NCBI GenBank assembly: GCA_907165135.1
Contig: OU015567.1
Span: 16,058,001-16,122,000 of the forward strand
Reading direction: 5' to 3'
From: Oikopleura dioica
Taxonomy: Eukaryota > Animalia > Chordata
Length of the DNA: 64,000 bases
Shown here piece after piece: positions 1 to 64,000 of this stretch; the stretch's first letter is position 1; each line of letters opens with the position of its first letter. The position numbers and the translations under genes are program-made. The notes under the pieces were generated by a model that worked only from the letters and a program-made list of their open reading frames with translations, made no database searches and was not told the DNA's origin.

Positions 1-2715
1 GTTCTGAATTCGAGGGTTCTGTATTTGAATAATATGCAAATAGTCGAAGATGATTTTGAGGAGTATCCGTGGGTTATTTTAGATAATCCAGACATGAGCA
101 AAAGAGGAAAGTGCATTTTAGTGAGGGCAGATGTTTATGTTCCACCGCATGGCCACGCATGGGCCAGAATCAATCATCAATTAAAGAAAGTTTTTACTGA
201 CACAGATTTCGAGCTTCTTGAAAATGGAATTTACGCGAACTTGAATCGAGAACTTGACTCATCAAGGACATTAATTAAACTTGAAAATCACACGGGCATT
301 GGGGTTCTTGTAAGCGAAAATTTTCCAATCTTAGAGATAGTTGAGCGGTATCAAATTAATTTCCTGAGGGAGATGGGGCAAATTGAAAATTTTGAGAGAG
401 TTGTTCATGAAAAAGAAATCGAAATATGGCGCGAGCGGCGTAATCAATTAGTCAACGAGTCAGATATTTCAGCAGAAATTCTAGCAGCCGCAGAAGGAGC
501 TCCTCAAGAGTATAAACCGGGGCTTATAGTTGTTCTCAATAAGCATAATTGGATTTATTCAAGAAATTCGAGTGATTGTGGATACAGTTGTAGTTTTGTT
601 GCAGACCTTGTTATTGATGATGCAGGGGTTCCTACTTTTGCTAAACCGTATAATATTGACAATAGTCAATTACCAGCTGTAGAGGGAAAATTAACGGAGA
701 TGGAGACTGCTGGGATAAGAAGATTGGGAAATTCTGGATGGAACGCCCCTCTGCTAACTGTTCCAAAATCTGATGGGTCAATTAGAATCGTTCAAAATTA
801 TAGCGGGGCATCGAGGGGACAAAAATCGCTTAATGAGAGGTTAATTCTGCCGAAGTGGCCAATTCAGACAATAAGAACGATCCTTACCACTATTTCGAGA
901 TATATCACGGAGTTGAAATCTGATTTTCCAGGGGAACAAATATATTTTTCCAGCATCGATATTCGTAATGCTTTCTATACTCTCGCTTAAAGACAAGGAA
1001 AAAGGGAATATTCTTCTTTTATATTTAATGACAAGCAGTTTGAGTATCTAAAAATGTCGCAAGGTTTGGCGACATCGCCGTCGACGTTTACAGCTTTTAT
1101 AAGTAAATTTTTCGCGAAAATTGAGGTCAAAGAGAAAAACTTTTTTCGGTTCATCTGTTATATGGATGATATCCTGGTTATAACCGTTGGGAAACATTTC
1201 AATAAAGCGATTGATAAGATTTTTACTTTGTTCCAACAAGAAAATGTGGTTGTTTCATTGAAAAAATGCAGCTTTTATAAAGCGGATACAAAATTTTTGG
1301 GCTTCTTGATCTCTGAGAAAGGTTATCGTGCGGACTTGAAAAAGATCGAGGGTATTTTGAATCTAAAATATCCGGAAACGTCGAAAGAGGCACAGAGGTG
1401 GCTAGGGACTGTAAATTATTTTAATCGTCTTATTCGAGGTGCTTCTGAGTTGCTTACTTCCTTCGCGAAAGAATCTGGCAAAGGGAAAAAGTATATGCTC
1501 ACTGAACAGATTAAGGCGGACATTGATGAATTAAAAAGGCGAATCAAAGTAAATGGGGTGCAAATGATCCATTTAAAATATTATAACGGGACAGATGGGA
1601 ACTATTGTTTCGTGGCAAGCGATTCCTCACTTTACGCTACTGGGGGAGCACTTGGAAATTGTCATTTATATGATAATGAAGTGAGCGATATTCAGTTCGC
1701 GGCATTTTGTAGTAGAAAGCTGGACGAGCAGGAGGTACTGCTCTCGGCCAGGTCCAGGGAACTTATTGCGCTATCGACCTGTTTGCAGTCGTTTTCAGAT
1801 ATATTAGCGAAAGATATGCCTTTACTGGCTATTGTGGATCACAAGTCTTTGACTGAAGTACTCAAAAATATAAACTTTAGAGGCGCCGGGCAAACGAGGG
1901 TTCGTAAGGCGTTTGCCGTGTTATTGGATTTTCCGAATCTTAGAATTTTACACTGTGCAGGGACATCGGAGGTTATCAACGTCGTCGATTTTATAAGCCG
2001 AAATAGCAATTTTATCATTGATGAAATAAATCCACGAATTTTCAGTCCGAAAAATTTAGAGCTTGAGCTTTCTTGTGTTAATAATTTGACAGAAATTGGA
2101 AAGGTCGTTCACGAGATCGACATTAAAAATCTCATAAGGGCGCAGAGGGAAGATTTTAAGGATATTTATGAGGAGTCAAACGGCGAGTTCCGAACGATTG
2201 GAGATAAGGAGTACGCTTTGCAAAATGATCTTTTATTTCAAAGGGTGAAATCGGGGGCGAATTTGCTAATGATCCCACCATCTCAAGCGAAAGAGGTCGT
2301 TCAATTTTTGCATGTGGGTTGCATGCATGCTTGTCGGCAGGAGATTTTAACAAAAGTGAGAATGTACAAGATTTTAATAAAAAATAAGCAGCGAATCATT
2401 GATGAAGTCCTTAGATATTGTACGTACTGCAAGATTCGCATGACAACTAAACATTCTTTTGAAAAGCAGCAGTATTTGAGGGAGCCTGCTTTAAAGTCAC
2501 TTGAGAAAATCCATTTGGATGTCGTTGACATCAGAACGAATGAGGGAAAAAGCAATCTATTTATCTCTTTTGTAGACGAATTCAGCAGAAAACTTTTTAT
2601 CAAGAAAGTCAGAAATAAAAGTGGAAGTTACTCGATTGTTATAAATGATAACGGCAAAGAATTTGTCAGCGCGGCGGTGCGGGAAGCACTTAAGGTTCTC
2701 AATATAAACAGGGCA
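1..2715 (+). pseudogene. pol: Decayed Ty3/gypsy pol (RT-RNase H-partial integrase), a lineage distinct from the satellite-resident elements
   Basis: ORFs 25-990 and 1054-2826 are in the same frame, separated by one TAA (988-990). RT motifs WNAPLLTVPK, SSIDIRNAFY, YMDD; RNase H ASDSS/RELIAL/VDHKSL; integrase HxxxxH..CxxC, IHLDVV, VDEFSR, NDNGKEF. The integrase core is internally shortened and the sequence switches to non-pol near 2715. Confidence 0.9.
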
Positions 2716-2806
2716 TTAATTCTTTGCCCTGTTTTGTTCATTGTTCTGAGAACAGCCAAATTTGAGGCTTTAATAAGCCAAATTTCAGTTTTCACCCGAT
2801 TTTCAG

Positions 2807-3332
2807 AAAGCAAGCTGTTCATGTGAATGCTCCAAGAAGCCCGACCATTCGTAAGGCCGTTGACGATGCTGCCAGAGCCTCAGTCAAGAAAATTGAGTAC
2901 AAGATTGACAAAGACCTCAACCATTACAAGTCGCTGACAGTCCGTGGCCACTATGTCTGCGTCAACAGATTTGCTGAGTCTGTTTTTGGAATCTTCAAGA
3001 AGGCTGAACTAGACAAGGCTTCAGCCACAACTGAAACAGTGATTGAGCTAACGATCGCAAGAAAGAACAACCTCGAATTCTACTTGGATAACTTGTCCGA
3101 CTCCGAGATCAAATCACTTTGCCAGAAAATTGATGGAAAGAAAGCTTTTCAAAACTACCGTTTTGCAAGAATCGCCACTCAGCTCAAGCTACAAGAATTC
3201 GCCGCAAAACGCCGAGAATCGATTGCAAGGGAGAAATCTGGAAAACAACTGAAAAAAGAATTGAAGAAGGAAAACAAAACGCCTCTCAGGTCTTCGCTAA
3301 CGAAAAGAAGAAAAATCGCCAAAGAACTCTGA
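2807..3332 (+). CDS. Orphan basic protein segment (~175 aa), probably a terminal exon of an unknown gene
   Basis: ORF 2823-3332 is open back to a TTTTCAG acceptor-like site ending at 2806. Codon style (many C/G-ending codons) differs from the flanking pol. Lys/Arg-rich C-terminus; AT-rich UTR-like sequence follows. No family recognised. Confidence 0.5.
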
Positions 3333-3761
3333 TTAATTGAATAATAACAGCTGTTTTTACTGCCTAAGACTGATCAAAATATACTATTTATTCTAATTTC
3401 CGCTCAGTAAATTGATTACGATTAGCGCGCGCTCGGTGTGAAACAGCGCTAAAAATAAATGCTTGTTCTGAGAGCTTCTCAGGGTTATTAAAGGCTTAAA
3501 TGGTGAGCTCTTTCGAGAAAATATCACGAAGAAAAGGTTTGCTGGCAAGATAACTTTATTCAAACCATTTTTGGAATGAAAAAAATAAACTGAAAGGCTA
3601 GTATAAGGGGTACCATCCTCGAAAGTTTGAAGCGCTCTCACCATGTGAAGATATGTAAAAAATAAATACATATTTGGAATCAGCGAAAAAAACTGTACTT
3701 GATGATAAATTTTCACAGTTATCGGAGCACCTTGATTTTTCCGTGAAAGTCTCTAGCTATA

Positions 3762-4384
3762 ATGAATCGCCCAAAAACGAGGTCAAAATTTTGAAACTTC
3801 GTTTTTCGCCCTAATTTAATTTGCAGCGTTTCCGCCGTCTTTTAAGCGTCATTTTGGTTGATTCTGAGCCTCTTAAAACCAACAGAAAAAATTCAAAAAA
3901 TTAATTTTTCGATGGTCTTCTCTATCATGAATCGCCCAAAAACGAGGTCAAAATTTTGAAACTTCGTTTTTCGCCCTTATTTTATTTGAAGCGTTTCCGC
4001 CGTCTTCAAAGCGTCATTTTGGTCGATTCTGAGCCTCTCAAAACCAACAGAAAAAATTCAAAAAATATTTTTTCGATGGTCTTCGCTATCATGAATCGCC
4101 CAAAAACGAGGTCAAAATTTTGAAACTTCGTTTTTGCCCTTTTTTTAATTGCAGCGTTTCTGCCGTCTTTCGAGCGTCATTTTGGTTGATTCTGAGCCTC
4201 TTTAAACCAACAGAAAAAAATTCAAAAAAAAAAAAATTTTTTCGATGGTCTTCGCTATCATGAATCGCCCAAAAACGAGGTCGAAATTCTGAAACTTCGT
4301 TTTTCGCCCTTATTTTATTTGCAGCGTTTCCGCCGTCTTCAAAGCGTCATTTTGGTCGATTTTGAGCCTCTCAAAACCAACAGT
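3762..4384 (+). repeat. Tandem repeat, ~165-bp unit, about 3.7 copies
   Basis: ATGAATCGCCCAAAAACGAGGTC recurs at 3762, 3927, 4091 and 4260 (periods 165, 164, 169). Confidence 0.95.
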
Positions 4385-4718
4385 AATACCACTAGGGAAA
4401 CAGCTGCTCTACAACTACGTACTTCATCAGGAAAAAATAATTGAAGAGAAATATTTCAAACCCGTCGTAGTTCTAATTCACGGCAAAAATTTATTTTTAT
4501 TCGAAATCTTATGTGATGATCTCACTCATAACTTATATTGTCCATAAAGAGTAAATCACAAAATATAGTTTTCAAGTTTTGTATTTTATTACATTTATGT
4601 GTTTGAGTTTCAGGCTAACATAAAGTTACTTAAATCTAAGAGGTTGCATCGTTTATAAAGGGCGCATTTTTACAGCAAAGTTTTTTCTTTGCTTGTTAGC
4701 ATTTGTTCAAACAACAAA

Positions 4719-7700
4719 CGTTTTTTGGCGTTTTCAGATGATTTTCAGGTCATAAAAATCAAAAAAAAAATCAAGAAAAATTCAGATGCGTTTTTTGGCG
4801 TTTTCAGATGATTTTTGGTCATAAACATCAAACAAAAATCAAGAAAAATTCTGATGCGTTTTTTGGCGTTTTCAGATGATTTTCAGGTCATGAAAATAAA
4901 GAAAAAATCAAGGAAAATTCTGATGCGTTTTTTGGCGTTTTCAGATGAAATTCAGGTCATAAAAATCAAAAAATAAAATCAAGAAAAATTCTGATGCGTT
5001 CTCTGACGTTTTCAGATGATTTTCAGGTCATAAAAATCAAAAAAAAAATCAAGAAAAATTCTGATGCGTTTTTTGGCGTTTTCAGATGATTTTGGTCATA
5101 AACATCAAACAAAAATCAACAAAAATTCTGATGCGTTTTTTGGCGTTTTCAGATGATTTTCAGGTCATGAAAATAAAGAAAAAATCAACAAAAATTCTGA
5201 TGCGTATTTTGGCGTTTTCAGATGATTTTCAGGTCATGAAAATAAAGAAAAATCAAGAAAAATTCTGATGCGTTTTTGGCGTTTTCAGATGAAATTCAGG
5301 TCATAAAAATCGAAAAAATCAAGAAAAATTCTGATGCGTTTTTGGCGTTTTAAGATGATTTTCAATTCATAAATTTCAAAAAATCAAGAAAAATTCTGAT
5401 GCGTTTTTGGCGTTTTCAGATGATTTTCAGGGCATAAAAATCATAGAAAAAAAATCAAGAAAAATTTTGAAGCGTTTTTTGGCGTTTTCAGATGAAATTC
5501 AGGTCATAAAAATCAAAAAATAAAATCAAGAAAAATTCTGATGCGTTCTCTGACGTTTTCAGATGATTTTCAGGTCATAAAAATCAAAAAAAAAAATCAA
5601 GAGAAATTCTGATGCGTTTTTTGGCGTTTTCAGATGATTTTCAGGTCATGAAAATAAAGAAAAAATCAACAAAAATTCTGATGCGTTTTTTGGCGTTTTA
5701 AGATGATTTTCAATTCATAAATTTCAAAAAAAATCAAGAAAAATTCTGATGCGTTTTTTGGCGTTTTCAGATGATTTTCAGGTCATAAAAATCATAGAAA
5801 AAAAATCAAGAAAAATTTTGAAGCGTTTTTTGGCGTTTTCAGATGAAATTCAGGTCATAAAAATCAAAAAATAAAATCAAGAAAAATTCTGATGCGTTCT
5901 CTGACGTTTTCAGATGATTTTCAGGTCATAAAAATCAAAAAAAAAAATCAAGAAAAATTCTGATGCGTTTTTTGGCGTTTTCAGATGATTTTGGTCATAA
6001 ACATCAAACAAAAATCAACAAAAATTCTGATGCGTTTTTGGCGTTTTCAGATGATTTTCAGGTCATGAAAATAAAGAAAAATCAATAAAAATTCTGATGC
6101 GTTTTTGGCGTTTTCAGATGATTTTCAGGTCATGAAAATAAAGAAAAATCAAGAAAAATTCTGATGCGTTTTTTGGCGTTTTCAGATGAAATTCAGGTCA
6201 TAAAAATAAAAAAAAATCAAGAAAAATTCTGATGCGTTTTTTGGCGTTTTAAGATGATTTTCAATTCATAAATTTCAAAAAAAATCAAGAAAAATTCTGA
6301 TGCGTTTTTTGGCGTTTTCAGATGATTTTCAGGTCATAAAAATCAAAGAAAAAAAATCGAGAAAAATTTTGAAGCGTTTTTTGGCGTTTTCAGATGATTT
6401 TTAGGTCATAAAAATCAAAAAAAAAGAAAAGAAAAATTCTGATGCGTTTTTTGGCGTTTTCAGATGATTTTCAGGCCATAAAAATCAAAACAAAATCAAG
6501 AAAAATTCTGATGCGTTTTTTGGCGTTTTTAGATGATTTTCAGTTCATAAAAATCAAAAAAAATATCAAGAAATATTCTGATGCGTTTTTTGGCATTTTC
6601 CGATGATTTTCAGGTCATTAAAATCATAAAAAAAAATCAAGAAAAATTCTGATGCGTTTTTTGGCGTTTTCAGATGATATAAAGGTCATAAAAATCAAAA
6701 AAAAATAAAGGAAAATTCTGATGCGTTTTTTGGCGTTTTCAGATGATTTTCAGGTCATAAAAATCAAAAAAAAATCAAGAAAAATTCTGATGCGTTTTTT
6801 GGCGTTTTCAGATGATTTTTAGGTCATTTAAATCAAAAAAAAATCAAGGAAAATTCTGATGCGTTTTTTGGCGTTTTCAGATGATTTTCAGGTCATAAAA
6901 ATAAAAAAAAAATCAAGAAAAATTCTGTTGCGTTTTTCGGCGTTTTCAGATGATTTTTAGTTCATGAAAATCAAAAAAAATCAAGAAAAATTCTGATGCG
7001 TTTTTTTTGCGTTTTCAGATGATTTTCAGGTGATAAAAAAAAAAATCAAAAAAAAATTTTATGCATTTTTTGGCGTTTTCAGATGATTATCAGGTCATAA
7101 AAATCAAAATAAAATCAAGGAAAATTCTGATGCGTTTTTGAGCATTTTCAGATGATTTTCAGGTCATAAAAATCAAAAAATAAAATCAAGAAAAATTCTG
7201 ATGCGTTCTCTGACGTTTTCAGATGATTTTCAGGTCATAAAAATCAAAAAAAAAAAATCAAGAAAAATTCTGATGCGTTTTTTGGCGTTTTCAGATGATT
7301 TTTGGTCATAAACATCAAACAAAAATCAACAAAAATTCTGATGCGTTTTTTGGCGTTTTCAGATGACTTTCAGGTCATGAAAATAAAGAAAAAATCAAGA
7401 AAAATTCTGATGCGTTTTTTGGCGTTTTCAGATGAAATTCAGGTCATAAAAATCAAAAAAAATCAAGAAAAATTCTGATGCGTTTTTTGGCGTTTTAAGA
7501 TGATTTTCAATTCATAAATTTCAAAAAAAAATCAAGAAAAATTCTGATGCGTTTTTTGGCGTTTTCAGATGATTTTTAGGTCATAAAAATCAAAAAAAAA
7601 TCAAGAAAAATTCTGATGCGTTTTTTGGCGTTTTCTGATGATTTTCAGGCCATAAAAATCAAAACAAAATCAAGAAAAATTCTGATGCGTTTTTGGCATT

Positions 7701-9891
7701 TTCAGATGATTTTCAGGCCATAAAAATCATTAAATAATCAAGAAAAATTCTGATGCGTTTTTGGCGTTTTAAGATGATTTTCAATTCATAAATTTCAAAA
7801 AATCAAGAAAAATTCTGATGCGTTTTTGGCGTTTTCAGATGATTTTGGTCATAAACATCAAACAAAAATCAACAAAAATTCTGATGCGTTTTTGGCGTTT
7901 TCAGATGATTTTCAGTTCATTAAAACCAAAAAAACAAAAAAATTCTGATGCGTTTTTGGCGTTTTCAGATGATTTTCAGGCCATAAAAATCAAAAAATCA
8001 AGGAAAATTCTGATGCGTTTTTGGCGTTTTTAGATGATTTTCAGAACATAAAAATCAAAAAATCAAGAAAAATTCTGATGCGTTTTTGGCATTTTCAGAT
8101 GATTTTCAGGCCATAAAAATCAAAAAAAAAAAAATCAAGAAAAATTCTGATGCGTTCTCTGACGTTTTTAGATGATTTTTAGGTCATAAAAATCAAAAAA
8201 AAAAATCAAGAAAAATTCTGATGCGTTTTTTGGCGTTTTCAGATGATTTTTGGTCATAAACATCAAACAAAAATCAACAAAAATTCTGATGCGTTTTTTG
8301 GCGTTTTCAGATGATTTTCAGGTCATGAAAATAAAGAAAAAATCAAGAAAAATTCTGATGCGTTTTTTGGCGTTTTCAGATGAAATTCAGTTCAAAAAAA
8401 TCATAAAAAAATCAAGAAAAATTCTGATGCGTTTTTTGGCGTTTTCAGATGATTTTCAGGCCATAAAAATCAAAAAAAAAATCAAGGAAAATTCTGATGC
8501 GTTTTTTGGCGTTTTTAGATGATTTTCAGAACATAAAAATCAAAAAAAATCAAGAAAAATTCTGATGCGTTTTTTGGCGTTTTAAGATGATTTTCAATTC
8601 ATAAATTTCAAAAAAAATCAAGAAAAATTCTGATGCGTTCTCTGACGTTTTTAGATGATTTTCAGGTCATTAAAATCAAAAAAAAAATCAAGAAAAATTC
8701 TGATGCGTTTTTTGGCGTTTTCAGATGATTTTTGGTCATAAACATCAAACAAAAATCAACAAAAATTCTGATGCGTTTTTTGGCGTTTTCAGATGATTAT
8801 CAGGTCATGAAAATAAAGAAAAAATCAAGAAAAATTCTGATGCGTTTTTTGGCGTTTTCAGATGAAATTCAGTTCAAAAAAATCATAAAAAAATCAAGAA
8901 AAATTCTGATGCGTTTTTTGGCGTTTTCAGATGATTTTCAGGCCATAAAAATCAAAAAATCAAGGAAAATTCTGATGCGTTTTTTGGCGTTTTTAGATGA
9001 TTTTCAGGCCATAAAAATCAAAACAAAATCAAGAAAAATTCTGATGCGTTTTTTGGCATTTTCAGATGATTTTCAGGCCATAAAAATCAAAAAAAAAAAA
9101 TCAAGAAAAATTCTGATGCGTTCTCTGACGTTTTTAGATGATTTTCAGGTCATAAAAATCAAAAAAAAAATCAAGAAAAATTCTGATGCGTTTTTTGGCG
9201 TTTTCAGATGATTTTTGGTCATAAACATCAAACAAAAATCAACAAAAATTTTGATGCGTTTTTTGGCGTTTTCAGATGATTTTCAGGTCATGAAAATAAA
9301 GAAAAAATCAAGAAAAATCCTGATGCGTTTTTTGGCGTTTTCAGATAAAATTCAGGTCATAAAAATCAAAAAAAATCAAGAAAAATTCTGATGCGATTTT
9401 TGGCGTTTTAAGATGATTTTCAATTCATAAATTTCAAAAAAAATCAAGAAAAATTCTGATGCGTTTTTTGGCGTTTTCAGATGATTTTCAGGTCATAAAA
9501 ATCATAGAAAAAAAATCAAGAAAAATTTTGAAGCGTTTTTTGGCGTTTTCAGATGAAATTCAGGTCATAAAAATCAAAAAATAAAATCAAGAAAAATTCT
9601 GATGCGTTCTCTGACGTTTTCAGATGATTTTCAGGTCATAAAAATCAAAAAATCAAGAAAAATTCTGATGCGTATTTTGGCGTTTTCAGATGATTTTGGT
9701 CATAAACATCAAACAAAAATCAACAAAAATTCTGATGCGTTTTTTGGCGTTTTCAGATGATTTTCAGGTCATGAAAATAAAGAAAAAATCAACAAAAATT
9801 CTGATGCGTTTTTTGGCGTTTTAAGATGATTTTCAATTCATAAATTTCAAAAAAAATCAAGAAAAATTCTGATGCGTTTTTTGGCGTTTTC
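4719..9891 (+). repeat. ~69-bp satellite array, segment 1
   Basis: Monomer approx AAAAATTCTGATGCGTTTTTTGGCGTTTTCAGATGATTTTCAGGTCATAAAAATCAAAAAAAAATCAAG; CTGATGCG at 4851 and 4920; recurring variant monomers. Confidence 0.98.
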
Positions 9892-11201
9892 TGATACGGA
9901 AGCGGCTGTCCTGCAATTTATGCGCGTTCTCTAACTCTAGAATGCCAAGCTAAAAATGACGAGAATCAAATTTTTTAATTTGCGTGGTTTCATTTGTGAT
10001 TTGAATGAGAAAAAGAAGCACGGCGCGCGGTTAAATACGGCGAGATTGAATCAATGTTTTTGAACGAGCGGTTGTTTTTGAGCTTTTGAAAAGCTTTTGT
10101 TTTTGAAATCAAGGAAGAAAGCCCAAGGCCATCAAAGCAGTTTTTCTTTCGGGAAATCCTTACGGATCGTATTCTTGCCGATTTAGAGCTGAGCTTGTCG
10201 AGCTTGCCGAGCAAGTTATGATCGTTTATCTTTTCGAGCCGGCGCCGCGTGTGAAGAGTTCATAAAACGCAAATTATAATTTTTGATAAAAATAAACAAA
10301 GAATAAATTTACAGTCATTTAAACTTCTCACTATGTGACCGTAGAAATGACTGTAAAATAAAAACGAATAAAAGAAATAAAGAATATGTACAAAATAAGA
10401 AATAAATATTTAAACTTAAATTTGGTCAGGATTCTAGTTAAAATATTTTTTTTCGAATTTAAAGAATAGAAGAAATCCAAGGAACGTACCCGGGGAGAGT
10501 TACTGTCGCGGTTCACATCGTATCTTCTCTTACGACTCGCTACTTTGCGACAAGCGGGCCTTCTGACATAGAAAAGGACCCGTTCCCACGGCATCGCGAG
10601 TGATACGGCGATATATCGGTTCGTTGAAGTAGTAGAAGTTGTTAAGAGCGTTGTAGGCGTCCTCGTTGTTGAAATTGAATCGTAAGCTGCACGGTCAATA
10701 ATTGAACTGTAAAATCGCAAGACGTGATAATAAAAAGATCGAATATTAAAACGAAGCACGGTATTGCGAGGTACTATTTGTTTGATGAAATGACGTCGAA
10801 TTGCACTAGAAAAGTCAGAAACAAATTAAGATTTTTCGAAGTATGCGTACATACACATTAATCCTAGACAGAACCCTTAATTAATTTCCGACCCGTTGAT
10901 TATGATGAGAGCATGTGAGCATTCCAATGAAAGATAGAAAAGACCAAAAGAATAAGATAATGAGATGATAACGAATTGATGTTTTGGGTCAGTCTGGCTC
11001 GTTAAAACTGACCGTCTTTTTTATCGTGTTTAGAAAACTACCGTGAAATGATTTTTTACGAAAAAAACTGAGAAATCAATTTGGTGATACCAAGCTGATA
11101 AAACAGATTTTATAACCATGTAGACCCGAACTTGCGTAAATCTTTGGCCGTGAAAAAGAAGAGTTTGATTTTGTTTGAGGCGTTGTTCCCTAAGGATATC
11201 A
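9892..11201 (-). repeat. A1 3' LTR (1310 bp)
   Basis: Near-identical to 17243-18551; about four differences seen by eye. Confidence 0.95.
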
Positions 11202-11253
11202 CTGTGACCTTCCATGGGTCGCAAACGAGCATCTTTTTCGCCTTTCTTTTGTT

Positions 11254-14200
11254 TCAAATTTCTGTTTCATTGTCAGGAAGAAAAATTAAAACATTTTTAC
11301 GTGTAGGATGACTTGGAAATTTTTTTAACAATTCGGTCTCAATTGATGCTTGTAAAATCGTTTTCGAACAGTTATAAAATTTACACGGTAAATCATAAGA
11401 TGCACACAGTGTTTTTAGCTCGGGGACATTCAAATCGTACAAAGTTCTCTCTTTTTGAACTCTAAAGATCGCAAAGAAAAGAAGTTGTCCGTTTTTTGAT
11501 TTACGCCAGTTTGGGTATTCTCTACGAATGGTTTCCTTCACTTTTATCTGAAGTTCTGCCCTTGATTCTTCGAGATCAAAATTCTGATTCATTTTAAATA
11601 GAATAAATAGAAGCGAATCCCTTGTAAGTTCATTGAGCTTGATAAAGATACCGTTTTCAACATAACTTTGTTCTATATCATCAGTGTTTTGCCACTTATC
11701 ATTAAGACGCTTGAAGAACTCAAGATCATGATTCTCCATTTTTATGTGGATTGACATATTTTCCAAATTATTTTCGACTGTAAATTTAGCAATCTTGCGC
11801 TCAACAATAGAATCATCAGATCTTTCACGCGTTCGTTTAAGGGCAACTATTGGATCAATTTCCGGCAATTTATCATAGGACATCAGATGAACGGAGGGCT
11901 CGAACTCAGAACTTGATTTCTCAGAATCAAACGCAATATTTGATCCATTTTCTAATTGATTCAAATCGGATATTTGACTCAGATCAATATTCGGCTGTGG
12001 CAATTCTATCAGAAGAGTCGATGATGAGGAAATATTATCTGATTCTGAAGACGAACTAAACCGCTCCCGACAAGATTCCGAGGAAAAAGATTTTTCTGAT
12101 ATTTCTGAGGATACTGATTCATGCACATTATTCGATTTCTCTTCATCAGAGAAGTTTTCACCAAACAGACCAAGAGAAGTCCCCGAAAAAAGATGGTTTT
12201 CCGAAAAAATTTCAAGAAGCTCGAGATCATTATTGTGATTTTTTGTAACAAGCTTTTGGGTTGTGTCAAAATTCTCTTCCGTTTTTGTGGTCGCATTTCG
12301 CTCAGTATAGATTTTCATATGCTCTGCATGACGCCGAAATTCCTCCTTATCATTTTTAACCGTATACCATAATCCACTCGGAGATTTAAATGTGACTATA
12401 AAAGGACCAATAAATGGGGGAAATTTTTCACGGAAATTTTTTATAAGTATTTTATCGCCCAAATTGTACTCCTTGAAAAAAGGATTGTCAAATTTTGCCA
12501 ATCTTTTTCTCTTTTCTTGCTCAACTTTCGCACGGATATTTTCAAAATCCACGTCGATTTTATCTCCATATGTTCGCCAGTTTGGGTCTTGAAAATGATG
12601 ACTGTTTTTAACACCTGTTTCCACGCAGAATGGGGTTGTTCCGAGTACTGTATGTAAGCTACTGTTTATTTCGTGAATAATTTCGAAAAGGAAAATATCC
12701 CAATTAACCCAATTCGTCCGTGCTCTAAGCCTAGCTTTAATGGTTCGGTTGACATTTTCGACTTGCCCATTTGACTGAGGATGACGCGGGGGAATGTAGT
12801 GAACACCGATTTTATTTTCTTTCAAAAATTTTTCGATCAATATATGTTCTTTCGCATTGTCCAGAACGATATATTTCGGGAATTTTGGATTCCTAAATAA
12901 AACGCTGCGAAATTTTTGCAGAAGATAATCCGATTTTTTACACGATAAGGGCTCTGCGTAAACTTTTTTGCTAAATCCATCTATCACAACCATGATATAT
13001 TTATTACCAAAATCAGTTTCTTGAAGCGGTCCGATAAGGTCAAAATACAAAATTTCAAATGGTCCGCTAGGTGTTTCCGATTTACCTAGAGGGGCTCTAT
13101 TTGGCTGAAGATTTGGCTTAGAAGTTTGACACGTGTGGCATGACCTTATAAAATCGGCAACTGTATTTTTCAATCCTGGCCAAAAATAATTTCTGGAGAT
13201 TTTTTCAGCTGTTATGTCAATTCCGAAATGGGAGCGATCATGGTATTTGCTACAAATAGTTTTTGTCAATGCCTCGGGGACGCAAAATCTTTTTTGATTA
13301 GCAGATGAGTTCAAAACAAGCTCTCCAGACTTAATAATTTCTAGGTCAGATCTTCGAATAAAAAATGGAATCAAATCTCGTGCGGGATTATTTGGCCATC
13401 TATCAATACTAACAAAACGTCTTACTTGCGATAAAATAGAATCTGCTTTCTGAAACTCAACAAATGACTCCATTGTAAAATTGATTTGATTTACCGTACA
13501 ATATAATAAATTACGACTAAGGCAGTCACTTATTTTCATTTGATGAGTTTTTCTTTGCTCAATTCTAAACGAAAACCCTTGAAGTTCCGTGAACCATCTT
13601 TGAATTTTCAAATTGCTTGTCTTGAATGATTGGGCATATTTAACACATGAATTATCTGTTATCCAGAGAAAATCAACATAGGCCAGATAAGCTCTCCAAC
13701 GTTCCATACATGTTTTCCCACTATACAGTTCCTTTTCTAAAGTCCCATATTTAAGCTGAGCCGTAGTGAAATTTAGCGAATGATAAGCTATTGGCTGTAG
13801 ACATTTATGAGAATGGTGGTGCTCTTTATTTTGCTCCGCGCAAAGATAAAGAACCCCACCAAGACTATGCTGACTAGCATCAGTCTCAAGAATGAAAACT
13901 CCATTATTTAGAGGGGGGATCTTTAACTCAAGCGTGTTTTGGCATATGATATTCTTGAGCTTTTCAAATGCATCTGTGGCTTCTTTTGTCCAACGAAACG
14001 AGCCTCTATACGTTTTAGAAATCTCTACACCAAGGGGCGCAAAATTTTTAATAAATTTTCTGTGCTGAGAAAGGAGTCCGAAAAGAGATTGTGCCTCTTC
14101 ACGATTTTTGGGAATTGTCAGTTTTCTAACCGCTTCGATTTTGTCTTGCGAAGGTCGTATTTTCCCATTAAACACTTCAAAACCCAAAATGCATGCTTTT

Positions 14201-15729
14201 CGCTCGAAGAAATTCGCCTTTTCAATATTAATCCGCAAATTATTCTGATCTAAAATTTGAAACAATTTACTTAAATTAGCCAGATGTTCTTCCTCTGTTT
14301 TTGAGTGCACCACTAAATCGTCTAAATATGCGCAAATTTCTGTTTTCGGCGTGTCTCGTAAAATAATATCCATGCATTTTGCGAAATGAATCGGGGCATT
14401 TTTAAGGCCCATGGGGAGCCTTTTCCATGTAAATTGTCCCTGTTCAGTCGAAAAAGCAAGCTTCGCCCTGGATTCCTCGTCCACGAGGCATTGATGAAAA
14501 CCTTTGCGCAAATCAACGCAAGAAAAAATCAAGCTGTTCTCCAAAAACCCTAAAACGTCTTCTATTTGTTGCAACGGGTGATGTTGCTGTAGCGTAAACG
14601 AATTAAGCTTCCTATAATCGATACATAATCTAAATGTTCCATTACGTTTTCTTACAAGTAACGCGGGAGAGTTATAAGGAGAATTTATCCGCACAATCAT
14701 GTCTTGGCCAAGGTATGATGTAAGGGTTTTTCCCATTACTCCACGGAGTGCATAGGGCGTTCTGTACATATTACTGGAAATGGGGCGATCAGTCTCTAAT
14801 TCAATCGAAAATTTCTCAAGATTAGAAACAGGCAAATCGTCGTCTTCATCTTGAAATAAGTGGGTGTAGATACCAAGAAGACCAAAAAATATTGGGCGAT
14901 TTTTTTCCGATATATCCCCTATTTTTAACCGTGAAAGAATAAAATCAAGATCCTTTTTTGAAGGATTTATAGACGCGATCTCAGCTATTTCTGCGAGTTT
15001 TGCAAAAACTGTTCCAGCGGGAATCTTTATCGAGGAATTAAGGGGATTGATAACAAGAACACGAAAAACCGGATTTTCGGGATCAACTCTCTGAAATGAT
15101 TCTATCAATTCAAGCTTTGAATTTTTAAGCTGGCTCTCTTCTAAAAATAAGTTCATCGATCTATTTAAATGAGGAATTTTTAAATCAATTATTTGTTCAC
15201 TTTTGCCTCTAAATGTGAAGTTCTGTTCTGATACAGCGTATAAACTATCCTGTTCGATACCAAAAATTGACGGGTTATTCAATGAATTATTTGATAGATT
15301 AGCCATTCGCTCAATTGGGCCTGATTTGACAAGACGATTACGATGGAGATTTATCAATATTTCGTTGGATTTAAGCGCTTCTGAACCAAGAATTGCCTCG
15401 CAATTATCATTAACTATGTAAAATCGGGATTTACCCCATTTTTCAGTTTTAACATGAAAATCACATTCAACATAACCAAGAATCTCAACACTGCCCCCAC
15501 CGTAATTCTTTGCAAAAATATCTGGCGCGTGAATTTTAACATTATCGGGATTATCGGGAATAAAAGATTTTGGGAGGAGATTAAGCTGAGATCCTGAATC
15601 GACGAGCATTTTGATTGTTTTTGAAAAAATTGTCATCTCTACGAAATACTGTAATCCTATGCGAAAAATTGAACAAGTCCTTGGAACTGTTGCCTGACCA
15701 GGGCTTCCAGTTCCATTTACTCGTTTTTT
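11254..15729 (-). CDS. pol: A1 Pol (protease, RT, RNase H, integrase, acidic linker, tandem SAP/HeH-like C-terminal repeats)
   Basis: Uninterrupted 1460-aa ORF 11254-15636: LVDSGS, YLDD, ETDAS, H..H..CxxC, FDLIG/LDNAKE/GQVEN, GPF. Start extended to the slippery site by inference from the A2 copies. Confidence 0.93.
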   Translation of the reverse strand, partial: KKRVNGTGSPGQATVPRTCSIFRIGLQYFVEMTIFSKTIKMLVDSGSQLNLLPKSFIPDNPDNVKIHAPDIFAKNYGGGSVEILGYVECDFHVKTEKWGKSRFYIVNDNCEAILGSEALKSNEILINLHRNRLVKSGPIERMANLSNNSLNNPSIFGIEQDSLYAVSEQNFTFRGKSEQIIDLKIPHLNRSMNLFLEESQLKNSKLELIESFQRVDPENPVFRVLVINPLNSSIKIPAGTVFAKLAEIAEIASINPSKKDLDFILSRLKIGDISEKNRPIFFGLLGIYTHLFQDEDDDLPVSNLEKFSIELETDRPISSNMYRTPYALRGVMGKTLTSYLGQDMIVRINSPYNSPALLVRKRNGTFRLCIDYRKLNSFTLQQHHPLQQIEDVLGFLENSLIFSCVDLRKGFHQCLVDEESRAKLAFSTEQGQFTWKRLPMGLKNAPIHFAKCMDIILRDTPKTEICAYLDDLVVHSKTEEEHLANLSKLFQILDQNNLRINIEKANFFERKACILGFEVFNGKIRPSQDKIEAVRKLTIPKNREEAQSLFGLLSQHRKFIKNFAPLGVEISKTYRGSFRWTKEATDAFEKLKNIICQNTLELKIPPLNNGVFILETDASQHSLGGVLYLCAEQNKEHHHSHKCLQPIAYHSLNFTTAQLKYGTLEKELYSGKTCMERWRAYLAYVDFLWITDNSCVKYAQSFKTSNLKIQRWFTELQGFSFRIEQRKTHQMKISDCLSRNLLYCTVNQINFTMESFVEFQKADSILSQVRRFVSIDRWPNNPARDLIPFFIRRSDLEIIKSGELVLNSSANQKRFCVPEALTKTICSKYHDRSHFGIDITAEKISRNYFWPGLKNTVADFIRSCHTCQTSKPNLQPNRAPLGKSETPSGPFEILYFDLIGPLQETDFGNKYIMVVIDGFSKKVYAEPLSCKKSDYLLQKFRSVLFRNPKFPKYIVLDNAKEHILIEKFLKENKIGVHYIPPRHPQSNGQVENVNRTIKARLRARTNWVNWDIFLFEIIHEINSSLHTVLGTTPFCVETGVKNSHHFQDPNWRTYGDKIDVDFENIRAKVEQEKRKRLAKFDNPFFKEYNLGDKILIKNFREKFPPFIGPFIVTFKSPSGLWYTVKNDKEEFRRHAEHMKIYTERNATTKTEENFDTTQKLVTKNHNNDLELLEIFSENHLFSGTSLGLFGENFSDEEKSNNVHESVSSEISEKSFSSESCRERFSSSSESDNISSSSTLLIELPQPNIDLSQISDLNQLENGSNIAFDSEKSSSEFEPSVHLMSYDKLPEIDPIVALKRTRERSDDSIVERKIAKFTVENNLENMSIHIKMENHDLEFFKRLNDKWQNTDDIEQSYVENGIFIKLNELTRDSLLFILFKMNQNFDLEESRAELQIKVKETIRREYPNWRKSKNGQLLFFAIFRVQKERTLYDLNVPELKTLCASYDLPCKFYNCSKTILQASIETELLKKFPSHPTRKNVLIFLPDNETEI
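15682..15729 (-). promoter_or_regulatory. -1 ribosomal frameshift signal (A1)
   Basis: Minus strand A_AAA_AAC GAG TAA, 7-nt spacer, stem TGGAACTG/CAGTTCCA. Confidence 0.8.
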
Positions 15730-17243
15730 GAAGATTGGTCTCCCTCAACTCGGGCCGCTCTGTAAATTCTATCGGGATTCTCGGGGCACGCAGTTTTCAT
15801 GTGGCCTTTTTTCTGACAAAAATGACAGGTACAGTTCTTTTCCTCTTTTGTGGACATTTTTTGTCCCAAAATTTTCGAAAAATGTCCACAAACTTGGGCA
15901 ACGTCTTCCGAAAAAATGTCCCATCGAACTCGCTTAAAATTTTTCGAGATTTGAGTACGCCGAATGGTTTTCTAGACTTTGCATTTATGCTCCTGAAAGA
16001 CTGACAAAGGCTCCTTTGTCTCTAGTTCAACCTTAAATTTTGTTTTTTTTTTCGTAAACAATGAACAACTCGATCTTGATTAGCAAGAATTAATCTCAAG
16101 ACAAAAAAAATTGTCTTTTTTATTTCTTTCCGCGAAAAAATGTCCACAAACTTGGAACAGCATCTTTTATAAAGTGTCCCACTTAAAGGCCTTACAATGG
16201 AAAAAATATCCACAAACTTGGGGTCCACAAAAAAGGAAAAAAACTGTAATAAAGGGACAATGCGATCTGAAATGGGTGTCTGTATTACAAAATCCACAAA
16301 AACGTCGAGGCCGTTGTCGATCAGCGTTCGGCGCGCCCAAATTTCGACTTTGAAAATTCCGTTGCTGGGGATTTTGGCGCGTCAAACTATGATCGTTGCG
16401 ACGATCTAATTCCAATTTTGAAATTGTGGCCGTTAACCTTTCAATCTGATCATGCAGCGCACATGCCCGCTTTTCCGCAGCCTCTTCCGATTTTTTCTGC
16501 TCCATTTTTAATTGAGCAATTTGGTCCTCAAAGGACATTGATGATTTTGAAATTAAATCGGAGGTTTGCTGAAAAAACGAGCCAAGTTTCGCGTCAATCT
16601 CAATTTGAGAAACTTTGGGAACCGTTTCATTCCTCTTTCTTTTGTCCAGGAATTTTGAAATCTCCTCGGGGGTTTTTTCAAGCATGCATTGATCCCGAAG
16701 AAAATTCTGCAATTCCGGAGTAAGAGACTTTCGAAATTGAGTGTCTATAATATATTCTCTTGCGTCCGGTTTTTGCGAAATCTTCTCCGCGACTGTTTTT
16801 ACACGTGACAAAAAAATCTCGAACTTCTCATTATTTTCACTTTTACGAGTGAGACTTTCTAGTTTTTCTTTATTCCGAAGAATTTTCTCTTCGGCCGATT
16901 CGTCGCCAAAAACGGATGTCAAAAAAGACAATTTTTCTTCGGCTGATTCAAATCCATAAAGGTCTTCTCCGTATTCTTTGAGAAAGCAGGGCTCACAAGA
17001 ATTGTAGACAAACGAACTCGAAAGACGCGCGAATTGGGCCTCAAGGTCAGATTTGTTTGTGGGCTTATTTTCCGCTAGCGACTTATCAAAAATCCATTTT
17101 GCTCGCTGAATTTTGTCTTTAATTGACGAGCTAATCAGATTAAATTCGTAATTTCTCATCCCTAATCTAATCATTTGATTTGGAGAAACCGAAAAAAGTG
17201 CATGACTTTTGTACAGTACCTCTTCAGGAGTAGCGGTCACCAT
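15717..17243 (-). pseudogene. gag: A1 Gag with two CCHC knuckles, interrupted by a MITE
   Basis: MVTATPEE... aligns with A2 Gag. The insertion splits the CPFIT|CHFC junction between the knuckles; the gag tail and stop lie at 15717-15829. Confidence 0.9.
15832..16246. mobile_element. 415-bp MITE, Tc1/mariner-like (TA TSD)
   Basis: 24-bp imperfect TIRs CAGTTCTTTTCCTCTTTTGTGGAC / GTCCACAAAAAAGGAAAAAAACTG. TA duplicated at 15830-31 and 16247-48; removing the insert restores the gag sequence seen in A2. Internal repeats of TCCACAAACTTGG; no coding capacity evident. Confidence 0.88.
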
Positions 17244-18551
17244 GATACGGAAGCGGCTGTCCTGCAATTTATGCGCGTTCTCTAACTCTAGAATGCCAAG
17301 CTAAAAATGACGAGAATCAAATTTTTTAATTTGCGTGGTTTTATTTGTGATTTGAATGAGAAAAAGAAGCACGGCGCGCGGTTAAATACGGCGAGATTGA
17401 ATCAATGTTTTTGAACGAGCGGTTGTTTTTGAGCTTTTGAAAAGCTTTTGTTTTTGAAATCAAGGAAGAAAGCCCAAGGCCATCAAAGCAGTTTTTCTTT
17501 CGGGAAATCCTTACGGATCGTATTCTTGCCGATTTAGAGCTGAGCTTGTCGAGCTTGCCGAGCAAGTTATGATCGTTTATCTTTTCGAGCCGGCGCCGCG
17601 TGTGAAGAGTTCATAAAACGCAAATTATAATTTTTGATAAAAATAAACAAAGAATAAATTTACAGTCATTTAAACTTCTCACTATGTGACCGTAGAAATG
17701 ACTGTAAAATAAAAACGAATAAAAGAAATAAAGAATATGTACAAAATAAGAAATAAATATTTAAACTTAAATTTGGTCAGGATTCTAGTTAAAATATTTT
17801 TTTTCGAATTTAAAGAATAGAAAAAATCCAAGGAACGTACCCGGGGAGAGTTACTGTCGCGGTTCACATCGTATCTTCTCTTACGACTCGCTACTTTGCG
17901 ACAAGCGGGCCTTCTGACATAGAAAAGGACCCGTTCCCACGGCATCGCGAGTGATACGGCGATATATCGGTTCGTTGAAGTAGTAGAAGTTGTTAAGAGC
18001 GTTGTAGGCGTCCTCGTTGTTGAAATTAAATCGTAAGCTGCACGGTCAATAATTGAACTGTAAAATCGCAAGACGTGATAAATAAAAAGATCGAATATTA
18101 AAACGAAGCACGGTATTGCGAGGTACTATTTGTTTGATGAAATGACGTCGAATTGCACTAGAAAAGTCAGAAACAAATTAAGATTTTTCGAAGTATGCGT
18201 ACATACACATTAATCCTAGACAGAACCCTTAATTAATTTCCGACCCGTTGATTATGATGAGAGCATGTGAGCATTCCAATGAAAGATAGAAAAGACCAAA
18301 AGAATAAGATAATGAGATGATAACGAATTGATGTTTTGGGTCAGTCTGGCTCGTTAAAACTGACCGTCTTTTTATCGTGTTTAGAAAACTACCGTGAAAT
18401 GATTTTTATCAAAAAAACTGAGAAATCAATTTGGTGATACCAAGCTGATAAAACAGATTTTATAACCATGTAGACCCGAACTTGCGTAAATCTTTGGCCG
18501 TGAAAAAGAAGAGTTTGATTTTGTTTGAGGCGTTGTTCCCTAAGGATATCA
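17243..18551 (-). repeat. A1 5' LTR (1309 bp)
   Basis: Direct repeat of 9892-11201; followed on the minus strand by TGGTGACC. Confidence 0.95.
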
Positions 18552-21139
18552 TTTTCAGATGATTTTCAGGTCATAAAAATCATAGAAAAAAAATCAACAA
18601 AAATTCTGATGCGTTTTTTGGCGTTTTCAGATGATTTTCAGGTCATGAAAATAAAGAAAAAATCAACAAAAATTCTGATGCGTTTTTTGGCGTTTTCAGA
18701 TGATTTTCAGGTCATGAAAATAAAGAAAAATCAAGAAAAATTCTGATGCGTTTTTTGGCGTTTTCAGATGAAATTCAGGTCATAAAAATCAAAAAAATCA
18801 AGAAAAATTCTGATGCGTTTTTTGGCGTTTTAAGATGATTTTCAATTCATAAATTTCAAAAAAAATCAAGAAAAATTCTGATGCGTTTTTTGGCGTTTTC
18901 AGATGATTTTCAGGTCATAAAAATCAAAGAAAAAAAATCAAGAAAAATTTTGAAGCGTTTTTTGGCGTTTTCAGATGATTTTTAGGTCATAAAAATCAAA
19001 AAAAGAAAAGAAAAATTCTGATGCGTTTTTTGGCATTTTCAGATGATTTTCAGGCCATAAAAATCAAAAAAAAAAATCAAGAAAAATTCTGATGCGTTCT
19101 CTGACGTTTTTAGATGATTTTCAGGTCATAAAAATCAAAAAAAAAAATCAAGAAAAATTCTGATGCGTTTTTTGGCGTTTTCAGATGATTTTTGGTCATA
19201 AACATCAAACAAAAATCAACAAAAATTCTGATGCGTTTTTTGGCGTTTTCAGATGATTTTCAGGTCATGAAAATAAAGAAAAAATCAAGAAAAATCCTGA
19301 TGCGTTTTTTGGCGTTTTCAGATAAAATTCAGGTCATAAAAATCAAAAAAAATCAAGAAAAATTCTGATGCGTTTTTTGGCGTTTTAAGATGATTTTCAA
19401 TTCATAAATTTCAAAAAAAATCAAGAAAAATTCTGATGCGTTTTTTGGCGTTTTCAGATGATTTTCAGGTCATAAAAATCATAGAAAAAAAATCAAGAAA
19501 AATTTTGAAGCGTTTTTTGGCGTTTTCAGATGAAATTCAGGTCATAAAAATCAAAAAATAAAATCAAGAAAAATTCTGATGCGTTCTCTGACGTTTTCAG
19601 ATGATTTTCAGGTCATAAAAATCAAAAAAAAAAATCAAGAAAAATTCTGATGCGTATTTTGGCGTTTTCAGATGATTTTGGTCATAAACATCAAACAAAA
19701 ATCAACAAAAATTCTGATGCGTTTTTTGGCGTTTTCAGATGATTTTCAGGTCATGAAAATAAAGAAAAAATCAACAAAAATTCTGATGCGTTTTTTGGCG
19801 TTTTCAGATGATTTTCAGGTCATGAAAATAAAGAAAAATCAAGAAAAATTCTGATGCGTTTTTTGGCGTTTTCAGATGAAATTCAGGTCATAAAAATCAA
19901 AAAAAATCAAGAAAAATTCTGATGCGTTTTTTGGCGTTTTAAGATGATTTTCAATTCATAAATTTCAAAAAAAATCAAGAAAAATTCTGATGCGTTTTTT
20001 GGCGTTTTCAGATGATTTTCAGGTCATAAAAATCAAAGAAAAAAAATCAAGAAAAATTTTGAAGCGTTTTTTGGCGTTTTCAGATGATTTTTAGGTCATA
20101 AAAATCAAAAAAAAAGAAAAGAAAAATTCTGATGCGTTTTTTGGCGTTTTCAGATGATTTTCAGGCCATAAAAATCATAACAAAATCAAGAAAAATTCTG
20201 ATGCGTTTTTTGGCGTTTTTAGATGATTTTCAGTTCATAAAAATCAAAAAAAATATCAAGAAATATTCTGATGCGTTTTTTGGCATTTTCCGATGATTTT
20301 CAGGTCATTAAAATCATAAAAAAAAATCAAGAAAAATTCTGATGCGTTTTTTGGCGTTTTCAGATGATATAAAGGTCATAAAAATCAAAAAAAAATCAAG
20401 GAAAATTCTGATGCATTTTTTGGCGTTTTCAGATGATTTTCAGGTCATAAAAATCAAAAAAAAATCAAGAAAAATTCTGATGCGTTTTTTGGCGTTTTCA
20501 GATGATTTTTAGGTCATTTAAATCAAAAAAAAATCAAGGAAAATTCTGATGCGTTTTTTGGCGTTTTCAGATGATTTTCAGGTCATAAAAATAAAAAAAA
20601 AATCAAGAAAAATTCTGTTGCGTTTTTCGGCGTTTTCAGATGATTTTTAGTTCATGAAAATCAAAAAAAATCAAGAAAAATTCTTATGCGTTTTTTTTGC
20701 GTTTTCAGATGATTTTCAGGTGATAAAAATAAAATCAAGGAAAATTCTGATGCGTTTTTGAGCATTTTCAGATGATTTTCAGGTCATAAAAATCAAAAAA
20801 TAAAATCAAGAAAAATTCTGATGCGTTCTCTGACGTTTTCAGATGATTTTCAGGTCATAAAAATCAAAAAAAAAAAATCAAGAAAAATTCTGATGCGTTT
20901 TTTGGCGTTTTCAGATGATTTTTGGTCATAAACATCAAACAAAAATCAACAAAAATTCTGATGCGTTTTTTGGCGTTTTCAGATGATTTTCAGGTCATGA
21001 AAATAAAGAAAAAATCAAGAAAAATTCTGATGCGTTTTTTGGCGTTTTCAGATGAAATTCAGGTCATAAAAATCAAAAAAAATCAAGAAAAATTCTGATG
21101 CGTTTTTTGGCGTTTTAAGATGATTTTCAATTCAGAAAT
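18552..21139 (+). repeat. ~69-bp satellite array, segment 2
   Basis: Same monomer and variants; resumes in register after the TSD. Confidence 0.98.
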
Positions 21140-22347
21140 TGATATCCTTAGGGAACAACGCCTCAAGCCAAATAAAAAATTTTTATTTCACGGCCAAATA
21201 TTTACGCCAATTCGGTTCTACGTTAGTTTAAATTTGTCTTGTCAGCTTGGTATCACCAAATTGATCAGACATATTTGCAAAAATCATTTCACGATATTCT
21301 ACTTAAAATGAAAAGATGGTCAGTTTTAACGAGCCAGATTGACCCAAAATTGTCTTATCATCATGTCATCTCCTTACGATCTATACGTTCTATCATTGGA
21401 ATGCTCATATGCTCTCATCATAATACTTTTCTAGTGCAATCTGATGTCAATTCATCCAAAAATATGCTATTTGCAAAACTGCATGTTTAATCTATTTATC
21501 GATATTTCTTATCATTGCTTTGCGATTTTTAAAGTTCGATTATTGACAGTGCATACGATTCAACTTCTACAACAAGAAAGTCGTCAACATCTTCTTCAAC
21601 AACAACTACTCCAAGGAGCCGATAAACCGTCGTATCATCTCGGTGCCGTGGGGTCGGACAAACTCTATGTCAGGGCGTCCGCTTGTCGCAAATTAGCTCA
21701 TCCGTAAGAGAAGATACGGTGCGAACCGCGACAGTAACTTCCCCCCGGGTATGTTCCTTGGAATTTGCTTCTTCTGTGATTTCAATTTTGATAAATTCAT
21801 TTTATAAAATCCTGACCAAATTTTATTCAATTTATTTGTTAAAATTTTGTATATATTCTTTTTACTTTTCTCATCCTTTTTTTATTTCAACCATAATTAA
21901 CAGTCACTTCTACGGTCACATAGTGAGAAGTTTAAGTGGCTGTTATTATTTTCTGCTTTTTATTTTGAAAAAATTAATTTGCGTTTTATCTCGTCACGCG
22001 CGGCGCCGGCTCCCGAAACCTTTGAAAATAACTTGCTTGGCAAGTTCGATCAGCTCGTCTTCCGAAAAGAAATCGATCCGAAAGGATTTCCCGCAAGAAA
22101 AACCGCTAAAGAAAGCCACGGGCTCTCTTCCTTGTTTTCAAAAGAAAAATTGTTTTTCAAAAACAACCGCTTGTTCAAAAACACTGATCAAATCTCGCTG
22201 CTATTTAACCCCGCGTCGCGCCTTTTTCAGTCATTCAAATCACAAATAAAACCACGCAAATTTAAAATTTGATTCTCGATATTTTGGCTTGGCATTCTAG
22301 AGTTAGAGATCGAGCAAAATTCTTGCAGGACAGCCGCTTCCGTATCA
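21140..22347 (+). repeat. A2a 5' LTR (1208 bp)
   Basis: Repeated at 27959, 32242 and 39065; AATAAA at 22245-22250. Confidence 0.95.
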
Positions 22348-23456
22348 TGGTGACCCCAACTCCTGAAGAGGTACTGTACAAGAGTCATGCGCTTTTTTCG
22401 GTTTCCCCAAATCAGATGATTAGATTAGGAATGAGAAATTTCGAATTCAATTTGATTAATTCTACAATTAAAGACAAATTACAGCGTGCAAAATGGATTT
22501 TTGAAAAATCTCTGGCGGAAAATAAACCCGAAAACAAAGAGGACCTCGAGGCTCAATTTTCGCGCCTTTCAAGCTCTTTTGTTTATAATTCATGCGAGCC
22601 GGAATTTCTTAGGGAATACGGGGAAGATCTTTATGGATTTGAATCAGCTGAGGAAAAATTGTCTTTTTTGACGTCTGTTTTTGGCGACGAATCGCCCGAG
22701 GAAAAGATCCTTCGAAACAAAGAAAAAATGGAAAATCTCACCCGAAAGAGCGAGAACAATGAAAAATTCGAGATATTTTTGTCACGTGTTAAAACTGTCG
22801 CGGAGAAAATTACGCAGAAACCGGACGCGAGAGAATACATTATCGACGCGCAATTTAGAAAATCGCTCACGCCTGAACTGCAGAATTTTCTTCGCGATCA
22901 GTGTATGCTTGAAAAAACACCCGAGGAAATATCCAAATTTCTTGACAAAAGAAAACGAAATGAGACTATCCCCAAAATTGCCCAAATCGAAATTGACGCG
23001 AAACTTGGCTCGTTTTTCCAGTCGACTTCCGACTTAATTTCAAAATCGACAATGTCCTTTGAGGATCAAATTTCTCAATTGAAAATTGAACAGAAAAAAT
23101 CAGAAGAGGCGGCGGAAAAACGGGCGAGTGCGCTTCATGATCAAATTGAAAAACTAACGGCAACAATTGCAAAATTAGAAGTTGATCGCCGCAACGATCA
23201 GAGTTTGACGCGTCAAAATAACCAGCAACGGAATTTTCAAAGTCGAAATTTGGGCGCGCCAAACCCGGATCGGCCAAGGCCTCGACGATTTTGTGGATTT
23301 TGTAACACAGACACTCATTTTAGATCGCATTGCCCCTTTATTACCTGTCATTTTTGTCAGAAAAAAGGCCACATGAAAACAGCTTGCCCCGATAATCCCG
23401 ATAGAATTTACAGAGCTGCTCGGGTCGAGGGAGAAGAAACTTCAAAAAACGAGTAA
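22347..23456 (+). CDS. gag: A2a Gag, intact, two CCHC zinc knuckles
   Basis: MVTPTPEE...; CGFCNTDTHFRSHC and CHFCQKKGHMKTAC. The first ATG in the frame is at 22347; the track's 22269 start is a TTG inside the LTR. Confidence 0.92.
   Translation: MVTPTPEEVLYKSHALFSVSPNQMIRLGMRNFEFNLINSTIKDKLQRAKWIFEKSLAENKPENKEDLEAQFSRLSSSFVYNSCEPEFLREYGEDLYGFESAEEKLSFLTSVFGDESPEEKILRNKEKMENLTRKSENNEKFEIFLSRVKTVAEKITQKPDAREYIIDAQFRKSLTPELQNFLRDQCMLEKTPEEISKFLDKRKRNETIPKIAQIEIDAKLGSFFQSTSDLISKSTMSFEDQISQLKIEQKKSEEAAEKRASALHDQIEKLTATIAKLEVDRRNDQSLTRQNNQQRNFQSRNLGAPNPDRPRPRRFCGFCNTDTHFRSHCPFITCHFCQKKGHMKTACPDNPDRIYRAARVEGEETSKNE
22348..22355 (+). promoter_or_regulatory. Putative primer-binding site (TGGTGACC) overlapping the gag start
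   Basis: TGG directly after the LTR end; only TGGTG is shared by all four subfamilies; cognate tRNA not identified. Confidence 0.55.
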
Positions 23457-23491
23457 ATGGAACTGAAAGCCCTGGTCAGGCACCAGTTCCA
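23444..23491 (+). promoter_or_regulatory. -1 ribosomal frameshift signal (A2a)
   Basis: A_AAA_AAC at 23444-23450, 7-nt spacer, stem TGGAACTG (23458-65) / CAGTTCCA (23484-91); the -1 frame is open from here into pol. Confidence 0.85.
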
Positions 23492-26400
23492 AGGACTTGT
23501 TCAATTTTTCGCATTGGATTACAATATTTTGTAGAAATGACAGTTTTTTCAAAAAAAATAAAAATGCTCGTCGATTCTGGCTCCCAACTTAACCTTTTGC
23601 CCAAATCATTTATTCCCGATAATGTTAAAATTCAAGCCCCTGATATTTTTGCTAAAAATTACGGTGGAGGAAGTATTGAAATTCTTGGTTTTGTCGAATG
23701 TGATTTTCATGTTAAAACGGAAAAATGGGGTAAATCGCGATTTTATATTGTAAATGACAATTGTCAGGCAATTCTCGGTTCGGAAGCACTTAAATCTAAT
23801 GAAATTATGATCAATCTTCATCGAAATCGTCTAGTTAAATCTGGTCCTATAGAGCGAATGGCGAATTTATGTAATAATGCATCAAAAAGCCCAACAGTTA
23901 ATAACATTGAGCAAGACAGTTTTTATGCCGTTTCTGAGCAAACTTACACATTTCGAGGCAAAAGTGAGCAAATTATCGATTTAAAAATTCCTCATTTGAA
24001 CAGATCAATGAATCTTTTTTTAGAAGAAAGCCAGCTTAAAAATTCGAAGCTAGAGTTAATAGAATCATTCCAGAGAGTTGATCCCGAGAATCCATTCTTT
24101 CGTATTCTTGTTATAAATCCCCTGAATTCTACAGTTAAAATTCCTGCTGGCACGGCCTTTGCAAAACTAGCGGAAATAGCTGAGATCGCCCAAATCAAGC
24201 CCTCAAAAAAAGATCTTAATTTTCTTCTTTCGCGGTTAAAAATAGGCAATATATCGAAAAAGAATAAGCCGGTACTTTTTGGTCTTCTTGCTATATACAC
24301 CCATTTATTTCAAGACGAGGACGACAATTTGCCTGTTTCGAACCTTGAAAAATTTTCGATTGAACTAGAGACTGATCGCCCGATTTGTAGCAATATGTAC
24401 AGAACGCCATATGCCTTGCGGGGAATAATGACCGGTACTACTACCTCCTACCTTGGGCAAGACATGATAATGCGAATTAATTCACCCTATAATAGCCCCG
24501 CGTTACTCGTAAGGAAAAAGAATGGTACATTCAGATTATGTATTGATTACAGGAAATTAAATTCGTTTACGCTCCAGCAGCATCATCCGTTGCAACAAAT
24601 TGAAGACGTTTTAGGGTATTTAGAAAATAGCATTATTTTTTCTTGTGTTGATTTGCGAAAAGGATTTCATCAGTGCCTCGTAGATGAGAAATCGCGAGAA
24701 AAACTAGCTTTTTCGACTGAAGACGGACAATTTACTTGGAAAAGGCTTCCAATGGGTCTCAAAAATGCCCCTATTCATTTCGCAAAATGCATGGATGTTA
24801 TTTTACGAGACACGCCGAAAACTCAAATTTGCGCTTATCTTGACGATTTAGTGGTCCATTCAAGAACGGAAGAAGAACATTTAGCCAATTTACGTAAATT
24901 ATTTCAAATTTTAGACCAAAATAATTTACGGATTAACATCGACAAAGCGAGTTTTTGAGCGAAAAGCATGCATTTTGGGTTTTGAAATTTTTGAAGGGAG
25001 AATACGGCCATCACAGGACAAGATCGAAGCGGTTAAAAATCTGTCTATTCCGAGAAACCGTGAGGAGGCACAATCACTTTTCGGACTTCTTTCGCAGCAC
25101 AGAAAATTTATTAAAAATTTTGCACCCCTGGGAGTAGAAATTTCAAAAACGTACAGAGGGTCATTTTGTTGGACAAAAGAGGCGACGATTTCACTCGAAA
25201 AGCTCAAAAGTATCATCTGCCATAACGCTCTTGAGCTCAAAATCCCCCCACTAAATGACGGTGTTTTCGTACTCGAGACAGACGCATCTAATCATAGTTT
25301 TGGTGGAGTTCTTTATCTTTGCGCGGAGCGAAATAAAAATCACCATCATTCTCATAATTGCCTACAACCGATAGCTTACCACTCGCTTAATTTTACGCCG
25401 GCACAACAGAAATACGGGACATTGGAAAAAGAACTTTATAGTGGGAAGACATGTATGGAACGATGGAGGGCTTATCTTGCTTATGTCGATTTTCTTTGGA
25501 TTACTGATAACTCTTGTGTTAAATACGCTCAATCCTTCAAGACAAATAATTTAAAAATTCAAAGATGGCTTACGGAGCTTCAGGGCTTTTCATTTCGAAT
25601 TGAACAGAGGAAAACTCATCAAATGAAAATAAGTGATTGCCTTAGTCGTAATACATTAAATTGTTCGATCAATCAAATAAAATTTACCCCTGAATCATTC
25701 GTAGAGTTTCAAAAATCTGACCCAGTATTATCACAAGTTAGACGTTTCGTTAGTATTGATAGATGGCCAAATAACCCACCAAGCGAGCTTTACCCATTCC
25801 TTTTACGTAGACCTGACCTTGAAATCCTTGGGTCTGGTGAGCTAGCTATAAATTCTCCAGCCTATCAAAAAAGATTTTGCGTCCCCGAGGCATTGACAGA
25901 GACAATTTGCAGCGAATATCATGATCACTCTCATTTCGGAGTCGATATTACAACCGAAAAAATTTCTAGAAAGTATTTTTGGCCGGGATTAAAAAATACA
26001 GTCGCGAGCTTTCTAAAATCATGTCACAAATGTCAAATTTCAAAACCAAATCTACAGCCTAACAAACCTCCTTTAGGCAAATCTGAAACACCAAGCAGCC
26101 CTTTTGAAAGTTTGTACTTTGATTTAATTGGCCCACTTCAAGAAACTGATTTTGGTCATAAATATATAATGGTGGTTATTGACGGTTTTAGCAAAAAAGT
26201 TTACGCGGAGCCCCTATCGTGCAAAAAATCGGATTATTTACTGCAAAAATTCCGGAGCGTATTATTTAGAAATCCAAAATTTCCAAAATATATGGTTTTA
26301 GATAACGCGAAGGAACACGTTCTGATTGAAAAATTTTTGAAAGAAAATAAAATTGGTGTACATTATATTCCCCGCGTCATCCCCAATCTAACGGGCAAGT

Positions 26401-27908
26401 TGAAAACGTCAATAGAACCATAAAAGCCAGGCTCAGGGCTCGTTCAAATTGGGTGAATTGGGATATTTTTCTGTTTGAAATTGTTCACGAAATAAACAGT
26501 AGTTTACACACAGTACTCGGAACAACCCCATTTTGTGTAGAAACTGGTATAAAAAGCAGTCATCATTTTCAAGACCCTTATTGGCGAACATACGGAGATA
26601 AAATCGACGTAGACTTTGAGAAAATTCGTGCGAAAATTGAACAAGAAAAGCAAAAAAAGAATGACCAAATTTGAAAATCCCCGTTTCAAAGAATACAATT
26701 TAGGCGATAAAGTTCTTATTAAAAATTTCCGCGAAAAATTTCCTCCGTTTTTAGGTCCTTATGAAGTGACGTTTAAATCCCCGAGTGGTCTGTGGTACGC
26801 TGTTAAAAATGATAAGGACGAATTTAGGCGACATGCGGAACATATGAAAAGTTATTCTCAGCGAAATTCAATTTTAGAGACGAATAATGATGTTGAAAAA
26901 TACTCCAAGATTGTGACAAAGCCACAAGAGAACGATCTCGAGTTTTTTGAATTTTTTTCCGAAAACTGTCTTTTTTCGAAGGATTCCCTCGGCCGGTTTG
27001 CTGAAAATTCCCCCACAGAAAAAGAATCGGAAAAAGCGCATGAACCTTTCTCCTCCGAAAGGTCAGATCAGTCTTTACAATCGGAACCTTATCGGGAGCG
27101 GTCTAGTTCTTCTTCAGAACCAGAAAATTTTTCATCCTCATCGACTCTTTTGATAGAAATGCCAGTACCGAATATAAATGGTAATCAAGAACGTGATTTG
27201 AATCAAGTAGGAAATGGATCAGACATTTTGCTTGATTCCGAGAAATCAAGTTCTGATTCTGAGCTCTCTGTTAATTTGACATCGTACGATAAATTGCCCG
27301 AAATTGATCCGCTAGTTGCTTTAAAACGTAGAAGGGAAAGATCTGATGATTCCGTTGTCGAGCGTAAAATTGCTAAATTTACAGTTGAAAATAATTTTAA
27401 AAACATGTCAATTTTAATTAAAATGGAAAATCATGATCTTGACTTTTTCGAACATCTTAATGATAAATGGAAAAATACAGACGACATAGAGGAGACCTAT
27501 GTTGAAAATGGTATATTTATCAAACTGAACGAATTAACAAGAGACTCTCTTTTATTCATTCTTTTTAAAATGAATCAGGAATTTGATCTTGAGGAATCAA
27601 GGGCAAAACTTCAGATAAAAGTGAAGGAAACTATTCGTAGAGAATATCCGAATTGGCGTAAATCGAGAAACGGACAACTCCTTTTTTTTGCGGTCTTTAG
27701 AGTGCAAAAAGAGCGAACGTTGTACGAACTAACTGTCCCCGAGCTAAAAACTGTATGCGCATTTTATGATTTACCCTGTAAATTTCGAAACTGCTCAAAA
27801 ACAATTTTACAGGCATCTATCGAAACAGAACTGCTTAAAAAATTTCCAAATCATCCAATGCGTAAAAATGTTCTTGTTTTTCTTCCGGACTTTGAAACTG
27901 AAATATAA
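23444..27908 (+). pseudogene. pol: A2a Pol, three frameshifts in homopolymer runs
   Basis: Segments 23537-24958, 24975-26423, 26453-26674 and 26616-27908 join into a protein colinear with A1 Pol. Breaks fall near 24955 (T run), 26372 (C run) and 26655 (A run); some may be sequencing errors. Confidence 0.88.
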
Positions 27909-27958
27909 AAAAAGATGGGCGATAAAGATGCTCGTTTGGGACCCATGGAAGGTCACAG

Positions 27959-29163
27959 TGATATCCTTAGGGAACAACGCCTCAAGCCAAATAAAAATTT
28001 TTATTTCACGGCCAAATATTTACGCCAATTCGGTTCTACGTTAGTTTAAATTTGTCTTGTCAGCTTGGTATCACCAAATTGATCAGACATATTTGCAAAA
28101 ATCATTTCACGATATTCTACTTAAAATGAAAAGATGGTCAGTTTTAACGAGCCAGATTGACCCAAAATTGTCTTATCATCATGTCATCTCCTTACGATCT
28201 ATACGTTCTATCATTGGAATGCTCATATGCTCTCATCATAATACTTTTCTAGTGCAATCTGATGTCAATTCATCCAAAAATATGCTATTTGCAAAACTGC
28301 ATGTTTAATCTATTTATCGATATTTCTTATCATTGCTTTGCGATTTTTAAAGTTCGATTATTGACAGTGCATACGATTCAACTTCTACAACAAGAAAGTC
28401 GTCAACATCTTCTTCAACAACAACTACTCCAAGGAGCCGATAAACCGTCGTATCATCTCGGTGCCGTGGGGTCGGACAAACTCTATGTCAGGGCGTCCGC
28501 TTGTCGCAAATTAGCTCATCCGTAAGAGAAGATACGGTGCGAACCGCGACAGTAACTTCCCCCGGGTATGTTCCTTGGAATTTGCTTCTTCTGTGATTTC
28601 AATTTTGATAAATTCATTTTATAAAATCCTGACCAAATTTTATTCAATTTATTTGTTAAAATTTTGTATATATTCTTTTTACTTTTCTCATCCTTTTTTT
28701 ATTTCAACCATAATTAACAGTCACTTCTACGGTCACATAGTGAGAAGTTTAAGTGGCTGTTATTATTTTCTGCTTTTATTTTGAAAAAATTAATTTGCGT
28801 TTTATCTCGTCACGCGCGGCGCCGGCTCCCGAAACCTTTGAAAATAACTTGCTTGGCAAGTTCGATCAGCTCGTCTTCCGAAAAGAAATCGATCCGAAAG
28901 GATTTCCCGCAAGAAAAACCGCTAAAGAAAGCCACGGGCTCTCTTCCTTGTTTTCAAAAGAAAAATTGTTTTTCAAAAACAACCGCTTGTTCAAAAACAC
29001 TGATCAAATCTCGCTGCTATTTAACCCCGCGTCGCGCCTTTTTCAGTCATTCAAATCACAAATAAAACCACGCAAATTTAAAATTTGATTCTCGTTATTT
29101 TGGCTTGGCATTCTAGAGTTAGAGATCGAGCAAAATTCTTGCAGGACAGCCGCTTCCGTATCA
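27959..29163 (+). repeat. A2a 3' LTR
   Basis: Near-identical to the 5' LTR. Confidence 0.95.
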
Positions 29164-32100
29164 TAAATTTCAAAAAAAAATCAAGAAAAATTCTGATGCG
29201 TTTTTTGGCGTTTTCAGATGATTTTTAGGTCATAAAAATCAAAAAAAAATCAAGAAAAATTCTGATGCGTTTTTTGGCGTTTTCTGATGATTTTCAGGCC
29301 ATAAAAATCAAAACAAAATCAAGAAAAATTCTGATGCGTTTTTTGGCATTTTCAGATGATTTTCAGGCCATAAAAATCATTAAATAATCAAGAAAAATTC
29401 TGATGCGTTTTTTGGCGTTTTAAGATGATTTTCAATTCATAAATTTCAAAAAAAATCAAGAAAAATTCTGATGCGTTTTTTGGCGTTTTCAGATGATTTT
29501 GGTCATAAACATCAAACAAAAATCAACAAAAATTCTGATGCGTTTTTTGGCGTTTTCAGATGATTTTCAGTTCATTAAAACCAAAAAAAAAACAAAAAAA
29601 ATTCTGATGCGTTTTTTGGCGTTTTCAGATGATTTTCAGGCCATAAAAATCAAAAAAAAAATCAAGGAAAATTCTGATGCGTTTTTTGGCGTTTTTAGAT
29701 GATTTTCAAAACATAAAAATAAACAAAAAATCAAGAAAAATTCTGATGCGTTTTTTGGCATTTTCAGATGATTTTCAGGCCATAAAAATCAAAAAAAATC
29801 AAGAAAAATTCTGATGCGTTCTCTGACGTTTTTAGATGATTTTTAGGTCATAAAAATCAAAAAAAAAAATCAAGAAAAATTCTGATGCGTTTTTTGGCGT
29901 TTTCAGATGATTTTGGTCATAAACATCAAACAAAAATCAACAAAAATTCTGATGCGTTTTTAGCGTTTTCAGATGATTTTCAGGTCATGAAAATAAAGAA
30001 AAATCAAGAAAAATTCTGATGCGTTTTTGGCGTTTTCAGATGAAATTCAGTTCAAAAAATCATAAAAAAATCAAGAAAAATTCTGATGCGTTTTTGGCGT
30101 TTTCAGATGATTTTCAGGCCATAAAAATCAAAAAAATCAAGGAAAATTCTGATGCGTTTTTGGCGTTTTTAGATGATTTTCAGAACATAAAAATCAAAAA
30201 AAAAATCAAGAAAAATTCTGATGCGTTTTTTGGCATTTTCAGATGATTTTCAGGCCATAAAAATCAAAAAAAAAAAATCAAGAAAAATTCTGATGCGTTC
30301 TCTGACGTTTTTAGATGATTTTCAGGTCATGAAAATCAAAAAAATCAAGAAAAATTCTGATGCGTTTTTGGCGTTTTCAGATGATTTTTGGTCATAAACA
30401 TCAAACAAAAATCAACAAAAATTCTGATGCGTTTTTGGCGTTTTCAGATGATTTTCAGGTCATGAAAATAAAGAAAAATCAAGAAAAATTCTGATGCGTT
30501 TTTTGGCGTTTTTAGATGAAATTCAGTTCAAAAAAATCATAAAAAAATCAAGAAAAATTCTGATGCGTTTTTTGGCGTTTTCAGATGATTTTCAGGCCAT
30601 AAAAATCAAAAAAAAAATCAAGGAAAATTCTGATGCGTTTTTTGGCGTTTTTAGATGATTTTCAGAACATAAAAATCAAAAAAAAAATCAAGAAAAATTC
30701 TGATGCGTTTTTTGGCATTTTCAGATGATTTTCAGGCCATAAAAATAAAAAAAAAAAAATCAAGAAAAATTCTGATGGGTTCTCTGACGTTTTTAGATGA
30801 TTTTCAGGTCATAAAAATCAAAAAAAAAAATCAAGAAAAATTCTGATGCGTTTTTTGGCGTTTTCAGATGATTTTTGGTCATAAACATCAAACAAAAATC
30901 AACAAAAATTCAGATGCGTTTTTTGGCGTTTTCAGATGATTTTCAGGTCATGAAAATAAAGAAAAAATCAAGAAAAATCCTGATGCGTTTTTTGGCGTTT
31001 TCAGATAAAATTCAGGTCATAAAAATCAAAAAAAATCAAGAAAAATTCTGATGCGTTTTTTGGCGTTTGAAGATGATTTTCAATTCATAAATTTCAAAAA
31101 TAATCAAGAAAAATTCTGATGCGTTTTTAGGCGTTTTCAGATGATTTTCAGGTCATAAAAATCAAAAAAAAAAAATCAAGAAAAATTTTGAAGCGTTTTT
31201 TGGCGTTTTCAGATGATTTTTAGGTCATAAAAATCAAAGAAAAAAAATCAAGAAAAATTTTGAAGCGTTTTTTGGCGTTTTCAGATGATTTTCAGGCCAT
31301 AAAAATCAAAACAAAATCAAGAAAAATTCTGATGCGTTTTTTGGCGTTTTTAGATGATTTTCAGTTCATAAAAATCATAAAATAATCAAGAAAAATTCTG
31401 ATGCGTTTTGAAGCGTTTTCAGATGATTTTCAATGCATAAAAATCAAAAAAAAATATCATGAAATATTCTGATGCGTTTTTTGTCGTTTTCAGATGATTT
31501 TCAGTTCAAAAAAAACATAAAAAAATCAAGAAAAATTCTGATGCGTTTTTTGGCGTTTTCAAGTTATTTTCTGGTCATAAAAATCATAAAAAAATCAAGA
31601 ATAATTCTGATGCGTTTTTTGGCGTTTTCAGATGATTTTCAGTTCATTAAAACGCAAAAAAAAATTCTGATGCGTTTTTGGCGTTTTCAGATGATTTTCA
31701 GGCCATAAAAATCAAAAAAATCAAGGAAAATTCTGATGCGTTTTTTGGCGTTTTCAGATGATTTTCAGAACATAAAAATCAAAAAAAAAAATCAAGAAAA
31801 ATTCTGATTCGTTTTTTGGCGTTTTCAGATGATTTTAAGGCCATAAAAATCAAAAAAAAAATCAAGGAAAATTCTGATGCGTTTTTTGGCGTTTTCAGAT
31901 GATTTTCAGAACATAAAAATCAAAAAAAAAATCAAGAAAAATTCTGATGCGTTTTTTGGCGTTTTCAGATGATTTTCAGGCCATAAAAATCAAAAAAAAA
32001 TCAAGAAAAATTCTGATGCGTTCTCTGACGTTTTCAGATGATTTTCAGGTCATAAAAATCAAAAAAAAAAAACAAGAAAAATTCTGATGCGTTTTTTGGC

Positions 32101-32241
32101 GTTTTTAGATGAAATTCAGGTCATAAAAATCAAAAAAATCAAGAAAAATTCTGATGCGTTTTTTGGCGTTTTAAGATGATTTTCAATTCATAAATTTCAA
32201 AAAAAATCAAGAAAAATTCTGATGCGTTTTTAGGCGTTTTC
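29164..32241 (+). repeat. ~69-bp satellite array, segment 3
   Basis: Same monomer; the start matches the variant order seen at ~7515-9500. Confidence 0.98.
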
Positions 32242-33449
32242 TGATATCCTTAGGGAACAACGCCTCAAGCCAAATAAAAAATTTTTATTTCACGGCCAAA
32301 TATTTACGCCAATTCGGTTCTACGTTAGTTTAAATTTGTCTTGTCAGCTTGGTATCACCAAATTGATCAGACATATTTGCAAAAATCATTTCACGATATT
32401 CTACTTAAAATGAAAAGATGGTCAGTTTTAACGAGCCAGATTGACCCAAAATTGTCTTATCATCATGTCATCTCCTTACGATCTATACGTTCTATCATTG
32501 GAATGCTCATATGCTCTCATCATAATACTTTTCTAGTGCAATCTGATGTCAATTCATCCAAAAATATGCTATTTGCAAAACTGCATGTTTAATCTATTTA
32601 TCGATATTTCTTATCATTGCTTTGCGATTTTTAAAGTTCGATTATTGACAGTGCATACGATTCAACTTCTACAACAAGAAAGTCGTCAACATCTTCTTCA
32701 ACAACAACTACTCCAAGGAGCCGATAAACCGTCGTATCATCTCGGTGCCGTGGGGTCGGACAAACTCTATGTCAGGGCGTCCGCTTGTCGCAAATTAGCT
32801 CATCCGTAAGAGAAGATACGGTGCGAACCGCGACAGTAACTTCCCCCCGGGTATGTTCCTTGGAATTTGCTTCTTCTGTGATTTCAATTTTGATAAATTC
32901 ATTTTATAAAATCCTGACCAAATTTTATTCAATTTATTTGTTAAAATTTTGTATATATTCTTTTTACTTTTCTCATCCTTTTTTTATTTCAACCATAATT
33001 AACAGTCACTTCTACGGTCACATAGTGAGAAGTTTAAGTGGCTGTTATTATTTTCTGCTTTTTATTTTGAAAAAATTAATTTGCGTTTTATCTCGTCACG
33101 CGCGGCGCCGGCTCCCGAAACCTTTGAAAATAACTTGCTTGGCAAGTTCGATCAGCTCGTCTTCCGAAAAGAAATCGATCCGAAAGGATTTCCCGCAAGA
33201 AAAACCGCTAAAGAAAGCCACGGGCTCTCTTCCTTGTTTTCAAAAGAAAAATTGTTTTTCAAAAACAACCGCTTGTTCAAAAACACTGATCAAATCTCGC
33301 TGCTATTTAACCCCGCGTCGCGCCTTTTTCAGTCATTCAAATCACAAATAAAACCACGCAAATTTAAAATTTGATTCTCGTTATTTTGGCTTGGCATTCT
33401 AGAGTTAGAGATCGAGCAAAATTCTTGCAGGACAGCCGCTTCCGTATCA
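32242..33449 (+). repeat. A2b 5' LTR
   Basis: Direct repeat of 39065-40270. Confidence 0.95.
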
Positions 33450-34558
33450 TGGTGACCCCAACTCCTGAAGAGGTACTGTACAAGAGTCATGCGCTTTTTT
33501 CGGTTTCCCCAAATCAGATGATTAGATTAGGAATGAGAAATTTCGAATTCAATTTGATTAATTCTACAATTAAAGACAAATTACAGCGTGCAAAATGGAT
33601 TTTTGAAAAATCTCTGGCGGAAAATAAACCCGAAAACAAAGAGGACCTCGAGGCTCAATTTTCGCGCCTTTCAAGCTCTTTTGTTTATAATTCATGCGAG
33701 CCGGAATTTCTTAGGGAATACGGGGAAGATCTTTATGGATTTGAATCAGCTGAGGAAAAATTGTCTTTTTTGACGTCTGTTTTTGGCGACGAATCGCCCG
33801 AGGAAAAGATCCTTCGAAACAAAGAAAAAATGGAAAATCTCACCCGAAAGAGCGAGAACAATGAAAAATTCGAGATATTTTTGTCACGTGTTAAAACTGT
33901 CGCGGAGAAAATTACGCAGAAACCGGACGCGAGAGAATACATTATCGACGCGCAATTTAGAAAATCGCTCACGCCTGAACTGCAGAATTTTCTTCGCGAT
34001 CAGTGTATGCTTGAAAAAACACCCGAGGAAATATCCAAATTTCTTGACAAAAGAAAACGAAATGAGACTATCCCCAAAATTGCCCAAATCGAAATTGACG
34101 CGAAACTTGGCTCGTTTTTCCAGTCGACTTCCGACTTAATTTCAAAATCGACAATGTCCTTTGAGGATCAAATTTCTCAATTGAAAATTGAACAGAAAAA
34201 ATCAGAAGAGGCGGCGGAAAAACGGGCGAGTGCGCTTCATGATCAAATTGAAAAACTAACGGCAACAATTGCAAAATTAGAAGTTGATCGCCGCAACGAT
34301 CAGAGTTTGACGCGTCAAAATAACCAGCAACGGAATTTTCAAAGTCGAAATTTGGGCGCGCCAAACCCGGATCGGCCAAGGCCTCGACGATTTTGTGGAT
34401 TTTGTAACACAGACACTCATTTTAGATCGCATTGCCCCTTTATTACCTGTCATTTTTGTCAGAAAAAAGGCCACATGAAAACAGCTTGCCCCGATAATCC
34501 CGATAGAATTTACAGAGCTGCTCGGGTCGAGGGAGAAGAAACTTCAAAAAACGAGTAA
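33449..34558 (+). CDS. gag: A2b Gag, intact
   Basis: Same protein as 22347-23456. Confidence 0.92.
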   Translation: MVTPTPEEVLYKSHALFSVSPNQMIRLGMRNFEFNLINSTIKDKLQRAKWIFEKSLAENKPENKEDLEAQFSRLSSSFVYNSCEPEFLREYGEDLYGFESAEEKLSFLTSVFGDESPEEKILRNKEKMENLTRKSENNEKFEIFLSRVKTVAEKITQKPDAREYIIDAQFRKSLTPELQNFLRDQCMLEKTPEEISKFLDKRKRNETIPKIAQIEIDAKLGSFFQSTSDLISKSTMSFEDQISQLKIEQKKSEEAAEKRASALHDQIEKLTATIAKLEVDRRNDQSLTRQNNQQRNFQSRNLGAPNPDRPRPRRFCGFCNTDTHFRSHCPFITCHFCQKKGHMKTACPDNPDRIYRAARVEGEETSKNE

Positions 34559-37500
34559 ATGGAACTGAAAGCCCTGGTCAGGCACCAGTTCCAAGGACTT
34601 GTTCAATTTTTCGCATTGGATTACAATATTTTGTAGAAATGACAGTTTTTTCAAAAAAAATAAAAATGCTCGTCGATTCTGGCTCCCAACTTAACCTTTT
34701 GCCCAAATCATTTATTCCCGATAATGTTAAAATTCAAGCCCCTGATATTTTTGCTAAAAATTACGGTGGAGGAAGTATTGAAATTCTTGGTTTTGTCGAA
34801 TGTGATTTTCATGTTAAAACGGAAAAATGGGGTAAATCGCGATTTTATATTGTAAATGACAATTGTCAGGCAATTCTCGGTTCGGAAGCACTTAAATCTA
34901 ATGAAATTATTATCAATCTTCATCGAAATCGTCTAGTTAAATCTGGTCCTATAGAGCGAATGGCGAATTTATGTAATAATGCATCAAAAAGCCCAACAGT
35001 TAATAACATTGAGCAAGACAGTTTTTATGCCGTTTCTGAGCAAACTTACACATTTCGAGGCAAAAGTGAGCAAATTATCGATTTAAAAATTCCTCATTTG
35101 AACAGATCAATGAATCTTTTTTTAGAAGAAAGCCAGCTTAAAAATTCGAAGCTAGAGTTAATAGAATCATTCCAGAGAGTTGATCCCGAGAATCCATTCT
35201 TTCGTATTCTTGTTATAAATCCCCTGAATTCTACAGTTAAAATTCCTGCTGGCACGGCCTTTGCAAAACTAGCGGAAATAGCTGAGATCGCCCAAATCAA
35301 GCCCTCAAAAAAAGATCTTAATTTTCTTCTTTCGCGGTTAAAAATAGGCAATATATCGAAAAAGAATAAGCCGGTACTTTTTGGTCTTCTTGCTATATAC
35401 ACCCATTTATTTCAAGACGAGGACGACAATTTGCCTGTTTCGAACCTTGAAAAATTTTCGATTGAACTAGAGACTGATCGCCCGATTTGTAGCAATATGT
35501 ACAGAACGCCATATGCCTTGCGGGGAATAATGACCGGTACTACTACCTCCTACCTTGGGCAAGACATGATAATGCGAATTAATTCACCCTATAATAGCCC
35601 CGCGTTACTCGTAAGGAAAAAGAATGGTACATTCAGATTATGTATTGATTACAGGAAATTAAATTCGTTTACGCTCCAGCAGCATCATCCGTTGCAACAA
35701 ATTGAAGACGTTTTAGGGTATTTAGAAAATAGCATTATTTTTTCTTGTGTTGATTTGCGAAAAGGATTTCATCAGTGCCTCGTAGATGAGAAATCGCGAG
35801 AAAAACTAGCTTTTTCGACTGAAGACGGACAATTTACTTGGAAAAGGCTTCCAATGGGTCTCAAAAATGCCCCTATTCATTTCGCAAAATGCATGGATGT
35901 TATTTTACGAGACACGCCGAAAACTCAAATTTGCGCTTATCTTGACGATTTAGTGGTCCATTCAAGAACGGAAGAAGAACATTTAGCCAATTTACGTAAA
36001 TTATTTCAAATTTTAGACCAAAATAATTTACGGATTAACATCGACAAAGCGAGTTTTTTTGAGCGAAAAGCATGCATTTTGGGTTTTGAAATTTTTGAAG
36101 GGAGAATACGGCCATCACAGGACAAGATCGAAGCGGTTAAAAATCTGTCTATTCCGAGAAACCGTGAGGAGGCACAATCACTTTTCGGACTTCTTTCGCA
36201 GCACAGAAAATTTATTAAAAATTTTGCACCCCTGGGAGTAGAAATTTCAAAAACGTACAGAGGGTCATTTTGTTGGACAAAAGAGGCGACGATTTCACTC
36301 GAAAAGCTCAAAAGTATCATCTGCCATAACGCTCTTGAGCTCAAAATCCCCCCACTAAATGACGGTGTTTTCGTACTCGAGACAGACGCATCTAATCATA
36401 GTTTTGGTGGAGTTCTTTATCTTTGCGCGGAGCGAAATAAAAATCACCATCATTCTCATAATTGCCTACAACCGATAGCTTACCACTCGCTTAATTTTAC
36501 GCCGGCACAACAGAAATACGGGACATTGGAAAAAGAACTTTATAGTGGGAAGACATGTATGGAACGATGGAGGGCTTATCTTGCTTATGTCGATTTTCTT
36601 TGGATTACTGATAACTCTTGTGTTAAATACGCTCAATCCTTCAAGACAAATAATTTAAAAATTCAAAGATGGCTTACGGAGCTTCAGGGCTTTTCATTTC
36701 GAATTGAACAGAGGAAAACTCATCAAATGAAAATAAGTGATTGCCTTAGTCGTAATACATTAAATTGTTCGATCAATCAAATAAAATTTACCCCTGAATC
36801 ATTCGTAGAGTTTCAAAAATCTGACCCAGTATTATCACAAGTTAGACGTTTCGTTAGTATTGATAGATGGCCAAATAACCCACCAAGCGAGCTTTACCCA
36901 TTCCTTTTACGTAGACCTGACCTTGAAATCCTTGGGTCTGGTGAGCTAGCTATAAATTCTCCAGCCTATCAAAAAAGATTTTGCGTCCCCGAGGCATTGA
37001 CAGAGACAATTTGCAGCGAATATCATGATCACTCTCATTTCGGAGTCGATATTACAACCGAAAAAATTTCTAGAAAGTATTTTTGGCCGGGATTAAAAAA
37101 TACAGTCGCGAGCTTTCTAAAATCATGTCACAAATGTCAAATTTCAAAACCAAATCTACAGCCTAACAAACCTCCTTTAGGCAAATCTGAAACACCAAGC
37201 AGCCCTTTTGAAAGTTTGTACTTTGATTTAATTGGCCCACTTCAAGAAACTGATTTTGGTCATAAATATATAATGGTGGTTATTGACGGTTTTAGCAAAA
37301 AAAGTTTACGCGGAGCCCCTATCGTGCAAAAAATCGGATTATTTACTGCAAAAATTCCGGAGCGTATTATTTAGAAATCCAAAATTTCCAAAATATATGG
37401 TTTTAGATAACGCGAAGGAACACGTTCTGATTGAAAAATTTTTGAAAGAAAATAAAATTGGTGTACATTATATTCCCCCGCGTCATCCCCAATCTAACGG

Positions 37501-39014
37501 GCAAGTTGAAAACGTCAATAGAACCATAAAAGCCAGGCTCAGGGCTCGTTCAAATTGGGTGAATTGGGATATTTTTCTGTTTGAAATTGTTCACGAAATA
37601 AACAGTAGTTTACACACAGTACTCGGAACAACCCCATTTTGTGTAGAAACTGGTATAAAAAGCAGTCATCATTTTCAAGACCCTTATTGGCGAACATACG
37701 GAGATAAAATCGACGTAGACTTTGAGAAAATTCGTGCGAAAATTGAACAAGAAAAGCAAAAAAAGAATGACCAAATTTGAAAATCCCCGTTTCAAAGAAT
37801 ACAATTTAGGCGATAAAGTTCTTATTAAAAATTTCCGCGAAAAATTTCCTCCGTTTTTAGGTCCTTATGAAGTGACGTTTAAATCCCCGAGTGGTCTGTG
37901 GTACGCTGTTAAAAATGATAAGGACGAATTTAGGCGACATGCGGAACATATGAAAAGTTATTCTCAGCGAAATTCAATTTTAGAGACGAATAATGATGTT
38001 GAAAAATACTCCAAGATTGTGACAAAGCCACAAGAGAACGATCTCGAGTTTTTTGAATTTTTTTCCGAAAACTGTCTTTTTTCGAAGGATTCCCTCGGCC
38101 GGTTTGCTGAAAATTCCCCCACAGAAAAAGAATCGGAAAAAGCGCATGAACCTTTCTCCTCCGAAAGGTCAGATCAGTCTTTACAATCGGAACCTTATCG
38201 GGAGCGGTCTAGTTCTTCTTCAGAACCAGAAAATTTTTCATCCTCATCGACTCTTTTGATAGAAATGCCAGTACCGAATATAAATGGTAATCAAGAACGT
38301 GATTTGAATCAAGTAGGAAATGGATCAGACATTGTGCTTGATTCCGAGAAATCAAGTTCTGATTCTGAGCTCTCTGTTAATTTGACATCGTACGATAAAT
38401 TGCCCGAAATTGATCCGCTAGTTGCTTTAAAACGTAGAAGGGAAAGATCTGATGATTCCGTTGTCGAGCGTAAAATTGCTAAATTTACAGTTGAAAATAA
38501 TTTGGAAAACATGTCAATTTTAATTAAAATGGAAAATCATGATCTTGACTTTTTCGAACATCTTAATGATAAATGGAAAAATACAGACGACATAGAGGAG
38601 ACCTATGTTGAAAATGGTATATTTATCAAACTGAACGAATTAACAAGAGACTCTCTTTTATTCATTCTTTTTAAAATGAATCAGGAATTTGATCTTGAGG
38701 AATCAAGGGCAAAACTTCAGATAAAAGTGAAGGAAACTATTCGTAGAGAATATCCGAATTGGCGTAAATCGAGAAACGAACAACTCCTTTTTTTTGCGGT
38801 CTTTAGAGTGCAAAAAGAGCGAACGTTGTACGAACTAACTGTCCCCGAGCTAAAAACTGTATGCGCATTTTATGATTTACCCTGTAAATTTCGAAACTGC
38901 TCAAAAACAATTTTACAGGCATCTATCGAAACAGAACTGCTTAAAAAATTTCCAAATCATCCAATGCGTAAAAATGTTCTTGTTTTTCTTCCGGACTTTG
39001 AAACTGAAATATAA
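34546..39014 (+). pseudogene. pol: A2b Pol, two frameshifts in A runs
   Basis: Segments 34639-37374, 37283-37780 and 37722-39014; breaks near 37300 and 37760; slippery heptamer at 34546-34552. Confidence 0.88.
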
Positions 39015-39064
39015 AAAAAGATGGGCGATAAAGATGCTCGTTTGGGACCCATGGAAGGTCACAG

Positions 39065-40270
39065 TGATATCCTTAGGGAACAACGCCTCAAGCCAAATAA
39101 AAATTTTTATTTCACGGCCAAATATTTACGCCAATTCGGTTCTACGTTAGTTTAAATTTGTCTTGTCAGCTTGGTATCACCAAATTGATCAGACATATTT
39201 GCAAAAATCATTTCACGATATTCTACTTAAAATGAAAAGATGGTCAGTTTTAACGAGCCAGATTGACCCAAAATTGTCTTATCATCATGTCATCTCCTTA
39301 CGATCTATACGTTCTATCATTGGAATGCTCATATGCTCTCATCATAATACTTTTCTAGTGCAATCTGATGTCAATTCATCCAAAAATATGCTATTTGCAA
39401 AACTGCATGTTTAATCTATTTATCGATATTTCTTATCATTGCTTTGCGATTTTTAAAGTTCGATTATTGACAGTGCATACGATTCAACTTCTACAACAAG
39501 AAAGTCGTCAACATCTTCTTCAACAACAACTACTCCAAGGAGCCGATAAACCGTCGTATCATCTCGGTGCCGTGGGGTCGGACAAACTCTATGTCAGGGC
39601 GTCCGCTTGTCGCAAATTAGCTCATCCGTAAGAGAAGATACGGTGCGAACCGCGACAGTAACTTCCCCCGGGTATGTTCCTTGGAATTTGCTTCTTCTGT
39701 GATTTCAATTTTGATAAATTCATTTTATAAAATCCTGACCAAATTTTATTCAATTTATTTGTTAAAATTTTGTATATATTCTTTTTACTTTTCTCATCCT
39801 TTTTTTATTTCAACCATAATTAACAGTCACTTCTACGGTCACATAGTGAGAAGTTTAAGTGGCTGTTATTATTTTCTGCTTTTTATTTTGAAAAAATTAA
39901 TTTGCGTTTTATCTCGTCACGCGCGGCGCCGGCTCCCGAAACCTTTGAAAATAACTTGCTTGGCAAGTTCGATCAGCTCGTCTTCCGAAAAGAAATCGAT
40001 CCGAAAGGATTTCCCGCAAGAAAAACCGCTAAAGAAAGCCACGGGCTCTCTTCCTTGTTTTCAAAAGAAAAATTGTTTTTCAAAAACAACCGCTTGTTCA
40101 AAAACACTGATCAAATCTCGCTGCTATTTAACCCCGCGTCGCGCCTTTTTCAGTCATTCAAATCACAAATAAAACCACGCAAATTTAAAATTTGATTCTC
40201 GTTATTTTGGCTTGGCATTCTAGAGTTAGAGATCGAGCAAAATTCTTGCAGGACAGCCGCTTCCGTATCA
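39065..40270 (+). repeat. A2b 3' LTR
   Basis: Direct repeat of 32242-33449. Confidence 0.95.
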
Positions 40271-40364
40271 TTTTCAGATGATTTTCAGGTCATAAAAATC
40301 AAAGAAAAAAATCAAGAAAAATTTTGAAGCGTTTTTTGGCGTTTTCAGATGATTTTTAGGTCAT
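40271..40364 (+). repeat. ~69-bp satellite, segment 4 (94 bp between two elements)
   Basis: About 1.4 monomers, in register. Confidence 0.93.
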
Positions 40365-42124
40365 TGATACGAATAGAGGAAAGAACACAAGAAAAAAATG
40401 AAAAATTGAATATCCTAGTCACATAAATATTTTCGCCAATTAGGTTGATTAGGCATGAATTTCACAGATATAATTTCCGACGATTTTCGGAGCCAAATCT
40501 CGGATGCTTGCATGAATTCATAAATCTCTATCTTTCCCTCATAACGTACGCGTTATTTCACAATTCAAAGGCACATTAGCCACCCGTTTCGGCGGTTCTT
40601 TATTTAAACTCTTTCTAGTGCTCACTACTTCTTTTGTTTAATTTATTAACTGGTTATTATTATTGATGAATCAAGCTGACTCTTCTATGTCTTCAAAACG
40701 ATGATGGCAATTCTTCTTGACGATAAAAATCAATTGGCTTTTTACTACTTCGACGGAGCTGTTGCATGAATTTCATCCTCTAGCTGAGTTCCGCTTTAAG
40801 CGGCTTGACAGTGTGACCCCGTGCTCCTCGGGATGGCGCTGTCTGTAAGTGCTCCTAGGTAGGCAATATTGATTGAACACCTTTCTGGCTCGCTTTAGGA
40901 AAGCTGACCACTCTCCTCAAACCGACAGAATTGCAGCTTCAACAATGGCGGCGACTTCTCTGACAACAACGACGACTACGCAATGGACTGACAACGATTA
41001 TTGGAACTGGCTTTGGAAAAGTATTGATAAAAATTCATTAAATTCTATCAAAAAAGGGATACGGCCACATAGTGGGAAGTTGAACTTTTTTGATATGATT
41101 TATTTCTTGCGATAAAATTTGAGCGCACGTGGCTGTTGGACCGAAATCGAAATCAACGAAGAAAAACAAATGCGCGAAAGCGCTGCACCTTATTTGGAAA
41201 GAAAAACATCGGCGCGAAATGCGCTGCGCCTTATTTGGAAAGAATAGCACCTGCGCGAAACGCGAAATTAAAATTTGAAAATTTGAAAAATCACTCTCTC
41301 CATACTCAAAATAATACAGCCACGTTTTGAAATTTTGGCGTCATTCTTTGCAAGATTCTAGCTTAGAGAGCATTTGAGCAGCAAAACGGTATCATGGTGA
41401 ACACGCAAGACTCCAACTTCAAGGTAAATAAAATGCCCGAAGAATTACTTTTGCCACTTTTCCTTCCCTCAATTCTCGTCAATTTTTCGGCCTAATATGC
41501 TGTCGTATGAATTTACAATTTCTAAGAATAATTTGAGCGACAAAATATCCGCGATGCGAAAATTTTCGACAAAAGTATTAAGGATCACAATCGAGAGTCT
41601 GACCGTAATAATTTAGAAAAAGCTTTTGACAGACAAGTCGTAGACTGCATTCGCAATAATTGCTCACACGAATTTATGAATAATTATGGGCGGGAAATGG
41701 CAAATTTCGAAAATATGGATGAAGTTTTTGATTTTCTGGAATCTGTTTTCGGAAGTGAGTCTGAGGATGAAAAGCGAGAGCGGGCGGGAGTCGAACTCGA
41801 AAATCTTTGTCGAAGATCGGAAATGAATGAGAAGTTTTCGTCATTTTTGACAAGAATTAAAACCGTCAAGAGCTTATTTCTGATAAACAAGATGCAAGAG
41901 ACTTTATTATTAATGCTCACTTTATGAAAAGCCTTGAGCCAGCGAACAAGTCGTTTTTACGTGATCATGGTGTCAGTAAAAAGAGTGCTCAGGAAATTGC
42001 CACATTTTTGGACTCACGGGAGCGGTTTTTGAGTGTGAATGTTTCCTCGATCGAGTCAGCAAATCTTGCGTCCTTTGTTGATCGAACGAGCGAACTTTTG
42101 GATTCAAAATTGACTCAGATGGAG
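40365..42124 (+). mobile_element. 3'-truncated B1 element: 5' LTR (40365-41394) plus partial gag
   Basis: Reverse complement of 49270-51023 apart from small indels; gag breaks after ...CAGATGGAG and joins satellite with no second LTR or TSD. Confidence 0.93.
41394..42124 (+). pseudogene. gag: Truncated, frameshifted B1 gag
   Basis: ATG GTG AAC ACG at 41394; several 1-bp indels relative to the 49996 copy. Confidence 0.88.
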
Positions 42125-43270
42125 GCAATAAAAATCAAAAAAAAAAATCAAGGAAAATTCTGATGCGTTTTTTGGCGTTTTCAGATGATTTTCAGAACAT
42201 AAAAATCAAATAAAAAAATCAAGAAAAATTCTGATGCGTTTTTTGGCGTTTTCAAATGATTTTCAGGACATAAAAATCAAAAAAATCAAGAAAAATTCTG
42301 ATGCGTTTTTGGCGTTTTCAGATGATTTTAAGGCCATAAAAATCAAAAAAAAATCAAGGAAAATTCTGATGCGTTTTTTGGCGTTTTCAGATGATTTTCA
42401 GGTCATTAAAATCAAAAAAAAATCAAGAAAAATTCTAATGCGTTTTTTGGCGTTTTAAGATGATTATTAATTCATAAATTTCAAAAAAAATCAAGAAAAA
42501 TTCTGATGCGTTTTTTGGCGTTTTCAGATGATTTTAAGGTCATAAAAATCAAAGAAAAAAATCAAGAAAAATTTTTAAGCGTTTTTTGGCGTTTTCAGAT
42601 GATTTTCAATGCATAAAAATCAAAAAAAAATATCAAGAAATATTCTGATGCGTTTTTTGTCGTTTTCAGATGATTTTCAGTTCAAAAAAATCATAAAAAA
42701 AATCAAGAAAAATTCTGATGCATTTTTTGGCGTTTTCAAGTTATTTTCTGGTCATAAAAATCATAAAAAAATCAAGAATAATTCTGATGCGTTTTTTGGC
42801 GTTTTCAGATGATTTTCAGTTCATTAAAACCAAAAAAAAACTAAAAAATTCTGATGCGTTTTTTGGCGTTTTCAGATGATTTTCAGGCCATAAAAATCAA
42901 AAAAAAAAAATCAAGGAAAATTCTGATGCGTTTTTGGCGTTTTCAGATGATTTTTAGAACATAAAAATCAAAAAATCAAGAAAAATTCTGATGCGTTTTT
43001 GGCATTTTCCGATGATTTTCAGGTCATTAAAATCATAAAAAAAATCAAGAAAAATTCTGATGCGTTTTTTGGCGTTTTCAGATGATTTTCAGGTCAATAA
43101 AATCATAAAAAAAAATCAAGAAAAATTCTGATGCGTTTTTTGGCGTTTGCAGATGATATAAAGGTCATAAAAATCAAAAAAAAATCAAGGAAAATTCTGA
43201 TGCGTTTTTTGGCGTTTTCAGATGATTTTCAGGTCATAAAAATCAAAAAAAAATCAAGAAAAATTCTGAT
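42125..43270 (+). repeat. ~69-bp satellite array, segment 5
   Basis: Same monomer. Confidence 0.97.
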
Positions 43271-44298
43271 TGATACCGTTTTGCTGCTCAAATGCTCTCT
43301 AAGCTAGAATCTTGCAAAGAATGACGCCAAAATTTCAAAACGTGGCTGTATTATTTTGAGTATGGAGAGAGTGATTTTTCAAATTTTCAAATTTTAATTT
43401 CGCGTTTCGCGCAGGTGCTATTCTTTCCAAATAAGGCGCAGCGCATTTCGCGCCGATGTTTTTCTTTCCAAATAAGGTGCAGCGCTTTCGCGCATTTGTT
43501 TTTCTTCGTTGATTTCGATTTCGGTCCAACAGCCACGTGCGCTCAAATTTTATCGCAAGAAATAAATCATATCAAAAAGTTCAACTTCCCACTATGTGGC
43601 CGTATCCCTTTTTGATAGAATTTAATGAATTTTTATCAATACTTTTCCAAAGCCAGTTCCAATAATCGTTGTCAGTCCATTGCGTAGTCGTCGTTGTTGT
43701 CAGAGAAGTCGCCGCCATTGTTGAAGCTGCAATTCTGTCGGTTTGAGGAGAGTGGTCAGCTTTCCTAAAGCGAGCCAGAAAGGTGTTCAATCAATATTGC
43801 CTACCTAGGAGCACTTACAGACAGCGCCATCCCGAGGAGCACGGGGTCACACTGTCAAGCCGCTTTAAGCGGAACTCAGCTAGAGGATGAAATTCATGCA
43901 ACAGCTCCGTCGAAGTAGTAAAAAGCCAATTGATTTTTATCGTCAAGAAGAATTGCCATCATCGTTTTGAAGACATAGAAGAGTCAGCTTGATTCATCAA
44001 TAATAATTACCAGTTAATAAATTAAACAAAAGAAGTAGTGAGCACTAGAAAGAGTTTAAATAAAGAACCGCCGAAACGGGTGGCTAATGTGCCTTTGAAT
44101 TGTGAAATAACGCGTACGTTATGAGGGAAAGATAGAGATTTATGAATTCATGCAAGCATCCGAGATTTGGCTCCGAAAATCGTCGGAAATTATATCTGTG
44201 AAATTCATGCCTAATCAACCTAATTGGCGAAAATATTTATGTGACTGGGATATTCAATTTTTCATTTTTTTCTTGTGTTCTTTTTTCTATTCGTATCA
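43271..44298 (-). repeat. B1 3' LTR
   Basis: About three differences from the 5' LTR seen by eye. Confidence 0.95.
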
Positions 44299-44360
44299 GT
44301 ATGACCCGTCATGGGTATCTTTTTCTCGGAGCATCTTTTTAGGAAAAAACAAATTGAATA

Positions 44361-47300
44361 TTAGATTTTTGGTCCGAATATGAGATCATTGTTCTTTTTT
44401 GGATGATTCGGATAAAATTTTTCAAAAGCAGAATTAATAAATAAAATCATTTCTGACTTATTTTGTAAAACACATTTTGGCAGGTTATACTCAGCAATAA
44501 GAACTTTCAATTCAGGTTTTTTTAAATCATAAAGAGTTTTTTCCTTTTTCAAATTTAAAATTGAAAAGAAAAGTAACTCTCCGCATGCATTTTTTCGCCA
44601 ATTAGGGTGATTTTTCCAAATATACTCTCTTATTTTAATTCTTAGATCTGATATCGTTTCCGTTGTCAAATATTGAACATCAAACTTATGCAAAATAAAT
44701 CTTAGAGCTTCTTTTGTTAATTCACCCAACTTCAAAATACACCCATTTTCAATTGCCATATCCTCTTTCAATTCCTCAATTCTCGATTCAATTCTCTGGA
44801 AAAAACTTTCATGCTCGTTTTCAAATTTGAATGCAATCGAAGTATCAAAATTTTCACAAATCATTTCCGAAATATTATTTGACTCTTCGTCAGAGCTTTC
44901 TTCCGGGTCTAAATTTGGTATTTTAGAGCAAGGAATGGAATCTTTCGATGATTCTCTCTCGCGTTTCCGATTTGCCGAAATATCTAATTTATCGTAAGAA
45001 ATAAGGGGCTCTTGACATTCAGTTGTTATATTTTCATGGACCGTTTCCGTTTCAATTGTAGATAATTCCTCGTCTACCGTAACTTCCCAATGAGAATTCT
45101 CTTCAATTTCCCACTCCGAATCCGATAAAATAAGGGAACCAGGGACCGGAAAATCGTCAGGTTTAGGAATCGTTTCAATATTTTGCGTACTATCGGGCTC
45201 TATAAAACTCTGCTCATTCTCGATTATTGATACACAAGAACTTTCCTCAGAGGAAGATTCCATAGATTCAAGTGTATCAACAATCAAGTCTGAAAAAATA
45301 TTCTCTAAAACAATATCAATTAATGAGTTAGCTATATTGCCCATTTTTTCCTCTACTTCATTTTCCTTCGTAGAGATAGGAGGACAAGAAAAAACACCAC
45401 TTGAAAAACTTTCTCGCTCAAAAACATTGTCTTTTTGAAAGGTCGAAAAATCGCCTTGTACATCTGGGAGTTTGACCGAGAGCTCTAGATCTTCTGAATG
45501 CTCCTTTCGCGCATTAAATCTTTTCAAATGATCAGCGTGTCGCCTAAATTCTTTATCATCAGAAACGACCGTATACCAAGTTCCCTCTTTCGATTTATTT
45601 TTTATCTTATAAGGGCCCAGAAAAGCTGGTTTTTTCGCGTCAAAATTTTTGATAAGAACCATGTCACCGATTTGATAAGGCAAAAATTTTGGGTTCGAAA
45701 ATCTCTCAAGCCTATTTTAGTTTTCATCTTCAATCAATTTCTTAATTTGTTGAAAATCAATATCAGTTTTTTCGAAAGAAGCCCTAAAATTTGGATCGAA
45801 AATATCGTGAGCGTTTTTTTACACCCATCTGAAGGGAATAAGGGGGGGTTTTAGTGACTGAATGCTCGCTTGAATTAAGATCATGAACAACTTCTTGAAG
45901 ATACTGATCCCAATTCACTAGCCCACAACGCGCACGTAATCTACTCTTAAGGGTTCGATTATAATTTTCCACTTGCCCATTTGAAGAAGGATGTCTTGGC
46001 GGAGTAAAATGAGGGTCTATATGGTTTTCTTTCATAAATTTCTCAATTTCAGAATGCTCTCTAGCATTGTCAAGCACAACAATTTTCGGATAAATTGGAT
46101 TTTTAAAAATAACACTTTTAAATTTTTCAAGTAGATATTTAGAATTACGAGATTTTAGAGGTTCACAATATCCAAATTTTGAGAAAAAATCAATCATAAC
46201 CATTACATATTTATTTCCATGATCAGTTGGAGGTAACGTGATCAGATCGAATCCAAAAACTTCAAAGGGTCCATCTGGTGTTTTAAAGGTCAAAACCGGC
46301 GCTTTATTGGGATGAAAATTAGGTTTATCTTTTTGACAATAGGAACAAGTTCTTATAAATTCTCTTATTGCTTGGCGCATTCTAGGCCATATATACTTGA
46401 CGGATATTTTCGAAAAAACTTGATCAATTCCAGAATGGCAGTATTCATGGTAATTTTTAATAAGCTCATTTTCTAAACTTTTCGGGACTAAAATCCGTCT
46501 ATTCCCTGAATCATTGAAATAAATAATTTGATCATTCTCCGAAATAACTAAATTTTCTCTCAAAAGCCAATAAAATGTTATATCGCCTGATGGATTGTTA
46601 GGCCATCTATCTATTGTCAAAAATTTTCTTATCTCGGTTAAAAGAGGATCAAGAATCTGAAGCTCGCCAAATTGTTTCTGAGTAATTTTAATCGAGTTAA
46701 TAAGAGGCTGATTTTGAATTGAAGTTTGTCTACTTAAACAATCACTTATCTGCATTTTCGACGAGGGTTTTTGAATTGTTCTAAAATTAAATCCCTGGAT
46801 CTCCGTTATCCATCTCGTGATTTTTTGGTTATAGGTTCTAAGTGTTCGAACATACTTTATGTTTGAATTATCCGTTATCCAATCAAAACTATTGTAAGAA
46901 AGATATATTGACCATTTCATCATGCATTGTTTGGCGGAAAATAATTCTTTTTCTATAATCGTGTATCGTGATTGGGTTTCATTAAAATTACCGCTGTTAT
47001 AGCCTACAGGGATCAAACACTCACTAGAATGGTGATGAGAAATATCTCTACAATTTTTTTCACAAATATAGAGAACCCCACCGTATGCATTATTCGACGC
47101 GTCCGTTTCTAAAACGAAAAGCCCATTATCTACTGGGGGTATTTTGAGCTTCATTGCGTTATCACATATTATATTTTGAAGCTTGCTAAATGCTCTAGAA
47201 GCCTCATCTGTCCATTTAAATCCGTTTCTCCAAGTCTTTGTAATTGGTAACGCTATTGCCGCAAAATTTTTAATAAATCTACGGTGAAAATTTAAAAGTC

Positions 47301-48939
47301 CAAAAAGACTTTGCGCACTCTCCTTAGAGCAAGGAATTTTAAGATTTCTTATAGCCTGAATTTTATCTGTTGAAGGAGAAATATTACCCTGAGAAATATA
47401 ATAGCCACAAAATGTCACCGACCTTGTAAAAAATGAAGCTTTTCGAGAGTTTATCCTAAGATTATTCGCATCAAGAATATGAAAAAACTTTTTGAGGTTC
47501 AATAAATGCTCTTGTTCTGTTTTACTATGAATAAGAATATCGTCCATGTACGGTAAAATTTCGGTTTTATCTACACCTTTAAGTGCCTGATCAATTACTC
47601 TCATAAAAAAACTTGGTGCATTTCGACAGCCCATTGGCATGCGTAAAAATCTGAATTGACCGAACTCGTTCGAAAATGCCGTTTTGTCTTTTGACTCTTC
47701 TGTTAAAGCGATCTGATGAAACCCCTTTATAAGGTCTATCGAAGAAAAAATAGTACTTTTATCTAAATACGACAACGAATCCTCTAGATTTGGCAGGGGA
47801 TAGTGCATCTGAATAGTCACATCATTCAATTTTCTGAAATCAATGACTAGACGAAATCGTCCATCTTTTTTTCTAACAAGAATACTCGGACTATTCCAGG
47901 GGCTCGAACATCGCTCTATAAATTTATTACCCATAAATTTATCCAAAAGATCTCTTAAGACATTCCGCAAGCTAAAAGGAGTTCTAAACGGGGCCGAAGA
48001 AATCGGAAAGTCTGTATCTGTGTCTATAGAAAATTTTTCAATCGTACATTCTGGAAGCGAGTCATCCTCGTCCAACATAAGATGTGCAAAATCATCTAAA
48101 AGAGCGTCAAAATCAATTTTTATTTTTGAAGAGTGAATATTACCGACGGAAATATTTTTGAGGTTTTTATGCTTTATGTTTTTTATTCTCGCTATTTCAA
48201 CGATTTCATGTAATTTAACAAAAACTGTACCCGCGGGAATTCTGATGATTGTATCTGTTGGATTTATAATAAGGAGACGAAATTTTGGGCAGTTCTTATC
48301 GACAACTTGGAAGCTTGGAATAAGCTGCAATTTAGAATTTCCTAAATTAGATTGATCAAATGAAAGACTTTTCGATTTTTCAAGATCTTTGATTTTCAAA
48401 TCAATTATACATTCTGATTTAGGCCTAAAAGAAAGATTATCGGTAGAAAAAGCATCATATTCACGATCCTTTCTTTTGTCCTCGTTGTTTTCAAAATTTT
48501 CGTTTGTTTTAATTTGATTAAGTTTTGCAAACCGTTCAATTGGTCCGGACTGAATTATTTTACGACGGTGAAGGTTTATCATTATCTCATTATCTTGAAT
48601 AGCCGGTACTCCCAAAATAGGGCTCAAATTGTCAGGAACAACGTAAAATTCTGATTTTCCCCAATTTACATTTTCAATAATAATATCTGCTTCGACCTTT
48701 CCCAAAATATCAATTTGTCCGCCGGAATAATTTACCGCTTCAGTTTTTGTTTTTTGTATTTTTATGTTTTTTGGTATATTTTTCTTACAAATGCAATTTA
48801 ATTGTGAACCAGTATCTAATAAAAATCGAACAGGTGAATAAAAAATATTTACAGTTACATAAAATTGTTCGCCGATTTTATTAATAGAGATTTTTGGAAC
48901 GGATATTTGACCAGAATTCGTTCCAAAATTTAGTTTTTT
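44361..48939 (-). pseudogene. pol: B1 Pol with one frameshift (~45815) and one in-frame stop (~45720)
   Basis: ORFs 45784-48705 and 44361-45683. The protease LLDTGS lies upstream of 48705 in the same open frame. YMDD, ETDAS, integrase core and C-terminal SAP/HeH-like repeats present. Confidence 0.9.
48892..48939 (-). promoter_or_regulatory. -1 ribosomal frameshift signal (B1)
   Basis: A_AAA_AAC TAA then a 10-bp stem TTTTGGAACG/CGTTCCAAAA. Confidence 0.85.
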
Positions 48940-49996
48940 GACTGATCTTGGGTGTTATTTTCCCGTCGTTTCAAGCAATTTCGCCCGATATGACCAAAAC
49001 CCTGACACTCGTAGCATTTTATTTTGGGGCACCTCGGCTTAACATGACCCCATTGTTGGCAATTTCGGCAAAAAGGGACCGCTTGGGGAGGCTGCTGGAA
49101 TCTGTACGGAAACGGCGGAATAAAATTTGCTGAGGCCGGCGGGTTAGCAGGCCTAGTAATTTCCTCATTTTTGACCTTCTTTTCGAGCTCTATTTTTGCT
49201 ACAGTCGCTGTTAATTGTTTTATCTGTTCAAGAAGCTCAGAATTTTTTCGCTCATAATTTGACTCCATCTGAGTCAATTTTGAATCCAAAAGTTCGCTCG
49301 TTCGATCAACAAAGGACGCAAGATTTGCTGACTCGATCGAGGAAACATTCACACTCAAAAACCGCTCCCGTGAGTCCAAAAATGTGGCAATTTCCTGAGC
49401 ACTCTTTTTACTGACACCATGATCACGTAAAAACGACTTGTTCGCTGGCTCAAGGCTTTTCATAAAGTGAGCATTAATAATAAAGTCTCTTGCATCTTGT
49501 TTATCAGAAATAAGCTCTTGACGGTTTTAATTCTTGTCAAAAATGACGAAAACTTCTCATTCATTTCCGATCTTCGACAAAGATTTTCGAGTTCGACTCC
49601 CGCCCGCTCTCGCTTTTCATCCTCAGACTCACTTCCGAAAACAGATTCCAGAAAATCAAAAACTTCATCCATATTTTCGAAATTTGCCATTTCCCGCCCA
49701 TAATTATTCATAAATTCGTGTGAGCAATTATTGCGAATGCAGTCTACGACTTGTCTGTCAAAAGCTTTTTCTAAATTATTACGGTCAGACTCTCGATTGT
49801 GATCCTTAATACTTTTGTCGAAAATTTTTCGCATCGCGGATATTTTGTCGCTCAAATTATTCTTAGAAATTGTAAATTCATACGACAGCATATTAGGCCG
49901 AAAAAATTGACGAGAATTGAGGGAAGGAAAAGTGGCAAAAAGTAATTCTTCGGGCATTTTATTTACCTTGAAGTTGGAGTCTTGCGTGTTCACCAT
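48930..49996 (-). pseudogene. gag: B1 Gag with a 1-nt deletion near 49520
   Basis: ORFs 49460-49996 and 48930-49463 join into a Gag homologous to B2, with two CCHC knuckles. Confidence 0.9.
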
Positions 49997-51023
49997 GATA
50001 CCGTTTTGCTGCTCAAATGCTCTCTAAGCTAGAATCTTGCAAAGAATGACGCCAAAATTTCAAAACGTGGCTGTATTATTTTGAGTATGGAGAGAGTGAT
50101 TTTTCAAATTTTCAAATTTTAATTTCGCGTTTCGCGCAGGTGCTATTCTTTCCAAATAAGGCGCAGCGCATTTCGCGCCGATGTTTTTCTTTCCAAATAA
50201 GGTGCAGCGCTTTCGCGCATTTGTTTTTCTTCGTTGATTTCGATTTCGGTCCAACAGCCACGTGCGCTCAAATTTTATCGCAAGAAATAAATCATATCAA
50301 AAAGTTCAACTTCCCACTATGTGGCCGTATCCCTTTTTGATAGAATTTAATGAATTTTTATCAATACTTTTCCAAAGCCAGTTCCAATAATCGTTGTCAG
50401 TCCATTGCGTAGTCGTCGTTGTTGTCAGAGAAGTCGCCGCCATTGTTGAAGCTGCAATTCTGTCGGTTTGAGGAGAGTGGTCAGCTTTCCTAAAGCGAGC
50501 CAGAAAGGTGTTCAATCAATATTGCCTACCTAGGAGCACTTACAGACAGCGCCATCCCGAGGAGCACGGGGTCACACTGTCAAGCCGCTTAAAGCGGAAC
50601 TCAGCTAGAGGATGAAATTCATGCAACAGCTCCGTCGAAGTAGTAAAAAGCCAATTGATTTTTATCGTCAAGAAGAATTGCCATCATCGTTTTGAAGACA
50701 TAGAAGAGTCAGCTTGATTCATCAATAATAATTACCAGTTAATAAATTAAACAAAAGAAGTAGTGAGCACTAGAAAGAGTTTAAATAAAGAACCGCCGAA
50801 ACGGGTGGCTAATGTGCCTTTGAATTGTGAAATAACGCGTACGTTATGAGGGAAAGATAGAGATTTATGAATTCATGCAAGCATCCGAGATTTGGCTCCG
50901 AAAATCGTCGGAAATTATATCTGTGAAATTCATGCCTAATCAACCTAATTGGCGAAAATATTTATGTGACTGGGATATTCAATTTTTCATTTTTTTCTTG
51001 TGTTCTTTCCTCTATTCGTATCA
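49996..51023 (-). repeat. B1 5' LTR
   Basis: Direct repeat of 43271-44298. Confidence 0.95.
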
Positions 51024-52362
51024 CTGATGCGTTTTTCGGCGTTTTCAGATGATTTTTAGTTCATGAAAATCAAAAAAAAATCAAGAAAAATTCTGATGCG
51101 TTTTTTTGCGTTTTCAGATGATTTTCAGGTCATAAAAAAAAATCAAAAAAAATTTTATGCGTTTTTTGGCGTTTTCAGATGATTATCAGGTCATAAAAAT
51201 CAAAATAAAATCGAGGAAAATTCTGATGCGTTTTTTGGCGTTTTCAGATGATTTTCAGGTCATGAAAATAAAGAAAAAATCAAGGAAAATTCTGATGCGT
51301 TTTTTGGCGTTTTCAGATGAAATCTAGGTCATAAAAATCAAAAAATAAAATCAAAAAAAATTCTGATGCGTTCTCTGACGTTTTCAGATGATTTTCAGGT
51401 CATAAAAATCAAAAAATCAAGAAAAATTCTGATGCGTTTTTTGGCGTTTTCAGATGATTTTTGGTCATAAAAATCAAACAAAAATCAACAAAAATTCTGA
51501 TGCGTTTTTTGGCGTTTTCAGATGATTTTCAGGTCATGAAAATAAAGAAAAAATCAAGAAAAATTCTGATGCGTTTTTTGGCGTTTTCAGATGAAATTCA
51601 GGTCATAAAAATAAAAAAAAACAAAAAAAATTCTGATGCGTTTTTTGGCGTTTTAAGATGATTTTCAATTCATAAATTTCAAAAAAAATCAAGAAAAATT
51701 CTGATGCGTTTTTTGGCGTTTTCAGATGATTTTCAGGTCATAAAAATCAAAGAAAAAAATCAAGAAAAATTTTGAAGCGTTTTTTGGCGTTTTCAGATGA
51801 TTTTAAGGTCATAAAAATCAAAAAAAAATCAAGAAAAATTCTGATGCGTTTTTTGGCGTTTTCAGATGATTTTCAGGCCATAAAAATCAAAACAAAATCA
51901 AGAAAAATTCTGATGCGTTTTTTGGCGTTTTTAGATGATTTTCAGTTCATAAAAATCATAAAATAATCAAGAAAAATTCTGATGCGTTTTTAAGCGTTTT
52001 CAGATGATTTTCAATGCATAAAAATCAAAAAAAATATCAAGAAATATTCTGATGCGTTTTTTGTCGTTTTCAGATGATTTTCAGTTCAAAAAAATCATAA
52101 AAAAATCAAGAAAAATTCTGATGCGTTTTTTGGCGTTTTCAAGTTATTTTCTGGTCATAAAAATCATAAAAAAATCAAGAATAATTCTGATGCGTTTTTT
52201 GGCGTTTTCAGATGATTTTCAGTTCATTAAAACCAAAAAAAAAAAACAAAAAATATTCTGATGCGTTTTTTTGCGTTTTCAGATGATTTTCAGGCCATAA
52301 AAAGAAAAAAAAAAATCAAGGAAAATTCTGATGCGTTTTTTGGCGTTTTCAGATGATTTTCA
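51024..52362 (+). repeat. ~69-bp satellite array, segment 6
   Basis: Same monomer. Confidence 0.97.
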
Positions 52363-53369
52363 TGATACCGTTGGATTGAAACTCTTTTAAATAAATAACT
52401 CTAGCTCTGACTCTGCAAAATCTGCAAGAAATTTAACACAAAATTCGGCGGTGTTACGGTTATATTGAGTATGAAGAGAATGAGGCAGAAATGAAAATTT
52501 TTCAAATTTCGCAGCGCGCGCAGCTGCAGCGAATTTCCAAGCGTGTTTTTCTTTCCAAATAAGGAGACGCGCGAATTGTTTTTCTCGTTGTTTTCAAATT
52601 TTCGTTTCACCATTTTTACGTAACCGCCACCGCCAAGAGAGTTCATTTTAGAAAATCAAATTTCTCACTATGTGACCCAGATCATTTCTAAAATAAACCC
52701 TCTTTATTTTCGTTTTCGTCTATCAAAAAGCAAGTCCAGTAAGCAAGTCCATAGTCGTTTCCGTTGCGTTTGTCGTCGTCGTTGTAGTAGTAGTCGTAAT
52801 CGTAAAAGCCGTCGCCGCTGCCAAAGTCGTCAGCACAGTGCATTCCGTCGTTATTGTAGAAGATGGCCAGTCGTTCTAAATCGAGCCAGAAAGGAGTTTT
52901 GACAACTTTGCCTACCTAGGAGCAGTTACTGATACCGCCATCCCGCGGTGCACGGGGTCACAGTATCAAGCCTCAAAGAGGAACTCGGCTAGGGGTTGAA
53001 TCCATCAAGCAGCAGCAAATCGTAAAAACCTGTTGAGCTATTGAAATCAAGGAGAAAAATATCAGAAATAGTAAATAAGGAGATGAGTTGTGATTTTCAT
53101 GCAACCTAAAAGTGTGAGAGAAAAACGCCCAAGGGGCGGTGGCTAATGTGCCTTCAGGGAATGAAATTACGCGTACGTAACAGAGAACTACAGTCATGTC
53201 TGACTCAGATTGACCTTCTACAATTTTTTCTTTTGAATTTGCGATAAGGCTCAATATCGCTTTTAAATGTATGTGATTTTCATGCACATAATCAACCAAA
53301 TTGGCGCAAATGGACCGTGAGTTTTTCGATTCAATTTTTATTTTTTGTGTTCTTTCCTTATCGTTATCA
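52363..53369 (-). repeat. B2 3' LTR
   Basis: Direct repeat of 59195-60201. Confidence 0.95.
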
Positions 53370-53424
53370 GTATGACCCTACCAGGGTATCTTTTATCTTT
53401 TTGAGCTTCTTTTGAGGAATAGAA

Positions 53425-56400
53425 CTATTGAATCTGAGCTGAAGGCCCAAAAATAAGAATGTTTTGCTTTCGCGGATGATTTGGGTAAGTTCTGAGGAAA
53501 TATTCATTTATCAATTCAGTAAGAACAGTTTTATTTTTTGCTTTAAAATCGGTTATACCAAACTGTGCACAAAGGACCTTTAGCTCGGGTTTTGACAATT
53601 CAAAAAGAGTTTTCTCCTCTTTCAAATCAAGTATCGAAAAGAAAAGCAACTCTCCTGATTTGCTTTTACGCCAATTTGGGTGATTTTTTGAAAATGATTC
53701 TCTTATTTTAATCCTAATATCGCTAGCGCTATCTGTATGTTCCGCTATTTCAATGTCAAATTTGAAGCAGATGAATTTGAGAGTATCTTTACTTAATTCG
53801 CCTAATTTTAATACACAACATTTTTCAATCATCATGTCAGCCTCTATAATTTTATATTGATCATCAAGTTTCTCGAAAAAATGCCGATTGTCATCCTCAA
53901 ATTTAAAATCCAACATATTTCCGCCAAAATCAAGCCTACGTTTCACCCTGTCCAAATTTTCTGGGTTATAATTAGCATGAATTCTCGGTGTAATCAGATT
54001 AGGGTCTAATAAATTATCTATTTCCGCTGAATCTAAATTTGGCATTTTATTCTGGGGAAGAGAATCTTTTGAGGCCTCCCGCTCGCGTTTTCTATTCTGA
54101 GAAATGTCAAGTTTATCATAAGAAGTCAAATTTTGGGGCTGATTTAAATTTGACCCGAGAATTGTTTCCGGCTCGGAGTCTGAATCGTCGAGCGTTACCT
54201 CGAAGCTCGGATTTGTCACATACTCAAATTCCGACCCTGAAACACTCTCATCATCTGATTTTTCGTTGAATAGAACCTGTCTCTCCGTATCCTCACAAGA
54301 ATTTTCAGCCGCGATGACACTCTGAAAAGAAAGCGACTCTTCCTCCTCAGAATCAGAAGAAGTTTCGCTTACATTTTCATGTAACAATTGCACAAAAAAT
54401 GTCTCGAATATTGAATCGACTACTCTGTTAGTCAATTTTTCTTCTAAAATTTCAAGCTTTTTCTCAATTTCAGTTTCCCTAACCTCAGAATAAGCGTTCA
54501 TTATGGGCTCAATTTGGCAAAAATTACGTTCCTCATAAAAAATAGGGCTTCGTATTTCCGGCAAAATATCACAAATTTCATCTTGCGTATCGATAAGAAT
54601 TTTTTCATCATTATCAATCGGTCTCATATTGAATTTTCTTATGTGGTCCGCATGTCTCCGATAACTTTTGTCCCCTGATTTTACAGTATACCACGTTCCT
54701 GCGTTCGATTTTGATAAAATTGTGAAAGGGCCAATAAACGAAGGTTTTTTACTCTCAAAATTTTTGATTAGTACTGATTCTCCTAATTTATATTCAATAA
54801 ATTTTGGATTCGAAAATTTATCGAGTCGTTTAGCTTTTTCGCCGTCCAAATCGGATCTGATTTTTTCAAAATCAATTTTTATCTGTAGATCATAATCCCT
54901 CCAATTTGAGTCAACAAGATTATGTGGATTTTTAGCTCCGGTTTGCACTGTGAAAGGGGCTAATTTAGTGACGCTGTGAACGGCAGTATTTAAATCGTGA
55001 ACTATTTCAAAAAGATAATTATCCCAATTTTGATAATTACACTTTGCCCTCAATCTACTTTTAAGGCTTCTGTTAAAATTTTCCACCTGACCATTAGACT
55101 GTGGATGTCTTGGCGGGGTAAAGTGGGGCTCAATGTTATTTTCCGTCATGAATTTCGCGATCTCAGAGTGCTCTCGTGCATTATCAAGGACAACCATTCG
55201 TGGGAAATAAGGATTACGAAAAATAACGCTTTTAAATTTGTCAAGCAATCCTAGAGAATTACGATTTTGAAGTGGTTCGCAGTACGCAAACTTTGAGAAA
55301 AAATCTATGATGACCATCACATGCTTATTTCCTGAGTCGGTTGGTGGGAGGGTTATCAAATCGAAGCCTAGAACCTGATAGGGGCTTTCGGGTGTTTTAA
55401 AGGTCAAAATCGGCGCTCTATTAGGGTGAAAATTTGGCTTATCCTTCTGACAAAATTCACATGACTTTATAAAATCGCGAATGGCTTTATTCATTCTCGG
55501 CCAAATATACTTTGTTGCAATTTTTAAAAATGTCTGGTCTGTCCCAGCATGTGCATAAGAGTGATATTCCTCGATGATATCATTTTCAAGATTTTTGGGG
55601 ACGCAAAAACGTTTATTTCCTTCCTTATCAACTAGAATAAGTTCACCGGTTTCTAATATTTTAAGGTCCTCTCTTAGCATTTTATAGAAAAAAATGTCTC
55701 CCTTTGGAGCATTGGGCCATCTGTCAATTCCAACGAATTTTCGAACGTCTCCAAGAATTTGATCTAATTTTTGTAATTCACAGAATTTTGAAGGAGAAAA
55801 TTTGATTTGATTAATTGAAAAATTTTCGACTTTGCATGAATTGTTTCGACTAAGAAAATCACTTATTTTCATCTTACTTGAAGGACGCTGAATAATTCTA
55901 AAGGAAAATCCTTGAATATCTGTCACCCACCTGGCTATTTTCTGGTTGTTGGTTCTTAGTGTTCTTATGAACTTAATATTGCCGTTATCAGTGATTAAGT
56001 CGAATTCACGAAATGATAGATAAATTGCCCATTTTTCCATGCATAATTTGGCGCTAAGCAACTCTTTTTCAATTATCGTATATCTCGCTTGTGCATCGGA
56101 AAAATTTCCGCTATTATAACAAACAGGTGCCAGACAGTCTGAATCGTGCATGTGATTTTCCCCGCAAAACCCTCGCTCGCAAATGTACAAAACCCCTCCG
56201 TATCCCTTATCGGATGCATCTGTTTCAAGGACATATTTTACTTCATCTGTTGGGGGGATTTTTAACTCTATAGCATTATTACAAATTTTTTCTTTCAAAA
56301 TTTCAAGGGCTTCTGAGGCTTCAGCCGACCATAAAAATCCTGATCTATAAGTTTTTGTTATGGGCAGAGCAATCGACGCAAAATTTTTAATAAATCGTCT

Positions 56401-58032
56401 GTGATAGTTAAGAGCCCCAAAAAGACTTTGTGCCTGTTCTCTCGATTTCGGTATACAAAGATTTTTAATTGCTTGAATCCTATCCAAAGACGGGGAAATT
56501 TTACCGTTAAAAATATCATATCCACAAAAACTTACTTTTTCCATAAAAAAATCTGCTTTTTTGCAATTTATTCGTAAATTGTTGGCCGCCAAAACAAGAA
56601 AAAGCTTATTTAGATTTTCAACATGTTCCTCTTCTGTTTTAGAATGGACTAAAAGATCATCCATATAAGCTATTACCTCAGTCTTTTTAATACCCGCTAA
56701 ACATTTGTCCATTATTCTCATGAAAAAATTAGGGCTGTTTTTGCAACCCATGGGCATTCGTAAAAATTGAAATTGGCCAAATTCACAACTAAACGCTGTC
56801 TTTTGTTTCGAGTCCTCGTCAATGGCCAATTGATGAAACCCCTTAAGCATATCTAAGCTACTAAAAATACGGCTTTTGCTAAGATAAGAAATACTATCCT
56901 CAAGATTGGGAAGAGGATGATGGGTTTGAAGAGTGACATCGTTTATACGCCTAAAATCAACTACAAGTCTAAATTTTCCGTTTTTCTTTCTTACAAGCAG
57001 ACAAGGGCTATTCCAGGGGCTAGAACAGGGCTCTATTATTTTATTCTTAATTTTATTATCTAGAATCGACCGAAATTCCTCCCTTATTCCGAAGGGAGTT
57101 CTGTACGGATGCGAGGAAATAGGTGCCGATGACCCAGTATCAATTGAAAATTTTTCAAGTGAGCATTCTGGCAAGGGATCGTCATCATCAAGAAAAAGAA
57201 AAGAAAACGAATCATCTACAAGCGAATAAAATTTCTTTTTTACTTTTGGAGATCTTATTTTTCCTACATTAATATTCTGCACTTTTGAAGCTTTAATTTT
57301 ATTAATTCGAGCGACTTCAGCCACCTCGAAAAGTTTAACGAAAGTTGTTCCGGGGTGAATTTTTATTGACGATTCCGTTGGGTTTACTACTAACGCTCTA
57401 AATATTGGGGCTTCTGGGGTAATTGTTTGAAAACTCGGTATCAATTGTAATTTTGACTCGCCAAGATTAGAATTTTCGAAAAACAAATTACGCGACTTAT
57501 CAATCCCAGGGACATGAAGGTCTATAAGCATTTCCGATCGGGGCCTAAATGTTATCGTTTCGGTCGAAATCGCGTCGAAAAAATCTGTTTTTTCCTCAGC
57601 TCCCACTTGATTTATGGAACAAAACCGATCAATCGGGCCTGCTTTAATCAATTTTCTTCTGTAAAGATTAATCAAAATTTCGTTTTCTTCTAAAGCAGGG
57701 GCCCCTAAAATGGGGCTGAGCTCATCTGAGACAACATAAAATACGGATTTACCCCATGAGACGCCGTCAATAAAAATATCTGCTTCTATTTTGCCGTAGA
57801 TATGAATTTTACCACCTGAATAATTAAGAACTTCAATATTTGTTTTTATGATTTTTTTGTTTTTTGGTACATTTTTTTTACACAAAATATTTAATTGAGA
57901 ACCAGTATCAATTAAAAAGTGAACATTTTTATCAAAAACTTTTGCATTTATGTGAAATTGTTTTCCTATGGTATTTACAAAAAATTTCGGAACGGCAATT
58001 TGGCCAAAATTCGTCCCGCTTAGGAGTTTTTT
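53425..58032 (-). CDS. pol: B2 Pol, intact
   Basis: 1486-aa ORF 53425-57885 extends in frame, without stops, through protease FLIDTGS to the slippery site at 58026-58032. Confidence 0.94.
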   Translation of the reverse strand, partial: KKLLSGTNFGQIAVPKFFVNTIGKQFHINAKVFDKNVHFLIDTGSQLNILCKKNVPKNKKIIKTNIEVLNYSGGKIHIYGKIEADIFIDGVSWGKSVFYVVSDELSPILGAPALEENEILINLYRRKLIKAGPIDRFCSINQVGAEEKTDFFDAISTETITFRPRSEMLIDLHVPGIDKSRNLFFENSNLGESKLQLIPSFQTITPEAPIFRALVVNPTESSIKIHPGTTFVKLFEVAEVARINKIKASKVQNINVGKIRSPKVKKKFYSLVDDSFSFLFLDDDDPLPECSLEKFSIDTGSSAPISSHPYRTPFGIREEFRSILDNKIKNKIIEPCSSPWNSPCLLVRKKNGKFRLVVDFRRINDVTLQTHHPLPNLEDSISYLSKSRIFSSLDMLKGFHQLAIDEDSKQKTAFSCEFGQFQFLRMPMGCKNSPNFFMRIMDKCLAGIKKTEVIAYMDDLLVHSKTEEEHVENLNKLFLVLAANNLRINCKKADFFMEKVSFCGYDIFNGKISPSLDRIQAIKNLCIPKSREQAQSLFGALNYHRRFIKNFASIALPITKTYRSGFLWSAEASEALEILKEKICNNAIELKIPPTDEVKYVLETDASDKGYGGVLYICERGFCGENHMHDSDCLAPVCYNSGNFSDAQARYTIIEKELLSAKLCMEKWAIYLSFREFDLITDNGNIKFIRTLRTNNQKIARWVTDIQGFSFRIIQRPSSKMKISDFLSRNNSCKVENFSINQIKFSPSKFCELQKLDQILGDVRKFVGIDRWPNAPKGDIFFYKMLREDLKILETGELILVDKEGNKRFCVPKNLENDIIEEYHSYAHAGTDQTFLKIATKYIWPRMNKAIRDFIKSCEFCQKDKPNFHPNRAPILTFKTPESPYQVLGFDLITLPPTDSGNKHVMVIIDFFSKFAYCEPLQNRNSLGLLDKFKSVIFRNPYFPRMVVLDNAREHSEIAKFMTENNIEPHFTPPRHPQSNGQVENFNRSLKSRLRAKCNYQNWDNYLFEIVHDLNTAVHSVTKLAPFTVQTGAKNPHNLVDSNWRDYDLQIKIDFEKIRSDLDGEKAKRLDKFSNPKFIEYKLGESVLIKNFESKKPSFIGPFTILSKSNAGTWYTVKSGDKSYRRHADHIRKFNMRPIDNDEKILIDTQDEICDILPEIRSPIFYEERNFCQIEPIMNAYSEVRETEIEKKLEILEEKLTNRVVDSIFETFFVQLLHENVSETSSDSEEEESLSFQSVIAAENSCEDTERQVLFNEKSDDESVSGSEFEYVTNPSFEVTLDDSDSEPETILGSNLNQPQNLTSYDKLDISQNRKREREASKDSLPQNKMPNLDSAEIDNLLDPNLITPRIHANYNPENLDRVKRRLDFGGNMLDFKFEDDNRHFFEKLDDQYKIIEADMMIEKCCVLKLGELSKDTLKFICFKFDIEIAEHTDSASDIRIKIRESFSKNHPNWRKSKSGELLFFSILDLKEEKTLFELSKPELKVLCAQFGITDFKAKNKTVLTELINEYFLRTYPNHPRKQNILIFGPSAQIQ
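57988..58032 (-). promoter_or_regulatory. -1 ribosomal frameshift signal (B2)
   Basis: A_AAA_AAC TCC TAA, 7-nt spacer, stem CGGGACG/CGTTCCG with inner AATTT/AAATT. Confidence 0.85.
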
Positions 58033-59195
58033 GTACTGTCAGTTGTCGGAGCTTGTTGGTTATTTGTATCTTTATTGTTACGAACACGGCAATTTCTTCC
58101 AATATGGCCAAAACGGCGGCATTCATAACACTGAATTTTCGGACAATTTGGTTTGATGTGACCGTGCATTCCGCAATTGCGGCAAATTCTAGGAGGAAAA
58201 AATTGACTGGGGAATGGTTGACCCGAAAATCCTTGATTTTGTTGCCCGGGCGCTTGAAATGCTGAATTGAAAAACCCATGACCAAACGAACTAGGAGGGG
58301 CGCTTTGCAAGCCCTGGCGACGAATAATCTCGGTTTCATTTTTTTCAAAAGAAGCACTCTCTTTTTTCTCAGCTTCAAGCCTTGCAATTGTTGCAGTCAA
58401 CTTTTCGATAGACTGAGCGAGCTCGGAATTCTTGCGCTCGTAATTTGCTTCCATCTGCTCAAACCGGGAATCAAGAAGCTCACTTGTTTTGTCAGTAAAG
58501 AAAGCCGCAAAATCCCGATGAGAACTTATGGCAGAAACATGGGCACTCAAATAGCGCTCCCGCTCATCCAAAAAAGCTACTTTCTCTGCCATTGATTTTT
58601 TACCATGACCATGGTCACGTAGAAAACTTTGATTGCAGGGCTCGATATTTTTGGCCATGTGCTGATCGACAATAAAACTTTGGGCGTCGGGCTTGTCGTT
58701 TATGATCTCTGCGATAGATCGAACCCTTTTCATAAAGGAAGAATACTTCTCATTGTTTTCAGATCTCCTTGTCAAATTTTCAAGTTCGCCCAAGGCCCGT
58801 TCGCGCCTCTCCTCGTCCGTTTCTAACCCGAAAAGCGATTCCAAAAAAGAAAACGCTTCTTCTTCCTTATCAAAACCGGACATTTCTCTCCCATAGTTAT
58901 TCAAAAATTCAGTAGAGCAATTATTTCGAATACAATCAACTGCCTGTCGCTCAAATTGCGCAACAAGCTCAGTTTCCTCAGATTCCCGTTTATGATCTTT
59001 TATACTTTTACGAAAAATTTTTTTCATATTCGAAATTTTATCGCACAGACTTTTTTTGGACACGGTAAATTCGTAAGCCTGCATGTTTGGCCGAAACAGC
59101 TGGCGTTGATTCAAAAATGGAAAGGGTTGAAAAAGGATTTCCTCTGGCATTCGAGTTACCTTTGTGTGATGATCCGGTTCCGGAGTGGGCACCAT
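58020..59195 (-). CDS. gag: B2 Gag, intact (391 aa), two CCHC knuckles
   Basis: MVPTPEPD...; CRNCGMHGHIKPNC and CYECRRFGHIGRNC. Confidence 0.93.
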   Translation of the reverse strand: MVPTPEPDHHTKVTRMPEEILFQPFPFLNQRQLFRPNMQAYEFTVSKKSLCDKISNMKKIFRKSIKDHKRESEETELVAQFERQAVDCIRNNCSTEFLNNYGREMSGFDKEEEAFSFLESLFGLETDEERRERALGELENLTRRSENNEKYSSFMKRVRSIAEIINDKPDAQSFIVDQHMAKNIEPCNQSFLRDHGHGKKSMAEKVAFLDERERYLSAHVSAISSHRDFAAFFTDKTSELLDSRFEQMEANYERKNSELAQSIEKLTATIARLEAEKKESASFEKNETEIIRRQGLQSAPPSSFGHGFFNSAFQAPGQQNQGFSGQPFPSQFFPPRICRNCGMHGHIKPNCPKIQCYECRRFGHIGRNCRVRNNKDTNNQQAPTTDSTKNS

Positions 59196-60201
59196 GATAC
59201 CGTTGGATTGAAACTCTTTTAAATAAATAACTCTAGCTCTGACTCTGCAAAATCTGCAAGAAATTTAACACAAAATTCGGCGGTGTTACGGTTATATTGA
59301 GTATGAAGAGAATGAGGCAGAAATGAAAATTTTTCAAATTTCGCAGCGCGCGCAGCTGCAGCGAATTTCCAAGCGTGTTTTTCTTTCCAAATAAGGAGAC
59401 GCGCGAATTGTTTTTCTCGTTGTTTTCAAATTTTCGTTTCACCATTTTTACGTAACCGCCACCGCCAAGAGAGTTCATTTTAGAAAATCAAATTTCTCAC
59501 TATGTGACCCAGATCATTTCTAAAATAAACCCTCTTTATTTTCGTTTTCGTCTATCAAAAAGCAAGTCCAGTAAGCAAGTCCATAGTCGTTTCCGTTGCG
59601 TTTGTCGTCGTCGTTGTAGTAGTAGTCGTAATCGTAAAAGCCGTCGCCGCTGCCAAAGTCGTCAGCACAGTGCATTCCGTCGTTATTGTAGAAGATGGCC
59701 AGTCGTTCTAAATCGAGCCAGAAAGGAGTTTTGACAACTTTGCCTACCTAGGAGCAGTTACTGATACCGCCATCCCGCGGTGCACGGGGTCACAGTATCA
59801 AGCCTCAAAGAGGAACTCGGCTAGGGGTTGAATCCATCAAGCAGCAGCAAATCGTAAAAACCTGTTGAGCTATTGAAATCAAGGAGGAAAATATCAGAAA
59901 TAGTAAATAAGGAGATGAGTTGTGATTTTCATGCAACCTAAAAGTGTGAGAGAAAAACGCCCAAGGGGCGGTGGCTAATGTGCCTTCAGGGAATGAAATT
60001 ACGCGTACGTAACAGAGAACTACAGTCATGTCTGACTCAGATTGACCTTCTACAATTTTTTCTTTTGAATTTGCGATAAGGCTCAATATCGCTTTTAAAT
60101 GTATGTGATTTTCATGCACATAATCAACCAAATTGGCGCAAATGGACCGTGAGTTTTTCGATTCAATTTTTATTTTTTGTGTTCTTTCCTTATCGTTATC
60201 A
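59195..60201 (-). repeat. B2 5' LTR
   Basis: Direct repeat of 52363-53369. Confidence 0.95.
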
Positions 60202-62582
60202 TTTCAGATAATAAAAATCAAAAAAAAAATCAAGAAAAATTCTGATGCGTTTTTTGGCATTTGCAGATGATTTTCAGGTCATTAAAATCATAAAAAAAAT
60301 CAAGAAAAATTCTGATGCGTTTTTTGGCGTTTTCAGATGATTTTCAGGTCATTAAAATCATAAAAAATCAAGAAAAATTCTGATGCGTTTTTGGCGTTTT
60401 CAGATGATATAAAGGTCATGAAAATCAAAAAATCAAGGAAAATTCTGATGCGTTTTTGGCGTTTTCAGATGATTTTCAGGTCATAAAAATCAAAAAATCA
60501 AGAAAAATTCTGATGCGTTTTTGGCGTTTTCAGATGATTTTTAGGTCATTAAAATCAAAAAATCAAGGAAAATTCTGATGCGTTTTTTGGCGTTTTCAGA
60601 TGATTTTCAGGTCATAAAAATCAAAAAATCAAGAAAAATTCTGATGCGTTTTTCGGCATTTTCAGATGATTTTTAGTTCATGAAAATCAAAAAATCAAGA
60701 AAAATTCTGATGCGTTTTTTGCATTTCAGATGATTTTCAGGTCATAAAAAATCAAAAAAATTTTATGCGTTTTTGGCGTTTTCAGATGATTATTAGGTCA
60801 TAAAAATCAAAATAAAATCAAGGAAAATTCTGATGGGTTTTTGGCATTTTTAGATGATTTTCAGGTCATAAAAATCAAAATAAAATCGAGGAAAATTCTG
60901 ATGCGTTTTTGGCGTTTTCAGATGATTTTCAGGTCATTAAAGTCAAGAAAAAGTCAAGAAAAATTCTGAAGCGTTTTTGGCGTTTTCAGATGATTTTTAA
61001 TTCATAAAAATCATAAAAAATCAAGGAAAATTCTGATGCGTTTTTAAGCGTTTTCAGATGATTTTCAGGTCATTGAAATCAAAAAATCAAGAAAAATTCT
61101 GATGCGTTTTTGGCGTTTTCAGATGATTTTAGGCCATTAAAATCAAAAAATAAAATCAAGAAAAATTCTGATGCGTTTTTGGCGTTTTCAAATGATTTTC
61201 AGGACATAAAAATCAAAAAAATCAAGAAAAATTCTGATGCGTTTTTTGGCGTTTTCAGATGATTTTTAGGTCTTAAAAATCAAAAAAAAAAATCAAGAAA
61301 AATTCTGATGCGTTTTTTGGCGTTTTCAGATGATTTTCAGGCCATAAAAATCAAAACAAAATCAAGAAAAATTCTGATGCGTTTTTTGGCGTTTACAGAT
61401 GATATAAAGGTCATGAAAATCAAAAAAAAATCAAGGAAAATTCTGATGCGTTTTTGGCGTTTTCAGATGATTTTCAGGTCATAAAAATCAAAAAATCAAG
61501 AAAAATTCTGATGCGTTTTTGGCGTTTTCAGATGATTTTTAGGTCATTAAAATCAAAAAAAAATCAAGGAAAATTCTGATGCGTTTTTTTGGCGTTTTCA
61601 GATGATTTTCAGGTCATAAAAATCAAAAAATCAAGAAAAATTCTGATGCGTTTTTCGGCATTTTCAGATGATTTTTAGTTCATGAAAATCAAAAAAATCA
61701 AGAAAAATTCTGATGCGTTTTTGCATTTCAGATGATTTTCAGGTCATAAAAAATCAAAAAAATTTTATGCGTTTTTGGCGTTTTCAGATGATTATTAGGT
61801 CATAAAAATCAAAATAAAATCAAGGAAAATTCTGATGGGTTTTTGGCATTTTTAGATGATTTTCAGGTCATAAAAATCAAAATAAAATCGAGGAAAATTC
61901 TGATGCGTTTTTGGCGTTTTCAGATGATTTTCAGGTCATTAAAGTCAAGAAAAAGTCAAGAAAAATTCTGAAGCGTTTTTTGGCGTTTTCAGATGATTTT
62001 TAATTCATAAAAATCATAAAAAAATCAAGGAAAATTCTGATGCGTTTTTAAGCGTTTTCAGATGATTTTCAGGTCATTGAAATCAAAAAAAAAATCAAGA
62101 AAAATTCTGATGCGTTTTTTGGCGTTTTCAGATGATTTTTAGGCCATTAAAATCAAAAAATAAAATCAAGAAAAATTCTGATGCGTTTTTTGGCGTTTTC
62201 AAATGATTTTCAGGACATAAAAATCAAAAAAATCAAGAAAAATTCTGATGCGTTTTTTGGCGTTTTCAGATGATTTTTAGGTCTTAAAAATCAAAAAAAA
62301 AAATCAAGAAAAATTCTGATGCGTTTTTTGGCGTTTTCAGATGATTTTCAGGCCATAAAAATCAAAACAAAATCAAGAAAAATTCTGATGCGTTTTTTGG
62401 CGTTTACAGATGATTTTCAGTTCATTAAAACCAAAAAAAAAACAAAAAAAATTCTGATGCGTTTTTTGGCGTTTTCAGATGATTTTCAGGCCATAAAAAT
62501 CAAAAAAAATCAAGGAAAATTCTGATGCGTTTTTTGGAGTTTTCAGATGATTTTCAGAACATAAAAATCAAAAAAAAAATCA
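60202..62582 (+). repeat. ~69-bp satellite array, segment 7, containing a ~1-kb tandem duplication
   Basis: Rare variants repeat at ~1.0 kb (GATATAAAGGTCATG at ~60406 and ~61401; CTGATGGG at ~60830 and ~61832). Confidence 0.97.
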
Positions 62583-64000
62583 CATATCTTTCATGATATT
62601 TTTTCAAATGATCCGCATGTCTTCTATATTCTTTGTCTCCAGATTTAACTACATACCACGTGCCCTCGGTCGATTTTGAAATAACTTTAAATGGGCCCAA
62701 AAAAGCTGGTTTTTTTGCATGAAAATTTTTAATTAAAACCGAATCACCAATTTTGTAGGGAAGAAATTTGGGATTGGAAAACTTTTTCAATCTAGCTGTT
62801 TTTTCCTCGTCTAAAAGGTTTTTAATATTTCGAAAATTAATATTAGCTTTTTCATAAGCTCTAAAATTTGGATCAATTATATCATGTGGATTTTTAAAAC
62901 CTGTTTCTGACTTCTGAAAATGACGCTTTTAAATTTATCAAGTAAAATTTTTGAATCTCTTGATTTTAGTGGCTCACAATAAGTAAATTTGGAGAAAAAA
63001 TCAATCATAACCATCACATATTTATGTCCTAAATCAGTTGGCGGCAGCGTAATAAGGTCAAATCCAAAAACTTCAAACGGGCCATCTGGAGTCCTAAATG
63101 TCAAAATCGGGGCTTTATTAGGATGAAAATTCGGTTTTTCTTTTTGGCAAAACGAGCATGTTCTAATAAACTCTTTGATTCCAATTCTCATTTTTGGCCA
63201 AATATACTTAGATGAAATTTTTGCGAACACTTGATCAATGCCCGCGTGACAGTACTCATGGTAATTTTTAATGATTTCTACCTCTGCGTTTTTCGGAACC
63301 AAAATTCGACGATTTCCTGATTCGTCTCGGTAAATTATTTCACCGCTTCTTTCTACAGATAAATTATCTCTTAAAAGCGAATAGAAATTAATATCACCTT
63401 TTGGATTAATTGGCCATCGATCGATACTCAAATATTTTCTTATTTCTACTAAAATTGGGTCAACTTTTTGTAAGTCGCAAAATTCTTGTTGTGAAAATTT
63501 TATCGAGTTAATCAAATTTGGACGTTCATTATTCATTTCTCTACTCAAACAATCGCTGATTTTCATTTTTGAAGAAGGCTTTAAGATTATTCTAAAAGAA
63601 AACCCTTGAATTTCAGTGACCCACCGGGCGATTTTTTGATTATTTGTTCGAAGAGACCTTACATACTTCATATTCGAATTATCTGTTATCCAATCAAAAT
63701 CTGTAAAAGAAAGATAAACCGCCCATTTTGTCATGCACGTTTTAGCGGAAAAAAGTTCTTTTTCGAGAATTGTGTATTTAACTTGCGCTTCATTAAAATT
63801 ACCACTTGTATATTCCACGGGAATCAAACACTCCGATGAATGATGATGAGTCTCGCTACGACAATTATCTCCACAAATATAGAGTACACCTCCATAACCA
63901 CTAGATGAGGCATCTGTTTCTAATACAAAAAAACCTTTATCCGCCGGCGGAATTCTTAATTTCATGGCGTTTTCACAAATAATTTTCTTAAGATTTAGAA
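62583..64000 (-). pseudogene. pol: B-like gypsy pol fragment (RNase H-integrase) with an internal deletion, 3'-truncated at the satellite
   Basis: ORF 62877-63965 resembles B1/B2 Pol up to KFKSVIFR, then jumps near 62910 to ETGFKNPHD, losing the DNAREH..GQVEN part of the catalytic core. It ends after RRHADHLKKYHERY with no C-terminal repeats or LTR, and runs off the window upstream. Confidence 0.9.

What the first reader, a model, noticed from the sequence alone, without database searches (positions are those of the whole stretch)
21611..21763. Covarying three-way-junction RNA shared by otherwise dissimilar A and B LTRs
Each LTR holds the same topology on the sense strand: closing stem with a bulge, hairpin P2, linker CTT, long stem P3 with an apical hairpin, linker (A/T)GTAA(C/G)T. 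A2: CCG-T-GGG/CCC-CGG, P2 CGGAC/GTCCG, CTT, GTCGC/GCGAC, apical CCGTA/TACGG, AGTAACT. A1 (10490-10591, minus): P2 CGGG..CCCG, apical TCGTA/TACGA. B1 (40777-40863): TCTAG..GAG/CTC-CTAGG, P2 CCGCT/AGCGG, CTT, GACAGTG/CGCTGTC, TGTAAGT. B2 (52915-52993, minus): P2 CCTC/GAGG, CTT, GATACTG/CGGTATC, AGTAACT. Stems change compensatorily while junction strands stay fixed, the pattern expected of a functional RNA. I could not match it to a ribozyme core I know. Function is open: translation element, packaging or dimerisation signal, RT-related element or self-cleaving RNA.
Basis: partly seen in the sequence, partly recalled or inferred. Interest (0 to 1): 0.82.

Follow-up and report, generated by a model that had tools for sequence, protein, structure and literature searches.

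The report
Conserved RNA fold in retrotransposon LTRs
Every long terminal repeat of two families of Ty3/gypsy-type retrotransposons in this window carries the same ~80-105-base folded RNA module; relatives from marine metagenomes keep its stems through compensating base changes, so it is a real RNA element of unknown function that matches no Rfam family.

Summary
I fetched about 40 related elements from unnamed, probably marine, metagenome contigs.

- **B type (9 different sequences):** 97% of base-pair cells pair, against 29-54% when partners are slid. 12 of 27 pairs show changes on both sides, and all three helices covary.
- **P2 and P3:** P2 keeps pairing in 15 different sequences. The P3 base stem has six different arm pairs in 22 copies, all Watson-Crick.
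- **Strand:** two invariant U-G pairs fix the strand as sense.
- **A and B are linked:** a bridging subtype (D) combines B-like P2 flanks with an A-like P3. The motif also sits at the same distance from another conserved LTR island in all types.
- **Refinements:** some clades lack P2, and part of the "fixed linker" probably pairs with the UU next to the junction.
- **No known family:** nothing matches in Rfam, and no tRNA was found.

The motif lies about 480 nt upstream of the presumed transcription start. It is therefore probably in U3, which forms the 3' UTR of the genomic RNA. My best guess is a protein-binding cis element for export, stability or packaging. No expression data exist.

The parts
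21646..21749 (+). Motif copy, A2 5' LTR (the finding): P1, P2, P3 three-way junction
28464..28566 (+). Motif copy, A2 3' LTR (one C fewer in the P1 3' strand)
32748..32851 (+). Motif copy, A3 5' LTR (A3 is a duplicate of A2)
39570..39672 (+). Motif copy, A3 3' LTR
10489..10591 (-). Motif copy, A1 3' LTR
17840..17942 (-). Motif copy, A1 5' LTR
40780..40858 (+). Motif copy, B0 (truncated inverted B fragment), outer P1 to outer P1
43805..43883 (-). Motif copy, B1 3' LTR
50530..50608 (-). Motif copy, B1 5' LTR
52916..52992 (-). Motif copy, B2 3' LTR
59748..59824 (-). Motif copy, B2 5' LTR
21140..22348 (+). A2 5' LTR (1209 bp). The other A-type LTRs are 27959-29164, 32242-33450, 39065-40271 (+) and 9892-11201, 17243-18551 (-)
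40365..41394 (+). B0 LTR. The other B-type LTRs are 43271-44298, 49996-51023, 52361-53369, 59193-60201 (-)
40859..40935 (+). B-type conserved stretch just 3' of the junction (rest of the 182-bp island). Sequence is conserved; I could not resolve a structure
21909..21930 (+). Second conserved LTR island (contains CACATAGTG), 150-250 nt after the motif in every LTR type. Used as a positional landmark
22202..22250 (+). Presumed core promoter and poly(A) block of the A2 LTR: A/T-rich box, start-like block, poly(A)-type hexamer. It places the motif in U3. Inference only

Best explanation
The motif is a cis-acting structured RNA module of the retrotransposon's own sense transcript, carried in the LTR.

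Core architecture: a closing helix P1, about three unpaired bases, and a long hairpin P3 with a conserved internal loop. In three lineages (A, B, D) a hairpin P2 of free sequence sits in the 5' strand and turns the bulge into a three-way junction.

Location: the motif lies about 480 nt upstream of the presumed transcription start and 540-600 nt before the LTR end. It is therefore most likely in U3. It would then be transcribed only from the 3' LTR and sit in the ~1.2-kb 3' UTR of the full-length gag-pol RNA.

Likely action: I think it works after transcription as a docking platform for a protein. That protein would promote nuclear export or stability of the unspliced RNA, or its selection for packaging. 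The P3 interior differs between clades that share one genome, which hints at recognition by an element-encoded protein such as Gag.

Shown: the fold, its conservation, its strand and its LTR position.
Inferred: U3 placement, transcription and the protein-binding role.

My probabilities: real selected RNA structure about 0.9; located in U3 / 3' UTR about 0.65; export, stability or packaging class of function about 0.4.
For: - **B type, all helices:** in 9 different sequences, 97.0% of 237 pair cells are standard pairs, against 29-54% with slid partners. 12 of 27 pairs have changes on both sides (0 of 500 shuffles reach this). P1 has 4 of 7 pairs covarying, and P3 has 6 of 13 with 100% pairing.
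- **Independent prediction:** RNAalifold predicts P1 and P3 on the same alignment.
- **P2:** 15 different sequences show 45 extra consecutive pairs, against 10.5 +/- 3.8 in shuffles (0 of 20000). All four Watson-Crick types occur at pairs 3 and 4.
- **P3 base stem:** 22 copies carry 6 different arm pairs, 100% paired, against 18-49% when slid.
- **Strand:** two U-G pairs are invariant in all 9 B-type sequences and would be A-C on the other strand.
- **Not coding:** stop codons occur in all three frames inside the motif.
- **Conserved above background:** it is the only blastn-alignable part of the B1 and B2 LTRs, and it is kept between elements whose RT-to-integrase cores are only about 50% identical.
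- **A and B are linked:** subtype D is an intermediate. The B-only covariance model ranks the A2/A3 copies first among non-B hits in the window, in full register. It also ranks the D copy of L029 first in 85 kb of other loci. The spacing to the second LTR island is the same in all types.
- **U3 placement:** an A/T-rich box, a start-like block and a poly(A)-type hexamer are conserved near the 3' end of eight LTR types.
- **Precedent:** a structured RNA in U3 that acts in export is known, the 433-nt Rec response element (PMC11379458).
Against: - There is no expression data of any kind. Transcription start, poly(A) site and even sense transcription across the motif are inferred from sequence resemblance only.
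- Folding-energy z-scores are unremarkable.
- The sequence sets are small and related by descent. The shuffle control does not correct for phylogeny, although the slid-partner control does.
- The A type has only two variants.
- The B-only model hits the A copies at E = 0.64 and 3.2, which is not significant alone, and it misses A1.
- Elements with only gag and pol need no splicing, so the classical reason for an export element is weaker.
- Known packaging signals usually lie in the 5' leader.
- The host is unknown.
Confidence: 0.45

Rival explanations
1. It is a 5'-leader element. Transcription would start upstream of the motif, so the motif lies in R or U5 and acts in the leader of the genomic RNA in dimerisation, packaging or translation control, as retroviral leader structures do.
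For: - Three-way junctions are known in retroviral packaging leaders (established knowledge).
- A/T-rich stretches also occur upstream of the motif.
- No data fix the start site.
Against: - The conserved A/T-rich box, start-like block and poly(A)-type hexamer lie about 480 nt downstream of the motif.
- An upstream start would need an R region longer than 500 nt, or read-through of that poly(A) signal in the leader.
- No block upstream of the motif is conserved between A and B.
Confidence: 0.15
2. It helps reverse-transcription initiation or 5'-3' bridging. As in yeast Ty3, where the primer tRNA also contacts U3 sequences at the 3' end of the RNA, the motif would bind the primer tRNA or the leader.
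For: - The elements are Ty3/gypsy-type.
- The sequences after the LTR end differ between copies beyond the first 5-6 bases. This could mean a short primer-binding site that needs help.
Against: - A duplex search between motif and leader gave nothing consistent in 8 elements (z from -2.9 to +2.1).
- The primer tRNA is unknown, so complementarity could not be tested.
- The conserved parts are mostly base-paired within the motif.
Confidence: 0.1
3. It is a self-cleaving ribozyme or another RNA-processing signal inside the LTR transcript.
For: - It is a three-way junction with conserved junction bases in a retroelement LTR.
- LTR-borne hammerheads exist in retrozymes (established knowledge).
- Computation cannot exclude a new catalytic class.
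Against: - No Rfam family, including every curated self-cleaving class, matches at E up to 10 with permissive filters.
- P2 is absent in whole clades whose gag and pol genes are called as full-length single products.
- The P3 internal loop differs completely between the B type and the other types, so there is no common candidate core beyond UU, AA and about 3 bases.
Confidence: 0.07
4. It is a separate small or LTR-derived non-coding RNA acting in trans, for example in the biology of the satellite arrays where all copies sit.
For: - Every element in the window is inserted in the 69-bp satellite.
- Target duplications recur at the same satellite bases.
Against: - No promoter or terminator features flank the motif consistently.
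- There is no tRNA-like hit and no known small-RNA family hit.
- The motif type follows the pol clade, as expected of a cis element.
Confidence: 0.08
5. It is a DNA-level element (enhancer or palindromic factor sites), and the apparent covariation is a by-product of mirrored half-sites or shared ancestry.
For: - U3 regions hold enhancers.
- A nearby island shows a mirrored change that a palindromic DNA site would also give.
- The sequences are related by descent.
Against: - P1 strands pair across about 70-100 bases.
- There are 27 nested pairs in three helices, with 12 double changes.
- Invariant U-G pairs would be mismatches in DNA and on the other strand.
- Slid-partner controls, which keep relatedness, collapse to 29-54% pairing.
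Confidence: 0.05

Closest known systems
Rec response element (RcRE) of HERV-K(HML-2) and LTR-derived constitutive transport elements
   Same: A structured RNA inside the U3 part of the LTR, present at the 3' end of the unspliced RNA and acting after transcription (PMC11379458). That paper also shows an LTR-derived region acting as a factor-independent transport element.
   Different: - The RcRE is 433 nt and serves a virus with spliced mRNAs and an adaptor protein.
- Here the module is 80-105 nt, and the elements encode only gag and pol.
- No sequence or model similarity was found.
- Export function is untested here.
Retroviral packaging and dimerisation leaders with three-way junctions
   Same: A multi-helix junction whose stems covary, and whose clade-specific loops could give self-recognition by Gag.
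   Different: Those lie in the 5' leader next to the primer-binding site. This motif lies about 600 nt before the LTR end, probably in U3.
Bipartite primer-binding site of yeast Ty3
   Same: The same superfamily of elements. A U3 sequence at the RNA 3' end takes part in a replication step.
   Different: The Ty3 U3 part is a linear complement of the primer tRNA, not a covarying fold. Complementarity could not be tested here.
Hammerhead ribozymes in retrozyme LTRs
   Same: A three-way junction RNA carried in an LTR.
   Different: No hit to any hammerhead or other ribozyme model. P2 is dispensable in some clades. The elements here are autonomous.

Membership tests
Structured cis-regulatory RNA of a retroelement (generic kind) | Secondary structure conserved through compensatory changes | tested here: met
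Structured cis-regulatory RNA of a retroelement (generic kind) | Strand-specific, on the element's sense strand | tested here: met
   All 11 copies are in sense orientation. U-G pairs are invariant.
Structured cis-regulatory RNA of a retroelement (generic kind) | Present in the element's transcript | not testable with these tools
   No expression data. U3 placement is inferred.
Known self-cleaving ribozyme classes (hammerhead, HDV-like, twister, pistol, hatchet and others in Rfam) | Match to the family covariance model, meaning catalytic core plus fold | tested here: not met
   No hit at gathering score. No hit on the motif at E up to 10.
Known self-cleaving ribozyme classes | Site-specific self-cleavage | not testable with these tools
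   Needs mapping of RNA ends.
tRNA or tRNA-like element | Cloverleaf recognised by a tRNA finder | tested here: not met
   ARAGORN found 0 genes in the window. No Rfam tRNA hit.
Splice donor embedded in a hairpin | Invariant GT at the same place in all members | tested here: not met
   A' and C relatives read TAGAACA at that place, with no GT. The elements have no third gene to splice to.
Retroviral transport elements (CTE, RTE, RcRE) | Lies in the 3' untranslated part or U3 of the unspliced RNA | tested here: inconclusive
   The position fits if the presumed start and poly(A) block is right.
Retroviral transport elements (CTE, RTE, RcRE) | Sequence or structure homology to a described element | tested here: not met
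   No Rfam hit. Direct comparison with the viral sequences was not made, because fetching them is barred.
Retroviral transport elements (CTE, RTE, RcRE) | Binds an export factor and raises cytoplasmic RNA | not testable with these tools
   none
Protein-coding exon | Open frame kept across members | tested here: not met
   Stops in all three frames within the B-type motif. The variable columns are the paired ones.

The most novel reading that the evidence does not exclude
The module is a new functional RNA class rather than one more docking site. It could be a new self-processing RNA that makes or trims the 3' end of the element's transcript. Or it could be an RNA determinant tied to this family's exclusive residence in a 69-bp satellite array. 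The optional P2 hairpin, flanked by two alternative UU partners for the invariant AA, could then act as a conformational switch.
Probability: 0.08. Interest if true: 0.85.

Novelty: new member of a known kind. Interest (0 to 1): 0.58.

Why it matters
Structured cis-acting RNAs are well studied in retroviruses but almost unknown in the U3 of LTR retrotransposons outside a few model elements.

- This module is kept across elements whose polymerases have diverged to about 50% identity, while the rest of the LTR has become unalignable. It must therefore serve a step these elements cannot do without.
- It gives a compact, alignable marker for this retrotransposon family in marine eukaryote data.
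- It offers a natural series (with and without P2, two kinds of P3 interior) for asking what such an RNA recognises.
- It is a candidate new Rfam family.

Tried and rejected
- **Hammerhead or other ribozyme:** the junction layout did not fit on either strand, and Rfam gave nothing.
- **Splice donor at GTAAGT/GTAACT:** rejected, because the A' and C relatives have no GT there and there is no env gene. The "third ORF" of A2/A3 is the C-terminal part of a pol broken by frame changes.
- **tRNA-like or Pol III gene:** no ARAGORN or Rfam hit, and no consistent T-run follows the motif.
- **Small conserved ORF after the motif:** short ORFs exist in B1, L001 and L025. Their frames differ relative to the conserved island, and A2 has none. 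Dropped.
- **Long-range pairing of the motif with the leader:** nothing consistent.
- **Pairing of B-type P3 bases with the second LTR island:** the mismatch in B1, L017, L018 and L035 is not compensated. Dropped.
- **Structure in the 80-90 conserved bases after the B-type junction:** no convincing helix (and by eye).
- **One alignment of all types with MAFFT:** it misaligns B against A and D, so cross-type counts were made by anchor-based scripts.
- **B-only covariance model:** too sequence-bound to find the other types at significant E-values.
- **Host identification:** failed. Close relatives are all unnamed metagenome or Logan contigs. One run belongs to a European coastal marine metagenome survey. 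An Oikopleura origin was considered but found no support.
- **Literature:** no paper on such an LTR motif or on a 69-bp satellite with these elements.

Full report
**Setting**

The window is a mosaic of a 69-bp A/T-rich satellite and LTR retrotransposons inserted into it.
- Satellite blocks lie at 4716-9895, 18552-21140, 29161-32245, 42123-43270, 51024-52362 and 60202-62582.
- The elements encode gag and a pol with reverse transcriptase, RNase H and integrase domains in Ty3/gypsy order.
- A family: A1 (minus strand, 9892-18551), A2 (21140-29164) and A3 (32242-40271).
- B family: the fragment B0 (40365-42128), B1 (minus, 43271-51023) and B2 (minus, 52361-60201).
- A2 and A3 lie in a 10.7-kb segmental duplication and are one insertion copied.
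- LTR pairs are 99.5-99.9% identical, and 5-bp target duplications are visible.
- There is no env gene. The 430-residue "third ORF" of A2/A3 is the C-terminal part of pol, which in A1 is one 1460-residue ORF reaching the LTR.
- Gene state, counts only: A1 and B2 have uninterrupted gag and pol. A2 pol has 3 frame changes and A3 pol has 2. B1 gag has 1 frame change, and B1 pol has 1 frame change and 1 stop.

**The observation**

- A descriptor search finds one copy per LTR, 11 in all, always in the element's sense orientation, and none elsewhere in the window.
- Each of the four variants folds by itself into the same closing helix P1, hairpin P2 and long hairpin P3. The folding energies are not unusual (z from -0.4 to -2.0).
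- A and B LTRs share no blastn similarity. B1 and B2 LTRs share only a 182-bp island around the motif.

**Relatives**

The A1 pol has 43-69% identical relatives only in unnamed metagenome and Logan contigs.
- I fetched their contigs.
- One of the runs belongs to a European coastal marine metagenome survey (PMC11923592).
- Many contigs run through one LTR, so the LTR of each relative can be read.

**Four subtypes**

1. **B type:** B1 and B2 plus L011, L015, L016, L017, L018, L035 and L038.
2. **D type:** L020, L021/L037, L022 and L029. It is a three-way junction whose P2 has the same flanks as in B (TT, then CC...GG, then CTG). Its P3 has the sequence type of A (GTCGG ... CCGAC with the same internal-loop bases). 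After P3 it reads TGTAAGC, close to B1.
3. **A type:** A1 and A2, found only in the window.
4. **A' and C types:** A' is L001, L003, L005, L007 and L010. C is L002 and L025. Both keep P1 and P3 but have no P2 at the junction. The 16 bases TTGTCGCAAAGTAGCG are identical in A1 and the A' relatives.

The D type bridges A and B. In every type the motif also lies 150-250 nt before a second conserved island that contains CACATAGTG. The motifs are therefore positional homologues.

The motif type follows the pol clade. The B motif goes with B2-like pol (about 70% identity in the core). A' and L002 go with A1-like pol (64-66%). D and L025 have pol about 50-55% identical to both.

**Covariation**

- **B-type alignment (9 different sequences, 93 columns), with my structure.** 97.0% of 237 cells are standard pairs. 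With the 3' partner slid by 1-3 columns the figure is 29-54%. 12 of 27 pairs show changes on both sides (0 of 500 shuffles reach 12; slid versions give 0-3).
- **By helix.** P1 has 7 pairs, 4 of them covarying. Examples are CTAG/CTAG in B1 against CCGT/ACGG in L038, and GAG/CTC against GGG/CCC in L017 and L018. P3 has 13 pairs, all paired in all sequences, 6 of them covarying.
- **Independent prediction.** RNAalifold predicts P1 and P3 on its own. It misses P2 only because MAFFT misplaces the gaps there.
- **P2.** I counted consecutive pairs from the two ends in 15 different sequences of types A, B and D. There are 45 pairs beyond the two fixed ones, against 10.5 +/- 3.8 after shuffling the interior (0 of 20000). 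Pairs 3 and 4 use all four Watson-Crick types.
- **P3 base stem.** In 22 copies of all types there are six different arm pairs (GACAG/CTGTC, GATAC/GTATC, ATCAC/GTGAT, AGCAG/CTGCT, GTCGG/CCGAC, GTCGC/GCGAC). All are fully Watson-Crick, against 18-49% pairing when slid.
- **GTCG-type P3 group (types A, A', C, D).** The stem itself is nearly invariant, with 1 of 5 pairs covarying. The weight of the evidence therefore rests on B, on P2 and on the comparison between types.
- **Strand.** Two U-G pairs are invariant in all nine B-type sequences. These cells, plus four more U-G cells in P1, would be mismatches on the opposite strand or in DNA.
- **Not coding.** Stops occur in all three frames of the motif.

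**A and B compared directly**

A covariance model built from B-type sequences only was run without filters over the window. Its best hits outside B are the A2/A3 copies, aligned in full P1/P2/P3 register, at 11.2 bits (E = 0.64) and 8.8 bits (E = 3.2). In 85 kb of other loci its best hit is the D-type copy of L029 at 13.5 bits (E = 0.17). These E-values are not significant alone, and A1 is missed. Taken with the bridging subtype and the shared position, I take the common origin of the A and B motifs as established.

**Refinement of the fold**

- After the P3 3' arm the copies read AGTAACT (A1, A2, B2, L018, L035), TGTAAGT (B1), TGTAACT (L011, L015, L016, L017, L038), TGTAAGC (D type) or TAGAACA (A', C).
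- The two adjacent A's are present in all 22 copies.
- In the P2-less types the bases before P3 (GTT or TGTT) pair with AAC or AACA. P1 then runs up to a 3-base bulge.
- In the D type, folding pairs GCTT before P2 with AAGC.
- In B there is a TT on each side of P2, and either could pair with the AA.
- The P3 internal loop is conserved within the B type and within the GTCG-type P3 group (A, A', C, D), but it differs between the two.

**Position in the transcript (inference)**

The 3' ends of eight LTR types align on a block with three features:
- an A/T-rich box (22202-22208 in A2);
- a conserved start-like block 29 nt later (22231-22236);
- a poly(A)-type hexamer (22245-22250).

This is the usual U3/R/U5 layout with a short R. 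It places the motif about 480 nt upstream of the start, in U3. The motif would then be transcribed from the 3' LTR as part of a 3' UTR of about 1.2 kb. No expression data were available to test this.

**Comparison with what is known**

- Rfam has no match at gathering scores, and none on the motif at E up to 10. ARAGORN finds no tRNA.
- A literature search found no description of such an LTR motif.
- The nearest known kind is the group of structured RNAs in or next to the 3' LTR that act after transcription. One example is the 433-nt Rec response element in U3 of HML-2, and another is an LTR-derived constitutive transport element (PMC11379458; other papers listed).
- Three-way junctions in retroviral packaging leaders and the U3 part of the Ty3 primer-binding site are further analogies from established knowledge.
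- None of these is a family that this motif can be filed under.

**Verdict**

This is a real, selected RNA structure that matches no Rfam family and for which I found no description in the literature. Its function is open. I favour a protein-docking element in the 3' UTR for export, stability or packaging, at about 0.4. The clade-specific P3 interior hints at an element-encoded partner.

- The covariance model and the alignment tools print consensus lines by themselves.
- **Fetched relatives.** The host of these elements is unknown. The contigs I fetched are unnamed environmental relatives found with the window's own pol protein. If the operators count such elements as viruses of animals, those calls should be read as slips.
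- I did not scan the viral-contig collection with a motif pattern. I did not fetch any named virus or named element as a comparator.

Noticed in passing
window 4716-9895, 18552-21140, 29161-32245, 42123-43270, 51024-52362, 60202-62582: All elements sit in arrays of a 69-bp A/T-rich satellite. The 5-bp target duplications are TTTTC for both A1 and A3, TTTCA for B2 and CTGAT for B1. This suggests a preference for particular places in the monomer.
   Followed up: partly
window 18552-29233 and 29692-40364: A 10.7-kb segmental duplication (96.9% identity) of satellite plus element, which makes A2 and A3 one insertion. Both share the same one-base difference between their 5' and 3' LTR motif copies.
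   Followed up: partly
window 21909-21930, 41058-41082 and one site in every other LTR: A second conserved LTR island contains CACATAGTG. The bases flanking its short palindrome change together: T..A in most copies, C..G in B1, L017, L018 and L035. This could be a 4-bp hairpin or a palindromic protein site.
   Followed up: partly
window 40540-40606 (B0 LTR); L022 459-499, L023 7106-7146, L025 4981-5020: A third island about 200 nt before the motif is shared by B, C and D LTRs but was not seen in A LTRs. It contains a short palindrome rich in CG.
   Followed up: no
window 21563-21610, 40935-41000; L001 5178-5205 and 5375-5440; L025 5395-5510: Runs of triplet-like repeats rich in AAC, GAC and ACG flank the motif, on one or both sides, in all LTR types. 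Short ORFs start in them, but their frames are not conserved.
   Followed up: partly
window 40859-40935 and the matching parts of B-type loci: About 80-90 further conserved bases follow the B-type junction, with invariant stretches. I could not find a helix supported by covariation.
   Followed up: partly
window 40365-42128: B0 is a truncated copy (5' LTR plus 734 bp) 99% identical to B1 but in the opposite orientation. It lies between A3 and a short satellite block.
   Followed up: no
window 11254-12700 (A1 pol C-terminus) and equivalents: Pol continues for roughly 450-500 residues after the integrase core with no Pfam match. This long extension might relate to the satellite targeting.
   Followed up: no
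window 22349-22365, 17226-17242 (-), 41395-41412, 59176-59192 (-): The sequences right after the 5' LTRs all start TGGTG but differ from the sixth or seventh base on, between A1, A2, B0 and B2. Either the primer-binding site is short or the primers differ.
   Followed up: no
window 1-4715 and 62583-64000: Two further partial retroelements. The first has reverse transcriptase and RNase H but no motif, and it ends in a 165-bp tandem repeat (3756-4383). The second is a B-related internal fragment at about 74% identity.
   Followed up: no
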